Assembly: GCA_002772815.1 (NCBI GenBank) | Contig: PFDQ01000043.1 | Location: forward strand, 15,955-65,970 | Source of the DNA: Candidatus Peregrinibacteria bacterium CG10_big_fil_rev_8_21_14_0_10_42_8 | GTDB taxonomy: Bacteria > Patescibacteriota > Gracilibacteria > Peribacterales > Peribacteraceae | DNA: 50,016 bases | Reading direction: 5' to 3' | Shown here: positions 1 to 50,016 of the stretch, piece by piece | How positions within the stretch are numbered: position 1 is the first letter of the stretch | Layout: each line of letters begins with the position of its first letter | Program-made: the position numbers and the translations under genes | The notes under the pieces: model-generated | What the model was told of the DNA's origin: nothing | What the model saw: only the letters and a program-made list of their open reading frames with translations | Databases searched by the model: none

Positions 1-1
1 A

Positions 2-472
2 GAGCGCGCTATTCGTGATTATACCGCGGCTGCCAAGAAGGCAGGGCTTTACCTAAAGATTACAGAAGAAGAGAAGGATATTATGGTTCTTGCAGACCTT
101 GAAAAGGTCGCAGAATCAATTACGAATAGTATTAGTAATGCTATTAAATATACGAAGTCAGGAGGTATCACGGTAAATCTTTCTCGTAACAACGGGATGG
201 GAATAGTAATCGTAACAGATACAGGGGATGGCATGTCACCAGAAATGATACAAAACCTCTTCTCTCGTAGTGGAGTGAAAAAGGGCAACACTAGTGCAGA
301 AAGCAGTTCTGGCCTCGGGCTCTTTATTGCAAGGCAGTTTATGAAGCTACAGAAAGGAGACATCACAGTCTCTTCAGAAGTGGGGAAGGGTACAACCTTT
401 ACGTATACGCTAGAAGAAGCCATACAAAAGGATATTGAGAAAGCCAAAATTGATTCTAAAGCTGATTTGTAG
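2..472 (+). CDS. Sensor histidine kinase, C-terminal HATPase_c domain (5' end outside window)
   Basis: The frame is open from the window edge. It carries the N-box NAIKYT, G1 box DTGDGM and G2 box GLGLFIARQ typical of GHKL kinase ATPase domains. Confidence 0.8.
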   Translation, partial: ERAIRDYTAAAKKAGLYLKITEEEKDIMVLADLEKVAESITNSISNAIKYTKSGGITVNLSRNNGMGIVIVTDTGDGMSPEMIQNLFSRSGVKKGNTSAESSSGLGLFIARQFMKLQKGDITVSSEVGKGTTFTYTLEEAIQKDIEKAKIDSKADL

Positions 473-478
473 TATACT
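473..478 (+). promoter_or_regulatory. -10-like box TATACT (context TGTAGTATACT)
   Basis: Lies 5 nt upstream of GTG 484, directly after the kinase stop codon. The same TGTAGTATACT string recurs at 25302-25312. Confidence 0.35.
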
Positions 479-483
479 AATCA

Positions 484-1266
484 GTGAAATACACACAAAA
501 CCTTATGAAGCTTAAAAGAAATATAATCACTACAGTAACACTCGGACTTCTTATTGTTGTCGGTGCAGTCGGTGCATTCTTCGATGAGATTGTTGCTCTT
601 CAAGAAGAGCTACAGGTATGGGAAGAATCAAATGCTGCAGACTTTTCGGATGTTATCGAACAACTTGAAGATATTACAGGCCCAGTGTTTAGGGATGTTG
701 CAGATGCAGATTGGTTTAATCCATACGTTGCGTCACTCGCTGAGTGGGGCATTGTTTCTGGTTTTAAAGATGAGCATGGTCGACCAACAGGTGAGTACCG
801 CCCAGGGAATGAGGTGACAATTGCGGAAGTCTTAAAGATGGCTATGGAGGCTGCCCTTGTAGATGAGGCACAGTGTCTAAACACACCACTTCATCCACAA
901 GCTCTCAACCATTGGTCTGTACATTATGTAGCGTGTGCAGAAGATATGGGATTGCGAATGCTTGACCCTCGTCTACCTGCTGATCTTAATCGTCCTGCAA
1001 AAAGAGCAGAAGTACTTACCATTATTCATGACACATTTGCCGACAATGTACTTCCTCTTTATAGCAGCTTTAGCGATACACAAGGACACAGATTTGAGGC
1101 AGACATCGCGTATGCAAACTTGTACGGAATAGTGAGTGGAGACACAAATTCTGATGGAACAGAGAAAGGAACATTCCGTCCTGATGATGCTATCAACCGA
1201 GCTGAAACTGCCAAAATTATCTACGAGCGTCTAAAGCTCGAGGTTGTTGATACTCGTGAGCTGTAA
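484..1266 (+). CDS. Secreted/membrane-anchored SLH-domain protein
   Basis: N-terminal TM/signal segment IITTVTLGLLIVVGAVGAF. Two S-layer-homology-like modules: FRDVADADWFNPYVASLAEWGIVSG and FSDTQGHRFEADIAYANLYGIVSGD...FRPDDAINRAETAKIIY. The start could instead be ATG 505. Confidence 0.75.
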   Translation: MKYTQNLMKLKRNIITTVTLGLLIVVGAVGAFFDEIVALQEELQVWEESNAADFSDVIEQLEDITGPVFRDVADADWFNPYVASLAEWGIVSGFKDEHGRPTGEYRPGNEVTIAEVLKMAMEAALVDEAQCLNTPLHPQALNHWSVHYVACAEDMGLRMLDPRLPADLNRPAKRAEVLTIIHDTFADNVLPLYSSFSDTQGHRFEADIAYANLYGIVSGDTNSDGTEKGTFRPDDAINRAETAKIIYERLKLEVVDTREL

Positions 1267-1314
1267 GTTCTTCTTAGGTACAAATTCAAGATTAATCCAT
1301 TAGATAGCTATATA

Positions 1315-1339
1315 AATTGTATAAATTATTTATACAATT
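1315..1339. promoter_or_regulatory. Perfect 25-bp palindrome AATTGTATAAAT-T-ATTTATACAATT (candidate operator)
   Basis: The 12-bp arms are exact reverse complements around one central T. It lies in the 209-nt spacer before the pseudouridine synthase gene. Confidence 0.45.
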
Positions 1340-1461
1340 CTTAGAGTTCTATACAAGTATTCAGGAATGTCAGACACTGGCAAGCCTCTTTTGTTATGCC
1401 AAAAGTTCGCTTTCAGTCTCGGCCACTCTACCCAGAATGCTTCTCTGCACAGCTGCAATTG

Positions 1462-1467
1462 TATACA
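1462..1467 (+). promoter_or_regulatory. -10-like box TATACA
   Basis: Lies 8 nt upstream of ATG 1476. Confidence 0.3.
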
Positions 1468-1475
1468 CTGCCTAC

Positions 1476-2198
1476 ATGCAAGAACGACTCCAGAAAATCC
1501 TCTCGGCACAAGGAATCTGCTCTAGACGGAAAGCAGAAGAGTACATCGAGGCAGGCCTCGTCACAGTAAACGGAGAAGTGGCGGCACTTGGACAAAAAGC
1601 AGATGAGGCAGTCGACACAATAGAAGTGGATGGCAAAGTTCTCGCAGATCGCAAAGAGATGCTCTACTACCTCATGAACAAGCCAGTTGGCTATATTACG
1701 AGTAATGTTGATAACGATGAGCATCCAGATAGAACTGTTCGCGATTTACTCCCAAAGGAGTTACAGGGGAAGATCTACCCCATTGGTCGCCTCGACAAAG
1801 AAACATCTGGACTCCTTCTTTTTACGAATGATGGCGTGCTTGCATACCGACTGACACATCCGTCGTTTGATCATGAAAAAGAATATGAAGTGGAATCAAA
1901 CGAAGAGGTAAAAGAAGGTCAGCTCGAAAAAATGCGCACAGGAATGATGATAAAAGATGAGAAGACAAAGCCAGCAACTGTGGAAAAAATCAGTAACACA
2001 AAATTTACTATAGCCCTAACAGAAGGGAAAAACAGACAGATCCGTCGCATGTGTAAGAAGGTAGGAATTCCACTTATTGCACTGAAGCGCACACGCATTA
2101 TGACACTAAAACCTCAGCTCGAAAAAAATGGTTTCAGAGCACTCTCTGAAAAAGAGAGAACAGCACTGTTAGAGTCAGTGCATATTGAAATTGCTTGA
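1476..2198 (+). CDS. Pseudouridine synthase, RsuA/RluB family with N-terminal S4 domain
   Basis: An internal ATG was chosen. MQERLQKILSAQGICSRRKAEEYI matches an S4 RNA-binding N-terminus. The catalytic motif is GRLDKETSGLLLFTNDG. Confidence 0.85.
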   Translation: MQERLQKILSAQGICSRRKAEEYIEAGLVTVNGEVAALGQKADEAVDTIEVDGKVLADRKEMLYYLMNKPVGYITSNVDNDEHPDRTVRDLLPKELQGKIYPIGRLDKETSGLLLFTNDGVLAYRLTHPSFDHEKEYEVESNEEVKEGQLEKMRTGMMIKDEKTKPATVEKISNTKFTIALTEGKNRQIRRMCKKVGIPLIALKRTRIMTLKPQLEKNGFRALSEKERTALLESVHIEIA

Positions 2199-2226
2199 GG
2201 TTAGTATAATTGGTATTATTCGTTTA

Positions 2227-5200
2227 ATGAAAAAAAAGTTTGTTGTAATTGGTATGGCGTTTAGCGCCCTTTTGCTAATTATTTTTACATTGCAGTCACA
2301 ATGGGGAAACTTGAAGGGGCAATCGGGATGGACTGAGTCATGTAGTATAGCGGCTAACCCTGATGGATCATGCCCCTATGGATATGGTGACCAAGGGGGA
2401 GTGTGTTATTCCTCTGATGGGACATTATGTACATGTACTAACGGAGCTAGTGGTTTTTGCGGAGCGGGGAGTTGTAGTTGTTCAGAGGTTGAGCCAGCAA
2501 GAGGAACGTGTTGTGACACAGCAACATCACCAGGTTCACCAAGTTATTTAACAGAACAAGGCTGTACAGATATGCAAGGAATATGGCATCAAGGGCCGTA
2601 TAATATGGCACTTTGCTTTTCTATCACATCGTCATCAGCATCCTCAGTAGTGTTAAGCTCGTCTGTCCAAAGCTCTTCCGTTGCGCCACGATGTGGCGAT
2701 GGAACAGTAGACCAAGGAGAACAGTGTGATGATAGTAATACTACAGATAATGATGGATGTTCTCGTTCGTGTAAAAACGAGAGGTGTGGGGATGGTATTA
2801 AACAATTAAATGAAGAATGTGATGATGAAAACACAGTGACTGCAGATGCGTGTACGAATGCTTGCACGGTAGCAAAGTGTGGAGATGGTGTTCTCCGTTC
2901 AGGGTTCGACCCCCAAACGAACGTGATCTATGAGCAGTGTGATGATGGTAATACAAACAATGATGATGGATGTGATAGTAGCTGTAAGATAGAACGATGT
3001 GGAAATTACGTTATTGAATCAAACGAAATGTGTGAACAGATCAATAATGGGTGGGTGCAAGATACGACATGTGGAAATGGTCAGTTTTGCTGTGCAGAAT
3101 GTACTACTTGTCGGATAGCGTGCCCCTTTCTTGATTCAAATGGCAGCGGTGAGATTCCTGATGGATATGGTATTCGCGGAAGGGGTGGGGAATGTGGTTC
3201 GCCGTTGTGTTATACAAGTTGTAGTTCTGCAGTATTCGAACGATGTGCAGAATGCAGTGGTTGTGGCGAGTCAGACTCTGTAGAAAGCTGCGAAGAAATG
3301 TGTGGAGATAAACCTGCGTCAGACCCATGTTGGGACGATTGTCATGAGAATAAGATATGTAATGCAGCCTGTGAAGACCCAGATGGTGATGGTATAGGGT
3401 ATTACATGGAAAACTTGTCATGCGTGAGTGGTGTTGGCGATTCCCCTGCAACGTGTCAGTTTATTACGAGTAGTAACACAGGAGGAGGTTCAGGAGGCCA
3501 AAATGGAGGGGGAAACGGAGGGCAGAATGGTGGAAATAATGGCGGAGCAAGTGGCGGAGGTGAGGGTGGTGACACCGGTGGAACGGATACAGGCGGAACA
3601 GACGGCGGTGCGTCCGGCGGTGATACGGGTGGAGCATCTTCTGCATCGGCATCTTCGATAAGTTCAACTCCACACTGCTACGAAACAGGCGAGTGTTCTA
3701 CTTGTCCCAGTTGTTTCAGTTCGTGTTTCTGCACTATGCATATCAATGCGCAAAACCAAGGGTTACCCCCGCCAAGTACCAGCCGGATTGAAAGCACTTG
3801 TACGGCTCAATGTGTCGATAGCCCACCACCTAATTCTTCCTCAAATGGAAATACATCAAGCGCTTCTAGTAGGTCTAATACCTCTAGCACTTCACGGTCA
3901 AATGGATCGGTGCCTTCTAATGGAAATAGCAGTTCTGTTATTGTTGCTTTCGATTATCATTATGAATGTATGCAGCAAAGCTGTGTACTTGTTCTGACTG
4001 CGGGGCAAGATACATGTGCTACTGACAAAGATTGTTTGGGAGCTAAGTCGTCAACGTCTGCAAATCAGTCATCGTTAAGCTCAGGGTCGTCAGGTTCAGA
4101 TCAATCTTCATCATTCTCTGATAGCTCGAATAATTCATTTAACTTCTCTTCATCATTCTCTGATGGCTCGAATAATTCATCTAACTTCTCTTCATCGCTA
4201 TCTTATAGTTCAGATACTTCTAATTTCTCTTCATCATTCTTAAGCAGTTCTATTAATTCTTCAGATATATCGAATGTTTCATCATCATCAGAATTCTCAG
4301 ATTCTTCCGCTTCCTCAGGTGTATCTACTTCTTATACCTTTAGTCAGCCTTCTTTTGCATCGTATTCTTCTGAGAATTCACAGAATTCAAATTCTAGTAT
4401 TGTGCAAGAATCATCTACATCTAACGTATCAAGCACGTCGTTTAGCATTCGCTTCTCTTCTGATTCTGAATCAAGCACATCATCACGAGGTAGTGCAAGA
4501 AGTTCGTTTGCAAACAGTACAATCATCGTCATTGCAGAAGATGATGATGGAGACGGAGACGGCGATGATGGCTTCCGAGATAATAACAATCAGTGGGTTT
4601 TGAGGCCATCTAGCTTCATTGCACAAAACGTAAACGGTACATTAGTAGCTGCAGCATCTATGTGTGGTAATGGTATTCTTGATGTTGGCGAAGAGTGTGA
4701 CGACAGCAATAGACGTGACAACGATGGTTGTTCGATATCGTGCCTTCTTGAGATTGGTATTTGTGGGGATGGAAAAGTACAAAGCCTTCTAGGAGAGCAA
4801 TGTGAGGGTGGTATTGATTGTCAGAAGTGTCGATTTGTGAGTCAGACATGTGGAGATGGCATAGTAGACCCAAGAGAAGAATGTGATAGTGGCGCGTTAA
4901 ACTCTTTGTCACCAAATGCTGACTGTCGCCCAGACTGTAGTTTATCTCGATGTGGTGATTCAGTGCTCGATACAACGGAGCTCTGTGATGATGGAAATCG
5001 ACTCAATAGTGATGGGTGTGACAGGTATTGCAGACTAGAAACAACAGTTCTTGCACAGCAAAATAGCAATAATTATGAGCAATTACAGGCTCAGATGTTA
5101 GCGAATCAACAGTTTGGCTTCCCTCAATACGCAAACTATCAACAGTTGCCCTATCAGTTGCCACTTGCACAGCTTCAACCACTTATACAGAACCAAGGTC

Positions 5201-5295
5201 CAATAGGTGATACAGGTCCTGCTGCAGTAGCAGTAGCAGCATCAGGAATGGCTGCAGGAGTCGGCTGGATACGAAGGAAGAAGCGAAAATCGTAG
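2227..5295 (+). CDS. Large cysteine-rich repeat surface protein with signal peptide, Gly-rich and Ser-rich low-complexity regions and a C-terminal sorting-signal-like tail
   Basis: Signal/TM segment MKKKFVVIGMAFSALLLIIF. About 8 copies of CGDGxxxxxEqCDDgNxxxxDGCxxxC (Myxococcus-type cysteine-rich repeat pattern), in two blocks at roughly nt 2690-3010 and 4660-5040. The tail is IGDTGPAAVAVAASGMAAGVGWIRRKKRKS. Confidence 0.85.
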   Translation: MKKKFVVIGMAFSALLLIIFTLQSQWGNLKGQSGWTESCSIAANPDGSCPYGYGDQGGVCYSSDGTLCTCTNGASGFCGAGSCSCSEVEPARGTCCDTATSPGSPSYLTEQGCTDMQGIWHQGPYNMALCFSITSSSASSVVLSSSVQSSSVAPRCGDGTVDQGEQCDDSNTTDNDGCSRSCKNERCGDGIKQLNEECDDENTVTADACTNACTVAKCGDGVLRSGFDPQTNVIYEQCDDGNTNNDDGCDSSCKIERCGNYVIESNEMCEQINNGWVQDTTCGNGQFCCAECTTCRIACPFLDSNGSGEIPDGYGIRGRGGECGSPLCYTSCSSAVFERCAECSGCGESDSVESCEEMCGDKPASDPCWDDCHENKICNAACEDPDGDGIGYYMENLSCVSGVGDSPATCQFITSSNTGGGSGGQNGGGNGGQNGGNNGGASGGGEGGDTGGTDTGGTDGGASGGDTGGASSASASSISSTPHCYETGECSTCPSCFSSCFCTMHINAQNQGLPPPSTSRIESTCTAQCVDSPPPNSSSNGNTSSASSRSNTSSTSRSNGSVPSNGNSSSVIVAFDYHYECMQQSCVLVLTAGQDTCATDKDCLGAKSSTSANQSSLSSGSSGSDQSSSFSDSSNNSFNFSSSFSDGSNNSSNFSSSLSYSSDTSNFSSSFLSSSINSSDISNVSSSSEFSDSSASSGVSTSYTFSQPSFASYSSENSQNSNSSIVQESSTSNVSSTSFSIRFSSDSESSTSSRGSARSSFANSTIIVIAEDDDGDGDGDDGFRDNNNQWVLRPSSFIAQNVNGTLVAAASMCGNGILDVGEECDDSNRRDNDGCSISCLLEIGICGDGKVQSLLGEQCEGGIDCQKCRFVSQTCGDGIVDPREECDSGALNSLSPNADCRPDCSLSRCGDSVLDTTELCDDGNRLNSDGCDRYCRLETTVLAQQNSNNYEQLQAQMLANQQFGFPQYANYQQLPYQLPLAQLQPLIQNQGPIGDTGPAAVAVAASGMAAGVGWIRRKKRKS
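4105..4270 (+). repeat. Tandem ~42-nt repeats inside the Ser-rich region
   Basis: Two near-identical units (tcttcatcattctctgatRgctcgaataattcatYtaactt) encode SSSFSD(S/G)SNNS(F/S)NF. Two degenerate units follow. Confidence 0.7.
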
Positions 5296-6087
5296 CTAGC
5301 GCCCTACTGTAATTTCTATCTTTCCAAAGTTAAGAACCCAAATGTCATCAACGATGCCGACGCCAATGTCATCGTAATCTTTCGAGAGGATTGCATCTCG
5401 GTGACTTGGTGATTCCATCCATTCACGGATAACTTGCTCAATAGTGGTTTGTCCCTTTGCAAGGTTTTCTCCTAGATAGACTTTATAGCTACAACGACAT
5501 TCTTGAGCATTAATAATTCCGTATCCTGTAGCTTTTATTCGGTCGTTACTACGAAGGCCATTTGGGTTTTCATGGGAGAAGTAATCCCTATTTTTCATGT
5601 CTTGCGCATGCCTTTGTGCAGATGTTTCAAGGTCAATCTGTGCGCGCAGTGGTGGTAGTGCCATCTTTGCTCGTTCCATATTTACACTATCTATCAGTTG
5701 AAATTTTATTGGAGAAGGAAGCTCTCCTAGTCGCTCGGCTCGACGAGCATTTGATCGTTCAAGTAAAGAAGACCCGTTTGCAAGGAGGCTTACAGACGAA
5801 GAGGAGGTACTCGAAACACTTCGACGTACTATTGCGCGTGATGAGCTGCTTCGTCTTGTATAAAGTGGAGTACGAGACCTATTTTGACGAAGGTCTTTAA
5901 GGTGAGAAATGCTATTACTTACAGATAGTCCTAGCCGAGAAAGGCGACGAGTTTCTATGCGATCCTCCATGCTTTCCATAGCACTAGCATGAAGAGATAT
6001 CTGCAGTGAAGATTCTGCACGTACAACCATTGTTGTACTGCTAATACCTGTGATAACCGCCAGTATTGGTATAAAAGTACGTTTCAT
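5296..6087 (-). CDS. Secreted CAP/SCP (PR-1-like, YkwD-type) domain protein
   Basis: Signal peptide MKRTFIPILAVITGISSTT. CAP motifs HAQDMKNRDYFSHENPNG and GENLAKG...WMESPSHRDAIL. Its stop codon abuts the stop of the convergent gene (5295/5296). Confidence 0.8.
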   Translation of the reverse strand: MKRTFIPILAVITGISSTTMVVRAESSLQISLHASAMESMEDRIETRRLSRLGLSVSNSISHLKDLRQNRSRTPLYTRRSSSSRAIVRRSVSSTSSSSVSLLANGSSLLERSNARRAERLGELPSPIKFQLIDSVNMERAKMALPPLRAQIDLETSAQRHAQDMKNRDYFSHENPNGLRSNDRIKATGYGIINAQECRCSYKVYLGENLAKGQTTIEQVIREWMESPSHRDAILSKDYDDIGVGIVDDIWVLNFGKIEITVGR

Positions 6088-6201
6088 AGAGTAGGATAAT
6101 AATACAGTATTTGAAGTTATGCAGTTGGAATTTCTCATGAAATGTAGTCCTGATTATAATTTCCTATGCACAGGAGAATTTTTCTCTGCTATGCTCGAAA
6201 C

Positions 6202-7611
6202 ATGAAAATTATCCCCCACGGTGCGGCTCTGGAGGTTACTGGAAGCTGCCATGAAATTCAGGTTGATATAGACGGCGTTACAAAGAAGATTCTACTTGAT
6301 TGTGGGCTCTTCCAGGGACACAGACAGGAATCAGCAGTAAAAAATGCAGAGTTTGCCTTCGAGCCATCAGAAATTGATGCGATGATCCTTAGTCATGCGC
6401 ACGCAGACCACGTTGGACGTGTTCCAGTTCTGTCGAAGAAGGGGTTTGAGGCAAAAATTTTCTGTACATACGCAACAAAAGATCTTGCAGAAGTTATGCT
6501 CCAAGATAGTGGATTTATTAACGAGAAAGATGAAGAATTTTTCTGTAAGTATCTTGCAAAGTCGATGATGGAGTGTGAAGGTCCACTTTATACACAAGAA
6601 GATGCAACAGAATGTATGAGGCATTTTGTCGGTCAAAATTATAAAGAATGGTTCGATGTCATTCCTGGTATCCGTGCAATGTTCCTTGATGCAGGTCATA
6701 TTATTGGAGCAGCAATGGTAGTGCTTGAAATTATGGAAAATGGAACAAAGAGAATGATTGGTTTTACCGGTGACCTTGGACGAAATATGTTGCCAATTAT
6801 CAGAGACCCCGCTGACATGCCAGAAGTCGAAGTGCTTATTTGCGAAAGTACATATGGAAATAGGGAGCACGAAGATATCGCAACTGCAAAACACGCACTA
6901 AAAGATGTCATTATCCGAACAGCAAAGCGTGGAGGTAAAGTGCTTATTCCTGCATTCTCTTTAGAGCGTACACAGGAAATTGTATACGACCTTCATGTGT
7001 TATGGGACGCAAAGGATATTCCAGCAATTCCGATTGTCATTGATTCTCCACTCGCAACACGAGTGACAGAGGTGTTCATGAAACACCCAGAATGTTATGA
7101 CAAAGATATGTATGAAAATTTCTTAGCAAAAGCACATAACCCATTTCAGTTTTCACTCGTCAGGTATACACAAAGTACAGAGGAGAGTAAAGAGCTAAAC
7201 GGTACACCAGGCCCAATGATTATTATGGCAGGAAGTGGAATGTGTGAAGCAGGTCGTATTCGTCATCATCTCAAAAATGAGATTGAAGATGATAGAAATA
7301 CCATTCTTGCTGTTGGGTATATGGCAGAAAATACACTTGGTCGTAGTATTATTGATTCAGATGTTACAGAGGTAAAAATCTTTGATAAGATTTATCAGAA
7401 GAAAGCAGAAACCGTATACATCAATGCGTACTCTGGTCATGCAGACATGTCAGACCTCGATAATCTTGTGTGCAGTACAAAAGGAGTGAAGAAGGTAATC
7501 CTTGTACATGGTGAAGAAACTCAAATGCTACCATTCGCTGAACGTATCCGTCACGTGTGTAAAGACATCGAAGTGATCATGCCAGAACGTGATCAGGAAA
7601 TAGAGGTGTAA
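6202..7611 (+). CDS. MBL-fold beta-CASP family ribonuclease (RNase J/CPSF-like)
   Basis: MKIIPHGAALEVTGSCHEI, the metallo-beta-lactamase motif LSHAHADHVGRVP, and a later ...GHAD.. motif with about 470 aa length typical of beta-CASP enzymes. Confidence 0.8.
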   Translation: MKIIPHGAALEVTGSCHEIQVDIDGVTKKILLDCGLFQGHRQESAVKNAEFAFEPSEIDAMILSHAHADHVGRVPVLSKKGFEAKIFCTYATKDLAEVMLQDSGFINEKDEEFFCKYLAKSMMECEGPLYTQEDATECMRHFVGQNYKEWFDVIPGIRAMFLDAGHIIGAAMVVLEIMENGTKRMIGFTGDLGRNMLPIIRDPADMPEVEVLICESTYGNREHEDIATAKHALKDVIIRTAKRGGKVLIPAFSLERTQEIVYDLHVLWDAKDIPAIPIVIDSPLATRVTEVFMKHPECYDKDMYENFLAKAHNPFQFSLVRYTQSTEESKELNGTPGPMIIMAGSGMCEAGRIRHHLKNEIEDDRNTILAVGYMAENTLGRSIIDSDVTEVKIFDKIYQKKAETVYINAYSGHADMSDLDNLVCSTKGVKKVILVHGEETQMLPFAERIRHVCKDIEVIMPERDQEIEV

Positions 7612-7657
7612 AGATAAGTAGAGCGCACTTTCTTTGTAGTACAAGTTGAAAGGCTAG

Positions 7658-7756
7658 GCATTCCTTTTTTGTCGGGAAACAGGCCCTGCAGCAGTTGTAG
7701 TTGCAGCATCTGGAATGGCTGCAGGAATTGGTTGGATGAGACGAAAGAGAAAGTAG
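7658..7756 (+). pseudogene. Orphan 3' fragment encoding only a C-terminal sorting-signal-like tail (no start codon)
   Basis: Translates to ..ETGPAAVVVAASGMAAGIGWMRRKRK*. This is a paralog of the tail at 5215-5295 and shares the identical 15-mer ggaatggctgcagga. The frame is closed by TAG at 7655-7657 with no ATG/GTG/TTG in between. Confidence 0.6.
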
Positions 7757-7791
7757 CACCAGAGAACTGATAAAGGTAAGATCAATTCATA

Positions 7792-8547
7792 ATGAAGATA
7801 AACGCAGATACCACTCTTCTTTGGGAGATTACAAAATCAAATTTTAAACTGCAAAATGAAAGTAGTGCATTGGGTATTATTTGGTATCTCCTCGGGCCAT
7901 TGTTGCTTTTTGGAATCATGCTCTTTGTCTTTTCGCACAGACTTGGGTCTGATGTCGATAAATATCCACTCTACTTGTTGATGGGTATTATCACATGGAA
8001 TTTCTTCTCTACAGGTGCAGGGAGATGCATGACAACAATTACTGGTAATGCAAGCCTTATTAAATCTATCCCTATTCGCATAGAAATTTTAATAATAGCT
8101 GCAATTTTTCACGCACTCATTACGCATTCTATTGAAATATTCCTATTTCTTGCACTCCTTCTCTTATCAGGGATTATTCCTATTCTTATCCCTCTTTATC
8201 TTATTGTACTCGTTATCAGTTTTATTTTTACGATTGGAGTCGGCTTTGCACTATCTGCAACATTCGTCATATTTCGTGATGTGCAGCAAATTTGGTCTGT
8301 TATAACGCGTGCATGGTGGTTTGCTACCCCAATTTTTTATGTGCCAACAACAACAGGTCTCGGAAGTAAGCTCAGCTTGTTTAATCCACTCTATTATAGT
8401 ATTCATCTTTCGCGCGAATTGCTGATATACAACCGTATTCCGCCGCTCTATCTCTTCGTAATTTTTTTCGGGATGTCGCTGATATCATTACTACTAGGGT
8501 ATTATATTTTTCGTAAGCTACAGCCTAATTTTGTCGCACTTATATGA
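7792..8547 (+). CDS. ABC-2 type polysaccharide/glycopolymer export permease (Wzm/TagG-like)
   Basis: 251 aa with about 6 TM segments. ATGA overlap with the downstream ATPase gene. Sits in a glycosyltransferase neighbourhood. Confidence 0.75.
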   Translation: MKINADTTLLWEITKSNFKLQNESSALGIIWYLLGPLLLFGIMLFVFSHRLGSDVDKYPLYLLMGIITWNFFSTGAGRCMTTITGNASLIKSIPIRIEILIIAAIFHALITHSIEIFLFLALLLLSGIIPILIPLYLIVLVISFIFTIGVGFALSATFVIFRDVQQIWSVITRAWWFATPIFYVPTTTGLGSKLSLFNPLYYSIHLSRELLIYNRIPPLYLFVIFFGMSLISLLLGYYIFRKLQPNFVALI

Positions 8548-9308
8548 GTACTACGCCTGCAATTTTCGTTGAAAATGTATACAAAGATTTCTGGGTACAT
8601 GCTCGCACAGATGCAACTATACTTTCACGTATAGCAGATGCGTTTCCCTCTGGAGGAAAACGGCTTCATTCTCGTAAAATAGAAGCAGTTCGTAATGTCA
8701 GTTTTGCACTCGATCGTGGAAAAGTACTTGGGATTATAGGAAAGAATGCAGCAGGAAAAAGTACACTTCTAAGGCTTATAGCAAATATTTACGAGCCAGA
8801 CGCAGGAACAGTGATTGTCGATGGAACAATTACCTCTCTCATCAGTCTAAGTGTAGGGCTAAGGCCAACACTCAGTATTATCGATAACATTTATCTCGCT
8901 TGTTCATTATTTGGTATGCCACGATCACACATAAAAAAGGTTTACCCACAAATATTAGAATTTGCAGGTATTACAGATGCATGTATGTATCCGTATCAGC
9001 TTTCTACAGGGATGAACCAACGCTTGTCATTTTCCATTGCGGTTCATACAAAGCCAGAAATTCTTTTACTCGATGAAATATTCTCAGCAGGTGATATTGC
9101 GTTTCAATCGAAGGCACAACAGCGAATGGAGGAGCTTATAAAGGGTGATACTACTGTCGTTATGGTAAGCCATAGTATAGAGCGAATACGAGAATTAAGT
9201 GACGTTGTACTATGGTTAGAAGCAGGAAGTGTAAAAATGATTGGAGAGCCAAAAGAGGTAATACATGCATATATTGTAAGTATGCAGAGAGAGTTGATTG
9301 CCAAATAA
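8544..9308 (+). CDS. ABC transporter ATP-binding protein (Wzt/TagH-like, short form without a C-terminal carbohydrate-binding domain)
   Basis: Walker A GKNAAGKST, signature LSTGMNQRL, Walker B LLLDE. 254 aa. Confidence 0.85.
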   Translation: MSTTPAIFVENVYKDFWVHARTDATILSRIADAFPSGGKRLHSRKIEAVRNVSFALDRGKVLGIIGKNAAGKSTLLRLIANIYEPDAGTVIVDGTITSLISLSVGLRPTLSIIDNIYLACSLFGMPRSHIKKVYPQILEFAGITDACMYPYQLSTGMNQRLSFSIAVHTKPEILLLDEIFSAGDIAFQSKAQQRMEELIKGDTTVVMVSHSIERIRELSDVVLWLEAGSVKMIGEPKEVIHAYIVSMQRELIAK

Positions 9309-9334
9309 CATACTTCAGGGTATTTATACACACG

Positions 9335-9949
9335 ATGGATAATCAATCAAACATTCAGCATCTCATCACTGGCACAGGAAGGTCTGGAACGACATTTTTA
9401 GCGCATGTATTGTACAATGCAGGGCTGGATTTCGGAGATAGTTCTCCAGTAAGTATCGGAGCAGTAGGAGATCCTATAGGGGGCGGAATGGAGTTGGCGA
9501 CATTTGCACATCTCAATACAAAATTGATGTATGACATGAACCATTTTCCCTTAAAAGAAGTTATTGAAAGCAATAGTGAATCTATGCAAGAGCAATGGCC
9601 ACAATACATGAAAGATCCACGTTATCTTATAACATGGCCAATATGGGAGAAAATTGGCATACGACCAAGGCACATATTTTTTTGTACAAGAATTCCTGAA
9701 AGCACAAATCAGTCCATTAATCAGACAACAAATTGGAATATAGAAAATCCTTCTGTGCTGTATATGCATTTCTATAAGTGTTTGTTATATGTCCTAGAAA
9801 AAGATATTAGCCATACATTCGTGCATTATCCGCGTATTGCAAAAGATAAGGAATATGCAGAGAAAACATTAGGTGCATTTATAAAAGATCCTTGGCCTAT
9901 TATTCAACAGACTTGGGACGATTCATTGCATCATTTTAAGTCAGAGTAG
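9335..9949 (+). CDS. Putative stand-alone sulfotransferase
   Basis: An internal ATG was chosen. A 5'-PSB-like loop GTGRSGTTFL (no Lys, so unlike kinase P-loops) and a 3'-PB-like TRIPESTNQS. Confidence 0.5.
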   Translation: MDNQSNIQHLITGTGRSGTTFLAHVLYNAGLDFGDSSPVSIGAVGDPIGGGMELATFAHLNTKLMYDMNHFPLKEVIESNSESMQEQWPQYMKDPRYLITWPIWEKIGIRPRHIFFCTRIPESTNQSINQTTNWNIENPSVLYMHFYKCLLYVLEKDISHTFVHYPRIAKDKEYAEKTLGAFIKDPWPIIQQTWDDSLHHFKSE

Positions 9950-11057
9950 TAAGTAGGTTGTTATAATTCTCTAACATTCGTTCTTGTGAAAATAGTGACG
10001 ACACTCGTTTTTGAGCATTACGCCCAAGCAGATCGCGAAGTTCTTTATTCGTCAGAAGTGTATACAGGTTGCCTGCGAGCTGTGAAGAATTGCCAGATAA
10101 ATGAAGTAATCCACTTTCGTTATGAATTATTTGTTCGGCAATGCCGTAGCAGTTACTTGCAGCTATTGGTAGTCCGCATGCCATTGCTTCAAGGATGACA
10201 AGTGGAAAAGATTCGATAAAAGAGTTACACACATAGATGTCACTGCATGCATAGTATTCAAATGGATCTTTTTGCTCTGGAAGCACATGGAATCGATCAA
10301 TCATCCCAGAGTCCTTTGCTGGCTTTAGTGCTTCTTCAAAGTATTGCGCATATTCTGGGTGTAGTTTACCAGCAATAAGAAAATGAGCATTACAGTCTCG
10401 TGGCAGTTTTTCAAGAGTCTCAAGAGCGGCGAGTATGAATTCTTTTTGGCCCTTACGTGGGCAGATAGATCCAATCAAAGTACTGACGAGTGCAGTGTCG
10501 GATATGCCAAACTGTTGTCGTAGTGATGCAGTATTATACTGCTGCATTTTTTGCTGAATACCATCGATATCAATGCCGTTATGTATCATATGCATGTTTC
10601 CTGTATTCCATTGTGTATATACTTTTTTTGTATAGTCAGAGACAAAGACAATTGCCGAGACCAGTGCAAAGGTATCCGGTGTGATATACGGGTTATTTCT
10701 CATAATCTCATGGCATTCAGACTCCTGAATTATCCATATAATATTTTCCGCGTCTGGACGCTCTGTATGTAATAGCTGAATGATACGAGCACCAAGAAGT
10801 GTACTGACAACAATGAAATCAGGATTGTGAGACGTAACACCTGGTTCAAGCACAGAGGAGTCAGCATCGTTGCTATATAGCAATGGATCGACATGAGTTG
10901 GAATGTCCGCTTCAGCAGCGAGTTTTCGTAATGGACCATTGCTTGGCATAAATAATTCGACAGTGTGACCTTCTCTCTGAAAGAGCATGGCAATATGCAA
11001 TATGTGCAAAGGAGCCCCTTCGAGTTCGGCGTTATGGGAGCAGAAAGCAATGTGCAT
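9936..11057 (-). CDS. Glycosyltransferase family 4 (GT-B)
   Basis: N-terminal NAELEGAPLHILHIA and C-terminal ESFPLVILEAMACGLPIAAS (Glycos_transf_1 signature). The 3' end overlaps the convergent gene by 14 nt. Confidence 0.85.
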   Translation of the reverse strand: MHIAFCSHNAELEGAPLHILHIAMLFQREGHTVELFMPSNGPLRKLAAEADIPTHVDPLLYSNDADSSVLEPGVTSHNPDFIVVSTLLGARIIQLLHTERPDAENIIWIIQESECHEIMRNNPYITPDTFALVSAIVFVSDYTKKVYTQWNTGNMHMIHNGIDIDGIQQKMQQYNTASLRQQFGISDTALVSTLIGSICPRKGQKEFILAALETLEKLPRDCNAHFLIAGKLHPEYAQYFEEALKPAKDSGMIDRFHVLPEQKDPFEYYACSDIYVCNSFIESFPLVILEAMACGLPIAASNCYGIAEQIIHNESGLLHLSGNSSQLAGNLYTLLTNKELRDLLGRNAQKRVSSLFSQERMLENYNNLLTTLT

Positions 11058-11115
11058 ACAAAGAGTGGAATTGGCTACTGATTATACAGCATATGTAGAG
11101 TATTCTGATACTCCA

Positions 11116-12240
11116 ATGCCAAAAAAAACTCTTACATACGTCAGTCACGAGGCATCCCGCACAGGAGCGCCCCTATTTTTGTATAATGCATTATCTCGAA
11201 TGAATCCCATAGATTGGGATCAGCAGGTCCTGCTATTGCGCGATGGTTCTCTTAAAAAGAGTTTTGCAGATTTGCATCCTACAAGGGTCTATAAAGAGTT
11301 TTGGTGGAAAGCCTTATGTCATACAAAGAAAACACCAGATCTGTATTACCTAAACTCTCATTCATATAGTTTTTTACATCAAGCACAGCAGGAAGGTGTT
11401 CCTGCTCTATGTCATGTCCATGAGGTACCACTATCATTTGCACACGAGTCTCCAGAAACACTAGAACTCCTTCGTACGTATCCATTGTCTTATCTTGCAG
11501 TATCGCGGTATGTAGAAAATATGCTTGTGTCGATGGGTATTGAACGAAAGAAAATTCGATATTGCCCCTCAGGAATAGATGTTGTGCATTGGAAGAGGCG
11601 TTCATCTGGTGAAAAATTGCGACACAAGATCGGTATACCATCTGATGCGATAGTTATCGGTATGTCAGGACAGGTAGTTTCACTGAAGGGAGTCGATATA
11701 TGGATAGAAATGGCAAAGATGCTTACAAAAAATCATCCTGAGAAGAAGTGGCATTTTGTATGGGTAGGCGGTGTATCAAAATATGAACCAGATTATCTAC
11801 AGATGATGCAGCAAGAAGTACAAGATGCAGGGTTATCACAATGTATTCACTTTGTTGGAGAGCAGCGTGATCCGAGATCATATTACGAAGTCTTTGATAT
11901 CTTTACGCTTACATCGCGCATGGAGTCGCTTAGCTTGGTCTGCCTAGAAAATGCAATGATGGGCACACCTGTCATTGCGTTCAGTGCTGCAGGGGGACCA
12001 CAGGAGTTTGGGAATCACGGATTTGTAGAACTCGTACAAGATATGAATGCACAGTTCATGGTAAATGCTGTGTTATCCATGCATGAAGATTTAAAAAGGC
12101 AGCGAGAGCTACAGGAAAAGGCAGCAATAATTATCCCACAGATGTATTCCATTGATACATCAGTGTCGACGATGAAAGATGAGATACAACGTGTATTTAG
12201 CGACGTACAGTTGTTGAAAATGCATTGTGATGAATACTAA
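11116..12240 (+). CDS. Glycosyltransferase family 4 (GT-B)
   Basis: Internal ATG 11116 was chosen so that it diverges from 11057. HEASRTGAPLFLYN and ESLSLVCLENAMMGTPVIAF. Confidence 0.8.
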   Translation: MPKKTLTYVSHEASRTGAPLFLYNALSRMNPIDWDQQVLLLRDGSLKKSFADLHPTRVYKEFWWKALCHTKKTPDLYYLNSHSYSFLHQAQQEGVPALCHVHEVPLSFAHESPETLELLRTYPLSYLAVSRYVENMLVSMGIERKKIRYCPSGIDVVHWKRRSSGEKLRHKIGIPSDAIVIGMSGQVVSLKGVDIWIEMAKMLTKNHPEKKWHFVWVGGVSKYEPDYLQMMQQEVQDAGLSQCIHFVGEQRDPRSYYEVFDIFTLTSRMESLSLVCLENAMMGTPVIAFSAAGGPQEFGNHGFVELVQDMNAQFMVNAVLSMHEDLKRQRELQEKAAIIIPQMYSIDTSVSTMKDEIQRVFSDVQLLKMHCDEY

Positions 12241-15200
12241 GGGAGAAGTGCGGATTATAATATGGATCATGTCCAAACATGTGTCCCCACTTATTTTCAA
12301 AAGCGATAATTTCTTCTCTTTTCACGTTGGCACCGAGACCACCATTATTACCTCTGGTAGCAGATTCATGATGAATAACCGATGATAGTGGATTACACAC
12401 AACACGATAGCCTTCTTGTTGTACGCGTAGGCAGTAGTCTACATCTCCAAAATCAACACCAAATTTATGTTCATCAAGCCCTCCAATATCAGAAAAGAGT
12501 TTTCTTCGTGTAAGAAGACATGCACCGCCAATAGCAGAGCAATTTCGCAACACGTAGTTGTAGTTTTCGTATCCAAGTGCATCTTTTGTATCAACTTGTA
12601 CAAGACTTGCCCAGTTTCTACCAATAATCATGCCAATACTCTGTACACGATATATATCATGTTGAGGGGGGTAGAGTAGTCTTGATCCAACAACGCCAAT
12701 CCTCGTATCAAGTAACATGGTTCCAACCAACGTGGTCAACCAATGAGGATCGGCAGGCTCTGTATCGTTATTAAGAAGAAGAATAAATTCTCCTGTTGTA
12801 CGAGCCACTACTTCGTTGTTGATGTGTGCAAAGTTAAATGCAGGAGTGTCTATCCGTATGACTTGTTCAGGGATAGAGTCGAGGTATGCTTGTGTTTTTG
12901 GCTCGGTGCTATTGTTATCAATAATAACAATCTCATAGTTTGGGTAATCTGTTTTTGTACGAATGGTATTGATACAGTGGTGCAGAAGATCAATCCTATC
13001 TTTTGTTGGAATAATAATAGTTACTTTAGAACATTGTGCTTTAGTCGGAGTATAGAAAATTTGGAAGAAGAGTGTATGGCTCTTTATAGATTCTTCAGGA
13101 CGAATAACTGTGCAAGAAATACGGCGTCGTTTTAGGCATTGTTCGATAACATTCTTTGTTTCATTTTCGAAAGATGGTTCCTGTAGAGGGTCTCCATAAT
13201 AGTGATACAGAATCTCTGGAATATGGATAACATGATGAGTTCCATCAGCAAGATGAAGGAGAATATCATGCGTGTAGGCATCGCTCTGGAGGTGATCATT
13301 AAGAAGAAATGGTAAAAGAGTTTCTCTCTGAACAATAAAGAAAGGGCGGATATAATTAAATGAGAGTAAGAGCTCTGGGCTCCAGTCTGGCTTATAAATA
13401 GGCGAGTATTGAGGTGCACCTCGATGTAGACACTCGTCATGGTCACTGTATATCGCATCTGGAAGTTCTGCCTCTTCACATGCGGCAGACATCATCGTTG
13501 CAAGAGTATGTGGCAACAAGCAGTCTTCTATGCGTAAAAAACCAATGTACATTTCCGTTGATCGACGGACGATGGATGCGCGTGTTTCTGATGTATAGAA
13601 GAATGTATGCGGGAAATCTGCAGAGTACTCCTGTATGACGTTTTGCAGTATTTCACCAGATTTTGATGCATCCAGAACAGTAACTTTCCACTCAATATAC
13701 GTTTGTTGCGTAAGAGCGTTTAAGCATTGTCGTAATTGTATTTCATCAAAATGACGCACAGGAAGTAAAAGATGAAGTGACGGCTGAAATAGCATTTGGC
13801 GTATTGCAAGGCGGCTAGCCTCTTGTTCTGCATGGGAAAAAAAATGGGTTGGCAAATAAGACTTCTGTAATGGTTCTCGAGTGTTAGGTGAGTGAACAGG
13901 CCATATTTTTCCAAGAATCCTGTGGCGGATAAACACTGCAGCGCCTGGGAATGGCTCTCCAAAGTCTGTCCATAAGTCTTTTAAGCAACTAAAAACATAG
14001 TACGCAGCTTTTTTCCGAGCTGGCGCACTGACGCGAGGAACAATTGGCTCTGGTGCAGTAAGGATTGGTGTCGTGACACCTTCTTGCAGGGCATGAACTG
14101 CAGTTGTAGATTTGCAAAATGCCTTTTTACTCCATGTTTTTTGTAGTGGTCTCTGAAGAATCTGTTCTAATTCTAGAATACCTGGAAGATATATGTCATA
14201 GAGCTTTTGAAGTTCATCTTCAGTGGTAATAGGAAGAATGGTTTTTCCTGTAGCACTGTTATTATTCATATGTGCATAGACAATGCCATTGATATGAGTA
14301 CGTGTGGTACCTCGAAAGACTGTCGAGAGATCTTCTGGAATAATATCGGGGTGTGTGGTTCCAAGAAATGTGTGAACATTATGTAGTGTTTCAGCTGGAT
14401 GTTGGAAAATATCTTCTTCAAGAATAACGACATGAATGTTTTCTTTTGGGAACCATCGAAGCCATTCCTGTAAATGCGATGCATAGAATCCCATATGAAT
14501 AATGCCATGTCGTTTTGCGGTTTCAGCAAAATTCCCAGTATGTACTAACGATCCATGGTGAAGATGATGACAATACGCAGAAAGAGCACGCATGACAGGA
14601 TGACGTAGAGATAGGACAATTTTTGTTTCTTTCCCAAGTACATCATATACATACTTAGGTGTCATAGGGTTTGGTTTCTGTAGCCCTACGTACCATTCTT
14701 GATGTGTAGTACTCGTCCAAAAATAGCTTGCCGTCTTTTCTCCAATAACTGGTTCTTCTTTTTGTTGTGAGAAATACGTTTTGCTGTAGTTATCAATATC
14801 GCGTGATGAGGGTGCCCTATTCTTCGAGAAGAATTCACATTCTGGCTGTGTTGGAAGATAGATATCAGGATGATGCGATAAGTTTTTCCATAACCATGTA
14901 CTCCCACATTTTTGTCCGCCAATAATAAGGAAATTAGGAAGTTTTTGAACTGGGGCAATAGGCTCTGGTTTTGGAAATTTTTCGTAAAGATTCTGATACC
15001 AATCAGAGACAGTCTGTATATCTGGCAATTGCATCGCATCAATTTCTCTGCAAAGACTGTCGTGCATTGATGCGGTGATAGTATGCACTATTGTATGAAC
15101 AATTTCTTGAGGGTCTTTATTCTGCAGAATAATTCCACCACCATGTTTCTGTATTCGCTCCGCTAATGCACCGCTATTTGTTACACAGACAGGAATACGC

Positions 15201-17008
15201 ATTCGAAAGCATTCAGAGAGTGTATAACTGTATGTCTCTGGCCAATTAGGAAAAAGGCAGACTAGCCGTGGTGCGATGCAATGTAAGATTGCAGGAAGTT
15301 CTTCTTGTGTGTATTTGCTAAAAAAATGGACATGAGGATTATGTGCCAATTCTGGCCATTCAGACTCTAATGTTCCAAGAAAATAGATATCAACACCTTC
15401 TTTTATGAGAAGTGGTAGAACAGATGCAATAAGAGCTTTACCCTTATGATCTGCGTGAACATAGCCAAGAAAACAAATACGATTGTTATGGTATTGCTGA
15501 ACTTGTGCATACGGCGGTATTTTTTCTGTTCCATGTTCTTGGATAAGACATCGATCCTGTACAAAGGGGAATATCTTGGCAAATGTATCTCGTGCAGTCT
15601 GCGAGGGTGCAACAAAGGTACCTACGTGCTCAAGCAGTGGATAGACATCTTGTTGCCATTGTTCATATGTTTTTGTGGGGTCGCTCGGACACGTCGTATT
15701 TCCTGATGGTATACCAAGGAATTCTCCATTTTGGAGGAGTTGCGGTGAGCCAATCGCGTAATAGTCATGAATAGAATAGACGACTGAAATGCCACATGAT
15801 TTTGCAGCTTCTATGAGAGAAAAATTACTTCCAATAAGCTGATGAATATGAAGAACGGAAATGCGCTTGCTCATAAGAAATTCTTTGAATTCTCGTAAGC
15901 TTTCCTGTGGCGCCTTCGTTATGTATGTACCTATAGAGATAGATTCAACATCTTTGAGTTCCGAGTTCTGAAATTCAGATACAGCGAGATGGTCGCTCCC
16001 TGACGGATACAGTAAGTAATGTGTAGTGTCACTCATCGATAGGATAAGGTCTTCCACATGTTTTTCTGTGCCACCCACTTTTATACTTCGTGGAGAATTA
16101 TGCAAAATATGTGCCACGGTACATGGAGATTGTTCTTCTAGTAGGTTTTTAGCAATTGCATCAACTCTATGACGAATAGTATCGAGCCGTGTGTCATTAC
16201 GAATAAATGACTCTACAATATTCCGATACTCTGAATGCATTGCTTGGAGCAATTCTTCATGCGAAGGAATAGAGCGAGCTTCTCGTGAAGGAATATCTCC
16301 ACTGAGCGACATAGATACACCTCCTTCATGGAAAACAAATGTGCTTTCATCAAGGTAGTGTGTGAATCCTGCACTTCTTGCTCTCATACACCAGTCGTTT
16401 TCTTCACCGTATCCGCGTCCAAAAATTTCGTTAAATACGCCAACGATAGCGCGTGCTTTCCATGGAATATACATACAAAAGCCTACAGCAGTTGGAATAG
16501 TCAGTAGCGTCGTGCTTTTTGATAGCGCAATGTTCTGTGCAAGATTTTCAAGTAATCTCTTTTCTTTTAATGCAATTGCATCATTTTGGGCAACAGAGTA
16601 AATAGATGCCTCATTTGAAAGAGGGGTAATACTCCCTGCATCGGGGTGAGCTGTAGCAAGTGTAGATAAACGCTCTATCCATCCATCGTAAACGATTGTA
16701 TCACTATTAAGGAGTACAACATCTTGTCCTCTTGTCTGGGAAAAGCCATAGTTTACCGCTTGCACAAAGCCTACATTCTGTTCGAGTGTGATGAGGTGTA
16801 CACGATGTGGATACTCTCGCTGTACTGCAGAAAGATACATGCCAATTTCAGGATCGGTACTTGCATCATCAATGAGAACAATTGTGCAATGATCATTCTT
16901 GGTGGTATGTAAGAGGCTCTCAATACATGCATGCACATACGTAAATGCATTATGTATAGGAATAATGATGCTTATCATTTTGCCTGTAGATTCCGAATAT
17001 TTCTGCAT
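12197..17008 (-). CDS. Giant five-module enzyme: GT2 - GT4-like - sulfotransferase - GT2 - GT2 (1603 aa)
   Basis: Five modules are recognisable. GT2 no. 1, aa 11-235: ISIIIPIHN..LIDDASTD..LLNSDT. GT-B, aa about 295-650: WPETYSYTLSECFRMRIPVCVTNSGA. Sulfotransferase, aa about 688-950: IIGGQKCGSTWL and SLRHPVMRALS. GT2 no. 2, aa about 1075-1270: LLLPVRH..YSDHDE. GT2 no. 3, aa 1328-1560: VTIIIPTKD..IIDNNSTEP..LLNNDTE..GDVDYCLRV. Confidence 0.85.
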   Translation of the reverse strand: MQKYSESTGKMISIIIPIHNAFTYVHACIESLLHTTKNDHCTIVLIDDASTDPEIGMYLSAVQREYPHRVHLITLEQNVGFVQAVNYGFSQTRGQDVVLLNSDTIVYDGWIERLSTLATAHPDAGSITPLSNEASIYSVAQNDAIALKEKRLLENLAQNIALSKSTTLLTIPTAVGFCMYIPWKARAIVGVFNEIFGRGYGEENDWCMRARSAGFTHYLDESTFVFHEGGVSMSLSGDIPSREARSIPSHEELLQAMHSEYRNIVESFIRNDTRLDTIRHRVDAIAKNLLEEQSPCTVAHILHNSPRSIKVGGTEKHVEDLILSMSDTTHYLLYPSGSDHLAVSEFQNSELKDVESISIGTYITKAPQESLREFKEFLMSKRISVLHIHQLIGSNFSLIEAAKSCGISVVYSIHDYYAIGSPQLLQNGEFLGIPSGNTTCPSDPTKTYEQWQQDVYPLLEHVGTFVAPSQTARDTFAKIFPFVQDRCLIQEHGTEKIPPYAQVQQYHNNRICFLGYVHADHKGKALIASVLPLLIKEGVDIYFLGTLESEWPELAHNPHVHFFSKYTQEELPAILHCIAPRLVCLFPNWPETYSYTLSECFRMRIPVCVTNSGALAERIQKHGGGIILQNKDPQEIVHTIVHTITASMHDSLCREIDAMQLPDIQTVSDWYQNLYEKFPKPEPIAPVQKLPNFLIIGGQKCGSTWLWKNLSHHPDIYLPTQPECEFFSKNRAPSSRDIDNYSKTYFSQQKEEPVIGEKTASYFWTSTTHQEWYVGLQKPNPMTPKYVYDVLGKETKIVLSLRHPVMRALSAYCHHLHHGSLVHTGNFAETAKRHGIIHMGFYASHLQEWLRWFPKENIHVVILEEDIFQHPAETLHNVHTFLGTTHPDIIPEDLSTVFRGTTRTHINGIVYAHMNNNSATGKTILPITTEDELQKLYDIYLPGILELEQILQRPLQKTWSKKAFCKSTTAVHALQEGVTTPILTAPEPIVPRVSAPARKKAAYYVFSCLKDLWTDFGEPFPGAAVFIRHRILGKIWPVHSPNTREPLQKSYLPTHFFSHAEQEASRLAIRQMLFQPSLHLLLPVRHFDEIQLRQCLNALTQQTYIEWKVTVLDASKSGEILQNVIQEYSADFPHTFFYTSETRASIVRRSTEMYIGFLRIEDCLLPHTLATMMSAACEEAELPDAIYSDHDECLHRGAPQYSPIYKPDWSPELLLSFNYIRPFFIVQRETLLPFLLNDHLQSDAYTHDILLHLADGTHHVIHIPEILYHYYGDPLQEPSFENETKNVIEQCLKRRRISCTVIRPEESIKSHTLFFQIFYTPTKAQCSKVTIIIPTKDRIDLLHHCINTIRTKTDYPNYEIVIIDNNSTEPKTQAYLDSIPEQVIRIDTPAFNFAHINNEVVARTTGEFILLLNNDTEPADPHWLTTLVGTMLLDTRIGVVGSRLLYPPQHDIYRVQSIGMIIGRNWASLVQVDTKDALGYENYNYVLRNCSAIGGACLLTRRKLFSDIGGLDEHKFGVDFGDVDYCLRVQQEGYRVVCNPLSSVIHHESATRGNNGGLGANVKREEIIAFENKWGHMFGHDPYYNPHFSLSIHHNAFSTTVRR

Positions 17009-17011
17009 GCA

Positions 17012-17908
17012 TTATTTTGTACGAAGCTTTTTGAGTAGTGATCCGAATAGTCGAAGCGGGTGAGTGAGTCTCCAGCTTGCAGTCTGTATCAAATGATTAA
17101 TAATACTCTGTAAACCTGCATTCTTAGTATGTAGGTCATTTATGACGTTTTCGAGAGTTGTATTCTCACTATGCATCTCACTCATTACTGTTTGTAATTT
17201 TGTATTTTCAGCACTGAGTTCGTTTATTGCCCTGTGTAATTCTTGATACCCTAATTGTAATTCGTGGAGTAATTGTTGCGTGGTGTGTATCTCTTTTTGG
17301 CATTCGTCATATTTGCTACAAGAAATAATATAGTCATTTGATTGTTGAGCATATTGATTCCGAAGATGCAAAAAGGATTCCTGAATAAATGCATGTGTCT
17401 TTTGTAAATTATGTAGCTCACATTTTGTGTGCCATTCTCCTCTTCTATCTTCTACAAGAGGTAAAAGTGGTTTTGTTTCAAGAGATGACAAAATAGTATT
17501 GGTATGATGGTTAGTCATAAGTAGGCCAATTCCTTTGCATCCTGCGATATCTCTATAGGAAAGTTCTAGGATAGAGTTACATATAAAGTATGCAATATGA
17601 GAATGGGCATTATGTATAACCACTAGTGGAAAATGCTCTATAAGTTCAGATTGCTCTTGGAGAAGATGGAGTTGATGAGAAATAGCTTTCCATTGATCTT
17701 CACCATCAATAAATATCATATCAATTGATGGTATAGCACTGAGTGAATCTAGTTGAGGGTTTACAATGTGGAGTTTTATAGTATGAGTACCGCAATAGGA
17801 GAGCAGTTTTTGTGTAATGTTCTGTGAATCTTTTCCAATGACGACAATGTTTTTTGGTAACATCGTAGTGCATAGTGGTTCAATGATATTGTTCCAGTGT
17901 CTATCCAT
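17012..17908 (-). CDS. Rossmann/Methyltransf_24-like N-domain (degenerate SAM motif) fused to a C-terminal coiled coil
   Basis: NIVVIGKDSQN...MIFIDGEDQW...VVIHNAH resembles a class I methyltransferase fold with a degraded motif I. The C-terminus LHELQLGYQELHRAINELSAENTKLQTVMSEMHSENTTLENVINDLHTKNAGLQSIINHL is heptad-like. Only 3 nt separate it from the giant enzyme gene. Confidence 0.6.
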   Translation of the reverse strand: MDRHWNNIIEPLCTTMLPKNIVVIGKDSQNITQKLLSYCGTHTIKLHIVNPQLDSLSAIPSIDMIFIDGEDQWKAISHQLHLLQEQSELIEHFPLVVIHNAHSHIAYFICNSILELSYRDIAGCKGIGLLMTNHHTNTILSSLETKPLLPLVEDRRGEWHTKCELHNLQKTHAFIQESFLHLRNQYAQQSNDYIISCSKYDECQKEIHTTQQLLHELQLGYQELHRAINELSAENTKLQTVMSEMHSENTTLENVINDLHTKNAGLQSIINHLIQTASWRLTHPLRLFGSLLKKLRTK

Positions 17909-18227
17909 AAATAAGATGGTGTATCATCCGAAAAAGGAGGTGAATGATATCAGATTCCAAAGATCTCTTATAGGTATTTATAGTGATTCTAAAACATAGC
18001 GTATTGTAATTTCTTAATGAGGAGTAGGGAGGGGTTGTTGCTAAGCTATCAAGATCAAATCGACGAACGATGCCAAGTATTGCTGGTTTTGTAATCTGCT
18101 TACATTCAAATATATGAGTGTAATTTTTACTTGTTCATTTTTATACTGTTTATGCTGACGTAATAGCCCTCTACAATAGCAGTATATTGCTGAGGAGACT
18201 TACTGATTCGTATAGATTAAAATGATA

Positions 18228-19061
18228 TTATCGATAATCACTAATGAATGTAGGGAATTCATATGATGACATTGAAGACATCCGTTTAATCATTGGGTGA
18301 GTGGAGCCAAACTGTTCCACTAGTCTTTTTTTATGCAGAGGCCAAATCTTTGAAAATTCCCATAAGTTATGACGAGTGAGTTCATCAAACTCTTCTTCTG
18401 TCCACTGGCGATCATTGCCAATGTGGCAAGTAATGTGTTCGAAAGGTAAAAAAAGAAATTGTCTGGCATTTTTCATAATGTTTGCAGCGAGTCCTGTATC
18501 GACAGATGCAATGCCTATACAACACGTATCTTTATAAAATGCAGCGTATTGCTTTCGTGAAAAAACAAAACAGTCGTAGCCTGCACCTGGGACACCAATG
18601 CTCGACCAAATTTTTGCTAGTGTATCAAGTGGGTTAACCTCGGTAGGGTTTACTTCTCGACGGTTGATAATGATTCCATCATAGCCACTGTGAATATAGT
18701 CATGCACAACACTGTAAAAGTGTGGCATAAGTATAATGTCCATATTGGTATAGATAAGATAATCCGCAGTAGTTACTTGAAAAAGATTATCGATAATATC
18801 GTAAATGAGAGGTAGTTTTTTAGGTTTTTGCAGAGGTCGAACATTAATAATAGAACGAGTAAGGCCTGGTGCTCGCAGAAATCCTTTTGGAATAGCATTT
18901 TCATCTTCTTTATATACAGTGGCATATAGCTCTACAGTAACATCATTTTTTGCAAAATCCTGTGCGCGTAACATCGATTCACATACCAATGGCTGCACAT
19001 CTTCCAAATCCTGACGTTTTGGATTGTAAAATGGATTAACAATATGTGCAATTGATGTCAT
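18228..19061 (-). CDS. Hypothetical protein (possible GT-A-like nucleotide-sugar transferase)
   Basis: 277-aa ORF in glycan-locus context. It has a DYLIYTNMDIIL motif. No firm family recognised. Confidence 0.5.
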   Translation of the reverse strand: MTSIAHIVNPFYNPKRQDLEDVQPLVCESMLRAQDFAKNDVTVELYATVYKEDENAIPKGFLRAPGLTRSIINVRPLQKPKKLPLIYDIIDNLFQVTTADYLIYTNMDIILMPHFYSVVHDYIHSGYDGIIINRREVNPTEVNPLDTLAKIWSSIGVPGAGYDCFVFSRKQYAAFYKDTCCIGIASVDTGLAANIMKNARQFLFLPFEHITCHIGNDRQWTEEEFDELTRHNLWEFSKIWPLHKKRLVEQFGSTHPMIKRMSSMSSYEFPTFISDYR

Positions 19062-19144
19062 ATATACATAAATGTACGAGGAGAAACACTCTACTGCGAA
19101 ACATTCTATCCATCAAATACTAATAAGGTTCTTTAGGCAAAAAT

Positions 19145-19429
19145 ATGCTATTAGATGACGATGATGTCACAGTATGTATATTACGAAGAAAAAATACAAT
19201 TCGCCAGTATGTAGCATGGCAATTAGACAAACAAAGGGAATCAATATTGCATGTGGACCTCGCAGAAGTAAGAGAATTTTCCGAACGTAACAATGAGTGC
19301 AATATGTGCACCAGAGTGATATTGTATTATCAATGCCAAAACAGAAGCCATTACGTCAAATTGTTAAAAATACTTCTTATGCATATTTTCTTGATCAATA
19401 GCATGTGTGTAGTACCATCAAGTCGATGA
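19145..19429 (+). CDS. Small hypothetical protein, possibly coupled to fcl
   Basis: 94-aa ORF whose stop overlaps the fcl start in an ATGA arrangement. No recognisable family. Confidence 0.3.
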   Translation: MLLDDDDVTVCILRRKNTIRQYVAWQLDKQRESILHVDLAEVREFSERNNECNMCTRVILYYQCQNRSHYVKLLKILLMHIFLINSMCVVPSSR

Positions 19430-20376
19430 GTAAGCGTATTCTTATTACAGGTGGCCACGGATTTCTTGGCACATATCTTATCGAACATTTACAAGAAAAA
19501 TATTCATCTGATTATACTCTTATAATACCTTCCCATGAGGATTGTGACATAAGAGTACAAGTAGATGTGGAGAAATTATTTCAAAACAGCAAACCAGATA
19601 TGGTTGTACATTTAGCTGCAAAAGTAGGAGGAATTGGAGAGAATCGTAGTTTTCCTGGTCAGTTATTTTATGACAACGCAATGATGGGGATGATATTGAT
19701 GGAAAGCGCAAGAAAGTATGGTGTAGAGAAGTATATTACTATTGGAACAGTATGTTCGTATCCTTCGCATACGCCAATTCCTTTCAAGGAGGATGCTCTA
19801 TGGGATGGCTATCCAGAGCCAACAAATGCGCCATATGGGATTGCCAAGAAAATGCTTCTGACACAGGCACGTGCTTACGAGCAAGAGTATGGCTTTCACT
19901 CAAATTACTTAATCCTGACCAATTTATACGGACCAAAAGATTCTATCGATTTGCAGTCATCACATGTAGTACCAGCATTGATTCGAAAATTCTGTGATGC
20001 AGTAGAAGAAGGAAAAAGAGAAGTAGTATTATGGGGTGATGGCACACCAACAAGAGATCTTCTGTATGTCACAGATGCCGTAGAAGGAATTGTATCAACA
20101 ATGCAAAATTCCATACCTCTCATGCCAATCAATATTGGATCAGGTCAAGATGTATCAATTGCACATCTTGCTACAATGATCGCAGCGATATCGGGATATA
20201 ATGGAGACATAACATGGGATACAACATATTCTAATGGCCAAATGAACAGGAGAGTGGATACATCTCTAGCAAAAGAATATTTAGACTTTCAAGCAAAGAT
20301 GCCCTTACAGGAAGGTCTAGAAAGTACAGTTGCGTGGTATAAAAAAGAGAAGTTACCGACGTCGGTAATTGTGTAG
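19426..20376 (+). CDS. fcl: GDP-L-fucose synthase (GDP-4-keto-6-deoxy-D-mannose 3,5-epimerase/4-reductase)
   Basis: MSKRILITGGHGFLG (Rossmann), VVHLAAKVGGIGEN, NAPYGIAKKM (YxxxK). Overall typical of Fcl/WcaG. Confidence 0.85.
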   Translation: MSKRILITGGHGFLGTYLIEHLQEKYSSDYTLIIPSHEDCDIRVQVDVEKLFQNSKPDMVVHLAAKVGGIGENRSFPGQLFYDNAMMGMILMESARKYGVEKYITIGTVCSYPSHTPIPFKEDALWDGYPEPTNAPYGIAKKMLLTQARAYEQEYGFHSNYLILTNLYGPKDSIDLQSSHVVPALIRKFCDAVEEGKREVVLWGDGTPTRDLLYVTDAVEGIVSTMQNSIPLMPINIGSGQDVSIAHLATMIAAISGYNGDITWDTTYSNGQMNRRVDTSLAKEYLDFQAKMPLQEGLESTVAWYKKEKLPTSVIV

Positions 20377-21369
20377 CTTTACAGTATAAAGTGTATTTTC
20401 TGGGAATTCTGGAATATGAAGTATAGGCCCCCATGTTTTGATGGATCTCATATTTGGTAGTAGTTCTGTCTGTATAACAGTGCCATACAGATTTGATGTA
20501 TGTTTTGCAATTCCAGACGTATCGTTGCCAAAATATTCTGTATGCGCAATGGTCCCAGAGATATATGTATTATTTTTAAATGCAGTCATGCTTCGCTGGA
20601 AAAAGAAGTCATCTAAGAAATCATCTTCATAAAGCATGGAAACGTATTGAGGCTCCATAGCATTAATGCATTCATGAATATGCTTTCCAAAATTATCTTC
20701 AGTGTCATACTGTATTTTCACAGATATATCCGAATGATAACGGATAAGTGGCAACGCCCTTTTTTTTTCGCTCAGGACAAGTATGTATGTCGGCTTAATG
20801 GTTTGAAGGAAAACACTATCAATGCATTGCGCAATATACCGATGAGAGTTGGCGATAATGACCACCAACATATTCACCAAAAAGTCTTTTTCTATTGATC
20901 TTTGTTTAAGACAGTGAGAGCGACAAAGAATAGGAACGGATTCTTCAATATCTTCATCTATTGAAGATGAAGAGGGTACAGGAGTTGGTACGAATTCGTT
21001 TGGTATGGTGATGTGCTGAATATCTGACACTTGTTCGAGCAATTCAGTTGCTTGCCGTAGGCTATCCGTTGGTAATCTATGGCCATTTGGAAGAATGCAG
21101 ACGTACGCACTGCTATGTGTTGGATATGTTGTTTGAAACACTACAGTTGGAAACTCTGACATGCAGGTTGCTATGTATTCATCTTTCGCTCTATACAAAA
21201 CAAAGATTTTTTTAAACGGTAGAGATTGCGTACTAACGCTATTGAGTGTGTCTGATAAGTATCTATGATTATTCCCATGAATAATAGCAATAGCATTAGA
21301 AGTTTTGGCAGTCACATATAAATCATGCTCTGTATGTACTGTCTGTGAAAAGACGGAATCATTCTTCAT
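20353..21369 (-). CDS. Hypothetical protein with two tandem degenerate GT-A(GT2)-like N-terminal modules
   Basis: The modules are AIAIIHGNNHRYLSDTLNSVSTQSLPFKKIFVL and MLVVIIANSHRYIAQCIDSVFLQTIKPTYILVL. Both lack a canonical DD/DxD motif after the beta-strand. Confidence 0.55.
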   Translation of the reverse strand: MKNDSVFSQTVHTEHDLYVTAKTSNAIAIIHGNNHRYLSDTLNSVSTQSLPFKKIFVLYRAKDEYIATCMSEFPTVVFQTTYPTHSSAYVCILPNGHRLPTDSLRQATELLEQVSDIQHITIPNEFVPTPVPSSSSIDEDIEESVPILCRSHCLKQRSIEKDFLVNMLVVIIANSHRYIAQCIDSVFLQTIKPTYILVLSEKKRALPLIRYHSDISVKIQYDTEDNFGKHIHECINAMEPQYVSMLYEDDFLDDFFFQRSMTAFKNNTYISGTIAHTEYFGNDTSGIAKHTSNLYGTVIQTELLPNMRSIKTWGPILHIPEFPENTLYTVKLHNYRRR

Positions 21370-21420
21370 AGAGGTGCTAAAGCTTACAATACAGGTAACA
21401 TGTTTCCTAGGAGCATTGCA

Positions 21421-22167
21421 CTATACTTTTTGCAACCACAAGCTGCCACCATGAGGATCATTCATGGATGGCAATGATTGTTGAAATTCTTCTGTATAGT
21501 GATGCGACATATACGATGAAAAACATTGAAGCGTATACTGAGGATTTTCTTTTAAGAAAGATTCGAGTATTTGTACTTCATTCCAATCGGTATTATTCCA
21601 CTCAGTTGGGTATTGAAAATTATAAAATATATCATGAAAATGAATATGTACTCCACTGCGTACAACAGGAAGGATACGATGTATCATATCAAATACGTCA
21701 CTTCCAGGAGAGTACAGATGCGATGAATCAATAAAAAGAATATCTCCTTCTCGTAGTGAGACAAAAGAAGTAAGGTCTATATTTTGAATAGGGCTTTCTA
21801 CAATAATATTTTTACAAAGGTCTGTAGGACGGCAAAACTTTTTGAGTGCAGAGGTATCAATGTCGATAAATGTACAGTTGATGTTATTGTCAAAATACTG
21901 CTCGTTTGTATCGAGGATCATACAGCTACTCATTCCACATCCAATTTCAATAATATGTGCAGGCTTCATTGTTCGGATCATACAGTGTAGTACGAGTGCA
22001 TCAGAGTAGTTGAATCGACCATTATGTTTTTTATATCGTGATTGATTGTTTTCTATACGAGAAACAATCTCTGAACAATCAATACAAGAAAAGGATTTCA
22101 AAAGTGCTAACTGCTCTGCACATCGCAGGTCTATATCGGCAAAAAGAGGTGAACACGTGGTGAGCAT
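21421..22167 (-). CDS. Class I SAM-dependent methyltransferase (Methyltransf_24-like)
   Basis: IIEIGCGMSSCMILD (motif I), ILFIDSSH, HIHFHDIF. Confidence 0.7.
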   Translation of the reverse strand: MLTTCSPLFADIDLRCAEQLALLKSFSCIDCSEIVSRIENNQSRYKKHNGRFNYSDALVLHCMIRTMKPAHIIEIGCGMSSCMILDTNEQYFDNNINCTFIDIDTSALKKFCRPTDLCKNIIVESPIQNIDLTSFVSLREGDILFIDSSHLYSPGSDVFDMIHRILPVVRSGVHIHFHDIFYNFQYPTEWNNTDWNEVQILESFLKENPQYTLQCFSSYMSHHYTEEFQQSLPSMNDPHGGSLWLQKV

Positions 22168-22763
22168 TACAGGGACAAATCATCCGCCACTGCCTTCATT
22201 GCATCAAGTGTTATCTGAATAAATTCATCAAGCTCGATATCAAGTAATTCTTTGCAAGAACCAATTTGTGCACGGTCAACTTGCGCTGCAAAGCCTTTGT
22301 CTTTTAGTTTCTTCTTTACACTCTGTACTTCAACATCAGCAATCTTTTTACTTGGTCGTACGTATGTCACAGCGATAATAAAACCGGTGAGTTCATCCAC
22401 ACAGTAGAGGCATTTTCGTAGCATCGTATCGAGAGGATACTCTTCCCCGTATTTGGCTTGATAGTGGGCTCGGATGTCTCCGAGGAGTTCTGCAGGAGCA
22501 TCAATAGTTTTCAATAAGTTTTCAAGTGTGTCACCACAGTGAGCTTCATAGTCTTTATCAAGCTGGTCCCAGTCGAGATCGTGAAGCATACCAGCTACTT
22601 TCCATGTTTGTTCGTCGCCACCAAATTTCTTGGCAAGTGCCTGCATAGCAGCACCTGTTGCAACGAGGTGTGCCTTTGTTGCGTCTGCATGTTCTTCTAA
22701 AAGGCCATGGGCCGCTGGGAGTAAGTGTCCGTAGTCTGCGTGTTCAAGGAGGAGGTTTGTCAT
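22167..22763 (-). CDS. HD-domain phosphohydrolase
   Basis: The motif ...GMLHDLDWD... in an all-helical 198-aa protein. TAATG-type 1-nt overlap with the downstream methyltransferase. Confidence 0.65.
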   Translation of the reverse strand: MTNLLLEHADYGHLLPAAHGLLEEHADATKAHLVATGAAMQALAKKFGGDEQTWKVAGMLHDLDWDQLDKDYEAHCGDTLENLLKTIDAPAELLGDIRAHYQAKYGEEYPLDTMLRKCLYCVDELTGFIIAVTYVRPSKKIADVEVQSVKKKLKDKGFAAQVDRAQIGSCKELLDIELDEFIQITLDAMKAVADDLSL

Positions 22764-22768
22764 AAGAA

Positions 22769-24358
22769 TTAAGAGGAAGAAGCTATGAGCATATCCGCAA
22801 CTTTCTGTTGGTCAAGAGTGCTTAAAAACCATCCAACTTGTGGCCCACTTGTTCTATTGATAAAGATTCGATACAGCGGCTGGAAGATTTCTTTTGGTGT
22901 GAGTTCAAACTCTTCTTTTGTTCTATGAATTTTGTCATGCACTGTTTCACCACTCCATTCTTTGAGGTCACCAAGTCTTTTTCCTAATTCGTGGAGTGCT
23001 TTCTTTTGCTTGTCATTAAGATCGAGACCATCTGGAGTAGTATCTTGAATGACAAATTTATACTCTGCAGGTGCAAGTGTATCGATCCACTTCTTCACAT
23101 AACTAGCACGTTCATGTAGTGCAATTTTTTCTGCTTCTGTTAGGGCTTTGCCCTTCAGCTTCTCTGCCTCAGTTTCAATGTCTAGATGTGGCATTTGCAC
23201 AACAAAGCTTAGGGATTGGAACCGCATTTCCCAGAGGTCTTCTGGTTCTTTTAAAGGATCTATTTGAGCAAGAGCAAAAGGCCTCGCATACCCAACAAAT
23301 GGTTCTGCGTGTCTGTTGAAATAGTGGTCTGCGCATCGGTCGTATTCATCGAAGAGATTAGGAATAGTCTTTCCTTCAGGGTCAAAGTCAATTGGCTGAC
23401 GTGGTTCTTTGCGAATCATCAAGAACTTTAGAATCTTTGGTGGAAGTAAGTCGGCAACTTCTTTTGCAGATGCACCAAGGCCTTTACTTGCACTCATCTT
23501 CTTTCCTTGGAAGTTAAAGAACTCATACGCAACATCAAAAGGGGCAGGGTAGTGAAATATTTCTTCAGAGATCTTCGCCGCCACTTCACGTGAACCTCCT
23601 GCGGCATAGTGGTCTTTCCCCCCTCCTTCGATGTCCACACCAAGTACTTTCCACTTTGCAGCCCACTCAGGCTTCCAAGGTAATGTTGCATTGCCATCAA
23701 ATGGACTCATTGTTCCCTTATGCCCACACCCTTCAGCCCACTTAACGTAGTGCTTCTTACATTCGTAGGTCACTTCATTTCCGTCCCACGCAGTTACTTT
23801 TGTCGTACCAATTTTACCGCATCTAGGGCAGATAACATTAAGAGGGAACCAATCGTCTGGCTTTCCACCACCACTTACTTCTTGGTAAATTTCCCGAATA
23901 CGCGCTGCACCGTCCAGTGCTTCGCGAATCACTTCATTAAATTTTCCCGCAAGATAGAGGGGACGAAGGTGATACCATTCAATAGGGAGCCCCATTGGGT
24001 TAACAGCGAGTTTGAGCTCTTCACCAAAACCTGTTGTGAAGTTGTCTTCTCCTTCATGTACAGGAGGGACAGCAAAGAGAGGTTTGCCCATATGCGGAGC
24101 AAATTTCTCTTGGTCGATGTTGATAGGGAGGCCATCCATAGGATCGTTATCATTGAGCTCATACATAAATATACTTTTCACATGTTGCTCTGCAAGTACC
24201 TGGGCAATAATCCCATGCAGTACAATTCCCCGAAGAGAACCGACATGCACGCGTCCGGATAATGTTTTTTCATCACGAATAATAAGAGGGGAGTCATCTG
24301 CAATTTTTTTATGAAATCGCTCTTTTATCTGCTCTGTAAATTCCTCTGTCCAAAACAT
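22769..24358 (-). CDS. lysK: Lysyl-tRNA synthetase, class I (archaeal-type)
   Basis: An internal ATG was chosen. HIGH-like SGRVHVGSLRG and KMSKS-like KKMSASKG. About 530 aa. The zinc-knuckle-like CPRCGK..CKKH insertion is typical of class I LysRS. Confidence 0.85.
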   Translation of the reverse strand: MFWTEEFTEQIKERFHKKIADDSPLIIRDEKTLSGRVHVGSLRGIVLHGIIAQVLAEQHVKSIFMYELNDNDPMDGLPINIDQEKFAPHMGKPLFAVPPVHEGEDNFTTGFGEELKLAVNPMGLPIEWYHLRPLYLAGKFNEVIREALDGAARIREIYQEVSGGGKPDDWFPLNVICPRCGKIGTTKVTAWDGNEVTYECKKHYVKWAEGCGHKGTMSPFDGNATLPWKPEWAAKWKVLGVDIEGGGKDHYAAGGSREVAAKISEEIFHYPAPFDVAYEFFNFQGKKMSASKGLGASAKEVADLLPPKILKFLMIRKEPRQPIDFDPEGKTIPNLFDEYDRCADHYFNRHAEPFVGYARPFALAQIDPLKEPEDLWEMRFQSLSFVVQMPHLDIETEAEKLKGKALTEAEKIALHERASYVKKWIDTLAPAEYKFVIQDTTPDGLDLNDKQKKALHELGKRLGDLKEWSGETVHDKIHRTKEEFELTPKEIFQPLYRIFINRTSGPQVGWFLSTLDQQKVADMLIASSS

Positions 24359-24364
24359 AACTGC

Positions 24365-24373
24365 AGTATAGCA
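24365..24373 (-). promoter_or_regulatory. Extended -10 box TGcTATACT
   Basis: Lies 6 nt upstream of the LysRS ATG (24358), compatible with a leaderless transcript. Confidence 0.45.
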
Positions 24374-24437
24374 AGGAGAACGGTATGATGACAGTAACAT
24401 TTGCGAAAAAGATAGTGAGGAGATACAGTGTTTTTCT

Positions 24438-24815
24438 ATGAAAACAGGACTCTTTGTCGGGCGATTTCAACCATTTCACGATGGGCACAGAAAATGTATC
24501 GAGAAGATTCTTGAAACATGCGATAAGTGCATCGTACAAATGCGCGAAACAGAGAAGACAGAAAAAAATCCATTCGACTTCGAAAAGCGCAAAGCGATGA
24601 TTCGCGCAGCATTCCCAGATGAAAACCAAGTAGAGATCACTGCATTTTTGGACTCAGGTGCAGAACTTGCAGTCTTCATTGGTCGTGATGTTGGGTACGA
24701 GTTAATACAGCTCGACGAAAAAACAGAAAATATTTCTGCAACAGACATCCGCAAAAAACTCTACGATAACGCAGGAAAAACATACGATAAAGATGCTCAC
24801 CTTAAAGTAAAATAA
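24438..24815 (+). CDS. Minimal HIGH-motif nucleotidyltransferase (cytidylyltransferase/NMNAT-like), 125 aa
   Basis: GRFQPFHDGH (HxGH motif) and ISATDIRKK (ISxTxxR motif). TAATG overlap with cysC. Confidence 0.7.
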   Translation: MKTGLFVGRFQPFHDGHRKCIEKILETCDKCIVQMRETEKTEKNPFDFEKRKAMIRAAFPDENQVEITAFLDSGAELAVFIGRDVGYELIQLDEKTENISATDIRKKLYDNAGKTYDKDAHLKVK

Positions 24816-25306
24816 TGGCTGCACGTTTTCCAATTGTATGGCTCACAGGAAACAGTGGTGCTGGAAAAAGCACACTCGCATTCGCACTCCGTGAGAGGTG
24901 TAATGAATATGAAAATGCATCACACCCAATGGCAAGGCGCGTGGTGGTGCTTGATGGTGATGAAATGCGTGAAACAATTTCTCGTGATGAAGGGTTTAGT
25001 CCAGAGGACAGACGAAAACACAACATGCGTGTTGCAAGACTAGCCACACTGCTTCGCGATAGTGGGCATCTCGTTATTGTTGCTGTTATTGCACCGTTTG
25101 AATCTGTACGTGCAGAGCTTCAGGTTATGTGTAATCCTCTGTGGGTGTATATCAAGAGAAGTGGGCTTGGTGCTGCAGACCGTCCATACGAAGCACCTAA
25201 AAACCCAGATCTTCTTATTGATAACGACATACTCTCTATTGAGGAAGCACAAGAGATATTTGGATCCTTCCTCGAAGAGAAGATTTTGTCTGGAGCAAAG
25301 GTGTAG
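24815..25306 (+). CDS. cysC: Adenylylsulfate (APS) kinase
   Basis: IVWLTGNSGAGKSTLAFAL (P-loop), VLDGDEMR, and FSPEDRRKHNMRVARLA typical of CysC. Confidence 0.85.
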   Translation: MAARFPIVWLTGNSGAGKSTLAFALRERCNEYENASHPMARRVVVLDGDEMRETISRDEGFSPEDRRKHNMRVARLATLLRDSGHLVIVAVIAPFESVRAELQVMCNPLWVYIKRSGLGAADRPYEAPKNPDLLIDNDILSIEEAQEIFGSFLEEKILSGAKV

Positions 25307-25312
25307 TATACT
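25307..25312 (+). promoter_or_regulatory. -10 box TATACT (context TGTAGTATACT)
   Basis: Starts immediately after the cysC stop and lies 7 nt upstream of ATG 25320. Confidence 0.4.
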
Positions 25313-25319
25313 TCGTTGT

Positions 25320-25637
25320 ATGGATATATTTTTCTTACTTCTGTTCGGACACAGTCTCGCAGATTTTGCGTTGCAATCATCAGAATTTCAAAAGAAGAAA
25401 TACATAAAGCATAATAAAGAGACATGGATGTATAATCTGAGTGCTCACTCTATTATTCATGGTGGCTTTGTCGGGTTCTTTACAGGGTCTTTGTTTCTTT
25501 CACTTCTTGAGACGGTTGCTCATTGGCTCATTGATTTCGGAAGAATGGAAGGGAAGTACTCTGTGCACGTAGACCAAGCATTACATATTGCTTGTAAAGT
25601 GTTATGGGTTGGAATGCTTATGAAAGGCATGGTGTAA
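25320..25637 (+). CDS. Small membrane protein, DUF3307-like
   Basis: Internal ATG within track ORF 25062-25637. FGHSLADFALQS...HSIIHG...VAHWLIDF pattern. Confidence 0.5.
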   Translation: MDIFFLLLFGHSLADFALQSSEFQKKKYIKHNKETWMYNLSAHSIIHGGFVGFFTGSLFLSLLETVAHWLIDFGRMEGKYSVHVDQALHIACKVLWVGMLMKGMV

Positions 25638-25690
25638 AAAAGTAGCACGCCGGTCCCGAGGGGCGACGTGCTATTGATGATCCTTCATCG

Positions 25691-25879
25691 TTATTTTCCC
25701 TCTAAAGAATGTTCCCTTTGTTGCCGTTGCTCGTTTCCAGAACACCATAGAGTGATGAGGAATCCAGCAATGAGGATGACGATCCCAGGCTTGGGAAGAA
25801 AAATGAGGCCTAGCAATCCGATTGCGAGTAACAAGAGTCCGAGTGTTCTAATGAGAACAACGCTGTGTCGACGGAGCAT
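25691..25879 (-). CDS. Small two-TM membrane protein
   Basis: ATG 25879 is preceded by a canonical AAGGAGGTG with 5-nt spacing, one of the few clear SD sites in the window. Hydrophobic segments LGLLLLAIGLLGLIFL and IVILIAGFLITLW. Confidence 0.5.
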   Translation of the reverse strand: MLRRHSVVLIRTLGLLLLAIGLLGLIFLPKPGIVILIAGFLITLWCSGNEQRQQREHSLEGK

Positions 25880-25972
25880 GAGCACCTCCTTTTTTTCATA
25901 AAGCTGTAGATGGGGGGGGAAAGATCTACGTGTATATTCTACTGTACACTATACGAGGTCAAGAACACTTCC

Positions 25973-25981
25973 TGCTATACT
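25973..25981 (+). promoter_or_regulatory. Extended -10 box TGcTATACT
   Basis: Lies 7 nt upstream of ATG 25989. Confidence 0.45.
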
Positions 25982-25988
25982 TTGTAGT

Positions 25989-26468
25989 ATGAAACATCCA
26001 GTGTACGTGTTGTTATTATTCGCTCTTGGAGGGTGCTCTGCATCTTCAATGCCATTATCACGTCATGAACAGTTTATTCCAGAGACAGCAACAGTTCATC
26101 GAATCATCGATGGAGATACACTCGAAGTAGTATTGTTTGATGGTTCAGAGGAAACAGTTCGCATCATCGGGATAGATACTCCAGAATATAAAGAGTGTTA
26201 CTTCGAAGAGGCGACAGAATATTTACAACTTCTTATTTCTGATAAAAATATAGTTTTGCAGGAGCAACCAGGAGATGATCGTGACAAATACGAAAGGCTA
26301 CTCCGGTACATTCACATTGATGGAATAGACATTGGGCTACAGCTTATTACAGATGGATACGCCAGAAACTATCCGTGGTTCGACCATCCACGAGTAGAGC
26401 AGTACAGCACTCTAGAGAACAGAGCGAAGCAATTAGGTCTTGGGCTGTGGTCGGAGTGTGAGGAATGA
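25989..26468 (+). CDS. Thermonuclease (staphylococcal nuclease-like) lipoprotein
   Basis: Lipobox LFALGGC. SNase motifs IIDGDTLEV, VRIIGIDTPE and RDKYERLLRYI. Confidence 0.8.
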   Translation: MKHPVYVLLLFALGGCSASSMPLSRHEQFIPETATVHRIIDGDTLEVVLFDGSEETVRIIGIDTPEYKECYFEEATEYLQLLISDKNIVLQEQPGDDRDKYERLLRYIHIDGIDIGLQLITDGYARNYPWFDHPRVEQYSTLENRAKQLGLGLWSECEE

Positions 26469-26473
26469 ATAAG

Positions 26474-27931
26474 CTAGTATTTCACAGTAAACGGAAAAGC
26501 GGCTGTGTCTCCTTCTTTGCGGAAAAGTACGCTATAACCTTCTGGTTGTGGCAATGAAGAGGAACAAGGGCGTGATGTGATAGTGAAGTGATTCGCAATG
26601 TACGCAAATGTTTTTTGAGAGAGGAGCTGCTCTTCTGCACGGTCGCTAATCTCGTAGGTATTTCCTTTTGCAATGATGACGTCTGCTGAAGAGAATGAGT
26701 TTAGTTGCTTCTCAATAAGAAGAGGATGGTGATACACAATTGCTTCTGGGCCTGTATAAACAAAGAAGTTCAGAGGACTATGCCGCATAAATGGCATGTA
26801 TGGTCGCTCTTCAACGAAGAAATACCTATCGATACTACACGCGTCCAAAATATCATCAATGGCACCTGCAGTATATATGTTCAGTTCATCTATCCTCTGC
26901 TGTTCGCGGAGTCTTGCACTATAAACTGGAAAGCCATCACTGAGTGGAATCATGAATATTGTAAGGGTCACCAAAAAAAGTGTGGTGTGTAGGAGGCGAC
27001 GCGAACATGATCGGAGAAACACAAAAAACAGTGCACAGTACAGTGGCACGAGTATGACGAAATGATTATTGACAGGGTAGCCGCGCAGGTTTGCTGCAGT
27101 GCATGCTATATAGAGAGCAATGCAAATGTAGAAAAGACGATCCCTATTGTGCACAACAACATCGAAAAGAATAGTAAGCAGTAACACTGGAAGAAGATAT
27201 GAGTACTGGACAAGGTATAACCACACGAGGTCTAGTTGCAGCCCACGCTGCCACAGTGGCATAGACCGCGCGATATGATGGCCAAAGTTTGATGGAAGAT
27301 ACGTTCCGAAATACCCCTCTGCGAAGCCAAAAACAAACATTAATATCACACCAACAATTGCGACAATGCCAATAGGAAAAACAAAGAAAGAAACAAACTC
27401 TTTTCTACGAGGAAGTAGGAGAAGCGCACAGCCAAGAAGGACAAGAAAGAATGGCTCTTTAAAGCTGATACTCAAAAAAAGACACAGAGTAAGTAGACTC
27501 ACATATGTGAGAGTACGACGCGGTGGGAATTGCGTTAGGAGCAAAACATAGAGTATTCCAAAAAATGCACCATAGAGTTCTACTTGCCATGCGCCAGCAG
27601 TAAATGCAGTATATAATGATATGACGACACCAAACAGTGTTGCGAGAATGGTTGTAGATGTGTTGCGTGCATTGCGGTGCACAGTCAGTCCAAAAAGCAT
27701 AGGAATAAGAAGGACAATCATTCCATTACATATATTGCCAAGGAGTCCACTACCAAACAGTGCAAGAGATGCTGCACTCAAAAGGTAAATGGCAGGAGGT
27801 TTTGTGTCGAAAATGTCTGTGTACAGTTGTAGATGATTCAGTATTCCTTGCCCGACGGTAAAGTAGTATGTCGCATCACCGGCATATGCACCTTGAAAGA
27901 AATACCATGCTTGTGCAAGTAGGTGGTACAT
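26474..27931 (-). CDS. Polytopic membrane glycosyltransferase (ArnT/PMT, GT-C-like)
   Basis: 485 aa with about 11 TM segments. The N-terminal loop YAGDATYYFTVGQGI...DTKPPAIYLL resembles GT-C acceptor-loop motifs. Confidence 0.6.
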   Translation of the reverse strand: MYHLLAQAWYFFQGAYAGDATYYFTVGQGILNHLQLYTDIFDTKPPAIYLLSAASLALFGSGLLGNICNGMIVLLIPMLFGLTVHRNARNTSTTILATLFGVVISLYTAFTAGAWQVELYGAFFGILYVLLLTQFPPRRTLTYVSLLTLCLFLSISFKEPFFLVLLGCALLLLPRRKEFVSFFVFPIGIVAIVGVILMFVFGFAEGYFGTYLPSNFGHHIARSMPLWQRGLQLDLVWLYLVQYSYLLPVLLLTILFDVVVHNRDRLFYICIALYIACTAANLRGYPVNNHFVILVPLYCALFFVFLRSCSRRLLHTTLFLVTLTIFMIPLSDGFPVYSARLREQQRIDELNIYTAGAIDDILDACSIDRYFFVEERPYMPFMRHSPLNFFVYTGPEAIVYHHPLLIEKQLNSFSSADVIIAKGNTYEISDRAEEQLLSQKTFAYIANHFTITSRPCSSSLPQPEGYSVLFRKEGDTAAFPFTVKY

Positions 27932-28023
27932 CCCTTTTATGGCTGCAAGTAGTATAAAAACCCGAAGAAGTATATCAGCATATTTTTTTATGCACGGGAC
28001 TATACAGGACGGGTGTCTCTCTA

Positions 28024-28032
28024 TGCTATACT
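28024..28032 (+). promoter_or_regulatory. Extended -10 box TGcTATACT
   Basis: Lies 6 nt upstream of ATG 28039. Confidence 0.45.
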
Positions 28033-28038
28033 CTGTTT

Positions 28039-28404
28039 ATGAAACTCAAAGAAATCGCAAAACTTACGTGGCTACCAGTTGTCGGCGCATCACTTTGCTG
28101 CCTTAGTCCAGTGATCATCGTCCTGTTTGGTCTTGGAACAGCAGCATTTGCCAGTTCTCTTGCAGATACACTCTACGGAGACTACAAGTGGTTCTTTAGA
28201 ATAGGTGGGCTCTTCCTTTTGTTGCTGTCAGTCTTTTATCACTATCGAAAGAAGGGTGTCTGTTCGCTCGACCAAGCGAAGCGTCATAAGAACGAAATCC
28301 TCAACACAATTCTTATTACCGTCTTTGCAGGAGCAATAGGATACGTCTTCTTCTTGTATGTTGTCGTGCACTACGCTGGTGTGTGGTTGAATTTGTGGGT
28401 TTGA
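28039..28404 (+). CDS. MerT-like three-TM membrane protein with a CC motif in TM1
   Basis: VVGASLCCLSPVIIVLFGLG resembles the MerT TM1 vicinal-Cys motif. A loop Cys (KKGVCSLD) lies between TM2 and TM3. Confidence 0.5.
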   Translation: MKLKEIAKLTWLPVVGASLCCLSPVIIVLFGLGTAAFASSLADTLYGDYKWFFRIGGLFLLLLSVFYHYRKKGVCSLDQAKRHKNEILNTILITVFAGAIGYVFFLYVVVHYAGVWLNLWV

Positions 28405-28413
28405 TCTATCAGC

Positions 28414-28592
28414 TTGTAACTTTTGGGATCAAAAGTTACCAAAAATCTTAACCACTGATATGAACGAAGAAATACAGGAAGAACGTACTGTGCGCTCCTC
28501 GACTAAGCTTGCTGCGGCAACTTAGCTCTTCGTCACTAAGAAGAAGTGCAGCGGTGTGATCTTCGTCCATACTACAGTGGCTAGAAGATGGA
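28414..28592 (+). repeat. Structured repeat, copy A (5' hairpin module + core + 3' module)
   Basis: Hairpin GTAACTTTTG-ggat-CAAAAGTTAC (28416-28439). The core CAAAAATCTTAACCACTGATATGAACGAAGAAATA...GTGCGCTCCTC is shared with copies B and C. The 3' module GCGGTGTGATCTTCGTCCATAC is identical to copy B. Confidence 0.8.
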
Positions 28593-28913
28593 TCACCCCC
28601 ACTTCTTCCCCCACTTACAAAAACCTCCAAAGACAGTCTGTAGGTCTGCTCCTTTTTCAGTAATGCTGTATTCAATGCAGATAGGCTTACCATCGGTTAC
28701 TGTTCGTTCGATGAGGCCTTCTTCTTCCAGTTCTGTCAGCCGCTCGGAAAGAATACGAGAGTTGATCTCTGGTAGCGCATCTTTAATTTCGCAAAACCGC
28801 ATTTTCTTTGTATCTGCGATACATCGTAAAATATGCATTGCCCACTTTTTTGAGCAAAAATCAATGATTCCGTAGATCGGACAATCGCACGATGATGGTT
28901 GTTTTTTAGGCAT
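28593..28913 (-). CDS. HxlR-family (MarR-like winged helix) transcriptional regulator
   Basis: CPIYGIIDFCSKKWAMHILRCI...RFCEIKDALPEINSRILSERLTELEEEGLIERT is a typical HxlR signature. Confidence 0.85.
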   Translation of the reverse strand: MPKKQPSSCDCPIYGIIDFCSKKWAMHILRCIADTKKMRFCEIKDALPEINSRILSERLTELEEEGLIERTVTDGKPICIEYSITEKGADLQTVFGGFCKWGKKWG

Positions 28914-28921
28914 GTACGGTT

Positions 28922-28927
28922 AGTATA
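28922..28927 (-). promoter_or_regulatory. -10 box TATACT
   Basis: Lies 8 nt upstream of the HxlR ATG (28913). Confidence 0.4.
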
Positions 28928-28977
28928 CATAGATATACCTCCAAAAACTACTTAATTACTATTAAATACATGTTTTA

Positions 28978-28997
28978 CAAAAGTAACCGACTAAGCT
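28978..28997 (+). repeat. Deleted fragment (D) of the structured repeat
   Basis: CAAAAGTAACC is joined directly to GACTAAGCT. In copy A these two strings are separated by 61 nt. Confidence 0.5.
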
Positions 28998-29031
28998 AGA
29001 CTACGTCTGTTATTTCCTACCCCTAATACTT

Positions 29032-29187
29032 ATGGGATGTTGTTCAAAGGACAATCATTGCTCTGATGAGAGCAAGAAATGTTCAGAAGGTTGTACTTGC
29101 GATACATGCAAGGAATGCGCTGAAAAGTGCAAAGAGAAGTGTGATGAAAAGTCTTCAGAGCACAAAGGTGATAGTTGTTGCGGTTAA
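29032..29187 (+). CDS. Metallothionein-like cysteine-rich small protein (51 aa, 12 Cys), absent from the ORF track
   Basis: My own translation is MGCCSKDNHCSDESKKCSEGCTCDTCKECAEKCKEKCDEKSSEHKGDSCCG*. It has CC, CxC and CxxC motifs. It is divergent from the HxlR gene and next to the MerT-like gene. Confidence 0.65.
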   Translation: MGCCSKDNHCSDESKKCSEGCTCDTCKECAEKCKEKCDEKSSEHKGDSCCG

Positions 29188-29284
29188 GCAGACTCTTCAT
29201 CGTCAAACAGGGCATCCTGGGTGGGGTGTTCTGTTTTTATGTAGCTTCGCTATCTTCATTTGTGCCTTTTTTGATAAATGATTT

Positions 29285-29600
29285 GTAACTTTTCAGATGA
29301 AAAGTAACCAAAAATCTTCGCCACTGATATGGACGAAGAAATAAAGAGAGAACGAAGCGTGCGCTCCTCAGTAAACTTCGTCGCTAAGTACGCGTGAAGC
29401 GGTGTGATCTTCGTCCATACGACAGTGGCTGGACGAGCGAGAAGTTAAGGGTGGGTTGGCAGACTGCATGTTTGAGGGCGAAGAATAAGATATGAGTAAA
29501 AGGAATACAGCGACGAGAGCCAGTCGCTGTAAGCGAACGCAGTGACCTGGGCGAGGAGCGCAAAGGAAAAAGGGGCAAAGGAATAGCGGAGTTAATATAT
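29285..29600 (+). repeat. Structured repeat, copy B (longest copy: hairpin + core + 3' module + about 170-nt extension)
   Basis: Hairpin GTAACTTTTC-agat-GAAAAGTAAC (29285-29308). About 85% identical to copy A over the first ~85 nt, judged by eye. The extension contains GAGGAGCGCA, complementary to the core GTGCGCTCCTC, plus a tail shared with copy C. Confidence 0.8.
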
Positions 29601-29622
29601 ACAAAGAAACCTCTTTAATTTA

Positions 29623-29651
29623 TTGACCCCCCTTGCTCTTCTCTTTATATT
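29623..29651 (+). promoter_or_regulatory. Sigma-70-like promoter TTGACC-N17-TATATT for the ribosomal protein cluster
   Basis: Both hexamers are near consensus with exact 17-nt spacing. It lies about 100 nt upstream of the rplC ATG. Confidence 0.55.
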
Positions 29652-29751
29652 CCTCCCGCTTTACAGCAATTACTTGTGTTCTAGTTCGCCGTTTAGTCTG
29701 AGCGTAGTCGAAGACTCCAACCAAGCGAACCAGAGGAACCTCCAAGATATT

Positions 29752-30357
29752 ATGTGTAACGGACGTATTTGTACAAAAATCGGCATGTCACGAGTCTTCA
29801 CTGAGAACGGTGATGCAGTCCCTGTTACCTACTTGAAGGTAGAACCAAACCACGTTATCCGTACAAAGACAAAGGAGAAGGACGGGTACAATGCGGTTGT
29901 TCTTGGTATCAATCCAAAGAAATGGAGAACACGCAAAGGAAACGAGCACACAAAGTATTCTACTATAAAGGAGTGGGAAGTAGAGAGCCTTGATGGCCTT
30001 GAAGCAGGGAAGGAGCTTACATCAGAAGAATTCACAACAGATGCAAAGGTGCAGATCACAGGTGTCTCTAAAGGAAAGGGATTCCAAGGTGTTATTAGGC
30101 GTCACAACTTCTCTCGTGGTCCAGAAACACACGGTTCACACCACCACAGGAAGCCAGGTTCTATTGGAATGTGTGAATTCCCTGGACGTGTTATGAAAGG
30201 TAAGAAAATGCCAGGACGAATGGGTAACGATCAGATAACCTTGAAAAAGCGTGAAATCTTGAATTGCGACGTTGAAAAAGGTGTCATTGCGGTAAAAGGT
30301 CCAGTTCCTGGACCAAATGGCTCTCGTCTCTACGTCACACTTACTCCAGCCTCATAA
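29752..30357 (+). CDS. rplC: 50S ribosomal protein L3
   Basis: An internal ATG was chosen. ..RICTKIGMSRVFTENGDAVPVT matches the L3 N-terminus. FQGVIRRHNF is also present. Confidence 0.9.
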   Translation: MCNGRICTKIGMSRVFTENGDAVPVTYLKVEPNHVIRTKTKEKDGYNAVVLGINPKKWRTRKGNEHTKYSTIKEWEVESLDGLEAGKELTSEEFTTDAKVQITGVSKGKGFQGVIRRHNFSRGPETHGSHHHRKPGSIGMCEFPGRVMKGKKMPGRMGNDQITLKKREILNCDVEKGVIAVKGPVPGPNGSRLYVTLTPAS

Positions 30358-31082
30358 TGACTATTGATGTATACACCTCCACAGGCGCTAAAAAGGGAAC
30401 GGCTACACTGCCGAAGGATCTCTTTGAAGCAAATATCAACGAGGGGTTGATGCACCAGGCAGTTATTCGCCAGCAGAGCAATGTCCGTAACTCTGTTGCA
30501 CACACGAAGACCCGAGGTGAGATCCAAGGATCAACACGAAAGCTCTTCCAACAGAAGGGAACAGGGCGTGCACGTCGTGGTTCTGTACGAAGCCCAGTCC
30601 TAAGGGGAGGTAACAAGGCATTCGGTCCAAAGAGCATTGCAAACTTTGTGCTAGAAATGCCTAAAAAGATGCGTCGTGCAGCTCTTACGAGCAGTTTGTC
30701 ACTTCAGGCTAAGAATGGAGCAATCTTCGGACTCGAAAGCTACCCAGAAGCAATTAAGACAAAGGATGCACAGAAGATGCTCGAAAAGATGTCAGTGGAA
30801 CTTGGTCGCAAGATCATTATTGTCACTGCAGATAACAATGCCTCTGTTAACCTCTCTGTTCGCAACATCAAGAACGTACGAACAGTCATGGCTCAGTACT
30901 TAAATCCTTTGGATGTACTCAGCAGCCGTCAGATCATCTTCATGGTTGATGCAATCAAGAAGCTCGAAGAGATCCACGGAGAAAAAAAAGTGACAGAAGG
31001 TGCAAAGGATACAAAGGTAAATGAAAAGAAAACGTCTGCACCATCTGCACCATCTGCATCCTCTTCCACCTCAGTAAAATAA
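30357..31082 (+). CDS. rplD: 50S ribosomal protein L4 (with a K/S/T/A-rich C-terminal tail)
   Basis: Conserved gene order, KGTGRARRGS motif and TAATG overlap with rplC. Confidence 0.9.
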   Translation: MTIDVYTSTGAKKGTATLPKDLFEANINEGLMHQAVIRQQSNVRNSVAHTKTRGEIQGSTRKLFQQKGTGRARRGSVRSPVLRGGNKAFGPKSIANFVLEMPKKMRRAALTSSLSLQAKNGAIFGLESYPEAIKTKDAQKMLEKMSVELGRKIIIVTADNNASVNLSVRNIKNVRTVMAQYLNPLDVLSSRQIIFMVDAIKKLEEIHGEKKVTEGAKDTKVNEKKTSAPSAPSASSSTSVK

Positions 31083-31381
31083 TGGAACTCTCTCAAGTTG
31101 TCGTCGGCGCAATTGTTACCGAAAAGGCTGAACGCCTAAAGGGTGTCAATCGCACATACACTATCCGTGTTGCTCCAAACGCAACAAAGGTAGATATCGC
31201 TAACGCTCTAACAAAGTTCTACGACGTCGAAGTAACGAGTGTCCGTACAATGCGTATGCCAAGTAAGACTCGCGCAGTTGGACGTGGAAAGGTTATTACA
31301 AAACGAAAGCCATTTAAAAAAGTTATGGTTACGCTTTCTCCAAAGAGTAAGCCCCTTGATATTGCTAACTTCAAAGTATAA
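31082..31381 (+). CDS. rplW: 50S ribosomal protein L23
   Basis: Gene order. ..TEKAERL...YTIRVAPNATKVDIANALTKFYDVEV. Confidence 0.9.
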   Translation: MELSQVVVGAIVTEKAERLKGVNRTYTIRVAPNATKVDIANALTKFYDVEVTSVRTMRMPSKTRAVGRGKVITKRKPFKKVMVTLSPKSKPLDIANFKV

Positions 31382-32235
31382 TGCCTATTAAAACTGTTAA
31401 ACCAACGAGCCCAGGACGTCGAACAATGACGTTTGCAGACTTCTCCGGTCTAACGAAGAAGAGGCCTGAACGCGGTCTTACAAAGGGTAAGAGGCGTATC
31501 AATGGACGAAGTAAGTCGACAGGTCGTATTACGATCCGTCACCGTGGAGGAGGACACAAACGTCTCTACCGTGATATCGACTTCAAGCGCATGGATAAAG
31601 CTGGAGTACCAGGAACAGTAAAAGCTGTTGAGTACGATCCAAACCGAACATCATACATCATCCTTACTGTGTACGCAGATGGTGACAAGCGTTACCACCT
31701 TGCTCCAGAAGGAGTAGTTGTCGGAGACGTTATCACCTCTGGTGAGCGCACAAAGGTGAAAGTTGGAAACCGAATGCAATTGCAGAACATTCCAACAGGG
31801 TACAAGGTATTCAACGTTGAAATGCACATCGGTAAAGGAGGAGAAATGGTACGAAGCGCTGGTACATCTGCAACACTTGTTGGAATCGATAAAGACCACG
31901 CAATCCTTCAGCTCCCAAGTAACGAAGTCCGAAAGGTTCGTAAGGAATGTACAGCAACTATCGGAGTCGTTAGTAACGGTGAACACAGCCTTATCCGCGT
32001 TGGAAAAGCTGGAAGAAAGCGTTGGATGGGTCGCCGACCACAGGTTCTTGGTAAATCCATGAACGCTGTAGACCACCCACACGGAGGAGGAGAAGGACAC
32101 AGTCCAATCGGAAGCAAGAAGGGGCCACGAACTCCATGGGGAAAGAGGGCTCTTGGTGTAAAGACACGAAAGAAAACAAAAGCATCAGATAAGCTTATTA
32201 TGCGCCGCCGTACTAACAAGAAACGCAAGAAGTAA
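31381..32235 (+). CDS. rplB: 50S ribosomal protein L2
   Basis: KPTSPGRR, RHRGGGHKR, and MNAVDHPHGGGEG. Confidence 0.95.
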   Translation: MPIKTVKPTSPGRRTMTFADFSGLTKKRPERGLTKGKRRINGRSKSTGRITIRHRGGGHKRLYRDIDFKRMDKAGVPGTVKAVEYDPNRTSYIILTVYADGDKRYHLAPEGVVVGDVITSGERTKVKVGNRMQLQNIPTGYKVFNVEMHIGKGGEMVRSAGTSATLVGIDKDHAILQLPSNEVRKVRKECTATIGVVSNGEHSLIRVGKAGRKRWMGRRPQVLGKSMNAVDHPHGGGEGHSPIGSKKGPRTPWGKRALGVKTRKKTKASDKLIMRRRTNKKRKK

Positions 32236-32253
32236 TAATTCCTAACCTCTCTT

Positions 32254-32526
32254 ATGTCTAGATCTCTTACCAAAGGCCCTTACGTTGACGAAAAGCTCTT
32301 CAAAAAAGTGATGAAGATGGCTGAAGCTGGTGATAAGAAGATCATCAAGACATGGGCTCGTGCATGTGATATTCCACCTGAATTCGTCGGATTCACATTC
32401 GCAGTGCACAACGGTAAGGAGTTCACACCTGTATACGTCACTGAGCAAATGGTTGGACACAAACTTGGTGAATTCTCTTGGACTACTAAATTTAAAAGCC
32501 ATGGTGGAAAAATGGCTGGTAAGTAA
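32254..32526 (+). CDS. rpsS: 30S ribosomal protein S19
   Basis: [12 protein letters not shown]...[26 protein letters not shown]. Confidence 0.95.
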
Positions 32527-32544
32527 GAATAACAACTCTCTATT

Positions 32545-33078
32545 ATGAATGCTTCTCTACGCTCTATCCGCATCGCTCCTAAGAAGGCACAGCTCGTCGC
32601 CAAGATGATCCGTGGCAAGTCAGTACCAGATGCGATGTACACACTCGAACGAACAAATAAGAAAGCTGCACGTCTTCTAGAGGGATTGCTTCGTAGTGCA
32701 ATGGCGAATGCGTCTCATAACGAAAAGCAGGATCCTCAAATGCTTGTTATCAAGACTCTAATCGTTAATAAAGCACAGTGTTACCACCGTGGAGTACCAA
32801 TGGCACGTGGACGTGTACGCCCAATGCGTAAGTTTATGAGCCATATCAACCTTACTCTTGGTGTAGAAGGAGAAGATAATAAGCCTAAAAAGAAAGAATC
32901 TACTTCCCAAACAGCGAAAAAGACTGTAAAAAAGGACACGACTTCTGAAATGAAGCCGACGAGTACGAAGAGTAAGTCCGAACCTAAGAAGGATACTACT
33001 ACTTCCACCTCGAAATCTTCTGTGCCTGCAAAAGCGAAGGCTCCAGCGAAGAAAAAAGCTACTCCAAAGAAATCCTAA
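32545..33078 (+). CDS. rplV: 50S ribosomal protein L22 with an approximately 65-aa Lys/Ser/Thr-rich C-terminal extension
   Basis: The L22 core is RSIRIAPKKAQLVAKMIRGKSV...RGRVRPMRKFMSHI. The tail is KPKKKESTSQTAKKTVKK...AKAKAPAKKKATPKKS. Confidence 0.9.
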   Translation: MNASLRSIRIAPKKAQLVAKMIRGKSVPDAMYTLERTNKKAARLLEGLLRSAMANASHNEKQDPQMLVIKTLIVNKAQCYHRGVPMARGRVRPMRKFMSHINLTLGVEGEDNKPKKKESTSQTAKKTVKKDTTSEMKPTSTKSKSEPKKDTTTSTSKSSVPAKAKAPAKKKATPKKS

Positions 33079-33108
33079 TTCTAACCAACTCTTACCACCC
33101 CCTAATAC

Positions 33109-33783
33109 ATGGGACAGAAAGTAAATGCCAACGGCTTCCGACTCAAAATCACGCACACGTGGCCAAGCTCATGGTATGCAAATGGTAAGAAGTTTAAGGG
33201 TCTCTTTCTTGATGATGTAAAGATTCGTCGTTACATCGGAGAAAAGCTTCCAGATGCTGGAATCTCAATGATCGAAATCGACAGAAGCAAGCGTGTATCT
33301 GTCACGATCCACACAGCAAAGCCAGGTGTGATTATCGGAAAGCAAGGTGCATCTATCGAACTTCTCAAGAAGAACCTAGAACATAAGTTCAACTGTGCAT
33401 TTGATGTGAATATTCAAGAGATACGCACACCAGACTCAGACGCACACGTCATCGCAGAAACCATCCAAGGACAGGTTCAGCGTCGTATGCCATACAGAAG
33501 AGCTGCAAAGATGGCTATTGAAAAGGCTATGCAAGCAGGTGCCGAGGGAGTAAAGGTAAAAGTGTCAGGTCGTCTCAACGGTGCTGAAATTGCACGAACA
33601 GAGCTATTTAAAGAAGGTAACATTCCTTTGCAGACCCTTCGTGCAAACGTAACGTTTGCACGCAGAACTGCAGCAACTACATATGGTTCTATCGGAATCA
33701 AAGTATGGATCTACAAAGGAATGGTATTTAAGAAAGTGCAACAGGCACAGTCATCTACTCTTACGTCACTTAATAACCAATAA
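33109..33783 (+). CDS. rpsC: 30S ribosomal protein S3
   Basis: [12 protein letters not shown], a KH domain, and [12 protein letters not shown]. Confidence 0.95.
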
Positions 33784-33785
33784 TC

Positions 33786-34205
33786 ATGTTAGAGCCTAAG
33801 AAAATAAAGCACAGGAAGGTTCAACGCCGCCGCGGACAGTGGAGGGGTAAGGCATGGCGTGGAAGCCGTTTGGCTTTCGGAAGCATTGGGTTGAAGACAA
33901 GTGAAACAGGAGAGATCACCGCAAGACAGATCGAAGCTGCTCGTCGTGCAATGACACGCAGCGTTGCGCGTGGAGGAAAGATTTGGATCCGCGTATTCCC
34001 ACACAACCCAGTAACAAAGAAAGCAGCAGAAGTACCGATGGGATCTGGAAAAGGAAGCCTAGAGTACTGGGGAGCTGTCCTTAAGGCAGGAACTGTCATC
34101 TTCGAGATGGATGGTCTTGATGAAAAAATTGCTCGTGAAGCGCTACGCCTTGCAAGCCACAAATTACCAATGAAGACAAAAGTTATTACTAAAATTGGAT
34201 CATAA
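33786..34205 (+). CDS. rplP: 50S ribosomal protein L16
   Basis: [11 protein letters not shown]...[13 protein letters not shown]...IWIRVFP. Confidence 0.95.
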
Positions 34206-34477
34206 TGAGTAACACTACCACCACCAAAGAGCTTCACAATATGACTCCTGCAGACTTGCAGAAGGACATCCGTGCACAAGAGCATGAGGTTGTAAAACTT
34301 CGTCTTGGTGTGCAGATGGGTAGTGAGAAAGATAGCGCAAAGTATGTACGAGCAAAGAAGCAACTAGCGCGCATGAAAACAGCACTTAATGTTTCGCAAA
34401 GCGATAAAAACTCTGTATCCTCCCTGCCGACCGAAGCCCAGAAGGCGAAGGTTGGTCGCACTCCTAAGCAATCATGA
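34205..34477 (+). CDS. rpmC: 50S ribosomal protein L29 (extended C-terminus)
   Basis: Gene order. TKELHNMTPADLQKDIRAQEHEVVKLRL is L29-like. 90 aa. Confidence 0.85.
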   Translation: MSNTTTTKELHNMTPADLQKDIRAQEHEVVKLRLGVQMGSEKDSAKYVRAKKQLARMKTALNVSQSDKNSVSSLPTEAQKAKVGRTPKQS

Positions 34478-34866
34478 GAACTAAAAAAGGCGTTGTTTCA
34501 TCGGCAAAAATGACAGGTACGGTTTCCGTAGCTGTAGACCGACACGTATTTCACCCGATCTACAAGAAGCGATTCCGAAAGAGCAAGAAGTTTCTCTGTG
34601 ATACAAACGGATTAGACCTTTACGCAGGTGACCAAGTGATTATTACAGAGTGCAAGCCAATCTCTAAGAACAAGTACTTCAAGGTAACAGAGATTACAAA
34701 GGCTGCTCCACGAGTATCTGACATGAAAGAAGATAAAGCTATCGACGAAGTCATCCACCGTGAAAAAACAGGTGCAGATGCAAAGGTAAAAGAAGAAACA
34801 AAAGACATAAAGGAGCCAAAGGACAATTCCTCTGAATCCTCTGAATCCCTTGACTCCTCTCAATAA
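34474..34866 (+). CDS. rpsQ: 30S ribosomal protein S17 (acidic/Ser-rich C-terminal extension)
   Basis: [29 protein letters not shown]..., ATGA overlap with rpmC. 130 aa. Confidence 0.9.
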
Positions 34867-35234
34867 TGATCCAGACGCAAACCTCCCTACAAGTGGCAGA
34901 TAATACAGGCGCAAAACGCGTTATGTGCATCAAGGTGCTTGGTGGTTCTAAGCGTCGTTACGCTGCAGTCGGTGATACGATTGTTGTAACAGTGAAGGAA
35001 GCTGCTCCTCGTGGAACAGTAAAGAAGAAGTCTGTGGAGCGTGCTGTTGTTGTTCGAACGAAGAAAATCACAAGGCGTACGGATGGAAGTGGAATCCGCT
35101 TCGATGACAACGCATGTGTGATCGTATCGAAAGAAGGAGTCCCTAAAGGTACACGTGTTTTCGGGCCTGTTGCTCGTGAACTCCGTGCTAAGGGCTTTCA
35201 GAAAATTGTATCTCTTGCCCCTGACGTACTGTGA
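34866..35234 (+). CDS. rplN: 50S ribosomal protein L14
   Basis: [33 protein letters not shown]. Confidence 0.95.
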
Positions 35235-35803
35235 AGATCCGTACCGGCGATAGCGTCGTAATCATCACAGGGAAGGATAAGGGTAAAACTGGAAAAGTTC
35301 TCCGTGTTCTTGAATCAAAAAACCGTGTTGTCGTAACAGATGCAAACATGCGCACACGTCACATTAAGGGTGGGCCAAATCGCCCTGGTGAGATCGTAAA
35401 GTACGAAGCAAGTATTGCTCTTAGTAACGTCATGGTGATAGATCCAAAGACAAAGAAGCGAAGCCGTGTCGGATACGCAAAGAATGCAAAAGGACACAAA
35501 GTACGTATCGCAAAAGTAAGCGGAGAAGAGATCAAAAAGGGGACAGTTGCAGCAAAGAAAAAAGGTGGTGAGGGTACAGAAGGGACAGATGGTACAAAAG
35601 TGAATACTGCGAAGAAAAAAACCTCTGCATCTTCTGATTCCTCTAAATCCTCTGCATCCTCAAATCAGGCTCCATTCTGGAAGAAAATGGGATTCGGAGC
35701 AGAAGATATGGCAGGAAATGCAGAAGTAGACGTTAAGAATGACGACCACTCAGTGCCAGACCAAACAAGTAATACTCATCGATCCAGCCAACGCGGCGCA
35801 TAA
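35231..35803 (+). CDS. rplX: 50S ribosomal protein L24 with an approximately 85-aa C-terminal extension
   Basis: GTG start in a GTGA overlap. [22 protein letters not shown] (KOW motif). 190 aa. Confidence 0.9.
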
Positions 35804-35805
35804 TT

Positions 35806-36456
35806 ATGGCTTACACATCTTTCCACGACCGGCTCCGAGGACCAATTACTGAAGCAGTTCAGAAGGATCTTGGTATCAAGAACGTTAATGCTGCGCCTCG
35901 CATTGAAAAGGTGACAGTAAACGTTGGTATCAATAAGTCAAAAATGGATAGCAAGGAAACACGTGAATACATCGAACAGATGCTTATGCGTATTACTGGT
36001 CAGAAGCCAGTATTTACAAAGGCGCGTATTGCGATTTCAAACTTTAAAACGAGGCAAGGAATGATTGTGGGTGTGAAGGTAACACTCCGCGGTAAGAACA
36101 TGGAACACTTCCTCGACCGACTCATTAGCTTCTCTATTCCACGTATTCGCGACTTCCGCGGACTTCCAAAGAAGCTTGATGGAAAAGGAAATTACAGTAT
36201 TGGTCTCCGTGATCATTCAATCTTCCCAGAAGTACCAGCACCAGACGCAGGACAAATCTTCAACATGCAGATTGTTATCACAACAACAGCAAAGAACGAC
36301 GAAGAAGGAATGGCTCTTATGAAGAATATTGGTATGCCATTCAAGAGAAATGAGGCACAAGATGCAAAAAATGCGAAGGCTGCAAAAGAAGAAGCAAAGA
36401 AAGTTGCATCAAACGAACTTACAACCGATACTATCGATTCCCAGTCCCAATCGTAA
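35806..36456 (+). CDS. rplE: 50S ribosomal protein L5 (C-terminal extension)
   Basis: ..ITGQKPVFTKARIAISNFK.R.GM..G.KVTLRG..M..FLDRL. 216 aa. Confidence 0.95.
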   Translation: MAYTSFHDRLRGPITEAVQKDLGIKNVNAAPRIEKVTVNVGINKSKMDSKETREYIEQMLMRITGQKPVFTKARIAISNFKTRQGMIVGVKVTLRGKNMEHFLDRLISFSIPRIRDFRGLPKKLDGKGNYSIGLRDHSIFPEVPAPDAGQIFNMQIVITTTAKNDEEGMALMKNIGMPFKRNEAQDAKNAKAAKEEAKKVASNELTTDTIDSQSQS

Positions 36457-36459
36457 ATT

Positions 36460-36684
36460 ATGGCTAGAACTGCACTAAAGAATAAGCAACGGGCTAAACT
36501 GGACAAATTCCTCCGCGACAAAGCGGCAGGAAGAAAGCCTAAGTTCCCTACAAGGGTCTACAATCGTTGCGAACTCTGCGGTCGACGCCATGGTTTCATA
36601 AGGTTCTTCGGAACATGTCGTATCTGCTTCCGTGAACTCGCTTCAAACGGCGAGATTCCTGGTGTAACTAAATCTTCCTGGTAA
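36460..36684 (+). CDS. rpsN: 30S ribosomal protein S14, zinc-ribbon (C+) short type with an N-terminal insertion
   Basis: [38 protein letters not shown]. Confidence 0.9.
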
Positions 36685-36686
36685 TT

Positions 36687-37076
36687 ATGACTTACGTAAC
36701 AGACCCAATCGGCGACCTTCTGACTCGAATGCGCAATGCGCAGAAAGCAGGAAAACCTGGCTGTAGCGCTCCGCTTAGCAAGATCAAGTTGCAACTTCTT
36801 GAACTTCTTAAGAAAGAGAAGTGGATTGCAGATGTTACTATAACAGGAGAAGCACCAAAGAAAGACGTGGAAGTAACATTCCACGCTGATAAACCAGCCA
36901 TTCAATTTAAGCGTATCTCCAAGCCAGGTCGTCGTGCATACACTGGTGTGGCAGATCTCAGGCCAGTTCTTAAAGGAGTTGGTATTGCGATCCTCACAAC
37001 AAGCCAAGGTCTTATGACTGATAAGGAAGCACGCGAAAAGAAGATTGGAGGCGAAGTACTCTGTACCATTTCATAA
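36687..37076 (+). CDS. rpsH: 30S ribosomal protein S8
   Basis: DPIGDLLTRMRNAQKAG...GGEVLCTIS. Confidence 0.95.
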   Translation: MTYVTDPIGDLLTRMRNAQKAGKPGCSAPLSKIKLQLLELLKKEKWIADVTITGEAPKKDVEVTFHADKPAIQFKRISKPGRRAYTGVADLRPVLKGVGIAILTTSQGLMTDKEAREKKIGGEVLCTIS

Positions 37077-37077
37077 C

Positions 37078-37623
37078 ATGTCTCGTATTGGAAAAAAACC
37101 AGTGGCAGTTCCTGCAGGCGTGACTGTTGAAGTCAACGGTAAGAATGTTGTGGTAAAGGGGTCAAAAGGAGAGCTGAGTTACGCTCATCTTCCAGAGGTG
37201 AATGTATCTGTCGATGGCAATCAGGTTGTTGTGACACGTATCGATGATAGTATCGCTGCTCGTGCACGTCACGGTCTTACACGTCAGCTTATTAACAACA
37301 TGGTAATCGGTGTATCTGACGGGTACGAAAAGAAGCTTGAGATTATTGGAGTTGGTTACAAGGCACAGGCAAAAGGAAAGTCTGTAACGCTAAATCTTGG
37401 ACACAGCCATCCAATTGAGTACGTAGCACCTGAGGGAATCGATATTGCTCAGGATGAAAAGAATAAGCAGATCTTGATTATCAAAGGAATCAACAAAGAA
37501 GACGTAGGTCAGGCAGCTGCCGACATCCGCTCATTCCGACCACCAGAGCCATACAAAGGTAAAGGTGTTCGTTATGTTGGTGAACATGTTATTCGCAAAG
37601 CTGGTAAGGCTTCTGGTTCTTAA
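37078..37623 (+). CDS. rplF: 50S ribosomal protein L6
   Basis: Internal ATG one nt after the rpsH stop. MSRIGKKPVAVPAGVTVEV...PEPYKGKGVRY. Confidence 0.95.
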   Translation: MSRIGKKPVAVPAGVTVEVNGKNVVVKGSKGELSYAHLPEVNVSVDGNQVVVTRIDDSIAARARHGLTRQLINNMVIGVSDGYEKKLEIIGVGYKAQAKGKSVTLNLGHSHPIEYVAPEGIDIAQDEKNKQILIIKGINKEDVGQAAADIRSFRPPEPYKGKGVRYVGEHVIRKAGKASGS

Positions 37624-37637
37624 ACGCATTTTAACTC

Positions 37638-37985
37638 ATGAAAACTTCACTTCGATCATACAATCGGCAAGCACGAAAGCGTAGAATTCGCTCAAATTTG
37701 AGCGGAACTGCAGAACGCCCACGTCTCACAGTACACCGTTCATTAATGCAAATGACAGTACAGCTTATTGATGATGTTGAAGGAAAGACACTTGCAGCAG
37801 CATCAACAAAAGAGATCAAAGCAAAGCCAAATATTGAAGGAGCAACAAAGCTTGGTGAGGTAATTGCAAAGAAGGCGAAGGACGCAAAAATCACAACTAT
37901 TGTATTCGACCGAAATGCTTACAGGTATCATGGCCGTATTAAGGCGCTTGCCGATGCAGCTCGCACGGCTGGACTTCAATTCTAA
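37638..37985 (+). CDS. rplR: 50S ribosomal protein L18
   Basis: [14 protein letters not shown]...[26 protein letters not shown]. Confidence 0.95.
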
Positions 37986-37991
37986 ACGAAC

Positions 37992-38012
37992 TTTCCACTT
38001 TCCACTTTCCAC
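37992..38012 (+). repeat. (TTTCCAC)x3 perfect tandem heptamer in the rplR-rpsE spacer
   Basis: Three exact units end 6 nt before the rpsE ATG. Confidence 0.8.
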
Positions 38013-38018
38013 TACTAA

Positions 38019-38636
38019 ATGACTGCAAAAACCGCTAGACCAGACCGCAAAAAAGGTGACCGCCGTCGCCAGAAAGCCCCTTCTGAATTTGAAGAGACAA
38101 CACTCACGATCGATCGTGTGACACGTGTTGTGGCTGGAGGTCGTCGTATGCGTTTCCGTGCAGTTGTTGTGGTAGGAGACAAAAAAGGACGCGTTGGTAT
38201 TGGAACAGGGAAGTCAGGAGAGGTACAAGGCGCTGTGCAAAAAGCAACAGCTGTTGCAAAGAAGAATATGATCCGTGTACCACTTGTTGATGGAACAATT
38301 CCACATGAAATTGATCATAAGTTTAAGGCATCACGCATCCGCCTTCTTCCTGCACGTGTAGGAACAGGAATCATTGCTGGAGGTGCACTTCGTACAGTTT
38401 TAGAGCATGCTGGAGTACAGAACGTTTTGAGTAAGCGTTACGGTACAAACAACAAGCTCGTAAATGCTCAGTGTGTTATCGAGGCTTTGCAGCTCTTCCG
38501 TGGTGTAGAAGTAGGACCACTTAACCCAGAGCCAATAAAGAAGGAAGATGAAGAAGAACTTCCAGAGAACATCAAGATTACAGAAGTAAGCAAGAAATCT
38601 GTTGATCGCGAGGGGAACTTGAACAAGAAGAAGTAG
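38019..38636 (+). CDS. rpsE: 30S ribosomal protein S5 (C-terminal extension)
   Basis: IDRVTRVVAGGRRMRFRAVVVVGDKKGRVGIGTGKS. 205 aa. Confidence 0.95.
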   Translation: MTAKTARPDRKKGDRRRQKAPSEFEETTLTIDRVTRVVAGGRRMRFRAVVVVGDKKGRVGIGTGKSGEVQGAVQKATAVAKKNMIRVPLVDGTIPHEIDHKFKASRIRLLPARVGTGIIAGGALRTVLEHAGVQNVLSKRYGTNNKLVNAQCVIEALQLFRGVEVGPLNPEPIKKEDEEELPENIKITEVSKKSVDREGNLNKKK

Positions 38637-38692
38637 TTTCTCTTTATTCTTTACATAAAGTAGCTTCACTATTCTTTTTTTGATGATTCTTT

Positions 38693-38855
38693 GTGACTTT
38701 TGAAAGATCAAAAGCAACTTCGTTAATTCCTTTTGTCCCTTTTTCCTTGCTTAGCGACGCAGGTTTACCGAGGAGCGCACAACTCTGTTCTTTTATTATT
38801 TCTTCGTTCATATCAGTGGCTAAGATTTTTGGTTACTTTTCATCGGAAAAGTGAC
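38693..38855 (-). repeat. Structured repeat, copy C (inverted relative to A/B; hairpins at both ends; internal deletion variant)
   Basis: The reverse complement reads GTCACTTTTC-cgat-GAAAAGTAAC CAAAAATCTTAGCCACTGATATGAACGAAGAAATA...GTGCGCTCCTCGGTAAAC..CGTCGCTAAGCAAGGAAAAAGGGACAAAAGG. A second hairpin, GTGACTTTTG-aaagat-CAAAAGCAAC, lies at 38693-38718. Confidence 0.75.
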
Positions 38856-38863
38856 AAAAGAGT

Positions 38864-38869
38864 TATAAT
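38864..38869 (+). promoter_or_regulatory. -10 box TATAAT
   Basis: Consensus hexamer 6 nt upstream of ATG 38876. Confidence 0.45.
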
Positions 38870-38875
38870 TCTGTT

Positions 38876-39385
38876 ATGAAAAAAGCTCTTATCATCATCG
38901 CAAACAGTGGATACCAAGACCACGAATACGCAGGAACGCGAAAGGGTCTTGAGGAGGCAGGTTTTGAGATTGTTCTTGCTGCAAAAGACGCAGGTCCATG
39001 TAGTGGATCTCTGGGTGGAGCAGAACATGCAACGGTCTCACTTCGTGATGTCGATGTTTCCGATTATGATACTATCGCATTTATTGGAGGCCCTGGGGCA
39101 GCACTTCTCGCATCAGATGCTGATGCATTAAAGATAGTAAATGACGCCTACAGAGCAGATATGCCACTTGGAGCTATTTGTATTGCACCAACTATTCTTG
39201 CAAAAGCACAGGTGCTCGAGGGTAAGAGGGCAACCGTATGGAACGAGGACGGTTTACAGAAAGACCTCCTCGAAACCTACGGAGCAGAGTACACAGGAGA
39301 ATCTGTTACGATTGACGGAAACATTGTCACAGGAAATGGACCAAAAGCAGCAGAGGAATTTGGGATAGCATTGGCGAAACTATAG
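38876..39385 (+). CDS. DJ-1/PfpI family protein
   Basis: ALIIIANSGYQDHEY..., nucleophile elbow LGAICIAP, and IVTGNGPKAAEEF. Confidence 0.85.
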   Translation: MKKALIIIANSGYQDHEYAGTRKGLEEAGFEIVLAAKDAGPCSGSLGGAEHATVSLRDVDVSDYDTIAFIGGPGAALLASDADALKIVNDAYRADMPLGAICIAPTILAKAQVLEGKRATVWNEDGLQKDLLETYGAEYTGESVTIDGNIVTGNGPKAAEEFGIALAKL

Positions 39386-40603
39386 TTACTCAAACTTTAG
39401 GCGTCCAAATTGTTGCACCCATACATCTTCGTAGAGCCCGATGCCAATTTCTTCAAATTCTGGTCGAAGCATATTTGTTCGATGACTAGGGGAATTTTTC
39501 CAATCTTGCATAACTTCTTTTACCGTAAGTTGTCCTTTTGCTAGGTTCTCTCCAAGAGAGAAGATTGGTTCACAACTACACTGTTCGTTTCCTTTTATGA
39601 GGTAATTTGAACCAATTTCTAGCGATCCACCTAAGTCAAATTGCTGAGAGCAGGAACAGCTATCTGGGTTAATATCAAGGTATCCACTTCTTCGAATGCG
39701 GTCGACATAGCTCAGTCCTTCTGGTGTGTAGTGGCTAAAGTATCCTCTTTCTGCCATATCTTTTGCATGTCTCTGCCCAGAGAGTTCGAGATAGTAATTA
39801 GACCGTAGTGGTCCAAGATTATACTCTGTTCGAAAATCGTTTACTGCTTTAATGAGATCATTCCGTGTTTGTGATGCGAGGTTTGTACGAGAGGTGAGGA
39901 GCTTCAGAGTGGCATTCTTAATGCTTGTCGGCGTTGAAAGAGACATAAAAATACTTGGTTTTTTATAGAGTGATTCAGTATCTTCTTCAGTAGCAGTAGA
40001 ATGCAGCGGTATAAGCGTGGGCTGTACAGTCACAACGCCTGTTGGCACCATTTTGGCAGGAATGAGCCCATTTATTCCTTGAAGTGATGGCTCTGCCTTG
40101 AGCAGTGTATACACCGCTTTTGCAGCTTCTACATGGGAAATACGTAGGTTAGGATGGAGAAGATGTGGGCTATTGTCATCAGTAAAAAGATAATATCTCC
40201 ACGATAGACCAGCGTAAGGTCCTTCATCATTCTGTGTATCAATATCTGTGTATTGATATGGCAAATTTGTTGTGAGATGAAATGCAATACTCATCATTTT
40301 AAGAAACTCAATACGTGAGACAGAATGATCGGGAAAGACAAACCCTGTGTCTCCCACAGTAATAATTCCTTTTTCGATACCTTTTAAAATATGAGGGGTA
40401 TACCACTGTCCATCAATAACATCTGGATACTTTCCATTACTACGTGTGCCAAGTTCCACTTCAACACCAGCATTCTTAAGGAGGATCATGACTGCCTCAG
40501 ATCGTTTTACATACGAAACTGGTTCAGTTTCAGCTCCGAAAGATTGCGGAATACTACTGAAGAGAAAGATGCCAACAAAGAGGAAGGAATAGAATTTTCG
40601 CAT
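39386..40603 (-). CDS. Secreted SLH-like + CAP/SCP domain protein
   Basis: Signal peptide MRKFYSFLFVGIFLFSSIPQSFG. SLH-like YPDVIDGQWYTPHILKGIEKGIITV. CAP motifs RHAKDMAERGYFSHYTPEG and GENLAKG...WKNSPSHRTNML. It is a paralog of the protein at 5296-6087. Confidence 0.8.
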   Translation of the reverse strand: MRKFYSFLFVGIFLFSSIPQSFGAETEPVSYVKRSEAVMILLKNAGVEVELGTRSNGKYPDVIDGQWYTPHILKGIEKGIITVGDTGFVFPDHSVSRIEFLKMMSIAFHLTTNLPYQYTDIDTQNDEGPYAGLSWRYYLFTDDNSPHLLHPNLRISHVEAAKAVYTLLKAEPSLQGINGLIPAKMVPTGVVTVQPTLIPLHSTATEEDTESLYKKPSIFMSLSTPTSIKNATLKLLTSRTNLASQTRNDLIKAVNDFRTEYNLGPLRSNYYLELSGQRHAKDMAERGYFSHYTPEGLSYVDRIRRSGYLDINPDSCSCSQQFDLGGSLEIGSNYLIKGNEQCSCEPIFSLGENLAKGQLTVKEVMQDWKNSPSHRTNMLRPEFEEIGIGLYEDVWVQQFGRLKFE

Positions 40604-40613
40604 GAATCTATAT

Positions 40614-40622
40614 ATTCTATCA
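40614..40622 (-). promoter_or_regulatory. Extended -10 box TGaTAGAAT
   Basis: Lies 10 nt upstream of ATG 40603. Confidence 0.35.
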
Positions 40623-40719
40623 TAAATTCTGCATTTCTGCCAGAGCACTCTGATCCGCTGAAAATATAGTCAAAAATCTACCCAGAAATGCCTTTACGTC
40701 AGCAAATCTAGTCAGTACC

Positions 40720-41172
40720 ATGTCGCAGATTATGCTACACACTTTAAAGCCAGCACCGGGTTCTCGAAAAAAGTCTATTCGCCGTGGACGTGGTAGCAGC
40801 GCAGGCCGCGGTACAACTGCTGGTCGTGGAACAAAGGGATATGGATCTCGCGCTGGTTCGAGCACTGCTCGAAACTTCGAAGGAGGTCAGACACCACTTC
40901 TTATGCGTCAGCCGAAGCTTGCTGGTTTCAAAAACCCTAACCACAAGGAGTACGAAGTGGTAAATGTTGGAGATCTTGAGCTTAAAGTAAAAGCAGGAAC
41001 GTACGACGTGAAGGATTTGAAAGTTCAGAAACTTGTGAGCACAAACAAGCCAGTAAAACTCCTAAGCCGTGGAGAAGTAAAAAAGAAATTTGAGATCACT
41101 ATCAACGCTGCTTCAAAGGCTGCAATCGCTGCAATTGAAAAGGCTGGTGGAAAGGTCACAGTTCTAAAATAA
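40720..41172 (+). CDS. rplO: 50S ribosomal protein L15
   Basis: LHTLKPAPGSRKKSIRRGRGSSAGRGTTAGRGTKG. Confidence 0.95.
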   Translation: MSQIMLHTLKPAPGSRKKSIRRGRGSSAGRGTTAGRGTKGYGSRAGSSTARNFEGGQTPLLMRQPKLAGFKNPNHKEYEVVNVGDLELKVKAGTYDVKDLKVQKLVSTNKPVKLLSRGEVKKKFEITINAASKAAIAAIEKAGGKVTVLK

Positions 41173-41182
41173 GACTCAACAC

Positions 41183-42466
41183 ATGTTTACGTATTTACGA
41201 CAACTTTGGCACTCTGAGCAGCTGCGAAAGCAGATCCTCGTAACGCTCGGACTCCTTTTGGTGTACCGCGTTGTTGCACACATTGCTGTTCCTGGAACAG
41301 ATCCTTTCGCACTAGAAAGCTTCCTTAATACACGTTCAAGTGGAGGAGTAGTGGGTGTATTTGCAGCACTAACAGGAGGTGCGATCGATAACTTCTCTGT
41401 TGTTCTTCTTGGACTCTCTCCATATATTAATGCATCGATCATCATGCAGCTCTGTACTGTTATTTTCCCTCGTCTAGAGGCAATCAGTAAAGAAGGTGCA
41501 ACTGGTCAGCAGACGATTAACAAGTACACACGGTGGTTGGCAGTTCCTTTGTCGTTCGTACAGAGTTACGGATTCTTGGTATTGCTTGGGGCAGGTGGTG
41601 TACAGCTCGTAGATCTCACATTCCCAGGTGTTCTCTTTCCAATGCTTTACGTAACAGCAGGTGCAATGTTTTTGATGTGGCTTGGAGAGCTCGTTACAGA
41701 GAAAGGAATTGGAAACGGTATTTCACTCATTATCTTCATTGGAATCGTATCTGGAATGCCAACAGTGCTTAGCTCTATGTTCCTTGCAGGACAGGGTAAG
41801 CAGGCTGCATTCTTCCTCTTCTGTATTGTCTCACTTGCAATGCTTGTTTGCGTCGTTCTCTTTACGGATGCGCATAGATTAATTCCGATCACATACGCAA
41901 ACCAAGGTGCAGGACGCGGCGTACAGGGAAACATCCCAATTCGCCTCAACCAAGCAGGAATGATCCCGATCATCTTCTCTATTTCATTGATCACTCTTCC
42001 AGCCATTATTGCACAGTTCCTTGCAACTGCTACTCGTCCAATTCTTCAGCAGACTGCGAACTTCATCAACCTGTATATCAATCCAAATAATCCAAGTATT
42101 CTGTACATGGCGATCTACTTTGGTTTGGTAATGGGATTCACATACTTCTACGTATCTGTTACATTCAAGCCAGATGAAGTAGCTGAAAACATTCAGAAGC
42201 GTGGAGGTTTCGTTCCAGGAATCCGTCCAGGTAAGCAGACAGCAGAACTCTTGCAGCAGGTAAGTAATCGTATGAACCTTTGGGGTGGCCTCTTCCTCGG
42301 AATTGTCGCTATCGTCCCACTTATCTTTACAAAGTATTCAGCACTCAGTTCACAGGATTTGATTATCTCTGGTTCTGGTCTCATCATCGTTGTGGGTGTT
42401 GTGATGGAGCTTATCCGTCAGATAAACGCACAGCTCTTGGCTCACGATTACGAGAAACTCGTTTAA
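41183..42466 (+). CDS. secY: Preprotein translocase subunit SecY
   Basis: 427 aa with 10 TM segments. LGLSPYINASIIMQL and GGFVPGIRPGKQT. Confidence 0.95.
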   Translation: MFTYLRQLWHSEQLRKQILVTLGLLLVYRVVAHIAVPGTDPFALESFLNTRSSGGVVGVFAALTGGAIDNFSVVLLGLSPYINASIIMQLCTVIFPRLEAISKEGATGQQTINKYTRWLAVPLSFVQSYGFLVLLGAGGVQLVDLTFPGVLFPMLYVTAGAMFLMWLGELVTEKGIGNGISLIIFIGIVSGMPTVLSSMFLAGQGKQAAFFLFCIVSLAMLVCVVLFTDAHRLIPITYANQGAGRGVQGNIPIRLNQAGMIPIIFSISLITLPAIIAQFLATATRPILQQTANFINLYINPNNPSILYMAIYFGLVMGFTYFYVSVTFKPDEVAENIQKRGGFVPGIRPGKQTAELLQQVSNRMNLWGGLFLGIVAIVPLIFTKYSALSSQDLIISGSGLIIVVGVVMELIRQINAQLLAHDYEKLV

Positions 42467-42523
42467 CTATTAGTTCCATATATTCATATATATAAGCTTT
42501 TTATGGCAGGTATTTAATACTTG

Positions 42524-42543
42524 CTATATTTAACTAAATATAG
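42524..42543. promoter_or_regulatory. Perfect 20-bp palindrome CTATATTTA-AC-TAAATATAG (candidate operator)
   Basis: Exact 9-bp arms. It ends 28 nt upstream of ATG 42572. Confidence 0.35.
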
Positions 42544-42571
42544 TATATATAACTAATATTCCCATACTATT

Positions 42572-43060
42572 ATGGCTAAGAACGAATCACCAAACGGACC
42601 TAACGCAATAACAGATGAAGCTGGAACACCAGAAGGTGTACATTTTACAAATAGCAATGGCGTACTTACAGTGACGCTCGATTCGTTTGATGTTGATACA
42701 CTGAAAAATGCTGCTAAGGCAATTTTATCTCGTTAATTCCGCACAGATGAATTTGAAGGTTTTGGTTACGTAAGACAAATCTTTATAGACTTTGATGATA
42801 GAGAAGACAGTGGGAGTAGAGCAGTTCAGAAAGATCTTATATCGCCATTAGAGAGGTATCTTCCACTTGGAGGTGACGAAATTATTGCATATCTCAATAG
42901 AGCAACCCTCGAAGAAGCAAGTGAGGAAAGTATCTCTGTTGAAGGGCCATCTGAGATGACAGGATTGGTAAAAAAGAAACTAGAAGAGGTAGTTAAATAT
43001 CCTACTGACACAGGATCAGAGATATCAAATGGTACTCGTGGGATATATGGCAATTCATAG
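42572..43060 (+). pseudogene. Unknown ORF interrupted by one in-frame TAA (54 codons, TAA at 42734-42736, then 107 open codons)
   Basis: My own translation is MAKNESPNGPNAITDEAGTPEGVHF...AAKAILSR*FRTDEFEGFGYVRQIFIDFDDRED...GTRGIYGNS*. The downstream part has no in-frame start codon until near its end. Confidence 0.4.
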
Positions 43061-43132
43061 TATTGGGATAGTAGATGAGGTCATAGTAACGGATTAATCA
43101 GTATTCTCCTTTCTATTTCTTCTTTTCCATTT

Positions 43133-43138
43133 TACACT
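43133..43138 (+). promoter_or_regulatory. -10-like box TACACT
   Basis: Lies 6 nt upstream of the adk ATG (43145). Confidence 0.35.
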
Positions 43139-43144
43139 TTCTGT

Positions 43145-43711
43145 ATGGATCTAGTCTTCTTCGGTATTCAGGGCTCTGGTAAAGGAACGCAAGCTCGTAT
43201 GCTTGCAGAAGAGTTTGGGTATTACATTTTTGAAGCAGGAGGAGAGCTACGAAAGATAAAAGCTTCTGGTACAGAACTTGGTGAAACAGTAAAGAACTAC
43301 ATTGATAATGGAGAACTTGTTCCGTTTGAGATTATCATGAAAGTAGTAAAAGAAGCAGTCGGTAATGTTCCAGAAGAGCAGCAGATCCTGTTTGATGGTA
43401 TTCCACGAGATCTCGACCAAATGAATGCATTTAATACGATTATGAACACAGCAGGAAGAGAGCTTCAGTGTGTGCATATTCTTCTTAATAAAGACGAAGC
43501 AGTAGAGCGCATAAAGAGCCGTGCAGCGATAGAAGGCCGTGCAGATGATGCAGACCAAGAGAAGGTCTTACGTCGTATGGATCTCTTCGTTGATAAGACA
43601 ATGCCAGTGATTAAGGCATATGAATCTGCAGGCAAAGTCATTGAAGTAGATGGGCAGGGGACAGTTGAAGAGATCTACGAGAGAATTAAAAGTGGAATTA
43701 GTAATGCATAG
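43145..43711 (+). CDS. adk: Adenylate kinase (short-LID type, no zinc knuckle)
   Basis: FFGIQGSGKGTQARMLAEEFG (P-loop), LFDGIPRDLDQ. 188 aa. Confidence 0.9.
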   Translation: MDLVFFGIQGSGKGTQARMLAEEFGYYIFEAGGELRKIKASGTELGETVKNYIDNGELVPFEIIMKVVKEAVGNVPEEQQILFDGIPRDLDQMNAFNTIMNTAGRELQCVHILLNKDEAVERIKSRAAIEGRADDADQEKVLRRMDLFVDKTMPVIKAYESAGKVIEVDGQGTVEEIYERIKSGISNA

Positions 43712-43727
43712 CATGTAATTGCTACAG

Positions 43728-43733
43728 TATACT
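43728..43733 (+). promoter_or_regulatory. -10 box TATACT
   Basis: Lies 10 nt upstream of the map ATG (43744). Confidence 0.35.
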
Positions 43734-43743
43734 GACACTATCA

Positions 43744-44493
43744 ATGGGAAAGTTTCAGATATTTACGGCAGAGGAGCAGCAATCTTTACGGGAAGCCGGA
43801 AAGATTCTCTCTGAGTGTTTGGCATACATCGGCGATCTTGTCGCACCTGGTATTACGACAAAAGAGCTCGATCGCGCAGCTGAAGAGTTTATCCGAAGGC
43901 ACGAAGGGGCAACCCCTGCATTTCAGGGGTATCATGGTTACCCAGCGACACTCTGCACATCAGTTAACGAAGAGTGTGTGCATGGCCTCCCAGGGGATAG
44001 AGTACTCAAGGAAGGGGATATCATTGCCACAGACTGTGGAGTAATGATAAACAACCTCTATACAGATGCGTGTCGTACGTTTGGAGTAGGCAAGATCTCT
44101 AAAGAGGCGCAGAAGCTACTAGACGTGACGTCAAATGCCCTAGAGGCAGCAGTAGCAGTGACACGATCTGGTGTGCGCGTAGGAACGATTTCTGCGACCA
44201 TTCAAGACCTTGTCGAAGCCGAAGGGCTGACGATTGTCTCTGCCTTAACAGGGCATGGTCTCGGAAAGACATTGCATCAATTCCCAGATGTCCCAAACTA
44301 TGGAGAAAAAGACACAGGACCAATGCTTCCTGTTGGGACACTTATTGCCGTAGAGCCTATCGTATGTACAGGAAAAGACGGTATCAAAGAGACATCAGAC
44401 CTTTGGACTATTAATACAAGAGACGGGTCACTTTCTGCTCACTTCGAGCACACATTGTTGATCACAGAAGAGGGTTGCGAAATCATTGCGTAA
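43744..44493 (+). CDS. map: Methionine aminopeptidase, type I
   Basis: VHGLPGDRVLKEGDIIATDCG, GHGLGKTLHQFP, and FEHTLLITEEG. Confidence 0.95.
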   Translation: MGKFQIFTAEEQQSLREAGKILSECLAYIGDLVAPGITTKELDRAAEEFIRRHEGATPAFQGYHGYPATLCTSVNEECVHGLPGDRVLKEGDIIATDCGVMINNLYTDACRTFGVGKISKEAQKLLDVTSNALEAAVAVTRSGVRVGTISATIQDLVEAEGLTIVSALTGHGLGKTLHQFPDVPNYGEKDTGPMLPVGTLIAVEPIVCTGKDGIKETSDLWTINTRDGSLSAHFEHTLLITEEGCEIIA

Positions 44494-44562
44494 ATATCGG
44501 CTTAAAACAGTGAAAATGTGGTAAAAATATTTACTTAAACAACATTTTTATTTTTTTGACTA

Positions 44563-44590
44563 GTACTTTTAAAAGAAAGTACACTTTTTT
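44563..44590 (+). terminator. Weak AT-rich hairpin GTACTTT-taaaag-AAAGTAC followed by ACTTTTTT
   Basis: A 7-bp stem plus a T6 run, 70 nt after the map stop. Confidence 0.3.
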
Positions 44591-44659
44591 ACTGCCAAGT
44601 GCTTGATACAGCTTAAATTGCTCTGTAGGATCTCTCGGCTTGTATCCCCGATATGCTTA

Positions 44660-44956
44660 GTGGCTAAAGATGTTATTGAACTCATAGGCGTAGTCGAAGA
44701 ATCATTTCCAAATACTACGTTTAGCGTCAAAATCTTAAGTCCACAAGCAAAGGATCATCAGATCCTCTGTACGCTCGCGGGTCGCATGCGCGTTCATCGC
44801 GTACGCATCCTGCCAGGCGACCGGGTGAAGATAGAGATGACCCCATATGATCTCGAGAAGGGTCGAATCTGCTACCGCTACAGGTCTGATCAAAAGATCG
44901 ATCTAGAAACTGGAGAAGCCATAAGGCCAGCTCCAAGTAGCGAAGGACAAGCGTAA
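44660..44956 (+). CDS. infA: Translation initiation factor IF-1 with an approximately 25-aa C-terminal extension
   Basis: GTG start chosen by alignment logic. (M)AKDVIELIGVVEESFPNTTFSV...GRMRVHRVRILPGDRVKIEMTPYDLEKGRICYRY, then SDQKIDLETGEAIRPAPSSEGQA. Confidence 0.8.
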   Translation: MAKDVIELIGVVEESFPNTTFSVKILSPQAKDHQILCTLAGRMRVHRVRILPGDRVKIEMTPYDLEKGRICYRYRSDQKIDLETGEAIRPAPSSEGQA

Positions 44957-44980
44957 TATATTTATTCCTACTCTTATCCC

Positions 44981-45136
44981 GTGAAAGTTCGTGCATCCGT
45001 AAAACCGATTGGAAAAAATGACCGCCTGGTGATCCGAAGGGCTGGTGTGCGTATTAAAAGAGGAAAGATTTCAGGTGGGAAAAAAGTTCGTCGTATTGTA
45101 TCTCCTATCCCTCGCAATAAGCAGCGCCAAGGGTAA
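44981..45136 (+). CDS. rpmJ: 50S ribosomal protein L36, Cys-less variant with an internal insertion (51 aa), absent from the ORF track
   Basis: GTG start. My own translation is (M)[50 protein letters not shown]. The MKVRASVK N-terminus and NKQRQG C-terminus are L36 hallmarks. It occupies the canonical infA-rpmJ-rpsM position. Confidence 0.8.
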
Positions 45137-45153
45137 TTATTCCATTTCTTATT

Positions 45154-45534
45154 ATGCCAAGAATCGCAGGTGTCGTCATACCGGGTAACAAACGAACAGA
45201 GATCGCTCTGACGTATATCAAAGGTATCGGCCGTTCACTTTCTCAGGCTATCTTGAAGGAATTAAAAATTGATGGAGACAAGAAGGCAGACGATCTTACA
45301 GAGGATGAAGAGAGCCGCCTCAGAACTCGTATTGAAAAAGAAACAGTAGAAGGAGACCTCACACGACTCGTATCCATGAATATTAAGCGCCTTCAAGACA
45401 TTGGAACATGGCGCGGATTCCGTCACCGTCGTAAGCTTCCGGTTCGTGGTCAGACATCCCGTCGTAACGCTCGTACAAAGCGTGGTAAGAAGAAGACAGG
45501 AGGATCTGGACGAACATCACTATCTAAGACTTAA
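45154..45534 (+). CDS. rpsM: 30S ribosomal protein S13
   Basis: [26 protein letters not shown]...[15 protein letters not shown]. Confidence 0.95.
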
Positions 45535-45557
45535 TCCCAATTAATCCCTAATCTATT

Positions 45558-45959
45558 ATGGCTACCGCCAAATCAAAGACTACAAAGGCAAAGAAGAAAA
45601 AGATTAAGCGCACGGTGCAGAAGGCTCGATGCTGCATCCACGCAGGAGAAAACAATACTATTGTGAGCTTCACCGATTTCAATGGTGATAAGCTCGGTGG
45701 TAGTAGTGCTGGCGCATGTGGCTTTAAGGGAACACGAAAATCTACACCATACGCAGCAAAAATCGCTGCAGAGAAAGCAGCAGAGAATGTTGCAGGATTT
45801 AACATTGAATCCGTGCAGGTAGAGGTAAAAGGCCTCGGTCCTGGACGTGAACAAGCTATCCGCGGTATTCAGTCTGCTGGACTCAACCTCGATGCAATCA
45901 TCGATCTTACTCCTGTTCCTCACGGTGGATGCCGCGCCCCTGGAAGGCGGCGTGTATAA
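45558..45959 (+). CDS. rpsK: 30S ribosomal protein S11
   Basis: HAGENNTIVSFTD..G....SSAGACGFKGTRKSTPYAA...PHGGCRAPGRRRV. Confidence 0.95.
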   Translation: MATAKSKTTKAKKKKIKRTVQKARCCIHAGENNTIVSFTDFNGDKLGGSSAGACGFKGTRKSTPYAAKIAAEKAAENVAGFNIESVQVEVKGLGPGREQAIRGIQSAGLNLDAIIDLTPVPHGGCRAPGRRRV

Positions 45960-46017
45960 ACGTAAAGACGTGATGGCATCGCGTCTCTTCATCTCTCTCA
46001 CTACTAATTCATCACTC

Positions 46018-46635
46018 ATGAAATATACTGGACCTAAAGCAAAGCGCTGTCGACGACAAGGAACCAACATCTATGGTTCTGATAAGTACGACAAAATCTT
46101 GCAGCGAAAGCCGTATGGCCCTGGAAAGGGACCACGAACACGCAGCAAGCGTCCAACAGAGTTTGGTCGTCAGCTTCTTGAAAAACAGAAAGCTCGCGAT
46201 ATGTTCGGTCTCTCAGAGCGTCAGTTCGTCCGTCTCTATAAGACGGCTGTTGCTTCACAAGACCAAACAGGAGAGACATTATTAACACTCCTTGAACGAC
46301 GCCTCGATAACGCACTATACCGTGCAGGCTTCGCATTAACACGACTCCAATCACGTCAGTTCTCTGCTCACGGTGTATTCACCGTTAATGGAGTACGCGT
46401 CACATCTCCATCATTCCGTTTGTCTGTTGGAGACGTCATTGAAGTACGCTCAAAAAGTAAATCATCACCCGTGTTTACTCCTATTCTTGAAGCGCATGAG
46501 AAATACATGCCACCTTCATGGCTAAAGGTAGATCCATCTAACCTCAAGATCGAGGTTGTTGGCCTTCCAGCAGCTGAGGATGCAGAGCAAGCAATCGATG
46601 TACGACAAGTCATCGAATACTACTCACGTAGGTAA
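46018..46635 (+). CDS. rpsD: 30S ribosomal protein S4
   Basis: An internal ATG was chosen. MKYTGPKAKRCRRQGTNIYG...LERRLDNALYRAGFA (S4 domain). Confidence 0.9.
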   Translation: MKYTGPKAKRCRRQGTNIYGSDKYDKILQRKPYGPGKGPRTRSKRPTEFGRQLLEKQKARDMFGLSERQFVRLYKTAVASQDQTGETLLTLLERRLDNALYRAGFALTRLQSRQFSAHGVFTVNGVRVTSPSFRLSVGDVIEVRSKSKSSPVFTPILEAHEKYMPPSWLKVDPSNLKIEVVGLPAAEDAEQAIDVRQVIEYYSRR

Positions 46636-46651
46636 CCTTCCCCCAAACCTT

Positions 46652-47647
46652 ATGCACATCATTCAGGAAGAAATAGGTCTCCCAATATTCTCCTCTCAAA
46701 CAGGTAGCACTGGAGACGACTCTCATAAAGTTTTCACCATCGGACCCCTTCCTCCAGGATACGGAATGACTCTTGGAAATGCGATGCGTCGCACTCTCCT
46801 TTCTAGTCTTCCAGGAGCAGCAGTAACTTCGATGCGTATTCAAGGATCTCAGCATGAATACACTGCTATTAAAGGTGTTCGTGAATCTGGTGTAGACATC
46901 GCTCTTAACCTTAAGGGACTACGTCTACGCAAGTTCAGTAAAGAGTCTGAAGTGATTACACTTCAAGGAAAAGGACCTGTAACACTGACTGCAAAGGATT
47001 TGCAGGTATCATCAGATATCGAAGTCCTCGACCCAAGCCACGAAATCCTTACCCTAGAGAAGGGTGGAGAAATAGAGATTTCTATCACTGTCGAAAAGGG
47101 TGTCGGATACAGCCCAGCAGCAGAACGAAATAAGAAGAACAACGAGCCAGGCCTTGTCCACATTGATGCTATTTTCAGCCCAGTCGTAAAAGTACGATTC
47201 GACGTAGAGTCAGCTCGTGTTGGTCAGCGCACAGACCTTGAAAAGCTTAATCTTGATGTGCAGACAAATGGATCACTTAATGCTGAAGAAGCTGTTCAAT
47301 TTGCAGCACAGCTCCTCAAGAGCTACTTCGAATACTTTAGTTCTTCAGAAAAGGTTATCGAGAACGACTTTATTGCAGATTTCTCTCGAACTGGTGGACA
47401 CATTGCTGAAGAAAGCGATTCTGCTCCAATAAAAGAGAGTTACACACCTATTGAAATCCTCAACTTCTCACCACGAACCCTCAACGCGTTGATTAATGCA
47501 GGTGTTGGTTCTATTGAGCAGCTTACAAAGTGCACAGAACCAGCTCTCGCAAACTTTCGTGGATTCGGAGCAAAAGCTCTTGATGAAGTGAAAGACACCC
47601 TAGCAGAGCGAAATCTGAAGCTTTCTGACGAAGAGTCAGACAAATAA
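46652..47647 (+). CDS. rpoA: DNA-directed RNA polymerase subunit alpha
   Basis: An internal ATG was chosen. PLPPGYGMTLGNAMRRTLLSSLPGAAV. The C-terminal domain has IEILNFSPRTLNALINAGVGSIEQL. Confidence 0.9.
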   Translation: MHIIQEEIGLPIFSSQTGSTGDDSHKVFTIGPLPPGYGMTLGNAMRRTLLSSLPGAAVTSMRIQGSQHEYTAIKGVRESGVDIALNLKGLRLRKFSKESEVITLQGKGPVTLTAKDLQVSSDIEVLDPSHEILTLEKGGEIEISITVEKGVGYSPAAERNKKNNEPGLVHIDAIFSPVVKVRFDVESARVGQRTDLEKLNLDVQTNGSLNAEEAVQFAAQLLKSYFEYFSSSEKVIENDFIADFSRTGGHIAEESDSAPIKESYTPIEILNFSPRTLNALINAGVGSIEQLTKCTEPALANFRGFGAKALDEVKDTLAERNLKLSDEESDK

Positions 47648-47684
47648 TTGCATCCTTTTATTTTAAACGTATTATCTCCCACTC

Positions 47685-48089
47685 ATGAGACATCGAAGAT
47701 CTAAAAATCGGCTCAAGCAAAAACCTGGTCATGCCAGAATGCTCAAGCGTAACTTGATTACATCGTTGCTCATCTACGAGAAGATGCGTACGACAAAGAA
47801 GCGTGCAGCAGTGATTACTCCAGAGATTGATAAAATAATTTCATTTGCAAAGAGTCACAGCCCTCACGTTGCAATCCGTCACATTAATACAATCGTGACA
47901 GATAAGAATGCAAGTAAGAAGATTATGGAGGTATACACAAAGAGATTTGCAAAGAAATCATCTGGTCTCACTCGGACAAAGGCTCTTGGTAGTCGTGATG
48001 GTGATGGTGCAGAGCTTGTCGATATTAGCCTCGTAGAAGGAGAAGCAGTTGTTATTCCTGTAGCGAGCACTACCCCTAAGAAATCATAA
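47685..48089 (+). CDS. rplQ: 50S ribosomal protein L17
   Basis: MRHRRSKNRLKQKPGHARMLKRNLITSLLIYEKMRTT. Confidence 0.95.
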   Translation: MRHRRSKNRLKQKPGHARMLKRNLITSLLIYEKMRTTKKRAAVITPEIDKIISFAKSHSPHVAIRHINTIVTDKNASKKIMEVYTKRFAKKSSGLTRTKALGSRDGDGAELVDISLVEGEAVVIPVASTTPKKS

Positions 48090-48514
48090 TGAAAACTTCT
48101 CATCCAAAACCAGAGGCTCCACAGTGGGTTATTGTTGATGCTAAGGGTAAAAACCTAGGAAGAATGGCTACAACAATTGCTACTGCATTACGTGGAAAAA
48201 ATAAGGTAACATTTAGCCCTCACCAGCTTTGTGGAGACCATGTCGTTGTTATTAATGCAAAAGAGCTTGATTTTCACCCAACAAAGCACCGACGAAGAGT
48301 ATACGTAAAGCACACAGGATACTTGGGCCACCTCAAGTCATGGTCTCTGCAGCAAATGCTTGATCAGAAGCCAACAGCACTAGTCGAAAGAGCTGTAAAA
48401 GGAATGCTTCCAAAAAACCGTCTTTCACGTCAGATGCTGAAGCGTCTTCACATCTTCCCAGGTGCAGAACATCCACACACTGCACAGCAACCTACTCCTC
48501 TATCAACTCTCTAA
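48089..48514 (+). CDS. rplM: 50S ribosomal protein L13
   Basis: WVIVDAKGKNLGRMATTIATALRGKNK...VKGMLPKN. TAATG overlap with rplQ. Confidence 0.95.
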   Translation: MKTSHPKPEAPQWVIVDAKGKNLGRMATTIATALRGKNKVTFSPHQLCGDHVVVINAKELDFHPTKHRRRVYVKHTGYLGHLKSWSLQQMLDQKPTALVERAVKGMLPKNRLSRQMLKRLHIFPGAEHPHTAQQPTPLSTL

Positions 48515-48516
48515 TT

Positions 48517-48924
48517 ATGTCAGCAGCAACTTCAAATCAGTACTTCTACAGCGCAGGAAAGCGTAAAACAGCTGTCGCACGCGTAAAGCTTTTCGATGGT
48601 GGAAAAGGTGAAATTACTGTAAACGGAAAGAAAGCAATCGATTATTTCCCAACACGATTGCACGTAGAAAACGCTATCGCACCACTAAAGCTTGCAGATG
48701 CTGCGAAGCGCTTTGATATTGAAGTAAGCATCAAGGGGGGTGGAAAGTCATCACAGAGTGGTGCACTCCGCCATGGAATTTCACGCGCACTTCTTCTTGT
48801 AGACCCAGATTTACGACCAACGCTAAAACGTGAAGGATTCCTTCGTCGTGATGCTCGTATTAAAGAGCGTAAGAAGCCAGGTCTCAAGGGTGCACGTCGC
48901 GCTCCTCAGTTCTCCAAGCGTTAG
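48517..48924 (+). CDS. rpsI: 30S ribosomal protein S9
   Basis: GKRKTAVARVKL..G.G.ITVNGK...GGGKSSQSGALRHGISRAL...RRDARIKERKKPGLKGARRAPQFSKR. Confidence 0.95.
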   Translation: MSAATSNQYFYSAGKRKTAVARVKLFDGGKGEITVNGKKAIDYFPTRLHVENAIAPLKLADAAKRFDIEVSIKGGGKSSQSGALRHGISRALLLVDPDLRPTLKREGFLRRDARIKERKKPGLKGARRAPQFSKR

Positions 48925-48931
48925 TCTTCTT

Positions 48932-49339
48932 TTACGCAGTTACTTCTTCAAGATTGATGTCCATCTTCATATAGAAGAGGCTTGTTCCTTCTTCTGTATC
49001 GAGGATGAACTTTGCATCAATGTTACTGAGCTGCATAATCGTCTGACACATGCGAAGAAGCATCTTTGGTGGAATGCCAATACCATGCTGCATACACGTC
49101 GCACAGAGGCCTGCAGGGTCTTTTGAGCGAATGTATTTGTCTCCCTTTTCAGAGATAACTGCACGGAACTCCTGCTGCACAGTGAGAATATAATTCTCAA
49201 TGTATGGCTCTAGGCTTTCAACAGGCATGCCTTTGAGCTCGGGGAGTACTTCGAGGATATCGAGATCGGAATGAATAGCATGTGCAATGCAAGCATCGAT
49301 AGACATAATGTGTGTGTGTATTTTTTTTAAAGTTTTCAT
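48932..49339 (-). CDS. Hypothetical protein
   Basis: ORF of 135-148 aa with no family recognised. The start is ambiguous (49339 or 49306) because a TGcTATACT box sits only 3 nt upstream of ATG 49339. Confidence 0.45.
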   Translation of the reverse strand: MKTLKKIHTHIMSIDACIAHAIHSDLDILEVLPELKGMPVESLEPYIENYILTVQQEFRAVISEKGDKYIRSKDPAGLCATCMQHGIGIPPKMLLRMCQTIMQLSNIDAKFILDTEEGTSLFYMKMDINLEEVTA

Positions 49340-49342
49340 ATC

Positions 49343-49351
49343 AGTATAGCA
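49343..49351 (-). promoter_or_regulatory. Extended -10 box TGcTATACT
   Basis: Fourth exact copy of this 9-mer in the window. It lies 3 nt upstream of ATG 49339. Confidence 0.4.
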
Positions 49352-49447
49352 AAAATGGGCTCCAAAGAAAAGGGTCAATATATGTCTATTTGCTTGAATT
49401 TCTTTGTGTGGATAGGTACCATCACCCCCTATTTTCCTTAAAAAGCT

Positions 49448-49915
49448 ATGCGTTTACTCCCTATTCTTACAGCATTAACCATTATATTCCTTCCTGGCAT
49501 TGCGCAGGCTGAAGAACTCTCAGATTCACCACAATTTCGTTACAGATCAGTACGTCTTCGTGGGATTTCTCGTCCATCACACCGTAGCGTAGAACGTGCT
49601 ACACACACTTTTCGTGATGATTTAGCAGTACAGAGACGTAATTTTCAAGGTAAACTACAGACTATTGAATCCATTCGCGATACGATGCGTGATGAATTTG
49701 TGCACCAGCCTGATGAAGGTCAGGAAGTTTTTAACCAAGATTTTACGCCATATCACTGGAATATTCGTCGTCGTCATGTACGTCATCAGTACTGGGATTC
49801 TTATTTTCAGCGTGGAACAAAGGCTCACGTAGGCCAAGGAATTCTTGGACAGAAAGATCTTCTAAAAGCAGAGAATTATCGCAATGATATTGAAGTGGAT
49901 GCTGGAGGAAGATAA
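49448..49915 (+). CDS. Secreted hypothetical protein
   Basis: Signal peptide MRLLPILTALTIIFLPGIAQA followed by a basic, Arg/His-rich 134-aa sequence. No family recognised. Confidence 0.55.
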   Translation: MRLLPILTALTIIFLPGIAQAEELSDSPQFRYRSVRLRGISRPSHRSVERATHTFRDDLAVQRRNFQGKLQTIESIRDTMRDEFVHQPDEGQEVFNQDFTPYHWNIRRRHVRHQYWDSYFQRGTKAHVGQGILGQKDLLKAENYRNDIEVDAGGR

Positions 49916-50016
49916 AATGACAATGTTAGGGAACCTCTGAAAAACACCACTCAAAGCAGACTCCATTTTTAGCATAGAAATTGGTAAAATAGTGGCGACT
50001 CTTAGCCATTCCCTTC

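Follow-up and report, generated by a model that had tools for sequence, protein, structure and literature searches.

A single gene of a Peregrinibacteria member of the CPR probably encodes a soluble cytoplasmic polymerase that builds an ABC-transporter-dependent surface glycan and sulfates the chain during its growth. The gene lies in a 50,016-nucleotide stretch of DNA (hereafter the window), and its 1603-aa product is the 'hypothetical protein COU75_03525' of NCBI, from a host which, going by the name of the NCBI record, we take to be Candidatus Peregrinibacteria bacterium CG10_big_fil_rev_8_21. From the N- to the C-terminus the protein displays a GT2 module (GT2a), a GT4 module, a PAPS sulfotransferase domain resembling the HS 3-O-sulfotransferases and two further modules of GT2 derivation (GT2b and GT2c), and a scan for transmembrane segments recovered none that was convincing (Table 1). 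The analysis shows what the domains are, which of their motifs are intact or lost, which genes make up the locus, how far these features are conserved and how the fusion came about.

Table 1. Features of the polymerase gene and its neighborhood (positions in the window)
Feature	Coordinates	Strand	Evidence and remarks
SLH-domain protein	484-1266		Within the window
Wzm-like ABC-2 permease	7792..8547	+	PF01061; six hydrophobic segments
254-aa Wzt-like ABC ATPase with just the nucleotide-binding domain	8544..9308	+	PF00005
204-aa P-loop protein	9335..9949	+	ITGxGRSGTTF and R119...S127 invariant in family alignment
Stand-alone GT4	9936..11057	-	PF00534 3e-29
Stand-alone GT4	10987..12240	+	PF00534 4.5e-21; start 11050 according to gene callers
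Whole multi-module ORF	12197..17008	-	1603 aa, uninterrupted frame; orthologs
GT2c, intact GT2	12239..13033 (aa 1326-1590)	-	Pfam and NCBIfam matches; motifs kept against 77 relatives
GT2b, degenerate GT-A (pseudo-GT2)	13184..13810 (aa 1067-1275)	-	Fold, homology, motif loss
Probably flexible linker, sulfotransferase/GT2b	13838..14104 (aa 969-1057)	-	AF2 pLDDT <50; 59%/43% identity to P0002/P0003
PAPS-type sulfotransferase, HS 3-O-sulfotransferase-like	14123..14947 (aa 688-962)	-	PF00685, PF13469, 3rnl match
GT4-type GT-B module	14969..16108 (aa 301-680)	-	PF13439 and PF13692; EX7E
Helical linker GT2a/GT4	16109..16273 (aa 246-300)	-	Without Pfam match; 67%/37% identity to P0002/P0003
GT2a, intact GT2	16274..16984 (aa 9-245)	-	PF00535; residues at least 90% conserved among 76 relatives kept
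298-aa protein, MT24-like N-terminus and C-terminal coiled coil	17012..17908	-	4 nt upstream of the polymerase gene
GDP-L-fucose-synthase-like epimerase/reductase	19405..20376	+	PF01370; NCBIfam GDPFucSynFcl 8e-78, under equivalog cut-off
Stand-alone Methyltransf_24 protein	21421..22167	-	Beside or near the polymerase gene in 4/4 loci
125-aa HIGH-family nucleotidyltransferase	24438..24815	+	PF01467 7.8e-13; GRFQPFHDGH ... ISATDIR
APS kinase (PAPS maker)	24815..25306	+	PF01583 3.7e-26; NCBIfam apsK 1e-27

The first-pass annotation of the window had placed these modules, in this order, on a single polypeptide; both the order and the coordinates hold, the Pfam ranges differing by a few tens of bases at most. 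As the source is a metagenome-assembled genome, we examined whether the long ORF might be an artefact in which separate genes were fused by frameshifts during sequencing or assembly, and found nothing in support of this. The frame contains zero internal stops, an identical protein is present in an independent Logan assembly, and collinear orthologs from three further metagenomes of differing source retain every domain junction. Two of these match the entire architecture (P0002, 1610 aa, 73% identity; P0003, 1621 aa, 58% identity), while the third (P0004) is a 961-aa protein of the form GT2-GT4-ST. Moreover, a scaffold of ~1450 aa without the sulfotransferase is present in hundreds of genomes. 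Since the protein is identical in two assemblies and occurs at full length, at 73% and 58% identity, in other metagenomes, the probability of such an artefact is vanishingly small.

Profile searches with Pfam place the sulfotransferase, GT4, GT2a and GT2c above the respective cut-offs, and GT2b below. With the whole protein as query, Glycos_transf_2 (PF00535; E=2.4e-43, 148 bits against a cut-off of 23.3) was recovered at aa 13-127 and again at the C-terminus (~1325-1550), and GT2 families of NCBIfam match aa 8-232 and 1325-1553. GT2a retains the motifs LIDDAS, NVGFVQAVN, LLNSDT and GYGEENDWCMRA, and GT2c retains IDNNS, LLNNDTE and FGDVDYCLRV; in both, the acidic nucleotide-sugar/metal motifs coincide with residues whose conservation across 76-77 relatives is 90% or higher. 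GT2c is also the best-conserved part of the protein (89%/77% identity to the orthologs). In the GT4 module the N-terminal lobe matches Glyco_transf_4 (PF13439, aa 311-483, 29.0 bits against a cut-off of 28.5) and the C-terminal lobe Glyco_trans_1_4 (PF13692, aa 509-644, 37.4 bits against 27), with its EX7E motif, PETYSYTLSE, being kept in the orthologs and in comparison with 51 relatives; the module retains the positions for which conservation in these relatives reaches 90% or more. The linker between GT2a and GT4 shows reduced conservation, and the ~90-aa linker that follows the sulfotransferase the lowest.

Three GT2 modules had been proposed in the first-pass annotation; GT2a and GT2c stand as such, but the middle one is a pseudo-GT. 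Searched alone, GT2b reaches only E=0.18 with PF00535 (12.2 bits, under the 23.3 cut-off), and a sequence search against PDB returned no match. Nevertheless, it is 28-32% identical to the true PF00535 domain of P0011, P0079 and others, its homolog in the ~1450-aa relatives is a bona fide GT2, and its model adopts a GT-A fold (AF2 pLDDT 85-95) that Foldseek matches to K4CP, RmlT, WrtF and SpsA. Three motifs, each with 90% or higher conservation across 81 relatives, are lost: LLDHDD is replaced by FLRIED, RIQD or RMEE, a DD by D1118-A1119, and QDYD by YTHD. At 75%/54% identity among orthologs, the module is conserved as well as the GT4 and sulfotransferase modules. Thus, GT2b is a GT2-derived but degenerate module, and the protein has three intact glycosyltransferase sites (GT2a, GT4 and GT2c) along with one pseudo-GT.

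The assignment of the central domain as a sulfotransferase, together with its two motifs named at the outset, is borne out by profile, sequence and fold comparisons. Sulfotransfer_1 (PF00685) matches aa 691-922 with 53-58 bits against a cut-off of 22 (1e-15 for the domain alone), and PF13469 with 37-42 bits against 27. Searches of PDB recovered 3rnl (1.5e-16) and 3-OST-3 (6e-10) at ~21-26% identity, and the model of the domain (AF2 pLDDT >90) matches 3rnl (Foldseek 2.5e-13, TM 0.76) and the HS 3-OSTs (TM 0.65-0.68). The 5'-PSB motif IIGGQKCGSTWL (aa 695-706) and the 3'-PB motif SLRHPVMRALS (aa 800-810) are conserved in all four orthologs, whose identity extends down to 45%. The same four conserve Lys700 of the PSB loop, Lys758, which lies in EKTASYF (compare EKTPSYF), Arg802 and Ser810 of the 3'-PB motif, and Glu723, which aligns with the catalytic Glu in the 'EPHFF' of HS 3-OSTs (AEPHFF in 3-OST-3). 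Glu is the catalytic base in HS 3-OST and NST (PMC11625862). The equivalent of His186 of 3-OST-3 is a Glu in three of the four orthologs (ECEFF as against ETHFF or EPHFF). On the strength of the conserved residues the domain looks catalytically competent.

Within the widespread ~1450-aa scaffold, the sulfotransferase represents an insertion specific to one clade. Its closest relatives are free enzymes of ~280 aa, and other members of its subfamily are fused to acetyltransferases, methyltransferases or single GT2s, which are fusions typical of tailoring enzymes. In the locus L004, a free sulfotransferase with 31% identity to the domain comes immediately after a 1060-aa homolog of the GT2a-GT4 region (8e-65), and this unfused pair provides a Rosetta-stone link between polymerase and sulfotransferase. 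Two Peregrinibacteria relatives, P0010 and P0033, have the layout of Klebsiella O7 ORF6, with a methyltransferase, a coiled coil and two GTs, and in P0033 the methyltransferase occupies exactly the position of the sulfotransferase.

The ABC-transporter-dependent context suggested in the first-pass annotation is likewise seen in the neighborhood: genes for Wzm and Wzt lie 3 kb from the polymerase gene, separated from it by two GT4 genes, and the arrangement of Wzm, a Wzt with only the nucleotide-binding domain and GT4 recurs in the orthologous loci L002 and L003. The best NCBIfam matches of Wzt are galactan-export Wzt/RfbE (4.5e-47) and TagH, and Pfam and NCBIfam searches recovered no C-terminal carbohydrate-binding module in its 254 aa. 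The 204-aa ORF that follows has a P-loop α/β fold rather than a β-sandwich. It has no match in Pfam or NCBIfam, and its model (AF2 pLDDT 83) recovers CurM-ST, TPST and adenylate kinases as top Foldseek hits (TM 0.45-0.54); in L008, where no other sulfotransferase is encoded, a relative adjoins an APS kinase, and the 204-aa protein is probably a second, small, unclassified sulfotransferase. The N-terminus of the 298-aa protein matches the N-terminal MT24 region of P0010 (BLASTP 2e-9); it scores no better than E=0.22 with Pfam MT24, and its SAM motif looks degenerate. Residues 160-275 of the protein match coiled-coil families, and it is a candidate ruler/terminator scaffold. No polyprenyl-phosphate initiating transferase of the WecA or WbaP type was detected among the window ORFs scanned; genes for such transferases are often unlinked.

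The APS kinase gene lies ~8 kb from the polymerase gene, is syntenic in L002 and is also present in L008. It is translationally coupled to the 125-aa nucleotidyltransferase, which matches NMN adenylyltransferases in PDB at 4e-8 and keeps its upstream position in L002 and L008. A scan of window ORFs recovered no canonical ATP sulfurylase, which leaves half of the PAPS pathway without a candidate gene.

We infer the following scheme for which acceptor is used, when sulfation takes place, what GT2b does and what kind of polymer results. GT2a, GT4 and GT2c would extend a lipid-linked chain, for which the two adjoining stand-alone GT4 enzymes probably make the primer or adaptor. The embedded sulfotransferase would use PAPS supplied by the nearby APS kinase and O-sulfate sugars of the growing chain prior to export, so that sulfation would be an in-line, co-synthetic decoration. 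GT2b, having lost its catalytic motifs but kept its fold, probably has a structural or acceptor-holding role, and Wzm and Wzt would export the finished sulfated polymer.

The main rival to this scheme is that a single sulfate on the non-reducing end halts polymerization and marks the chain for export, much as WbdD caps chains with methyl or phospho-methyl, WsaE with methyl and WbbB with Kdo. A methyltransferase is found at the same position in P0033, and methylation is a classical way of capping chains, so that the placement of the sulfotransferase by itself leaves room for a capping role. The coiled-coil protein encoded 4 nt upstream is furthermore a hallmark of terminator systems. In WsaE, where capping domain and GT modules share one polypeptide, the polymerase-fused modifying domain terminates chains (PMC2943079), as is also the case in Klebsiella O7 ORF6, WbbB and WbdD (PMC11231755). 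However, in characterized terminator systems the cap is read by the carbohydrate-binding module of Wzt (PMC11231755), which the Wzt of this locus lacks. Moreover, the sulfotransferase is wedged amid the GT modules without a coiled-coil spacer, the MT24-like coiled-coil protein and the free MT24 protein found in 4/4 loci are better suited to a terminator or ruler role, and the fusions of the subfamily resemble those of tailoring enzymes. On these grounds in-line sulfation is preferred, and a terminating sulfate appears unlikely. Still less probable is that the domain acts off the polymer, be it on the lipid-linked primer, on some other glycoconjugate or on a protein, or that it is inactive and purely structural. 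The His to Glu change in the E-x-H-F-F motif of three orthologs, the neighboring GT2b as an instance of a dead domain being tolerated, and the flexible 90-aa linker, by which the domain might gain access to other substrates, are compatible with this. Against it stand the retention of PAPS-binding and catalytic residues in orthologs only 45% identical, the retention of an APS kinase beside the locus in a reduced genome, and the fusion together with its unfused counterpart in L004, which argue for a shared substrate.

In-line sulfation would set the protein apart from known systems that are otherwise similar. Like it, E. coli O8/O9a WbdA, Klebsiella O12 WbbB and Klebsiella O7 ORF6 are soluble multi-GT polypeptides with one module per linkage, encoded next to wzm/wzt in loci that also carry separate GT genes and a gene for a coiled-coil protein. 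In contrast, they contain no sulfotransferase, their non-GT modules being capping methyltransferases, kinases or Kdo transferases, and the Wzt of this locus lacks the cap-reading module. The CPR host presumably lacks LPS, and hence the product would not strictly be an O antigen. Another parallel is the trifunctional WsaE of the Geobacillus stearothermophilus S-layer glycan, which combines a tailoring domain with two GT domains in a Wzm/Wzt pathway of a monoderm (PMC2943079); the SLH-domain protein of the window hints at a comparable envelope. Nevertheless, WsaE has as its tailoring domain a chain-capping O-methyltransferase at the N-terminus, as opposed to an internal PAPS sulfotransferase, and the GT set differs, being GT2-GT4-(pseudo-GT2)-GT2 here.

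The closest sequence and fold matches of the sulfotransferase, namely the HS 3-O-sulfotransferases, the sulfotransferase domain of NDST and 3rnl from Alicyclobacillus, share with it the PSB loop, the 3'-PB motif, EKT(P/A)SYF and the Glu base in E-x-x-F-F, whereas the domain has a Glu in place of His186 of 3-OST-3. HS 3-OSTs and NDST act on polysaccharide acceptors, and in NDST the sulfotransferase is fused to another glycan-modifying domain; however, the animal HS sulfotransferases act in the Golgi lumen after polymerization and are never fused to a polymerase. Genes for PAPS-type sulfotransferases also occur inside bacterial polysaccharide loci, such as the sulfated CPS clusters of marine Vibrio and Cobetia, Actinoplanes (WpsB/WpsH) and Aeromonas salmonicida, where a 216-aa ST-domain ORF follows wzt (PMC11641403, PMC11766843, PMC13390465, PMC4483657). 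In all of these the sulfotransferase is a separate protein, a situation resembled by the free enzyme of L004, rather than being covalently inserted between GT modules of a polymerase.

The first-pass annotation had regarded such an arrangement as not known for these enzymes. This stands insofar as a literature search for a characterized polymerase with an embedded sulfotransferase found none; it does not stand for metagenomes, where uncharacterized ST-GT fusions of other layouts are encountered (P0118, P0214 and P0245), such that the idea is rare, yet not unique at the sequence level. Thus, among bacterial polysaccharide polymerases, for which we found no experimental description of such a dual activity, the Peregrinibacteria protein would be one that both builds and sulfates the same surface sugar chain.

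The large gene is a single uninterrupted ORF encoding 1603 aa, and its product is a 100% match to the NCBI 'hypothetical protein COU75_03525' of a Candidatus Peregrinibacteria MAG; the same protein is also encoded by an independent Logan assembly. Collinear orthologues were recovered from three other, unrelated metagenomes, namely P0002 (ENA; 1610 aa, 73% identity to the query), P0003 (JGI; 1621 aa, 58%) and P0004 (ENA; 961 aa, 45%), the last of which ends just past the sulfotransferase, and the domain junctions are all kept across them. A fusion created by frameshift, which the first-pass annotation had named as grounds for rejecting its reading, or by misassembly is not borne out, being ruled out by the identical protein in the second assembly and the collinear orthologues in three other metagenomes. 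Pfam analysis of the whole protein recovered Glycos_transf_2 at aa 13-127 and about aa 1325-1550 (combined E=2.4e-43), Glyco_transf_4 at aa 311-483 and Glyco_trans_1_4 at aa 509-644 (both above the gathering score), and Sulfotransfer_1 at aa 691-922 (53 bits, the cut-off being 22), with Sulfotransfer_3 also matched. NCBIfam yielded GT2 and GT4 matches, all sub-threshold, and no equivalog. Pfam on the whole protein supports four of the five modules that had been claimed, the exception being the second GT2; the nucleotide ranges and both motifs quoted with that claim proved accurate.

The closest solved relative of the sulfotransferase domain by sequence is the bacterial sulfotransferase 3rnl (1.5e-16), with heparan-sulfate 3-O-sulfotransferases (6e-10 to 1e-7) and the NDST sulfotransferase domain as further relatives. 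Alignment to 3-OST-3 places Lys700 in the PSB loop (QKCGST vs KKGGT), Glu723 opposite the Glu of AEPHFF, Lys758 in EKTASYF (vs EKTPSYF), and Arg802 and Ser810 in LRHPVMRALS (vs VRDPVTRAIS). All these residues are kept in four of four orthologues, the sole variation being E-T-H-F-F in P0004 where the other three read E-C-E-F-F; a Glu is the catalytic base of HS3ST1 and NST (reviewed in PMC11625862). In an AlphaFold2 model of aa 681-1330, computed from an alignment of 63 sequences, the domain has a pLDDT >90, and Foldseek matches it to 3rnl (2.5e-13, TM 0.76), 3-OST-1, 3-OST-5 and NDST1. By all criteria of sequence and predicted fold it is a member of the Sulfotransfer_1/HS 3-OST-like family.

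The middle region (aa 1040-1325) on its own scored no better than E=0.18 against PF00535, and a PDB sequence search with it returned no match, so that its identity as GT2b is known only via relatives and the structural model. BLAST mapping places the query in a very large family of ~1450-aa proteins with the layout GT2a, GT4, a ~250-aa spacer, GT2b and GT2c, in which GT2b is a strong PF00535 domain (e.g. P0011 aa 877-1037). The model predicts a GT-A fold for this region (pLDDT 85-95), with Foldseek matches to K4CP, RmlT, WrtF and SpsA. Comparison with the residues conserved in at least 90% of 81 relatives revealed that the GT2b motifs are replaced: LLDHDD becomes FLRIED in the query (RIQD in P0002 and RMEE in P0003), and in the query clade A-DD-gS becomes L-DA-S and QDYD becomes YTHD. 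Identity of GT2b between orthologues (75%/54%) is nevertheless the same as that of the GT4 and sulfotransferase modules, and we conclude that GT2b is a retained pseudo-glycosyltransferase. GT2a, GT4 (with an EX7E motif PETYSYTLSE) and GT2c retain essentially all the highly conserved residues of their relatives. The protein is therefore predicted to possess three intact GT sites, rather than the four that the initial assignment of three GT2 modules and one GT4-like module would have given. The DHDD motif of GT2b has also been lost independently in other ~1450-aa members, namely P0108 (PIVAGD), P0013 (FAKGSD) and P0045 (LLGEAD), and its degeneration is thus recurrent and not tied only to gain of the sulfotransferase.

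A profile of the sulfotransferase subfamily, built from about 150 sulfotransferases, recovered only P0001-P0004, i.e. the query and its sulfotransferase-bearing orthologues (1e-91 to 1e-97), among the 120 closest multi-GT relatives, the next best of which had E=0.12. This restriction indicates that insertion of the sulfotransferase into the spacer of the ~1450-aa scaffold is, as judged from profile comparisons, specific to this clade. The same profile rules out a cryptic ancestral sulfotransferase in that spacer, which a BLAST alignment of P0079 through q937 had suggested. Searched exhaustively, a set of 1.84 billion representative proteins contained 18,716 relatives of the domain (E ≤ 0.001). 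Of the 150 best, only the query cluster and P0004 exceed 900 aa, and nearly all others are free enzymes of ~270-300 aa, up to 45% identical. In a related locus (L004) a 1060-aa GT2a-GT4 homologue (28% identity over 658 aa, 8e-65) is directly followed by a free sulfotransferase, a gene pair that represents the unfused state. In the ~550-aa relatives the fusion partner of the sulfotransferase is a hexapeptide acyltransferase, a methyltransferase, another sulfotransferase or a single GT2 (P0214, P0245). P0118 is an independent ST-GT2-GT2-GT4-GT4 fusion with a sulfotransferase of a different family, and P0033, a Peregrinibacteria relative, carries a methyltransferase in the position after GT4. These partners, swaps and the unfused pair imply that the domain behaves as a mobile glycan-tailoring module; uncharacterised sulfotransferase-GT fusions are present in metagenomes, making the concept rare, not unique.

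Principal genes of the glycan locus, with window coordinates
Feature	Coordinates	Strand	Remarks
Wzm-like ABC-2 permease	7792-8547	+	
Wzt-like ATPase, 254 aa, NBD only	8544-9308	+	best matches galactan Wzt/RfbE, TagH
P-loop protein, 204 aa	9335-9949	+	
Stand-alone GT4	9936-11057	-	
Stand-alone GT4	10987-12240	+	
Large multi-module gene	12197-17008	-	
MT24-like and coiled-coil protein, 298 aa	17012-17908	-	4 nt upstream of the large gene
GDP-fucose-synthase-like enzyme	19405-20376	+	NCBIfam 8e-78, below equivalog cut-off
Free Methyltransf_24	21421-22167	-	
Mini-nucleotidyltransferase, 125 aa	24438-24815	+	HIGH-family
APS kinase	24815-25306	+	3.7e-26

Much of this neighborhood is conserved: the homologous locus L002 is syntenic for the APS kinase, MT24 (Methyltransf_24), both GT4s, Wzm/Wzt and the small P-loop ORF, and in L003 P0004 is directly flanked by Wzm/Wzt. 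The N-terminus of the 298-aa protein is homologous to the MT24 domain fused N-terminally in Peregrinibacteria relatives (P0010), with a degenerate SAM motif (VIGKDSQ vs EIGCEDG), and is followed by a ~110-aa coiled coil and a C-terminal SWRLTHPLR tail, a layout resembling that of WbdD-type ruler/terminator proteins. The GDP-L-fucose-synthase-like enzyme hints at a polymer with a GDP-derived 6-deoxyhexose; no GDP-mannose 4,6-dehydratase was seen near its gene. A 485-aa protein (26474-27931, -) with at least nine hydrophobic segments is syntenic in L002 (L002:149-1606), has no Pfam or NCBIfam match, and bears an N-terminal 'DTKPP' motif that recalls GT-C enzymes of the ArnT/PMT type; it may act outside the cytoplasm as the ligase or transferase of the exported glycan. 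Two further conserved ORFs are a 338-aa protein (20353-21369, -) seemingly made up of two degenerate half-repeats resembling GT2 (Pfam GT2 E about 0.04-0.06) and a 277-aa protein (18228-19061, -) with no matches at all; an Rfam scan of the window found no RNA families. Around the glycan locus is a probable surface-protein cluster (484-1266, +; 2185-5295, +; 5296-6138, -; 39386-40648, -), comprising one protein with an SLH domain, one of 1036 aa with DUF4215 cysteine-rich repeats, and two with CAP domains. The presence of SLH hints at an envelope of the S-layer or secondary-cell-wall-polymer type, which may be the destination of the glycan.

The stop codon of the 125-aa nucleotidyltransferase overlaps the start codon of the APS kinase, and the pair is kept in three CPR glycan loci, i.e. 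the window, L002 (about 2908-3290, -) and the related locus L008 (about 9760-10106, +), in the latter two of which gene callers annotated the nucleotidyltransferase ORF too short. It shows the HIGH-superfamily motifs GRFQPFHDGH and ISATDIR and is closest to archaeal NMN adenylyltransferases; no canonical ATP sulfurylase or CysDN was found among the window ORFs scanned. Speculatively, it could be a minimal enzyme of APS formation, or else just an NMNAT. The 204-aa P-loop protein, encoded directly after Wzt, has no Pfam or NCBIfam match and belongs to a small family whose members, among the hits obtained, all come from CPR/Patescibacteria (also at L008:9001-9708 and, in another related locus, L009:9001-9639). 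Family members share an invariant ITGxGRSGTTF P-loop and an R-x7-S motif (R119...S127), a sulfotransferase-like PSB/PB pattern. The AF2 model of the 204-aa protein (pLDDT 83) is a P-loop alpha/beta fold for which Foldseek gives CurM-ST, TPST and adenylate kinases as top, albeit weak, matches (TM 0.45-0.54). L008 is a Wzm/Wzt locus in which no further sulfotransferase could be recognised, and there the homologue lies between an MT24-GT4 protein and the APS kinase. These features suggest that the ORF may define a new small sulfotransferase family; in Aeromonas salmonicida a 216-aa sulfotransferase-domain ORF likewise lies right after wzt (PMC4483657). That it is a detached carbohydrate-binding module of Wzt is ruled out by the modelled fold, which matches sulfotransferases and nucleotide kinases.

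In the framework of ABC-transporter-dependent glycans, there is one GT module per linkage, the terminator enzyme is placed at the distal tip of a coiled-coil ruler, and the cap is recognised by a carbohydrate-binding module on Wzt (PMC11231755). Set against this, we consider it rather probable that the sulfotransferase O-sulfates the growing lipid-linked chain in-line, in the cytoplasm, with export by Wzm/Wzt thereafter, a scheme in which the polymer and acceptor sugar, what GT2b does and where sulfate is attached are inferred; a low-confidence ~90-aa linker (aa 969-1057) may let the sulfotransferase swing relative to the GT modules. Alternatively, the sulfate might cap the chain, a real though unlikely alternative: the capping methyltransferase of WsaE shares one polypeptide with GT modules (PMC2943079), and the methyltransferase of P0033 occupies the site equivalent to the sulfotransferase. 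In-line sulfation is favoured because the domain is embedded among GT modules without a coiled coil, Wzt is devoid of a carbohydrate-binding module, the separate MT24-like coiled-coil protein could serve as ruler or terminator, and the fusion partners of the subfamily are of the tailoring type.

A more far-reaching joint reading, which we regard as decidedly improbable, is that of a self-contained sulfated surface polysaccharide pathway in a reduced-genome CPR bacterium. Here the large protein would be a single-polypeptide assembly line whose pseudo-GT2 hands the nascent chain to the embedded sulfotransferase, and the 204-aa protein would represent a second, previously unclassified ~200-aa sulfotransferase family. 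The 125-aa nucleotidyltransferase, translationally coupled to the APS kinase, would replace canonical ATP sulfurylase in a two-gene minimal PAPS module, and the product would be a bacterial glycosaminoglycan- or fucoidan-like polyanion, possibly containing 6-deoxyhexose, coating an episymbiont.

Sulfated polysaccharides are regarded as rare in bacteria, and we know of no characterised system with a sulfotransferase as part of the polymerase. WbdA, WbbB, Klebsiella O7 ORF6 and WsaE are multi-module polymerases as here, but the present protein departs from every characterised case in having a sulfotransferase as its tailoring module and in carrying it at an internal position. A recent paper still calls sulfated polysaccharides in bacteria exclusive to cyanobacteria (PMC13390465). 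In the literature searched, the sulfated bacterial CPS/O-antigen loci described have free sulfotransferases only (PMC11641403, PMC11766843, PMC13390465, PMC4483657), with no polymerase-sulfotransferase fusion and nothing dealing with CPR. Literature searches on Peregrinibacteria with sulfotransferase, and on bifunctional or fused GT-sulfotransferases, likewise yielded no relevant characterised case. Biomanufacturing of heparin and chondroitin is now limited by the coupling of polymerisation to sulfation, and an enzyme in which polymerase and sulfotransferase are naturally fused, with a gene for PAPS supply close by, would offer a compact model for making defined sulfated glycans in one pot or inside cells. 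The possible new small sulfotransferase family and the candidate minimal APS-forming enzyme are two side leads. For the organism itself, whose reduced genome still spends about 20 kb on surface-glycan chemistry, the finding predicts that the ultra-small and probably episymbiotic CPR cell wears a sulfated, polyanionic coat, which would bear on host attachment and phage defence.

Follow-up and report, generated by a model that had tools for sequence, protein, structure and literature searches.

Two similar non-coding sequences, copies A and B, lie on either side of an HxlR gene and a metallothionein gene within the window (the whole 50,016-nt stretch of Candidatus Peregrinibacteria DNA analysed here), and the question arises of what these repeats are and whether they concern the genes between them. 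CPR genomes, including those of the Peregrinibacteria, are small and usually described as repeat-poor. The present locus contrasts with this picture, as at least four copies are found within about 65 kb of this genome and at least 11 in one MAG. The preliminary description had offered three candidates: a REP/BIME-like element, a non-autonomous mobile element and a new ncRNA family. The first two fit best, while the third is less likely.

The basic unit of the family is ~190 nt long. It consists of a 26-nt end hairpin (TTGTNACTTTT, an asymmetric loop of 6-8 nt and AAAAGTNAC), the linker CAAAAATCTT and a long imperfect stem-loop, whose inner hairpin ranges from a 10-bp stem down to the short GGUAAACC. 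The long form, of ~440 nt, is an inverted doublet in which two diverged units meet at the palindrome CAGACGATCGTCTG. Before its second end hairpin lie a small hairpin (GTCCCTTTTTT ATCAAG AAAAAAGGGAC) and a 15-nt motif known here as X. The two end hairpins, HP1 and HP2, form terminal inverted repeats of ~30 bp, and this symmetry includes their asymmetric loops, as the HP2 loops are the reverse complements of the HP1 loops (CCGATG/CATCGG and GAAAGATC/GATCTTTC). An alignment of unit 1 to the reverse-complemented unit 2 covers ~170 nt at 64-70% identity and scores 22-43, whereas shuffled sequences average 5-6.5 (sd 3-4). At least seven short copies, the singlets, stop at the symmetry axis.

Copies A and B are indeed direct repeats with a common hairpin, core and 22-nt module, as had been described; only their boundaries had to be redrawn. 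Their spacing is 869 nt. The identity of roughly 85% that was estimated for the first ~85 nt is borne out (85% over 87 nt, 28414-28500 against 29283-29369), and a second block of 61 nt, 28528-28588 against 29376-29436, is also 85% identical. The 22-mer GCGGTGTGATCTTCGTCCATAC occurs exactly twice, with 0 occurrences expected by chance. Three occurrences of the core CCACTGATATGRACGAAGAAATA are present, one of them in copy C on the minus strand (38797-38819).

Copy A (28402-28595, plus strand) is a singlet unit. A MerT-like gene takes its TGA stop codon from the 5' extension of the copy, TGATCTATCAGC, and at the other end the copy adjoins the HxlR stop. HP1 (28414-28439) and the linker are followed by the long stem-loop, with the 5' arm at 28452-28470, the inner hairpin at 28501-28526 and the 3' arm at 28560-28580; the 3' limit of the copy is the symmetry axis of the family (…GATGGATCA). 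Copy B (29283-29606, plus strand) is a decayed inverted doublet, which spans 29244-29606 when an end-fragment upstream is counted. Its HP1 (29283-29308) and unit 1 (29321-29428, with a short inner hairpin of the GUAAAC type) are followed by the first two thirds of the inverted unit 2 (29458-29562), a deletion, the 3' arm of the P4 hairpin with X (29565-29591) and a degenerate HP2 (29592-29606). The upstream end-fragment (29244-29275, plus strand, GCTTCGCTATCTTCATTTGTGCCTTTTTTGAT) repeats the 3' module (29565-29591) in reverse complement and constitutes B's inverted repeat on the left 'outer' side; the family profile matches here on the reverse strand, from 29391 to 29236. Copy C (38690-38862, minus strand) is a mini-copy that arose by internal deletion. 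It retains both terminal inverted hairpins (HP1 at 38832-38857, HP2 at 38691-38717), the 5' arm of unit 1 and the P4 arm with X. Neither a coding-like ORF nor a tandem array is present, in agreement with the earlier account. Short ORFs are disrupted by indels between copies, and a candidate conserved small ORF was rejected on this ground.

The search for wider copies yielded ~50 more in marine Peregrinibacteria metagenome contigs, with about 34 non-identical copies in the metagenome loci, and 10 contigs of MAG SI074_bin159 match the core. The fourth copy of the window's own genome (L151:13957-14308) is situated 4 kb beyond the window end. As the copies were collected with patterns from the 5' part, claims about the parts that are always retained are biased. 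The impression that no known RNA family is involved proved correct, since no Rfam match at the gathering level was obtained across the window. Even at permissive thresholds (E<=1-10), the Rfam 15 covariance models, which include group I/II introns, HEARO, ROOL, GOLLD, OLE and raiA, gave only chance-level matches in 28200-29800 and in six loci with full-length copies. A tRNA/tmRNA scan found none; two scans of viral contigs and those of phage and plasmid collections revealed no copy, only chance or low-complexity matches; and word searches of the literature returned nothing relevant to the repeat. The results support a real, dispersed, non-coding and structured repeat family, previously uncatalogued and absent from Rfam.

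As for the genes in between, A and B do stand on both sides of the two-gene cassette, but a functional bracketing does not hold, as four related genomes (L003, L145, L146 and L147) have the cassette but lack A. In the close relative L145, whose HxlR is 92% identical, copy A is missing and the stop codons of the MerT-like gene and HxlR abut, while the B site has only a palindrome of ~75 nt; the bracketing is therefore coincidental and A a recent gain. When the filled and empty sites of A are compared, the filled one has other sequence in place of 16 nt and an HxlR shortened by three codons, with no duplication; among the loci compared, no filled/empty pair is clean. Furthermore, the copy L007 of another species, which lies at a non-orthologous locus, shares 94% identity with A, and the syntenic genes of that species are only 70-80% identical to those of the window. 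The comparisons of related genomes show copy A to be a recent and lineage-specific gain. The HxlR/metallothionein cassette is a bystander, older than A and not mobilised by the repeats, and in annotation these genes should not be called a mobile cassette. Similarly, fragment D (28978-28997), thought to be a deleted copy inside the cassette, goes undetected by the family profile even at E<=10. It lies in a promoter-like site of the metallothionein gene (TTTACA-17-TAGACT) that is conserved in relatives lacking A, and is this conserved site and not a family member.

Other insertions are older. Copy B is orthologous to a copy in L003/L147 and is an old insertion, common to distant relatives, that lies immediately 5' of the rplC promoter. 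This promoter-like site, which serves the rplC operon (TTGACC-17-TATATT, 29623-29651, plus strand), begins 17 nt downstream of the end of B and is conserved in all relatives. The locus of copy C (DJ-1/PfpI / rpsE) is likewise occupied in L131/L017 by a full-length copy and in L030 by a singlet. Insertions such as B, C, L015/L046 and L011/L082 are common to genomes that are only 75-80% identical, so that mobility is not frequent.

A, B and C are copies of a dispersed, non-coding palindromic family that, with a probability of roughly one half, behaves as a non-autonomous mobile element, most like those of the REPIN/BIME or MITE type. This reading rests on the terminal inverted hairpins, the existence of both singlets and inverted doublets, the deletion derivatives in which both ends are kept (C, L028, L109 and L122a), the presence or absence of copies among close relatives and the near identity of A with a non-orthologous copy in another species.

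In Proteobacteria, REP doublets form hairpins and are mobilised by RAYT, an HUH Y1 transposase. The present family resembles the REP/BIME/REPIN elements in its palindromic units, which are extragenic and occur singly or as inverted doublets, and in its mosaic of short motifs. Its stems are compensated, and it has neither target duplications nor coding capacity. The enrichment at 3' ends and between convergent genes is also alike: of 27 copies, ~13 lie between convergent genes, 13 between co-directional ones and ~1 between divergent ones. However, the unit of ~190 nt (doublet ~440 nt) is far from the 20-40 nt of a REP (REPIN ~100 nt), the 26-nt end hairpin begins with TTGTNAC in place of a GTAG-type 5' tetranucleotide, and tens of copies are seen here as against hundreds. 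Moreover, the host is a CPR bacterium, and no RAYT gene was found in the 439 kb scanned.

The copies are presumably propagated in trans by an enzyme that has its gene elsewhere in the genome and recognises the hairpin ends. Action on folded single strands, by an HUH/RAYT-like or comparable hairpin-recognising recombinase, is tentatively favoured over a cut-and-paste DDE transposase because conservation is of structure and not of sequence, target duplications are not seen, and singlets occur along with inverted doublets. It is improbable, though worth stating, that CPR bacteria harbour in the ~190-nt unit a new kind of self-propagating structured nucleic acid, whose fold, maintained by compensation among the subfamilies, is copied by a hairpin-recognising enzyme; such an enzyme could be a CPR-specific HUH/recombinase system or an RNA-level activity (guide, ribozyme). 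If true, the unit would correspond to a REPIN in large format, in organisms whose genomes are regarded as streamlined and repeat-poor. As regards an autonomous partner, no copy contains an ORF and no neighbouring protein is recurrent or multi-copy. TnpB-like or RAYT-like motifs were not found in 343-439 kb of element-bearing DNA, nor did a crude HUH/Y-motif scan detect any among the 1137 ORFs in 439 kb, which is a part of the genomes. The partner enzyme, once identified, would show how such elements spread in CPR bacteria.

The copies could also be classical MITEs, derived by internal deletion from an IS with a DDE transposase. In that case the transposase would bind their ~30-bp ends in double-stranded form, and the palindromes inside would be either incidental features or MITEs nested there. 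The conserved terminal inverted repeats, the ends-only derivatives (C, L028 and L109), a second MITE-like repeat nested within some copies and the presence of DDE transposases in this genome are all in keeping with this proposal. Yet direct repeats abut the ends of none of the 13 complete copies, of which old ones could have lost a duplication, and none is seen at the junction of A. Not one of the ~50 matches to the 5' end is an ORF-bearing relative, and the ends (TIRs) of the IS5-like and rve-type IS beside the window are unrelated to the repeat. One-ended singlets are common, and the small inner hairpins that covary (10-bp stem, 3-4 nt loop) are unexplained by transposase binding. A classical MITE is, therefore, rather unlikely. 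A TA or other target duplication was tried as a candidate and rejected as inconsistent; a 14-nt repeat around L007 is the remnant of the 5' end of a second copy.

Bacterial MITEs that fold strongly as RNA or DNA include the Correia/NEMIS elements of Neisseria, ERIC/IRU of enterobacteria and BOX and RUP of Streptococcus pneumoniae. Like these, the family is small, non-coding and multi-copy with terminal inverted repeats; it comes in modular variants with internal deletions and is intergenic and co-transcribable with its neighbours. Unlike these, it lacks a TA or other target duplication and any related autonomous IS that could be found, each of its terminal repeats is itself a hairpin, and in its interior, built as an inverted doublet, the inner hairpins covary.

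The covariation in relatives, which had been named as a check, is present, with compensatory changes in several stems. In unit 1, 94.5% of the cells at 31 pairs are paired, and changes on both sides are seen at 8 pairs (36 cells), a level that was matched in 0 of 500 shuffles. In the outer stem of unit 2, the variants are GGCAGACTG/CAGTCTGCC, TGCAGACTG/CAGTCTGCA, GTCAGTTGC/GCAACTGAC, GACGAGCGCA/TGCGCTCGTC and GGCGAGTGCA/TGCACTCGCC; here the arms were compared explicitly, as the MAFFT alignment had put the subfamilies out of register. A whole-element consensus from averaged base-pair probabilities was too noisy for use. It is shown that the stem sequences vary among subfamilies with their complementarity maintained, while single copies decay freely by large deletions, which differ even between orthologous copies (B, L003, L145, C, L030 and L011). 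Compensated stems alongside decaying copies imply selection on the propagating form. A 'pseudoknot' between GTGCGCTCCTC and GAGGAGCGCAC was rejected: it has no covariation signal, the duplex energies are equal for own and foreign partners, and the complementarity is explained by the inverted-doublet symmetry.

These compensatory changes would equally be expected of structured ncRNA genes or cis-acting RNA elements, such as 3'-UTR stabilisers or terminators, in which the fold is the function and dispersal is secondary. Such a role would also suit the inner hairpin of variable length, the conserved unpaired motifs of the copies, the single-copy folds (z = -3.6 to -3.8 against shuffles) and a plus strand that is slightly purine-rich (50-56%). 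Copies are shown to be intergenic and chiefly at the 3' ends of genes, even within the ribosomal-protein superoperon, and in at least 14 cases the start lies 1-22 nt past the stop codon of a co-oriented gene. However, the two halves of the element are reverse complements of each other, so that one transcript cannot carry the same motifs twice, and the orientation to flanking genes is random (7 sense and 6 antisense among the co-directional copies). The differing large deletions, the want of an Rfam relative and the failure to find a conserved promoter or terminator pattern in the copies also speak against it. Neither the counts of G·U and A·C mismatches nor the folding energies single out an RNA sense strand, as both mismatch types (G·T and A·C) occur in the stems and the energies are nearly alike. 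An ncRNA or cis-acting RNA family is thus unlikely, and a non-autonomous mobile element continues to be preferred.

Very unlikely is a non-autonomous element that carries a guide RNA, for instance an IS200/IS605-type PATE with an omega-RNA, whose interior serves a nuclease or recombinase encoded elsewhere. PATEs share with the family a non-autonomous state, a hairpin at each end, a structured interior and the lack of a target duplication; the 150-400 nt maintained by covariation and the excess of non-autonomous copies over any possible autonomous one would be in order. In this family, however, the end hairpins are inverted and not in the same orientation on one strand, and the interior is a palindromic doublet instead of a one-sense scaffold. 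The omega-RNA families (HEARO or IS605-orfB in Rfam) are not matched even at E<=1-10. No TnpA, TnpB or IscB was found, and among 150 ORFs in 343 kb, none of 300-650 aa has the CxxC…CxxC tail of a TnpB/IscB-like protein.

There is just as little probability in an inverton, a segment that flips between its inverted repeats and alters the transcription of neighbours such as the rplC operon. The inverted repeats of ~30 and ~45 bp around the interior suggested it, as did the rplC site in L146, where the outer ends are the same and the interior is reversed. That interior, however, is of a different subfamily, and a replacement or an independent insertion fits equally. A single orientation is kept in four other orthologous groups and in the same-strain contigs. 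For half of the copies the flanking genes converge, so that no downstream gene is there to be switched, and no promoter-like site was found inside the element. At the same site, L145 has the solo palindrome of 75 nt, the left half of which is the counterpart of the end-fragment upstream of B.

A local segmental duplication without a wider family, which the spacing of A and B might suggest, is already refuted by the dozens of copies at unrelated loci and in other genomes, and A is nearer to the L007 copy (94%) than to B (85%). The family also disrupts metagenome assemblies, as contigs of the same strain end inside B.

The window holds three copies of the repeat. Copy A (28402-28595) is a singlet, copy B (29283-29606, with an inverted fragment at 29244-29275) is a doublet without the last third of its second half (unit 2) and half of the small hairpin, and copy C (38690-38862, minus strand) is a mini-copy. 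A repeat search of the window recovers A and B, much as the preliminary description had drawn them, as two direct pairs: 28414-28500/29283-29369 (85% over 87 nt) and 28528-28588/29376-29436 (61 nt, 85%). A 22-mer occurs exactly twice and a 23-nt core three times, where shuffles expect zero of either; the third core match is copy C, also proposed earlier. By a profile from full-length relatives, these are the only copies in the 50 kb. A further supposed fragment, D (28978-28997), is missed by this profile even at E<=10 and overlaps a TTTACA-17-TAGACT promoter-like site 5' of the 51-aa Cys-rich gene. As that site is kept in relatives without copy A, D is treated here as putative promoter DNA rather than as a repeat copy. 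The Rfam check proposed in the same description matched no family at any threshold, either for the window or for the full-length relatives. No tRNA or tmRNA was found by scan, and the frame of short ORFs across the copies is not conserved.

The repeat family is real and uncatalogued. Searched for as an exact pattern in one genome per species, the core turned up in 10 contigs of the MAG 'Candidatus Peregrinibacteria bacterium SI074_bin159'; six other core matches were due to chance, the rest of the element being absent. When metagenomes were scanned with the 5' motif and then by nhmmer, ~34 non-identical copies came up, each of them on a marine, Peregrinibacteria-like contig (L-numbers below). 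The window's own genome carries a fourth copy 4 kb past the window end (L151:13957-14308), starting 5 nt past the dprA stop. A purely local duplication is refuted by this dispersal. The searched viral contigs, phage genomes and plasmids contained no copy. So dense and structure-conserving a repeat would not be expected of a CPR genome, which gives the family moderate interest.

The cleanest full-length copy (L007:356-794) measures 439 nt. A palindromic hairpin of 26 nt (TTGTNACTTTT, loop, AAAAGTNAC) with an asymmetric loop stands at each end. The 3'-end loops are the reverse complement of the 5'-end loops (CCGATG/CATCGG, GAAAGATC/GATCTTTC), and the ends are thus true terminal inverted repeats of ~30 bp. 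CAAAAATCTT follows 3' of the first hairpin, and after it comes a long, imperfectly paired stem-loop (CCACTGATATGAACGAAGA … TCTTCGTCCATACTACAGTGG) with GTGCGCTCCTC and a variable hairpin inside it. The second half (GGCAGACTG…CAGTCTGCC) repeats the first in inverted, diverged form: the two are 64-70% identical over ~170 nt and align with scores of 22-43 (shuffles: 5-6.5 ± 3-4), and the palindrome CAGACGATCGTCTG forms the axis of symmetry. Pseudoknots suggested by long-range complementarities were rejected, as the inverted-doublet symmetry explains them and they show no independent covariation. A small hairpin (GTCCCTTTTTT ATCAAG AAAAAAGGGAC) and motif X (AAGAGAAWAGCGAAGC) lie 5' of the second end hairpin; in some copies their reverse complement stands upstream of the first, giving an outer inverted repeat of ~45 bp. 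Many copies are singlets ending at the axis (A, L030, L101, L006a, L075, L070, L078b), and mini-copies retain both ends (C, L028, L109, L122a). GATC recurs at unit boundaries family-wide (5' extension TGATCTATC, hairpin loops GAAAGATC/GGGATC, axis GACGATCGTC), with 4 in the 194 nt of copy A and 3.6 per kb in the window.

Two other repeats accompany the family elsewhere and are absent from the window. A G-rich, MITE-like one (GACCTCAYCCC … GGGGATGAGGTC, with inner GGAGAGGGG/CCCCTCTCC palindromes) is nested in, or replaces parts of, family copies (L131:4400-4530, L028:1590-1720, L012, L060, L105). The palindrome TGTGACAATGTATATACATTGTCACA, which could be an operator or one more small repeat, recurs beside copies in related genomes (L003:~2000-2040, L105:865, L109:6496, L006, L060).

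The stems are conserved as structures. Across 27 distinct unit-1 (first-half) sequences, the 31 proposed pairs are 94.5% paired and two-sided changes affect 8 of them (36 cells), values reached in 0/500 column shuffles. Slid registers drop to 27-45% paired. Six of the nine inner-hairpin pairs have changed, a short GGUAAACC replaces this hairpin in B, C, L082 and L128, and the unit-2 outer stem exists in five versions, each fully complementary. Orthologous copies differ in large deletions (B vs L003 vs L145; C vs L131 vs L030; L011 vs L082). With co-directional neighbours, 7 copies are sense and 6 antisense; ~13/27 lie between convergent genes, an enrichment, and divergent regions are nearly devoid of them. 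Taken together, these observations indicate that selection acts on the propagating form, not on each resident copy. A family of ncRNA genes is possible at a lower probability; no RNA sense strand can be named, because both G·T (small hairpin and unit 2) and A·C mismatches (mid-stem in 18/27 unit-1 copies) occur and folding energies differ little between the strands.

The cassette between A and B is a bystander. The repeat had been described as bracketing it, a claim that is not supported: the syntenic region of SI074_bin159 (L003/L116) has the MerT-like, HxlR and Cys-rich genes, with an unrelated ~100-nt spacer where A would be. Among closer relatives, reached via HxlR homologues, A is also absent from L146 and L147. 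In L145 (HxlR 92% identical, flanking DNA near-identical by alignment), the stop codon of the MerT-like gene directly adjoins that of HxlR (GGGTGTAATTACTTCC). At this site the window has 194 nt in place of 16; the MerT-like gene takes its TGA stop from copy A, and the last three HxlR codons are lost. A is 94% identical to the L007 copy and only 85% identical to B. The L007 copy occupies an unrelated locus, and the syntenic genes of its genome match those of the window at only 70-80% identity. Copy A is therefore a recent gain, acquired once the L145 lineage had split off. The module itself (28039-29187: MerT-like membrane protein, divergent HxlR regulator, 51-aa metallothionein-like gene) is kept in five related genomes, and a conserved ACTACTTAATTACTAT motif in its HxlR/metallothionein intergenic region could be an HxlR operator.

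The rplC operon has a TTGACC-17-TATATT promoter-like site, and copy B lies 17 nt upstream of it. The copy at this place in L003/L147 points the same way as B; its variable region is related to B's and its deletion differs. L145 retains only a solo palindrome of ~75 nt, in which the small hairpin stands between the reverse complement of X and X itself, and L146 has an oppositely oriented copy of another subfamily, whose outer ends are the same nonetheless. These states can be accounted for by deletions between short direct repeats, together with inversion or replacement events across the outer inverted repeats; the alternative is that insertion into the palindrome has recurred. An inverton is likewise possible for the family, at a lower probability.

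Overall, the family reads as a non-autonomous, palindromic, selfish mobile repeat working like REPIN/BIME or MITE elements, with a probability of about one half. We lean, tentatively, to a hairpin-recognising enzyme that would mobilise its folded single strand, given the stems kept as structures, the singlets and inverted doublets, the absence of duplications and the placement at gene 3' ends. At 13 complete copies and at A, the flanks show no target-site duplication, and no copy contains an ORF. The 150 ORFs of >=250 aa in 343 kb of element-bearing loci formed orthologue groups only, none with a TnpB-like zinc-finger tail; a crude motif scan of 1137 ORFs gave no HUH/Tyr motif, and Pfam scans of 38 window ORFs gave only housekeeping, glycosyltransferase and ribosomal genes. 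The repeat differs from REP/REPIN in unit size and the GTAG motif, from classical MITEs in having neither target duplication nor autonomous relative found, and from IS200/605 PATEs in hairpin orientation, with no omega-RNA or TnpB found; it can be filed under none of them. A guide-RNA element is again possible at a lower probability.

Just past the window end, an rve-type IS interrupts an IS5-like element. The inverted repeats of the two (TAGGGAACCTCTGAAAAACACCACT and others) bear no relation to the ends of the repeat family. The window ends inside this IS5-like element (49927-49951; L151:10480-12662; DUF772 and DDE_Tnp_1, 25-bp TIR TAGGGAACCTCTGAAAAACACCACT), same-strain contigs L152 and L153 break at these ISs, and a further DDE_Tnp_1 fragment lies at L151:17620-18204.

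rpsJ (S10) is not 5' of rplC; the operon begins at rplC, with its promoter-like site within 29623-29764, right after B. The spc ribosomal-protein cluster is interrupted (38636-40720) between rpsE (38019-38636) and rplO (40720-41172) by copy C, a DJ-1/PfpI gene (38876-39385) and a CAP-domain gene (39386-40648, minus), an arrangement shared with L131 and L030. A 1603-aa fusion of several glycosyltransferase domains and a sulfotransferase domain (12197-17008, minus) and a 1036-aa DUF4215-repeat protein adjoining SLH- and CAP-domain proteins (2185-5295) look like a cell-envelope locus.

What the first reader, a model, noticed from the sequence alone, without database searches (positions are those of the whole stretch)
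29032..29187. Unannotated 51-aa metallothionein-like protein (24% Cys)
This ORF falls below the track cutoff and encodes MGCCSKDNHCSDESKKCSEGCTCDTCKECAEKCKEKCDEKSSEHKGDSCCG. It has 12 Cys in CC, CxC and CxxC arrangements, no aromatic or hydrophobic core, and one or two His. This composition resembles eukaryote-style metallothioneins rather than the SmtA/BmtA bacterial type. It is divergently paired with an HxlR regulator and sits next to a MerT-like CC-motif membrane protein, which suggests a compact thiophilic-metal (Hg/Cd/Cu/Zn) handling module.
Basis: partly seen in the sequence, partly recalled or inferred. Interest (0 to 1): 0.68.

Follow-up and report, generated by a model that had tools for sequence, protein, structure and literature searches.

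The report
Hidden HxlR-controlled cysteine-rich peptide gene
A real but routinely mis-annotated 51-residue gene in a marine Peregrinibacteria (CPR) genome encodes a metallothionein-like peptide that is one-quarter cysteine, always paired with a thiol-sensing HxlR repressor, and probably serves as a stress-induced sink for soft metals and/or thiol-reactive toxins.

Summary
The ORF at 29032-29187(+) is exactly as described: 51 aa, 12 Cys, 2 His, no aromatic or aliphatic residues. It is a genuine gene. It is the only frame open in six diverged Peregrinibacteria lineages. dN/dS is 0.1-0.3, indels come in multiples of three, and Cys is kept far better than other residues. It has its own promoter and a conserved terminator with compensatory changes. 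Public gene calls miss it and call an overlapping 71-aa frame instead.

It matches no metallothionein family, no other Pfam or NCBIfam model, and no PDB sequence. "Metallothionein-like" therefore rests on composition only.

The conserved core is a two-gene module: the peptide plus a divergent HxlR/DUF24 regulator. The regulator has a YodB/HypR/QsrR-like fold and an invariant sensing Cys. A conserved palindrome, GTTACTTT-N3-AAAGTAAC, overlaps the peptide promoter's -35 in 13 lineages. In one of these the target is an NfsB-like nitroreductase instead of a peptide.

The MerT-like neighbour scores below the Pfam threshold and is present only in the closest relatives, so it is not core.

Best reading: a thiol-stress-inducible, metallothionein-like thiolate sink. 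Metal binding is untested. I rate it a new variant of a known kind, of moderate interest.

The parts
29032..29187 (+). Gene for the 51-aa Cys-rich (metallothionein-like) peptide
   Evidence: Searches give the ORF. It is the only frame open in six lineages. dN/dS is 0.09-0.30. Indels against L004 are 6 and 12 nt. Cys is kept at 10-12 of 12 positions, against 23-35 of 39 for other residues, in the three closest lineages.
28970..28987 (.). Putative HxlR operator. It is a palindrome with consensus GTTACTTT-N3-AAAGTAAC; the left arm is degenerate in the window (ATGTTTT). It overlaps the -35 of the peptide promoter.
   Evidence: It is conserved at a fixed distance of about 45-50 nt upstream of the ATG in 13 lineages whose HxlR proteins are 55-100% identical. 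Binding is inferred, not shown.
28974..29002 (+). Sigma-70-like promoter of the peptide gene (TTTACA-17 nt-TAGACT)
   Evidence: Found by the consensus scan. The -35 is invariant and the -10 is TAnAnT-like in all six Peribacter-type lineages.
29009..29031 (+). Conserved short 5' UTR (GTTATTTCCTACCCCTAATACTT) with an invariant CCCC and no Shine-Dalgarno sequence
   Evidence: The same ACCCC(C)TAATAC-ATG context precedes rpsC in this genome, which lacks SD motifs in general.
29205..29238 (+). Intrinsic terminator of the peptide mRNA (hairpin followed by a U-run)
   Evidence: RNAalifold on six lineages predicts 14 pairs, 4 of them with compensatory double changes, followed by a T-run.
28593..28913 (-). 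HxlR/DUF24-family winged-helix regulator (106 aa) with the sensing Cys11 in a C-x-C-P motif
   Evidence: PF01638 at E=6e-24. PDB sequence hits to YdzF, YodB, HypR/YybR and HxlR. The AF2 model has pLDDT 86.6 and TM 0.83-0.90 to YodB and QsrR. Cys11 is invariant in 34 homologues.
28922..28929 (-). Extended -10 (TG-TATACT) of the HxlR promoter, 8 nt before its ATG, implying a leaderless or near-leaderless mRNA
   Evidence: Read directly from the sequence. The TATTATACA block is conserved in six lineages.
28947..28962 (.). Second conserved intergenic block (ACTACTTAATTACTAT), possibly additional HxlR half-sites
   Evidence: Near-invariant in six lineages. Its function is inferred.
28039..28404 (+). 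MerT-like three-TM membrane protein with a CC pair in TM1. It is a lineage-specific neighbour, not part of the core module.
   Evidence: PF02411 at 23.8 bits, below the 32.9 cut-off. NCBIfam MerT models match at E of 6e-5 to 4e-4, far below their cut-offs. It is present in the window, L012 and L009/L013 only.
28414..28588 (+). Copy A of a ~170-nt structured multi-copy repeat, filling the gap between the MerT-like gene and HxlR
   Evidence: It is absent at this position in L012 and L009.
29283..29436 (+). Copy B of the same repeat, between the peptide's terminator and rplC

Best explanation
The ORF is a genuine monocistronic gene. It encodes a cytosolic, intrinsically unstructured, metallothionein-like peptide: about 24% Cys, acidic, Lys/Ser-rich, with no hydrophobic core.

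Together with the divergent HxlR/DUF24 regulator it forms a conserved two-gene stress module.

Proposed mechanism:
- The HxlR dimer sits on the palindrome GTTACTTT-N3-AAAGTAAC, which overlaps the -35 of the peptide promoter, and represses it. This is inferred from the position and conservation of the palindrome.
- A thiol-reactive agent then modifies the regulator's invariant N-terminal Cys (C-x-C-P). The agent could be an oxidant, an electrophile, or possibly a soft metal such as Cu(I), Cd or Hg. This step is inferred by analogy with YodB, HypR and QsrR.
- The repressor releases the DNA. A roughly 230-nt mRNA is made, translated through the genome's normal non-SD initiation context, and ended by a conserved hairpin terminator.
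- The peptide then acts as a high-capacity thiolate sink. It binds soft metal ions in metal-thiolate clusters and/or sacrificially captures oxidants and electrophiles. This is inferred from composition only.

Shown here: the gene is real, it is under purifying selection, its synteny with HxlR is conserved, and the promoter, operator and terminator are conserved. Inferred: repression, the nature of the inducer, and the chemistry of the peptide.
For: Coding evidence:
- Only the +1 frame is open in all six lineages.
- dN/dS is 0.09-0.30, and indels are multiples of three.
- Cys is retained at 10-12 of 12 positions, against 59-90% identity for other residues, in the closer lineages.
- A 49-aa homologue, P0001, is the only hit in 1.84e9 representative proteins.

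Module evidence:
- Every HxlR relative of 73-92% identity carries a divergent Cys-rich ORF. These come from three GTDB Peregrinibacteria MAGs, four JGI contigs and five ENA contigs.
- More distant relatives (55-64% identity) carry Cys-rich ORFs of 38-117 aa with the same N-terminal C[ST]-x(2-4)-C[ST] motif.

Regulatory architecture:
- The palindrome, -35, -10 and CCCC 5' UTR are conserved in 13 lineages.
- The terminator shows 4 compensatory pairs.

Regulator class:
- PF01638 match, fold match to YodB, QsrR, HypR and HxlR, and an invariant CP Cys.
- HypR's equivalent Cys14 is the redox sensor, and it is conserved across DUF24 regulators (PMC3351151).

Related contexts:
- The same operator precedes an NfsB-like nitroreductase in L025.
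- Other relatives sit beside a nitroreductase, an AhpC-type peroxiredoxin, a GST, or a Cu-type P1B ATPase with HMA and cupredoxin genes.

Peptide properties:
- No fold is predicted. The AF2 model has pLDDT 61 with one helix at residues 23-40, and residues 1-20 and 41-51 at mean pLDDT 52-56 with no secondary structure assigned. This fits metal-dependent or no folding.
Against: - No experimental data exist, and no transcript or proteomic evidence could be accessed.
- No homology to any metallothionein family was found. The functional assignment therefore rests on composition.
- Cys spacing is not conserved between the MGCC-type and MKDC-type lineages; only 6 of 12 Cys align. This is typical of metallothioneins, but it also fits any selection for thiol number alone.
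- No HxlR-family member is known to sense metals (own knowledge). No paper pairing HxlR with a metallothionein was found.
- The left arm of the operator is degenerate in the window itself.
- Some HxlR-family members, such as HypR and HxlR, are activators rather than repressors. The sign of regulation is therefore uncertain.
Confidence: 0.6

Rival explanations
1. Dedicated thiophilic-metal module. The MerT-like protein imports a soft metal (Hg, Cd, Cu or Zn), the peptide sequesters it as a true metallothionein, and HxlR acts as the metal sensor.
For: A MerT-like protein with a CC pair in TM1 lies beside the module in the window, L012 and L009/L013. One HxlR relative (L018) follows a P1B ATPase with an HMA domain, an HMA-DsbD_2 protein and a cupredoxin. 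The regulators paired with Cys-rich ORFs mostly carry two or three N-terminal Cys (CxCP, CCP or CCCP), which could form a metal site. The peptide's composition resembles Cu(I)-type metallothioneins.
Against: The MerT match is below threshold, and the protein has a single loop Cys. It has its own promoter and converges on HxlR. In the window a repeat insertion separates the two genes. It is absent from L010, L011, L004 and all distant loci that still keep the HxlR-peptide pair. None of the genes scanned between about 24.4 and 29.2 kb is merA, merP or merR, and the genes downstream are ribosomal-protein genes. All characterised members of this regulator class sense oxidants or electrophiles.
Confidence: 0.2
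2. Purely redox or electrophile buffer. The peptide is a gene-encoded sacrificial polythiol that does not function through metal binding. It would be induced by disulfide, quinone or hypochlorite stress, like the nitroreductase targets of YodB and HypR.
For: The regulator's fold and sensing Cys match YodB, HypR and QsrR. The same operator precedes an NfsB-like nitroreductase in L025. Neighbours in other loci include a nitroreductase, AhpC/Redoxin, a GST and an SDR. Cys number is conserved but Cys spacing is not.
Against: Any peptide with 12 free thiols, including CxC, CC and CxxC groups, will bind Zn, Cu or Cd avidly in vivo (established metallothionein chemistry, own knowledge). Excluding metal binding is therefore hard. 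The metal-transport neighbours in two independent contexts would be left unexplained.
Confidence: 0.15
3. Mini iron-sulfur or ferredoxin-like protein. In the window peptide, C23-x2-C26-x2-C29-x3-C33 matches the classical CxxCxxCxxxC [4Fe-4S] motif.
For: The motif is present in the window, L012, L009 and L004 peptides.
Against: The motif is absent in L010, L011, L022 and the long forms. There is no ferredoxin Pfam hit at E<=10. No Pro follows the motif, and there is no hydrophobic core to shield a cluster.
Confidence: 0.03
4. RiPP precursor, for example a thiazole/oxazole, lanthipeptide or SCIFF-type peptide, matured by enzymes encoded elsewhere.
For: The sequences are rich in Cys, Ser, Thr and Gly. 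The L022 peptide (CGSGGCSGSCSSC...) superficially resembles TOMM cores. Nitroreductase-fold genes occur near two relatives.
Against: No YcaO, radical-SAM, LanB/C/M or transporter gene lies within about 5 kb in the window or in any related locus. The nitroreductases are NfsB-like, not SagB-type. There is no SCIFF or other NCBIfam precursor hit. There is no leader/core division, and the strongly acidic, Lys-rich composition is atypical.
Confidence: 0.02
5. The annotated overlapping 71-aa ORF (29066-29281, +2 frame) is the real gene, or nothing here is coding. A further variant is that the ORF is merely a Cys-rich leader peptide attenuating the downstream rplC operon.
For: Public gene calls (NCBI, IMG, ENA) list the 71-aa product. 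The peptide gene is co-directional with rplC in the window.
Against: The +2 frame has stops in L010 and L011, is only 32 aa in L004, and is a 143-aa chimera in L009. The Cys frame is under purifying selection. In L010 an opposite-strand gene lies between the peptide gene and rplC, and in L011 two other genes do. A conserved terminator follows the ORF directly, with no alternative anti-terminator evident.
Confidence: 0.02

Closest known systems
Metallothioneins in the operational sense, especially small fungal Cu(I)-MTs (Neurospora/Agaricus type) and mycobacterial MymT
   Same: They share small size (42-56 aa), 19-25% Cys arranged as CC/CxC/CxxC, no aromatic residues, a cytosolic location with no signal peptide, no predicted fold without metal, and rapid sequence turnover with retention of Cys number. 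MymT and SmtA are the only bacterial metallothioneins whose function had been studied as of 2020 (PMC7387436).
   Different: No sequence relationship to any metallothionein Pfam family was detected, and the search of 1.84e9 representative proteins hit nothing except P0001. The family is strongly Lys/Glu/Asp/Ser-rich. Its regulator is HxlR/DUF24, not SmtB/ArsR (SmtA) or CsoR/RicR (MymT; own knowledge). Metal binding is untested.
SmtA/BmtA bacterial metallothioneins (Pfam PF02069, MT family 14)
   Same: Both are bacterial, small, Cys-rich, and transcribed divergently from their own repressor, as with smtA-smtB (own knowledge).
   Different: There is no HMM match. The family lacks the zinc-finger-like fold elements, aromatic residues and conserved His ligands of SmtA. 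His is absent in four of six lineages.
YodB / HypR / QsrR / CatR regulons (MarR/DUF24 = HxlR-family thiol-based sensors of Firmicutes)
   Same: The regulator's fold and the conserved N-terminal sensing Cys at the start of helix alpha-1 are the same. Both have palindromic operators at the promoter of a divergent or adjacent target. In one relative the target is a nitroreductase, as for HypR-HypO and YodB-YodC.
   Different: Here the regulated product is a Cys-rich peptide rather than a reductase or dioxygenase. The regulators carry extra N-terminal Cys (CxCP or CCCP). The lineage is CPR (Peregrinibacteria). The inducer is unknown.
MerT mercuric ion transporter
   Same: The neighbour has three predicted TM segments, a CC pair in TM1, and weak HMM similarity.
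   Different: It scores below all curated thresholds. It has one loop Cys rather than a cytoplasmic pair. Among the genes scanned at about 24.4-29.2 kb none is merA, merP or merR. It is not conserved with the module.

Membership tests
Metallothionein (operational definition: Kagi/Binz criteria) | Low molecular mass (under about 10 kDa) | tested here: met
   51 aa in the window; 42-56 aa in five other lineages.
Metallothionein (operational definition: Kagi/Binz criteria) | High Cys content (roughly 15-30%) in CC, CxC and CxxC motifs | tested here: met
   19-25% Cys across six lineages, with CC, CxC and CxxC motifs present.
Metallothionein (operational definition: Kagi/Binz criteria) | Absence or scarcity of aromatic residues | tested here: met
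   No F, W or Y in any of the six lineages, and essentially no aliphatic residues.
Metallothionein (operational definition: Kagi/Binz criteria) | High metal content bound in metal-thiolate clusters | not testable with these tools
   This needs ICP-MS, ESI-MS or spectroscopy on the purified peptide.
Any sequence-defined MT family in Pfam (PF00131, PF01439, PF02069, PF11403, PF12749 etc.) | Significant match to the family HMM | tested here: not met
   No Pfam family matched at E<=10 for the six short peptides or for four long and one short distant member. NCBIfam and PDB sequence searches gave nothing relevant.
SmtA/BmtA | Conserved His ligands and aromatic residues of the zinc-finger-like fold | tested here: not met
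   His is absent in four of six lineages and there are no aromatic residues.
MymT | Detectable sequence similarity | tested here: not met
   phmmer against 1.84e9 representative proteins returned only P0001. I assume, but did not verify, that a MymT representative is in that library.
HxlR/DUF24 (MarR-type) thiol-based regulators (for the partner gene) | PF01638 domain above the gathering score | tested here: met
   84.1 bits against a cut-off of 20.8.
HxlR/DUF24 (MarR-type) thiol-based regulators (for the partner gene) | Conserved N-terminal Cys at the start of helix alpha-1 (the Cys-Pro motif; HypR Cys14, YodB Cys6) | tested here: met
   Cys11-Pro12 sits immediately before predicted helix 12-20 and is invariant in 34 homologues. 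It aligns with the CP of 7kd3. Its role in HypR is described in PMC3351151.
HxlR/DUF24 (MarR-type) thiol-based regulators (for the partner gene) | Winged-helix fold like YodB, QsrR and HypR | tested here: met
   Foldseek TM 0.80-0.90, E of 1e-8 to 1e-6.
HxlR/DUF24 (MarR-type) thiol-based regulators (for the partner gene) | Oxidant- or electrophile-dependent change in DNA binding | not testable with these tools
   This needs EMSA or footprinting with and without diamide, NaOCl, quinones and metals.
MerT (for the neighbour at 28039-28404) | Match to PF02411 or NCBIfam MerT models above the curated cut-off | tested here: not met
   PF02411 scores 23.8 against 32.9. NCBIfam scores are 20-23 bits against cut-offs of 130-180.
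MerT (for the neighbour at 28039-28404) | Cys pair in TM1 | tested here: met
   SLCCLSP at residues 18-24.
MerT (for the neighbour at 28039-28404) | Second, cytoplasmic-loop Cys pair and a mer operon context (merR, merP, merA) | tested here: not met
   There is a single loop Cys (C75). The genes scanned upstream, from about 24.4 to 28.4 kb, are a cytidylyltransferase-like protein, an APS-kinase-like protein, DUF3307, SNase and a 485-aa membrane protein without a Pfam hit. The genes downstream of the module, from about 29.7 kb, are ribosomal-protein genes by their translations.
RiPP precursor (TOMM, lanthipeptide, SCIFF) | Adjacent maturase (YcaO, LanB/C/M or radical SAM) and/or a precursor-family HMM hit | tested here: not met
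   None in the window or in the related loci inspected. There is no NCBIfam precursor hit. The nearby nitroreductases are NfsB-like.

The most novel reading that the evidence does not exclude
These HxlR-controlled Cys-rich peptides form a widespread family that is invisible to gene callers. Forms seen here include the short Peribacter type, forms with an added C-terminal helical domain, and mini-ORFs with E(G/S)CGC repeats. The novel reading is that they are the principal gene-encoded thiol and metal buffer of Peregrinibacteria and related CPR bacteria. In that reading they stand in for small-molecule thiols such as glutathione, and the HxlR-type regulator senses soft metals through its CxCP/CCCP motif. 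That would be a new inducer class for this regulator family. I did not test whether these genomes lack low-molecular-weight thiol synthesis.
Probability: 0.15. Interest if true: 0.8.

Novelty: new variant of a known kind. Interest (0 to 1): 0.55.

Why it matters
Functionally studied bacterial metallothioneins are very few: as of 2020, essentially SmtA/BmtA and MymT (PMC7387436). None has been reported from the Candidate Phyla Radiation. Full-text searches for metallothionein with HxlR or with 'Candidate Phyla Radiation' found no paper, and the two papers that mention metallothionein and Peregrinibacteria do so once each in unrelated studies.

This locus defines a new sequence family of metallothionein-like peptides. 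It has a clear and experimentally tractable regulatory design: one repressor, one palindrome, one tiny target gene. It sits in organisms with minimal genomes, where every retained gene is informative.

It is also a concrete example of a conserved small gene hidden by mis-called overlapping ORFs. The deposited protein is a spurious 71-aa product from another frame. In 1.84 billion representative proteins only one true family member has been called.

If metal binding or thiol-stress protection is confirmed, the regulon repertoire of HxlR/DUF24 sensors would extend from detoxifying enzymes to a sacrificial or sequestering peptide. The peptide would also be a compact part for metal capture.

Tried and rejected
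- Word-indexed protein search with the peptide alone found nothing. With a six-sequence profile it found only P0001, because the family is almost never gene-called.
- Exact look-up of the peptide in the gene-position index found no record. The source contig carries the +2-frame 71-aa call instead.
- Pfam, NCBIfam and PDB sequence searches of the short and long family members gave no meaningful hits.
- Rfam searches, at gathering thresholds over the whole window and at E<=10 over 27.9-29.9 kb, gave only chance snoRNA-like matches. No tRNAs were found.
A two-sequence alignment gave a low-confidence model, so I ran no fold search on it.
- I considered pairing between the 5'-UTR CCCC tract and the G-rich terminator loop. 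I dropped the idea as only 5 bp and unconvincing.
- I considered that the flanking ~170-nt direct repeats mark a mobile HxlR-peptide cassette. I rejected this because the module sits at the same chromosomal position (between the SNase/DUF3307 block and rplC) in all Peribacter-type lineages. The repeats are absent at these positions in L012 and L009, and one copy is in the opposite orientation in L011.
- The search for the operator pattern elsewhere in the window, allowing 3 mismatches, was no better than chance.
- One HxlR relative (P0037) could not be inspected because no DNA was available.
Full report
**1. The observation**

The ORF at 29032-29187 (+) exists exactly as quoted: ATG to TAA, 51 codons.
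- It has 12 Cys (23.5%) and 2 His.
- It has no Phe, Trp or Tyr, and no Leu, Ile, Val or Met after Met1.
- Lys, Glu, Asp and Ser make up more than half of the peptide.

It is the most Cys-rich of the 372 ORFs of at least 40 aa in all six frames of the window, where the mean Cys content is 3.2%. A binomial estimate for 12 or more Cys in 51 residues is about 6e-8 per ORF.

Three independently assembled contigs from other samples carry a 100% identical locus (L001-L003).

**2. Is it a gene?**

Public gene calling did not call it. On those contigs the called gene is the overlapping +2-frame ORF of 71 aa (29066-29281), and that product is what NCBI, IMG and ENA hold. Comparative evidence shows that the Cys frame is the real one.

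HMMER against 1.84 billion representative proteins found a single relative, P0001 (49 aa, 74% identical). It is encoded on five contigs, each with a divergent HxlR gene.

I then used the HxlR protein as an anchor. This yielded three GTDB MAGs, all Candidatus Peregrinibacteria or Peribacter, and four JGI metagenome contigs. Every one has an uncalled Cys-rich ORF of 42-56 aa divergent from HxlR. That gives six distinct sequences.

The evidence for coding in this frame is:
- Only the +1 (Cys) frame is free of stops in all six. The +2 frame has stops in L010 and L011, and the antisense frames have stops in several lineages.
- The +2 ORF is only 32 aa in L004. In L009 it is a 143-aa chimera running into a remnant gene.
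- Against L004 the indels are 6 and 12 nt.
- Pairwise dN/dS, where dS is not saturated, is 0.09-0.30.
- In the three closer lineages 10-12 of 12 Cys are kept, against 23-35 of 39 other residues.

**3. The transcription unit**

The 118-nt spacer between the HxlR ATG (28913, minus strand) and the peptide ATG contains a sigma-70-like promoter, TTTACA-17 nt-TAGACT, at 28974-29002. Its -35 is invariant, and its -10 is TAnAnT-like in all six lineages.

A short 5' UTR (29009-29031) has an invariant CCCC and no Shine-Dalgarno sequence. This genome lacks SD motifs in general. The peptide's initiation context, ACCCCTAATACTT-ATG, is nearly the same as that of rpsC, ACCCCCTAATAC-ATG. The missing SD is therefore not evidence against translation.

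Downstream, 29205-29238 folds into a hairpin followed by a U-run. In the six-lineage alignment 4 of its 14 pairs show compensatory double changes.

The gene is thus a monocistronic unit, insulated from the rplC operon that follows in the window. In L010 an opposite-strand gene lies between the peptide gene and rplC, and in L011 two other genes do. This argues against a leader-peptide role.

**4. The partner regulator**

The partner gene, 28593-28913 (-), matches PF01638 (HxlR) at E=6e-24. By sequence it hits the solved structures of YdzF, YodB, HypR/YybR and HxlR.

An AF2 model (pLDDT 86.6) superposes on reduced YodB, QsrR, HxlR and HypR with TM 0.80-0.90.

Cys11, in the motif C-D-C-P at the start of helix alpha-1, is invariant in 34 homologues. 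[quoted passage not shown]

The HxlR promoter has an extended -10 (TG-TATACT) only 8 nt before its ATG. That implies a leaderless mRNA, a pattern shared by the SNase and MerT-like genes.

**5. A conserved operator and a wider family**

A palindrome with consensus GTTACTTT-N3-AAAGTAAC overlaps the -35 of the peptide promoter. It sits at a fixed 45-50 nt before the ATG in 13 lineages whose HxlR proteins are 55-100% identical and whose GC content ranges from 35% to 59%. In the window its left arm is degenerate (28970-28987).

The more distant lineages carry different targets behind this operator:
- L022: a 38-aa peptide with 9 Cys.
- L016, L020, L024 and L026: proteins of about 100-117 aa with a Cys-rich N-terminal half and a helical C-terminal half.
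- L024 and L027: mini-ORFs with repeated E(G/S)CGC motifs.
- L025: an NfsB-like nitroreductase.

The peptides share an N-terminal C[ST]-x(2-4)-C[ST] motif. The Peribacter forms also share the C-terminal (E/D)KG-x-CGC motif.

None of these proteins matches Pfam, NCBIfam or PDB sequences.

**6. The MerT-like neighbour**

The gene at 28039-28404 (+) has a CC pair in its first TM segment. It scores below every curated MerT threshold and has only one loop Cys. It has its own leaderless-type promoter and converges on HxlR.

It is present only in the window, L012 and L009/L013. L010, L011, L004 and the distant loci lack it. It is a lineage-specific neighbour, not part of the conserved module.

One other metal-related context exists. 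The HxlR relative in L018 follows a P1B ATPase with an HMA domain, an HMA-DsbD_2 protein and a cupredoxin. Other relatives sit beside a nitroreductase, AhpC/Redoxin, a GST or an SDR.

**7. Mechanism**

The best-supported model is a stress-inducible thiolate sink.
- HxlR occupies the palindrome and, because the palindrome overlaps the -35, most likely represses the promoter.
- Modification of its sensing Cys relieves repression.
- The peptide is then made.

The peptide has no predicted fold. Its AF2 model has pLDDT 61 and a single helix at residues 23-40, which places C23, C26, C29, C33 and C37 on one face (my calculation from helix periodicity). It offers 12 thiolates for soft metals and/or for oxidants and electrophiles.

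Shown here: the gene is real, it is under selection, and its synteny and cis-elements are conserved. Inferred: the sign of regulation, the inducer, and the chemistry of the peptide.

The regulator class and the nitroreductase paralogous target favour thiol-reactive stress as the signal. The peptide's composition and the two metal-transport contexts favour metal binding as at least part of its function. These two readings are not exclusive. Eukaryotic metallothioneins do both (own knowledge).

**8. Rivals**

- **Dedicated MerT-peptide-HxlR metal module (0.2).** It fits the closest lineages, but the wider family does not support it.
- **Pure redox buffer (0.15).** It cannot be separated from the main model without experiments.
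- **Mini-ferredoxin (0.03).** The CxxCxxCxxxC motif is not conserved.
- **RiPP precursor (0.02).** No maturase lies nearby in the window or in any related locus inspected.
- **The annotated 71-aa frame, no gene, or a leader peptide (0.02).** The frame and selection tests contradict this.

**9. Comparison with known systems and novelty**

In operational terms the peptide meets every sequence-level metallothionein criterion. It belongs to no described metallothionein sequence family. It also lacks the His and aromatic features of SmtA/BmtA.

Its regulator type differs from those of the studied bacterial metallothioneins, which are SmtB/ArsR for SmtA and CsoR/RicR for MymT (own knowledge).

Full-text searches found no paper linking metallothionein with HxlR or with the Candidate Phyla Radiation. 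The two papers that contain both 'metallothionein' and 'Peregrinibacteria' mention each term once, in unrelated studies. The Peribacteria genome paper discusses only large extracellular Cys-rich proteins (PMC4736985).

I rate it a new variant of a known kind: a new metallothionein-like family with a new regulatory pairing, in CPR bacteria, hidden by mis-annotation. Interest is 0.55. It is solidly real, tractable and unreported, but its function is inferred from composition and context only.

Noticed in passing
window 28414-28588 (+), 29283-29436 (+), 38750-38866 (-); also L009 1780-1955, L011 1175-1345 and 3339-3507: A multi-copy element of about 170 nt. It starts with a hairpin (TTGTAACTTTTc.gATGAAAAGTAACC), followed by a long stem (CCACTGATATGgACGAAGA...TCTTCGTCCATAC.ACAGTGG). 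The RNA fold z-scores are -3.7 and -4.2, and there is no Rfam match. Two copies bracket the HxlR-peptide pair in the window, but they are absent at those positions in L012 and L009, and one copy is in the opposite orientation in L011. It therefore looks like a MITE/REP-like intergenic repeat or an undescribed ncRNA family of Peribacteria. Its hairpin shares the 10-mer AAAAGTAACC with the putative HxlR operator (3 hits in the window against 0.12 expected).
   Followed up: partly
window-wide; examples at 33079-33108 (rpsC), 25959-25988 (SNase), 28009-28038 (MerT-like), 28914-28943 (HxlR): Start codons are not preceded by Shine-Dalgarno motifs; the upstream regions are pyrimidine-rich. Several genes have a TATACT or TATAAT box only 7-10 nt before the ATG, which suggests widespread leaderless mRNAs in this Peregrinibacteria genome.
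   Followed up: partly
window 29066-29281 (+); L009 2287-2718 (-): Public annotations hold a spurious +2-frame product in place of the Cys-rich peptide: 71 aa here, and a 143-aa chimera with a remnant RibD_C-like gene in L009. Only one true family member is called among 1.84e9 representative proteins.
   Followed up: yes
L016 2044-2382 (-), L020 about 2079-2384 (-), L024 about 1950-2300 (-), L026 about 725-1036 (-): More distant HxlR relatives are paired with proteins of about 100-117 aa. These join the Cys-rich N-terminal region to a conserved helical C-terminal domain (..KIKxRLEAKxGKKMDEAADLAVE..) that has no Pfam, NCBIfam or PDB match. In some contigs the gene callers truncated them to the helical part alone.
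   Followed up: partly
L027 about 2290-2370 (-); L024 about 2290-2368 (-): Tiny ORFs of 26-27 aa with repeated E(G/S)CGC motifs (MSYFKNTLGGESCGCGYNTGGEGSCGC; MTHTFTGREGCGCQKNLGGDEGCGCC) lie directly behind the same operator and promoter. I did not establish whether they are translated.
   Followed up: no
L018 1-2264: An HxlR relative (60% identity) lies immediately downstream of a P1B-type ATPase with an HMA domain, an HMA-DsbD_2 membrane protein and a cupredoxin-like protein, and upstream of a GST. This is the only clear copper or heavy-metal context found for this HxlR clade, and the locus has no Cys-rich ORF.
   Followed up: partly
window 29755-30357 and upstream: The ribosomal-protein operon starts with rplC. 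No rpsJ (S10) gene precedes it. Instead there is about 570 nt of non-coding sequence, including repeat copy B. The listed TTG-start ORF at 29623 probably overextends rplC, whose likely start is MCNGRICTKIGMSRVF.
   Followed up: no
window 2185-5295 (+): This ORF encodes a 1036-aa protein with many Cys-rich CGDG..DDxNxxxxDGC repeats and long Ser-rich tracts. It resembles the large extracellular Cys-rich proteins described for Peribacteria (PMC4736985).
   Followed up: no
L009 1927-2187 (+) and L010 1688-2044 (+): In some relatives a small ORF with a ribbon-helix-helix-like C-terminus (…RISPRIK.AAERQSKRDELSLSDVTRMLLKAYAKGDI…) sits between the peptide gene and rplC. It is absent in the window.
   Followed up: no

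What the first reader, a model, noticed from the sequence alone, without database searches (positions are those of the whole stretch)
29285..29562. Compensatory change in the repeat hairpin, plus two long-range helices that cannot coexist without a pseudoknot
The loop-closing pair of the hairpin is G-C in copy A (GTAACTTTTG/CAAAAGTTAC) but C-G in copies B and C (..TTTTC/GAAAA..), a compensatory double change. In copy B, CCACTG..GGACGAAGA (29321-29339) pairs with TCTTCGTCC..CAGTGG (29408-29428). Copy B has G where copy A has a mismatching A, which restores a perfect helix. GTGCGCTCCTC (29359-29369) lies inside that helix, yet it is complementary to GAGGAGCGCA (29553-29562) outside it. The two pairings are therefore either alternative conformers or a pseudoknot, as expected for a switch-like RNA or a ssDNA recombination substrate.
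Basis: partly seen in the sequence, partly recalled or inferred. Interest (0 to 1): 0.6.

Follow-up and report, generated by a model that had tools for sequence, protein, structure and literature searches.

The report
Decayed copy of palindromic doublet repeat
The stretch is a partly deleted copy of an undescribed, hairpin-rich repeat scattered through marine Peregrinibacteria genomes; its hairpin and first long helix are real, conserved structures, but the second "pseudoknot" helix exists because the repeat is two inverted copies of one unit, not because it is an RNA switch.

Summary
With about 80 related copies from one Peregrinibacteria MAG and marine metagenomes, the terminal hairpin keeps its loop-closing pair (C-G 49, G-C 19, U-A 5). 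Helix 1 (29320-29339 / 29408-29429) covaries.

Helix 2 (GTGCGCTCCTC / GAGGAGCGCA) is conserved but shows no covariation beyond shuffles. Its explanation is architectural. The full element, about 400-430 nt, is an inverted doublet of a roughly 175-185-nt unit (alpha plus reverse-complemented beta, 76-79% alike). The same conserved 11-mer therefore occurs once in each orientation. Only the helices inside a unit covary; pairings between units do not.

Copy B is a doublet with an internal deletion and a degenerate 3' end. Copy A is a single alpha unit. Copy C has a large internal deletion.

The family matches no Rfam model, has no conserved ORF and no nearby transposase, and sits at gene 3' ends at sites shared between species. 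My best reading is a REPIN/BIME-like mosaic palindromic repeat. A functional RNA module is not excluded. The switch/pseudoknot reading is not supported.

The parts
29279..29606 (+). Copy B: an inverted alpha/beta doublet of the repeat. It has an internal deletion at 29562/29563 and a degenerate 3' end.
   Evidence: nhmmer hit 29281-29563. Alignments to full-length copies and to the copy at the same site in L002.
29285..29308 (+). Terminal AT-rich hairpin (T5) of unit alpha; its loop-closing pair is C-G.
   Evidence: Family-wide pair counts C-G 49 / G-C 19 / U-A 5. Predicted by RNAalifold.
29309..29318 (+). Conserved A-rich junction CAAAAATCTT. Its inverted counterpart GATTTTTT occurs in unit beta of full-length copies.
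   Evidence: Invariant in alignments A2 and A3. It was part of the metagenome search pattern, but it is also invariant in the 11 MAG copies found with a different pattern.
29319..29339 (+). Helix 1, 5' arm: the closing stem of unit alpha.
   Evidence: Covariation with 29408-29431.
29359..29369 (+).
   Evidence: Nearly invariant in 44 units, including singlets that lack a partner. No covariation with 29553-29562.
29370..29377 (+). AGTAAACT, a short stand-in for the P hairpin. Copy A has the full P hairpin at 28503-28525.
   Evidence: A P-less subfamily (B, C, L049, L080, L114, L129) is seen in alignment A3. P itself covaries: pair 108/119 is CG 18 / UA 18.
29408..29431 (+). Helix 1, 3' arm.
29458..29486 (+). 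Start of the inverted unit beta. This is the 5' arm of its closing stem (H3); the partner arm is deleted in copy B.
   Evidence: In full-length copies H3 is 100% paired, with double changes in 5 of 7 pairs. Homology of the 3' half to the reverse complement of unit alpha.
29520..29550 (+). Variable hairpin V2, the beta-unit counterpart of P.
   Evidence: Closing pairs change in step between copies: CCAG/CTGG, CCAAG/CTTGG, CTACG/CGTAG, CTCTGC/GCAGAG (alignments). This was judged by eye and not scored.
29553..29562 (+).
   Evidence: colinear alignment of unit alpha with the reverse-complemented 3' half.
29563..29606 (+). Remnant of the 3' arm of the beta-unit terminal hairpin (AAGGAAAAAGGGGCA), a linker, and a collapsed outer hairpin (GTTA-ATATAT-ACAAAG).
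   Evidence: Alignments with full-length copies and with copy C.
28411..28591 (+). Copy A: a single alpha unit that fills the spacer between the MerT-like gene (stop at 28404) and the convergent HxlR gene (28593-28913, minus strand).
   Evidence: nhmmer hit covering model positions 5-186. Alignment A3. Pfam assignments of the neighbours.
38689..38860 (-). Copy C: 5' part of unit alpha joined by a large internal deletion to the beta terminal hairpin remnant and an intact outer hairpin (38718-38689).
   Evidence: Full-length and short copies occupy the same rpsE/DJ-1 site in L011, L076 and L020.

Best explanation
Copy B is a decaying member of an undescribed mosaic palindromic repeat family of marine Peregrinibacteria.

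Shown:
- The building block is a unit of about 175-185 nt. It consists of an AT-rich terminal hairpin, the junction CAAAAATC, and a long two-part closing stem (helix 1). That stem encloses a conserved unpaired GTGCGCTCCTC block, a variable hairpin (P) and a conserved TTCGTCRCT block.
- The full element (about 400-430 nt) is an alpha unit joined tail-to-tail, across a small central palindrome (AGACGA|TCGTCT), to a reverse-complemented, diverged beta unit. A further outer hairpin follows. This gives the whole element terminal inverted hairpins.
- The stems inside each unit are the structures kept by compensatory change.

Inferred:
- The family behaves like REP/REPIN/BIME-type non-autonomous repeats. 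Single-stranded DNA, or read-through transcripts, fold unit by unit into hairpins.
- Copies sit in the short spacers at gene 3' ends, persist at the same sites across species, are homogenised or replaced by other copies, and are eroded by deletions.
- The enzyme that spreads them, if any, is encoded elsewhere and was not found.
For: Family and copies:
- 3 copies lie in the window.
- At least 11 lie in one Peregrinibacteria MAG.
- Of 119 metagenome loci, 76 carry a copy or fragment; the rest are chance matches.

Doublet architecture:
- Unit alpha aligns colinearly with the reverse complement of the 3' half at 76-79% identity.
- A joint alignment of 44 alpha and 18 beta units supports this. L004b is a beta+beta doublet.
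- Reverse-strand nhmmer hits span the whole model.

Helices inside a unit are real:
- In 23 long copies, 90% of cells are paired against 43-46% when the partners are slid. 23 pairs show double changes against 6-9 when slid. 0 of 500 shuffles reach the observed score.
- In 44 units, 92% are paired against 32-49% when slid.

Pairings between units are not selected:
- Helix 2.
- CGAAGAAATA/TATTTCTTCG, where 452-497 of 500 shuffles score as high.
- The inner and outer hairpin types disagree within the same element in 3 of 6 complete copies.

Decay:
- Copies at the same genomic site in different species carry different deletions.
- Many copies are short forms or internally deleted.

Constraint or homogenisation:
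- Copy B is 87% identical to the copy at the same site in L002, while fourfold-degenerate sites in the adjacent genes are 65.5% identical.
- Those two copies nevertheless belong to different subfamilies: P hairpin present or absent, and hairpin type C-AGAT-G or G-AAAGAT-C.

Position:
- In 36 of 50 copies the upstream gene is co-oriented, and 22 of those 36 begin within 20 nt of its stop codon.
- In 30 of 42 copies the downstream gene is convergent.

Exclusions:
- No Rfam family.
- No conserved ORF.
- Nothing in phage, plasmid or viral collections apart from one 36-nt low-complexity match in a Persicobacter plasmid.
Against: - No mobilising enzyme was found. About 500 kb of neighbouring sequence holds no transposase-like paralogue, and the genes next to paired copies are housekeeping genes.
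- No empty site and no target-site duplication was found, so mobility itself is not shown.
- The alpha and beta halves are distinct, stable lineages only about 77% alike, unlike the near-identical arms of REPINs.
- Unpaired junction blocks are conserved across both unit types and across species. A purely selfish palindrome does not obviously need that, and it fits a functional RNA or protein-binding module better.
- The folding strand could not be settled. G.U pairs outnumber A.C pairs on the top strand in the beta half (17 to 1). The commonest non-Watson-Crick pair of helix 1 is A.C on the top strand, which would be G.U on the bottom strand.
Confidence: 0.55

Rival explanations
1. The unit is a functional cis-acting or processed RNA module, for example a 3'-UTR element placed hairpin-first behind stop codons. 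The closing stem and three-way junction would present the conserved GUGCGCUCCUC and UUCGUCRCU blocks to a protein or to another RNA. At convergent gene pairs a doublet would serve both genes.
For: - Covariation in four to five helices.
- Conserved unpaired blocks are shared by the alpha and beta units although the units are 23% diverged.
- The element is more conserved than fourfold-degenerate sites: 87% against 65.5%.
- Units are biased to follow a co-oriented gene within 0-20 nt of its stop codon.
- The P hairpin can be replaced by a 3-bp mini-hairpin with a UAAA loop, as happens in RNA families.
- One 214-nt contig lying wholly inside the element is present in an rRNA-depleted metatranscriptome.
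Against: - Individual copies are clearly dispensable. Copies at the same site are truncated or deleted differently in different species, and all three window copies are defective.
- Wobble-pair asymmetry does not point to the sense strand of the units.
- No terminator-like U tract follows any hairpin.
- The RNA evidence is one low-depth contig (3.8), and DNA carry-over is not excluded.
- Tight abutment to genes is expected anyway in a genome with very short spacers.
Confidence: 0.3
2. One reading: helix 1 and helix 2 are alternative conformers or a true pseudoknot of a switch-like RNA.
For: - Both pairings exist in copy B and in most doublets, where helix 2 is 77% paired.
- In a few copies helix 2 extends into flanks that differ between copies: L005, L004b and L049.
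- L064 and L072 carry a U-A to A-U exchange.
- The minimum-free-energy fold of a full copy uses helix 2 rather than helix 1, so two global folds do compete thermodynamically.
Against: - There is no covariation beyond shuffles, and own arms pair no better than arms from other copies, p = 0.32.
- Sliding the partners by 2 columns pairs almost as well (73%), because the arm contains the repetitive GCGC.
- The 5' arm is equally conserved in singlets that lack a 3' arm.
- Three recombinant doublets (L026, L029, L102) have a poor helix 2, about -7 kcal/mol.
- The inverted-duplicate architecture predicts the complementarity without invoking any function.
Confidence: 0.07
3. A known structured mobile RNA in disguise: an ORF-less group I or group II intron, an IscB/TnpB guide (omega) RNA, an IS110 bridge RNA or a retron RNA.
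For: Size of about 400 nt, multiple copies, a position just after genes (as for class C group II introns), crossing long-range pairings, and a GTGCG motif.
Against: - No Rfam match even at E-values up to 10 on isolated full copies.
- No associated IscB, TnpB, reverse transcriptase or recombinase ORF in any of 76 loci.
- No hypervariable guide-like segment at either end. The variable stretches are internal hairpins.
- The element is an inverted duplication of one unit, which none of these RNAs is.
Confidence: 0.05

Closest known systems
REP / REPIN elements (inverted REP doublets mobilised by RAYT Y1 transposases; PMC3116915, PMC3337134, PMC8049555)
   Same: - Extragenic palindromic repeats built as two units in inverted orientation.
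- Singlets occur as decay products.
- Compensatory changes keep the hairpins.
- Copies lie at gene 3' ends and between convergent genes.
- Copies persist for a long time at the same sites.
- No transposase lies inside the element.
   Different: - The unit is about 175-185 nt with a three-way junction and conserved unpaired blocks, whereas a REP is about 20-35 nt.
- The two halves are distinct alpha and beta lineages only about 77% alike.
- Pairing between the units is not under selection.
- The host is a CPR bacterium.
BIMEs and other mosaic repeats (enterobacterial BIME, pneumococcal BOX; from my own knowledge)
   Same: Modular combinations of a few unit types in alternating orientation, with variable linkers and many partial forms, lying in transcribed intergenic regions.
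   Different: The sequences are unrelated. The units here are far larger and each has its own covarying multi-helix fold.
MITEs with conserved RNA-like folds (Neisseria Correia elements, enterobacterial ERIC, Bacillus cereus bcr1; from my own knowledge)
   Same: Terminal inverted repeats, no ORF, tens of copies, positions next to stop codons, and evidence of structure conservation when transcribed.
   Different: No target-site duplication and no parent insertion sequence are visible. The 'terminal inverted repeats' here are themselves hairpins. The interior is an inverted duplication, not a deleted transposase gene.
Folded single-stranded DNA recombination sites (integron attC; IS200/IS605 ends)
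   Same: The structure, not the sequence, of imperfect palindromes is conserved. There is a conserved mismatch in the stem (position 3 of the terminal hairpin), and copies lie just after ORFs.
   Different: - attC sites are 57-141 nt and lie in cassette arrays.
- IS200/IS605 end hairpins lie in direct orientation, not inverted as here.
- No integrase or TnpA gene is nearby.

Membership tests
REPIN/REP-RAYT system | [quoted passage not shown] | tested here: met
   Unit alpha plus reverse-complemented unit beta around the central AGACGA|TCGTCT palindrome.
REPIN/REP-RAYT system | The two arms are near-identical, and the doublet-wide hairpin is maintained by compensatory change | tested here: not met
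   The arms are 76-79% identical. Pairings between units show no covariation.
REPIN/REP-RAYT system | A single-copy RAYT (Y1_Tnp) gene flanked by the repeats in the same genome | not testable with these tools
No such gene turned up in about 500 kb of neighbouring sequence, but that screen finds only multi-copy genes. Ten genes flanking copies are not transposases.
REPIN/REP-RAYT system | Short REP unit (about 20-35 nt) with a conserved 5' GTAG-like head | tested here: not met
   The unit is about 175-185 nt. Only its terminal hairpin (24 nt, GTNAC head) is of REP size.
MITE (DDE-transposon derivative) | Terminal inverted repeats | tested here: met
   TCTTTGTNACTTTTS..SAAAAGTNAC at the 5' end and its reverse complement at the 3' end of complete copies.
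MITE (DDE-transposon derivative) | Target-site duplication flanking the element | tested here: not met
   No shared flanking repeat in 6 complete copies. The apparent 14-bp repeat at L005 is a tandem partial second copy.
MITE (DDE-transposon derivative) | A parent element with the same ends and a transposase gene; insertion polymorphism | tested here: inconclusive
   No pair of ends encloses an ORF in any locus. No empty site was found among 130 sequences.
Structured RNA families of Rfam 15 (group I and II introns, HEARO/omega RNA, ROOL, GOLLD, OLE, raiA and others) | A match to the family covariance model | tested here: not met
   No match at gathering score in the window. Only noise at E-values up to 5-10 on full copies and on 28380-29640.
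   Helix 1 is supported. Helix 2 is not.
Intrinsic (Rho-independent) terminator | GC-rich hairpin followed by a U tract on the transcribed strand | tested here: not met
   The terminal hairpins are AT-rich. They are followed by CAAAAAUCUU (alpha) or preceded by the U tract (beta), as read directly from the sequence.

The most novel reading that the evidence does not exclude
The unit of about 175-185 nt is a new class of structured RNA. A long two-part stem closes a three-way junction that displays the invariant GUGCGCUCCUC and UUCGUCRCU blocks. The unit is used repeatedly as a 3'-end module behind many genes in small-genome marine Peregrinibacteria. Alternatively it is the RNA or single-stranded DNA partner of a still unknown recombinase or RNA-guided enzyme. 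On this reading the inverted doublet is its form at convergent gene pairs, and the complementary 11-mers could let the two halves, or sense and antisense transcripts, interact.
Probability: 0.25. Interest if true: 0.75.

Novelty: new variant of a known kind. Interest (0 to 1): 0.5.

Why it matters
CPR bacteria such as Peregrinibacteria have genomes of about 1 Mb with very little spare DNA. Even so, this lineage keeps ten or more copies of a 400-nt, non-coding, elaborately folded repeat at the same sites across species whose synonymous sites are about 35% diverged. That makes the family a clean case for asking two questions. How do intragenomic 'sequence populations' persist in streamlined genomes? 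Are they parasites, domesticated 3'-end modules, or substrates of an unknown enzyme?

For annotation, the result warns that crossing 'pseudoknot' complementarities inside palindromic repeats can be purely architectural. It also gives a defined unit model that can be turned into a covariance model to mask or annotate these elements in marine metagenomes.

Tried and rejected
- Rfam, both at gathering score and with permissive E-values, on the window, on five loci and on isolated copies: no family.
- tRNA and tmRNA scan of the window: none.
- Coding potential: no frame is open consistently in 21 full copies.
- Group I or II intron, omega/bridge/retron RNA: no model match, no partner ORF, no guide-like variable end.
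- Intrinsic terminator: no U tract after any hairpin.
- Target-site duplication and empty sites: none. Only copies at the same sites with different deletions.
- Transposase search by recurrent non-syntenic paralogues in 557 ORFs: only S-layer-homology proteins, glycosyltransferases and similar. Pfam on 10 flanking genes gave housekeeping families.
- Phage, plasmid and viral collections: nothing apart from one 36-nt low-complexity match.
- Transcription: no RNA run holds the stretch. The six RNA runs listed came up only because they belong to studies whose DNA runs hold it. Laying them gave one 214-nt low-depth contig inside the element and nothing else.
- Folding strand from G.U versus A.C counts: contradictory between the two halves. 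The joint unit alignment was out of register for the beta stems, so its counts were discarded.
- 'Rod' fold, in which the two units pair with each other: it is the minimum-free-energy fold of a single sequence, but it has no covariation.
- Literature: no paper on such a repeat in Peregrinibacteria turned up.
The window's own genome could therefore not be searched for copy number or for a RAYT or other transposase.

Full report
**What is at the coordinates.**
- The hairpin GTAACTTTTC-AGAT-GAAAAGTAAC lies at 29285-29308.
- Helix 1 pairs 29321-29339 with 29408-29428.
- GTGCGCTCCTC (29359-29369) is complementary to GAGGAGCGCA (29553-29562), and this pairing crosses helix 1.
- The window holds three copies of the repeat: A at 28411-28591 (+), B at 29279-29606 (+) and C at 38860-38689 (-).
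- The surrounding genes are a MerT-like protein, an HxlR regulator, a small Cys-rich peptide, the rplC-rpsE ribosomal block and a DJ-1 protein.

**Bringing in relatives.**
- A scan of reference genomes with a 22-nt pattern from helix 1 returned ten loci. All lie in one MAG labelled Candidatus Peregrinibacteria (JABJGX01). One of these loci holds a second copy, so the MAG has at least eleven.
These come mostly from marine metagenomes (DNA runs that hold copy B include groundwater samples). Seventy-six of the loci carry a copy or fragment; the rest are chance matches.
- After removing duplicates I had 54 distinct copies, 21 of them long at about 370-430 nt.
- Each of the two search patterns is nearly invariant in the set found with the other pattern. 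Their conservation is therefore not only an ascertainment effect.

**The hairpin and helix 1 are real, conserved structures.**
- Across 78 distinct copies the loop-closing pair of the terminal hairpin is C-G 49, G-C 19, U-A 5, A-U 1 and U.G 1, with 3 mismatches. Both C-G and G-C occur with the same loop sequences (AAAGAT, GGAT, CGAT), so the swap happened more than once.
- On 44 units, the stems I specified are 92% paired, against 32-49% when the partners are slid by 1-3 columns. None of 500 shuffles reaches the observed covariation score.
- RNAalifold finds the hairpin and helix 1 without guidance. It adds a covarying pair at the base of helix 1: U-A 19, A-U 10, C-G 2.
- Within helix 1, one pair alternates A-U (24) and G-C (18).

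**The larger picture.**
- The long copies contain further covarying stems. These are hairpin P (pair C-G 18 / U-A 18), a second long stem H3 (100% paired, double changes in 5 of 7 pairs, for example GGCAGAC/GTCTGCC against GTCAGTTGC/GCAACTGAC against GGCGAGTGCA/TGCACTCGCC), and an 11-bp hairpin S2.
- For the whole structure on 23 sequences, 90% of cells pair against 43-46% when slid. Twenty-three pairs show changes on both sides against 6-9 when slid.

**Why helix 2 exists.** Helix 2 taken alone behaves differently.
- It is 77% paired, but every covariation measure sits at the shuffle mean (193-397 of 500 shuffles score as high).
- A slide of two columns pairs almost as well (73%), because the arm is GCGC-repetitive.
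- Each copy's own two arms pair no better than arms taken from different copies (mean -17.8 against -17.6 kcal/mol, p = 0.32).

The explanation came from four observations.
- The reverse strand of each long copy also matches the family profile end to end.
- Many copies stop at the same point, just after helix 1.
- The minimum-free-energy fold of a full copy is a rod in which the 5' half pairs with the 3' half.
- Aligning the 5' unit with the reverse complement of the 3' half gives a colinear match of 76-79% identity over about 150 nt in four different copies. A joint alignment of 44 5' units and 18 reverse-complemented 3' units shows every block in the same order: terminal hairpin (S2 is the counterpart of the 5' hairpin), AAAAATC, closing stem, CGAAGAAAT, GTGCGCTCC-TC, variable hairpin, TTCGTCGCT, ATCTTCG, closing stem.

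The full element is therefore an inverted doublet: unit alpha, a small central palindrome (AGACGA|TCGTCT), a reverse-complemented unit beta, and one more outer hairpin. One copy (L004b) is beta+beta.

GAGGAGCGCA is simply the beta unit's copy of the conserved 11-mer. The 11-mer is equally conserved in single units that have no partner, such as copy A. A second pairing between units, CGAAGAAATA/TATTTCTTCG, also lacks covariation. In three of six complete copies the two terminal hairpins are of different types and so could not pair with each other.

What evolution preserves is the fold of each unit, not pairing between units. The crossing of helix 1 and helix 2 is an architectural by-product. 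A true pseudoknot or a switch cannot be excluded by sequence alone, but nothing requires it.

**The state of copy B.**
- Against full copies, copy B has unit alpha with the P hairpin replaced by AGTAAACT. This is a subfamily trait shared with copy C and several relatives.
- It keeps the first two thirds of unit beta.
- A deletion at 29562/29563 then removes the 3' arm of H3, the U-rich junction and the 5' arm of S2.
- The outer hairpin has collapsed to GTTA-ATATAT-ACAAAG.
- The copy at the same site upstream of rplC in the related MAG (L002/L067) has a different internal deletion, keeps P, and has the other hairpin type.
- Copy C shares its rpsE/DJ-1 site with a full-length copy in L011/L076 and a short one in L020.

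**Population behaviour.**
- I found no empty site and no target-site duplication.
- Copies at shared sites differ by deletions, so single copies are dispensable.
- Yet copy B and its counterpart in L002 are 87% identical, while fourfold-degenerate sites in the adjacent ribosomal genes are 65.5% identical.
- Copies at different sites within one genome are 82-90% alike.
- Copies at the same site can belong to different subfamilies.
- Together this points to constraint on the unit sequence plus homogenisation or replacement by other copies.
- In 36 of 50 cases the upstream gene is co-oriented, and 22 of those units begin within 20 nt of its stop codon. In 30 of 42 cases the downstream gene is convergent. 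These counts include some orthologous duplicates.

**What it is not.**
- There is no Rfam match at any threshold.
- No reading frame is conserved.
- No U tract follows any hairpin.
- No transposase, nuclease or reverse transcriptase is near any copy.
- Phage, plasmid and viral collections hold nothing apart from one 36-nt low-complexity match in a Persicobacter plasmid.
- Transcription could not be established. No RNA run holds the stretch. One 214-nt contig at depth 3.8 in an rRNA-depleted seawater metatranscriptome lies wholly inside the element, across the alpha/beta junction.
- Wobble-pair counts do not identify the folding strand. In the beta half the top strand has G.U 17 against A.C 1. 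The dominant A.C pair of helix 1 would be G.U on the bottom strand.

**Verdict.**
- The most likely identity is an undescribed mosaic palindromic repeat of the REP/REPIN/BIME kind, with unusually large and elaborately folded units. Copy B is a decaying doublet of it.
- About one chance in four to one in three remains that the unit is a functional RNA module.
- The closest known systems differ in unit size, in the divergence of the two arms and in the lack of a known mobilising enzyme, so I rate it a new variant of a known kind.

Noticed in passing
L008:3561-3600, L011:655-680, L018:1609-1690, L059:2785-2823, L095:188-227, L097:1923-1961, L098:2226-2251, L128:1411-1436 and others; none in the window: A second small repeat family of about 60-110 nt: ACAGAGCT-CCCYTCTCC..GGAGARGGG-YTGGGGRTGAGGTC, a GC-rich hairpin. 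It gave 15 hits in related contigs. It is often nested in or abuts the main repeat, and in L011/L076 it replaces the 5' part of unit alpha.
   Followed up: partly
L010:303-513 (run X20); also window 28489-28581 joined to 29457: One 214-nt contig (depth 3.8) from an rRNA-depleted seawater metatranscriptome lies entirely inside the repeat and spans the alpha/beta junction, at about 85% identity. This is a weak hint that doublets are transcribed. DNA carry-over is not excluded.
   Followed up: partly
L014:1184-1202, L042:760-778, L101:2928-2946, L013, L032, L113: The same hairpin plus ACCAAAAATCTT module occurs in contigs that look unrelated to Peregrinibacteria, for example between a SufS-like and a SufU-like gene in L101. 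There it is followed by different palindromes. This could be chance or a wider superfamily that shares only the terminal module.
   Followed up: partly
window 28411-28591 versus L002:3188-3294: Copy A fills the whole 187-nt spacer between the convergent MerT-like and HxlR genes. In the related MAG the same spacer is only about 100 nt, so copy A has no full counterpart there. I did not inspect the sequence of that spacer.
   Followed up: no
window 2185-5295 versus L106:3870-4314: The 1036-aa Cys-rich repeat protein gene of the window is absent from the syntenic place in L106. That place holds a short repeat copy (L106 3940-4123) within a 444-nt spacer.
   Followed up: no
L005:784-830: Directly after the 3' hairpin of the L005 doublet, the 14-nt 5' flank (AGAATCTTTCTCTT) recurs and is followed by a fragment of another 5' hairpin. 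This is a tandem partial duplication that mimics a target-site duplication.
   Followed up: partly

Follow-up and report, generated by a model that had tools for sequence, protein, structure and literature searches.

A probable decaying copy of a non-coding palindromic repeat between rpsE and a DJ-1 gene in a Peregrinibacteria genome

Introduction

REP/BIME elements and REPINs, the latter being inverted REP doublets mobilised by RAYT Y1 transposases, are found in enterobacteria and Pseudomonas. Other bacterial MITEs and palindromic repeats include Correia/NEMIS in Neisseria, ERIC/IRU in enterobacteria, RUP and BOX in pneumococcus and Nezha in cyanobacteria. CPR bacteria such as the Peregrinibacteria have genomes of about 1 Mb that are thought to be poor in repetitive DNA. 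The names Bertels & Rainey 2011, Nunvar et al. 2010 and Ton-Hoang et al. 2012 are reportedly those attached to the REP/BIME/REPIN elements.

Here we describe a repeat family with three copies, termed A, B and C, in a 50,016-nt stretch of a Candidatus Peregrinibacteria contig (the window), copy C lying between rpsE and a DJ-1 gene. Like REPs and REPINs, the family is extragenic and non-coding, occurs in tens of copies, either singly or in inverted doublets folding into long hairpins, shows mosaic and nested arrangements, prefers gene 3' ends and convergent spacers, has no evident target duplication and is under strand-specific constraint, as for a single-stranded intermediate. It differs in that its units are branched and about 180 nt long, whereas REPs measure 20-40 nt, in that its doublets pair two diverged subfamilies rather than like copies, and in the U-rich tract that follows each long hairpin. 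Its likeness to bacterial MITEs lies in a length of 100-500 bp, inverted ends, the lack of an ORF, long hairpins, modular or deletion derivatives, effects on neighbouring promoters and terminators, and many dispersed copies whose presence or absence differs between relatives; however, we found neither a target-site duplication nor a parent IS with the same ends, and the compensatory changes seen across deep subfamilies are not predicted by plain MITE decay.

Two further systems invite comparison. The palindrome-associated elements derived from IS200/IS605, with the guide RNAs encoded in their ends (omega/reRNA and HEARO), share subterminal hairpins in place of simple inverted ends, strand asymmetry, the lack of duplication and a structured non-coding part of 150-300 nt, but the Rfam models for omega/reRNA and HEARO gave no match and the two end hairpins of our element are unlike in sequence. 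Intrinsic or bidirectional terminators likewise present a stem and then a U-rich tract after genes, the dimer corresponding to one module per strand, but the stem here is multi-branched and 135 nt long, and many of the neighbouring genes possess an ordinary terminator of their own. By this comparison the family appears most like the REP/BIME/REPIN elements and the bacterial MITEs, yet it fails defining features of both. We found no description of it in the full-text literature searched and none in Rfam, and the family appears to be undescribed.

Results

Three defective repeat copies in the window

A 44-nt core, AAAAGTWACCAAAAATCTTNNCCACTGATATGRACGAAGAAATA, occurs three times in the window, at 28431-28474 (+), 29300-29343 (+) and 38797-38840 (-), where none is expected by chance. 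Chance or low-complexity resemblance is ruled out by the finding of 0 matches in 100 dinucleotide-preserving shuffles, with up to 3 mismatches allowed, and by dozens of homologous copies elsewhere. The copies and the adjacent promoter are as follows.

28414-28592, + strand: copy A, a single complete a-type unit (a-unit profile E=5.5e-52)
29243-29615, + strand: copy B, made up of an outer motif (29243-29257), an a-type unit (29283-29429), an inverted partial b-type unit (29458-29565) and an end module (29563-29595)
29623-29651, + strand: promoter of the rplC operon, TTGACC-17-TATATT, just outside copy B and kept in loci L019 and L070
38637-38861, - strand: copy C, between rpsE and the DJ-1 gene

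Repeat searches aligned B and C as inverted arms of 80 nt with 88% complementarity (29274-29353 against 38787-38866), and A and C as inverted arms of 71 nt at 86%. The first-pass annotation had read C as a third, inverted and rearranged copy of a mobile-element-like repeat, and had B (+) and C (-) flanking the rplC-rpsE block as inverted repeats; both descriptions stand, the arms enclosing around 9.4 kb. Its start for copy B, at 29283, is too far in, the actual start being at ~29243, at the outer motif GTAGCTTCGCTATC. All three copies belong to a dispersed repeat family and are defective. Copy A fills the space left between two convergent genes, MerT-like and HxlR; copy B lies upstream of the rplC promoter and misses ~85 nt before its end module, the right-hand breakpoint falling in nearly the same place as that of C, in the loop of the second small hairpin. 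Both still fold better than shuffled sequence (z=-3.8 for A and -3.6 for B). Within one genome the copies diverge by 12-25%, and there is therefore no sign of a recent burst, a point against reading the repeat as mobile.

Several features of the surrounding DNA are recorded here in their own right. A metal-type cassette (28039-29187) lies directly upstream of the rplC promoter and is kept in L019, L068 and L070; it comprises a gene for a MerT-like membrane protein (weak Pfam match), a divergent gene for an HxlR-family regulator and a 51-aa Cys-rich ORF, MGCCSKDNHCSDESKKCSEGCTCDTCKECAEKC..., which has no Pfam match and looks like a metallothionein. The rpsJ gene does not adjoin rplC in the window. 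Between the SNase-like and MerT-like genes is a 485-aa ORF without a Pfam match (26474-27931, -), which is absent at the orthologous position of L019 and has no repeat copy at either border. A 42-nt tandem repeat in four copies (4105-4269) lies within a 1036-aa ORF, and a 73-nt direct repeat with 81% identity links the 3' end of that ORF (~5209-5281) to ~7676-7748, about 2.5 kb downstream and beyond the end of the neighbouring 481-aa ORF.

Architecture of the intact element

The intact element is ~430 nt long (range 350-460 in 16 distinct full-length copies) and is an inverted pair of diverged ~180-nt units, with a small palindrome at the centre where they meet. Each unit starts on its central side with a branched hairpin of ~135 nt, continues with a U-rich tract and closes on the outside with P1, a small AU-rich hairpin. 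The parts follow one another in this order.

First: the small AU-rich hairpin P1, TTGTAACTTTTGAAAGATCAAAAGTAAC, then an A-rich linker
Second: the long hairpin GCCACTG-ATATGAACGAAGA ... TCTTCGTCCATAC-TA-CAGTGGC, enclosing GTGCGCTCCTC, a variable hairpin and CTTCGTCACTAAG
Third: the short central palindrome AGACGATCGTCT
Fourth: the reverse complement of the diverged second unit, closed by GGCAGACTG...CAGTCTGCC or GTCAGTTGC...GCAACTGAC
Fifth: TTGATTTTTTC, the second small hairpin GTCCCTTTTTTATCAAGAAAAAAGGGAC and the end module AAAGGAATAACGAAGTTAC

Terminal inverted repeats are present, with GTAGCTTCGCTATC... facing ...GAATAGCGAAGCTAC and the ~180-nt halves mutually inverted, and these outer motifs bracket some of the copies. 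Units across the family measure 140-210 nt and contain several helices; single units of ~150-175 nt also exist, copy A being one, and doublets combine diverged subfamilies (a+b, a+c and c+b). An intact dimer is present in the same contig, which is 70,989 nt long in public metagenome data as ERZ27293400 k141_586780, 3.4 kb past the end of the window (L077 14890-15239). A second, GC-rich repeated module (…CAGAGCTCCCCTCTCCTGG…GGAAGGAGAGGGGTTGGGGGTGAGG…) was observed inside or beside several copies (L039 ~560-640; L041, L045, L015 and L011; L068 10905-11010) and looks like a separate small hairpin repeat family.

Copy C is an internally deleted remnant

Against this architecture copy C, with the neighbouring promoter box, can be divided as follows.

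38637-38692, - strand: outer terminal stretch, adjoining the rpsE stop codon (38634-38636)
38693-38718, - strand: terminal P1-type hairpin GTGACTTTTGAAAGATCAAAAGCAAC, earlier annotated as the 'left' hairpin
38719-38749, - strand: end module, reading CAAGGAAAAAGGGACAAAAGGAATTAACGAA on that strand and made up of the outer end motif and the right arm of the small hairpin in the second unit
38750-38831, - strand: remnant of an a-type unit, with core GTGCGCTCCTC, CGAAGAAATA and CCACTGATATG and linker CCAAAAATCTTAG
38832-38855, - strand: P1 hairpin of the a-type unit, GTCACTTTTCCGATGAAAAGTAAC, whose pairs covary across the family
38864-38869, + strand: -10 box of the DJ-1 gene, TATAAT, 6 nt before the ATG at 38876 and abutting the repeat

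On the minus strand, C runs from the hairpin GTCACTTTTCCGATGAAAAGTAAC through the linker to CCACTGATATGAACGAAGAAATA, GTGCGCTCCTC, CTGCGTCGCTAAG, CAAGGAAAAAGGGACAAAAGGAATTAACGAAG and the second hairpin. An internal deletion junction at ~38749/38750 joins the end module to CGTCGCTAAG, so that the purine-rich tail AAGGAAAAAGGGNCAAARG comes directly after it, which is the fusion of core part to tail that the first-pass annotation had described. That annotation had also assigned the tail to the far end of B alone: within the window this holds, with occurrences only at 29563-29581 (+) and 38730-38748 (-) against 0 expected, but in the family at large the tail is the normal terminal module of intact members, where the end module reads ...ATCAAGGAAAAAGGGACAAAGGAATAACGAAGTTAC. 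The hairpins noted at 38693-38718 and 38832-38855 are both present and are the element's own terminal hairpins; the boundary set at 38693, however, falls short, as homology extends to ~38637-38645, right after the rpsE stop codon. In this outer stretch the end motif GTAGCTTCACTATTC lies at 38660-38674 on the plus strand, and the sequence matches the reverse complement of the right end of B, GGAATAGCGGAGTTAATATATACAAAGAAACCTCT, together with B's left motif at 29243-29257. The stretch is organised in the same way in L068, and an extra terminal hairpin after the end module is also found in L009, L014, L026 and L068.

Copy C therefore retains the first ~130 nt of one unit and the terminal ~100 nt of the element (end module, extra hairpin and outer motif), and it lacks the centre-proximal half of the long hairpin, that is the 3' half (TCTTCGTCCATAC..CAGTGGC), and the entire second unit. 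In an nhmmer comparison with the a-unit profile only positions 37-168 match (E=3e-30). Internal deletions bounded by stem feet occur in other members as well (L019, L028, L013 and L056). With a folding z of -0.28, C folds no better than shuffled sequence, and its structure is accordingly lost. We read copy C as a probable decaying member, with an internal deletion, of a non-coding palindromic repeat family specific to this lineage of marine Peregrinibacteria; it has no demonstrable present function and at most supplies sequence upstream of the DJ-1 -10 box.

A 55-aa ORF (38644-38811, -) lying wholly within copy C is publicly annotated as a gene. Protein coding was considered and rejected, as this reading frame runs into stops after 21-22 codons in A and B, and the ORF is almost certainly spurious. 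ORFs of 80-145 aa likewise overlap repeat copies at other loci.

The rpsE/DJ-1 junction in relatives

Relatives were found through S5 homologues, which also confirm a marine Peregrinibacteria/Peribacteraceae lineage as the origin of the window, and their nucleotide identity to the window was measured over rplC-rpsE. The spacer after rpsE differs among them.

L070/L071, 91% nucleotide identity: 54-nt spacer without repeat, followed by DJ-1, CAP (-) and rplO; TTATAAT, 6 nt, ATG
L068/L069, 82%: 447-nt spacer with a much fuller two-unit element (~440 nt)
L072/L073, 79%: spacer filled by a 75-aa ORF; no repeat
L076, 76.5%: 14-nt spacer; no repeat
L075, 71% (S5 67% at the amino-acid level): DJ-1/CAP present; a single unit of another subtype in the spacer, in opposite orientation
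L074, 69%: contig ends just after rpsE

In five relatives, the most distant of them at 67% S5 identity, rpsE and rplO are separated by DJ-1 and CAP, and three of the five have no repeat at the rpsE/DJ-1 junction; the insertion is therefore old and independent of the repeat. The element in L068 shares the position and orientation of C and is near-identical to it at the DJ-1-side end. The repeat at this junction is thus a later, dispensable occupant, orthologous between the window and L068, which was either lost or never gained in the other relatives. Its presence in the window, L068 and L075 and absence from L070, L072 and L076 requires several losses or several gains, which counts against the reading preferred here.

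These comparisons bear directly on the proposal that active recombination between B (+) and C (-) inverts the rplC-rpsE block, or else that the two copies are scars of the DJ-1/CAP insertion. The 80-nt inverted match at 88% around the 9.4-kb block is what one would look for under such a proposal, and elsewhere a copy does sit at the edge of a 4.4-kb strain-specific insertion and rearrangements do truncate some copies (L012 compared with L011). However, rplC-rpsE is colinear in 6/6 relatives, and L070/L071, L072/L073 and L076 carry DJ-1 and CAP without a repeat at the junction. Moreover, no recombinase gene is present in or beside the block, which holds ribosomal protein genes only, and an inversion would part the rplC promoter from its operon. 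We consider the proposal highly improbable. The first-pass annotation had raised both halves of it, namely that the repeats could mediate inversion or might mark past insertion, and had suggested a comparison of synteny as the check; that comparison revealed no inversion, and insertions in relatives with no repeat at the junction, the very outcome that the annotation had named as refuting the link to the synteny break.

The DJ-1 promoter was likewise annotated at the edge of the element. The box at 38864-38869 does abut the repeat, but it is not part of it, as the same TTATAAT is found in the window and in the repeat-free L070; L068 and L076 have TATACT. The spacing of -10 box, 6 nt and ATG recurs in four lineages (window 38864-38878, L070 9845-9861, L068 ~11048-11068 and L076 ~6445-6461), and the DJ-1 gene appears to be leaderless, the predicted arrangement leaving no room for a ribosome-binding site between box and ATG.

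The gap between rpsE and rplO is itself a variable island (L068 11611-18776, L069 11611-18972, L072 1576-5045), with additional ORFs of 1268 and 1057 aa, or of 75, 112 and 301 aa, in some relatives; no repeat copy was found at the junctions of those extra ORFs. The rpmD gene (L30) was not found between rpsE and rplO in the window (38636-40720) or in any relative, in line with the lack of L30 known from CPR bacteria.

Distribution and genomic setting of the family

A search with a 19-base core pattern returned 52 metagenome stretches, representing ~39 distinct real copies, with chance matches at 5 loci. Scanning one genome per species (GTDB representatives) returned 10 stretches, all from the fragmented marine MAG Candidatus Peregrinibacteria SI074_bin159. 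Scans of viral contigs gave no match, and a phage origin was set aside. Profile searches of all fetched loci brought the family to ~43 unique intergenic loci, with a copy density of ~1 per 15-20 kb by rough extrapolation from four loci in 71 kb. Where both flanking genes were called, the spacers were convergent in 13 cases, tandem in 16 and divergent in 3 (n=32, from crude ORF calls), and the elements mostly occupy the spacer so fully that only 0-30 nt separate them from the genes on either side. These genes are mostly housekeeping (topA, murB, gltX, a mevalonate operon, transaldolase and tRNA), and the family is therefore not limited to accessory-gene junctions.

We observed turnover at individual sites. 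At the B locus the repeat measures ~350 nt in the window, its orthologue in L019/L068 is 309 nt long and L070 retains a solo hairpin of ~70 nt, and at the copy A locus L019 has an unrelated ~100-nt hairpin spacer instead. None of the rpsE/DJ-1, B, A and DprA loci yielded a clean filled/empty pair, relatives differing by replacement or by a larger indel. No consistent target-site duplication was found in the flanks of full-length copies, whose ends are heterogeneous; one 14-nt direct repeat flanks the L009 copy. No transposase with matching ends was found in ~0.6 Mb of sequence, the genes beside the copies being housekeeping, and neither tnpA, tnpB nor iscB adjoined any copy examined.

A neighbouring IS was considered as the parent and rejected, its 25-nt inverted ends, TAGGGAACCTCTGAAAAACACCACT, being unrelated to the repeat. 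The left end of this IS occupies part of the last 90 nt of the window (49927-49951), and the element continues as L077 11411-13593; it encloses a DDE_Tnp_1 gene and an rve-integrase gene and is absent from the close relative L078.

Compared with its closest relative, L078, the contig carries a strain-specific block of 4.4 kb (L077 14884-19243, ~3.4-7.7 kb past the window end) that separates the stop codon of dprA from the terminator hairpin of that gene. Exactly at the left edge of the block is an intact repeat dimer (L077 14890-15239); the block also holds a 65-aa ORF, a 967-aa ORF without a Pfam match and a fragment of a DDE transposase. In L012 the sequence equals the left flank of L011 and then breaks off inside a unit into a different gene. 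A general tendency of repeat copies to sit at indel junctions is thus conceivable; it could arise because both favour the same permissive sites, or through recombination at the repeats.

A branched structure under strand-specific constraint

Covariation was counted formally over 28 distinct a-type units and 37 proposed pairs, read from the centre outward, and the subfamilies were compared by direct reading. Standard pairs make up 99.2% of the cells in the 37 pairs of the 28 units, and pairing falls to 34-55% when the partners are slid by 1-3 columns. Double-sided changes occur in 7 pairs, a number reached in 0/500 shuffles; as the copies are mutually related, these are counts of covariation and not probabilities, though the signal is consistent in its direction. 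At two pairs G·U predominates (23/28 copies at one, 17/18 at the other), where the opposite strand would have A·C mismatches, and the outward orientation is the more stable in 34/38 units (mean -59.0 vs -52.0 kcal/mol). The subfamilies differ in the sequence of the outer stem but preserve it by compensation, as GCCACUG/CAGUGGC, GGCAGACU/AGUCUGCC, GUCAGUUGC/GCAACUGAC and GUCAGUCGC/GCGACUGAC, and the variable hairpin differs between them in sequence, in length and even in presence. Among the inner junction helices, GUGCCC/GGGUAC versus GCACGC/GCGUGC is a candidate for further covariation. In the outward orientation every unit ends in a stem and a U-rich tract (CAGUGGCUAAGAUUUUUGG, CAGUCUGCCUUGAUUUUUUCG, GCAACUGACUUGAUUUUUCG), which in a-type units begins 5-6 nt after the stem. 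The compensatory changes and the strand-specific G·U pairs indicate selection on a single-stranded form. This structural conservation fits a functional RNA as well as mobility based on single-stranded DNA.

Several of these features would be expected if the units were functional structured RNAs, acting either as a multi-copy small RNA or as modular, portable terminators of the intrinsic type or insulators, which as dimers would work in both directions, with C pseudogenised. The stem and U-rich tract at every unit's outward end, the more stable outward fold in 34/38 units, the compensatory changes with strand-specific G·U pairs and the excess of convergent-gene spacers are all in keeping with such a role. 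With respect to position, 39 units lie downstream of a gene reading into them, 16 do not and 10 are undetermined; however, single units between tandem genes take the right orientation in 5 cases and the wrong one in 3, which is not significant. An own canonical terminator already precedes the element at L009, at L030 and at the Cys-rich 51-aa gene before B, a simple terminator pattern scan calls none of the long hairpins, and the unit starts have no conserved promoter. The copies also decay freely, A, B and C all being defective. Furthermore, G·T is tolerated in single-stranded DNA as well, and a strand signal of this kind therefore does not single out RNA. Rfam searches at gathering and at permissive thresholds, covering the window and ten loci with intact copies, gave no family match and only chance-level permissive matches. 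We therefore regard a functional RNA as an unlikely, though not negligible, explanation.

Other identities were considered and rejected. No tRNA or tmRNA identity was found for the repeat, the Rfam matches elsewhere on the loci searched being a tmRNA and two tRNAs only. On inspection, mismatches between copies are not confined to adenines, as they would be in the template and variable repeats of a DGR, and the hairpin ends are unlike the RYYYAAC / GTTRRRY core sites of integron attC.

Discussion

We favor the reading, at a probability of roughly 0.7, that the repeat is a non-autonomous palindromic element resembling MITEs and REPINs and that copy C is an eroded relic of it without a present role. 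The family would spread in the manner of MITEs or of the REP-REPIN-BIME type, moving or recombining without being autonomous, possibly via a single-stranded hairpin intermediate, and would colonise intergenic spacers, convergent ones especially. There it would persist for long periods and then erode through deletions that end at hairpin feet and loops, which presumably arise by slippage across the hairpins. At the locus studied here, the DJ-1/CAP insertion would have created the rpsE/DJ-1 spacer much earlier than the element arrived, the element would already have been in place in the common ancestor with the L068 lineage, and C would since have lost one unit and half of the other. This relic accounts for neither the DJ-1/CAP insertion nor an inversion.

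The repeat has practical consequences for work on these genomes. It would confound gene calling, spurious ORFs of 55-145 aa being predicted within its copies, as well as assembly and binning.

For the lineage itself, tens of copies of a 430-nt element, structurally unusual for CPR, are kept despite the small genome, and their branched structure is held by compensatory changes in at least four subfamilies and on one strand only, pointing to an RNA function or to movement based on single-stranded DNA. More tentatively, and with the odds against it, CPR bacteria could have in the ~180-nt unit a structured single-stranded nucleic-acid module of a new class, which would be a portable RNA device or else serve as substrate for a new form of hairpin-recognising transposition. 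If the former is true, the unit might serve, for example, as a mobile terminator or insulator, or as a guide-like RNA for an as yet unrecognised recombinase; if the latter is true, it would belong to a new hairpin-recognising single-strand system that propagates heterologous inverted pairs.
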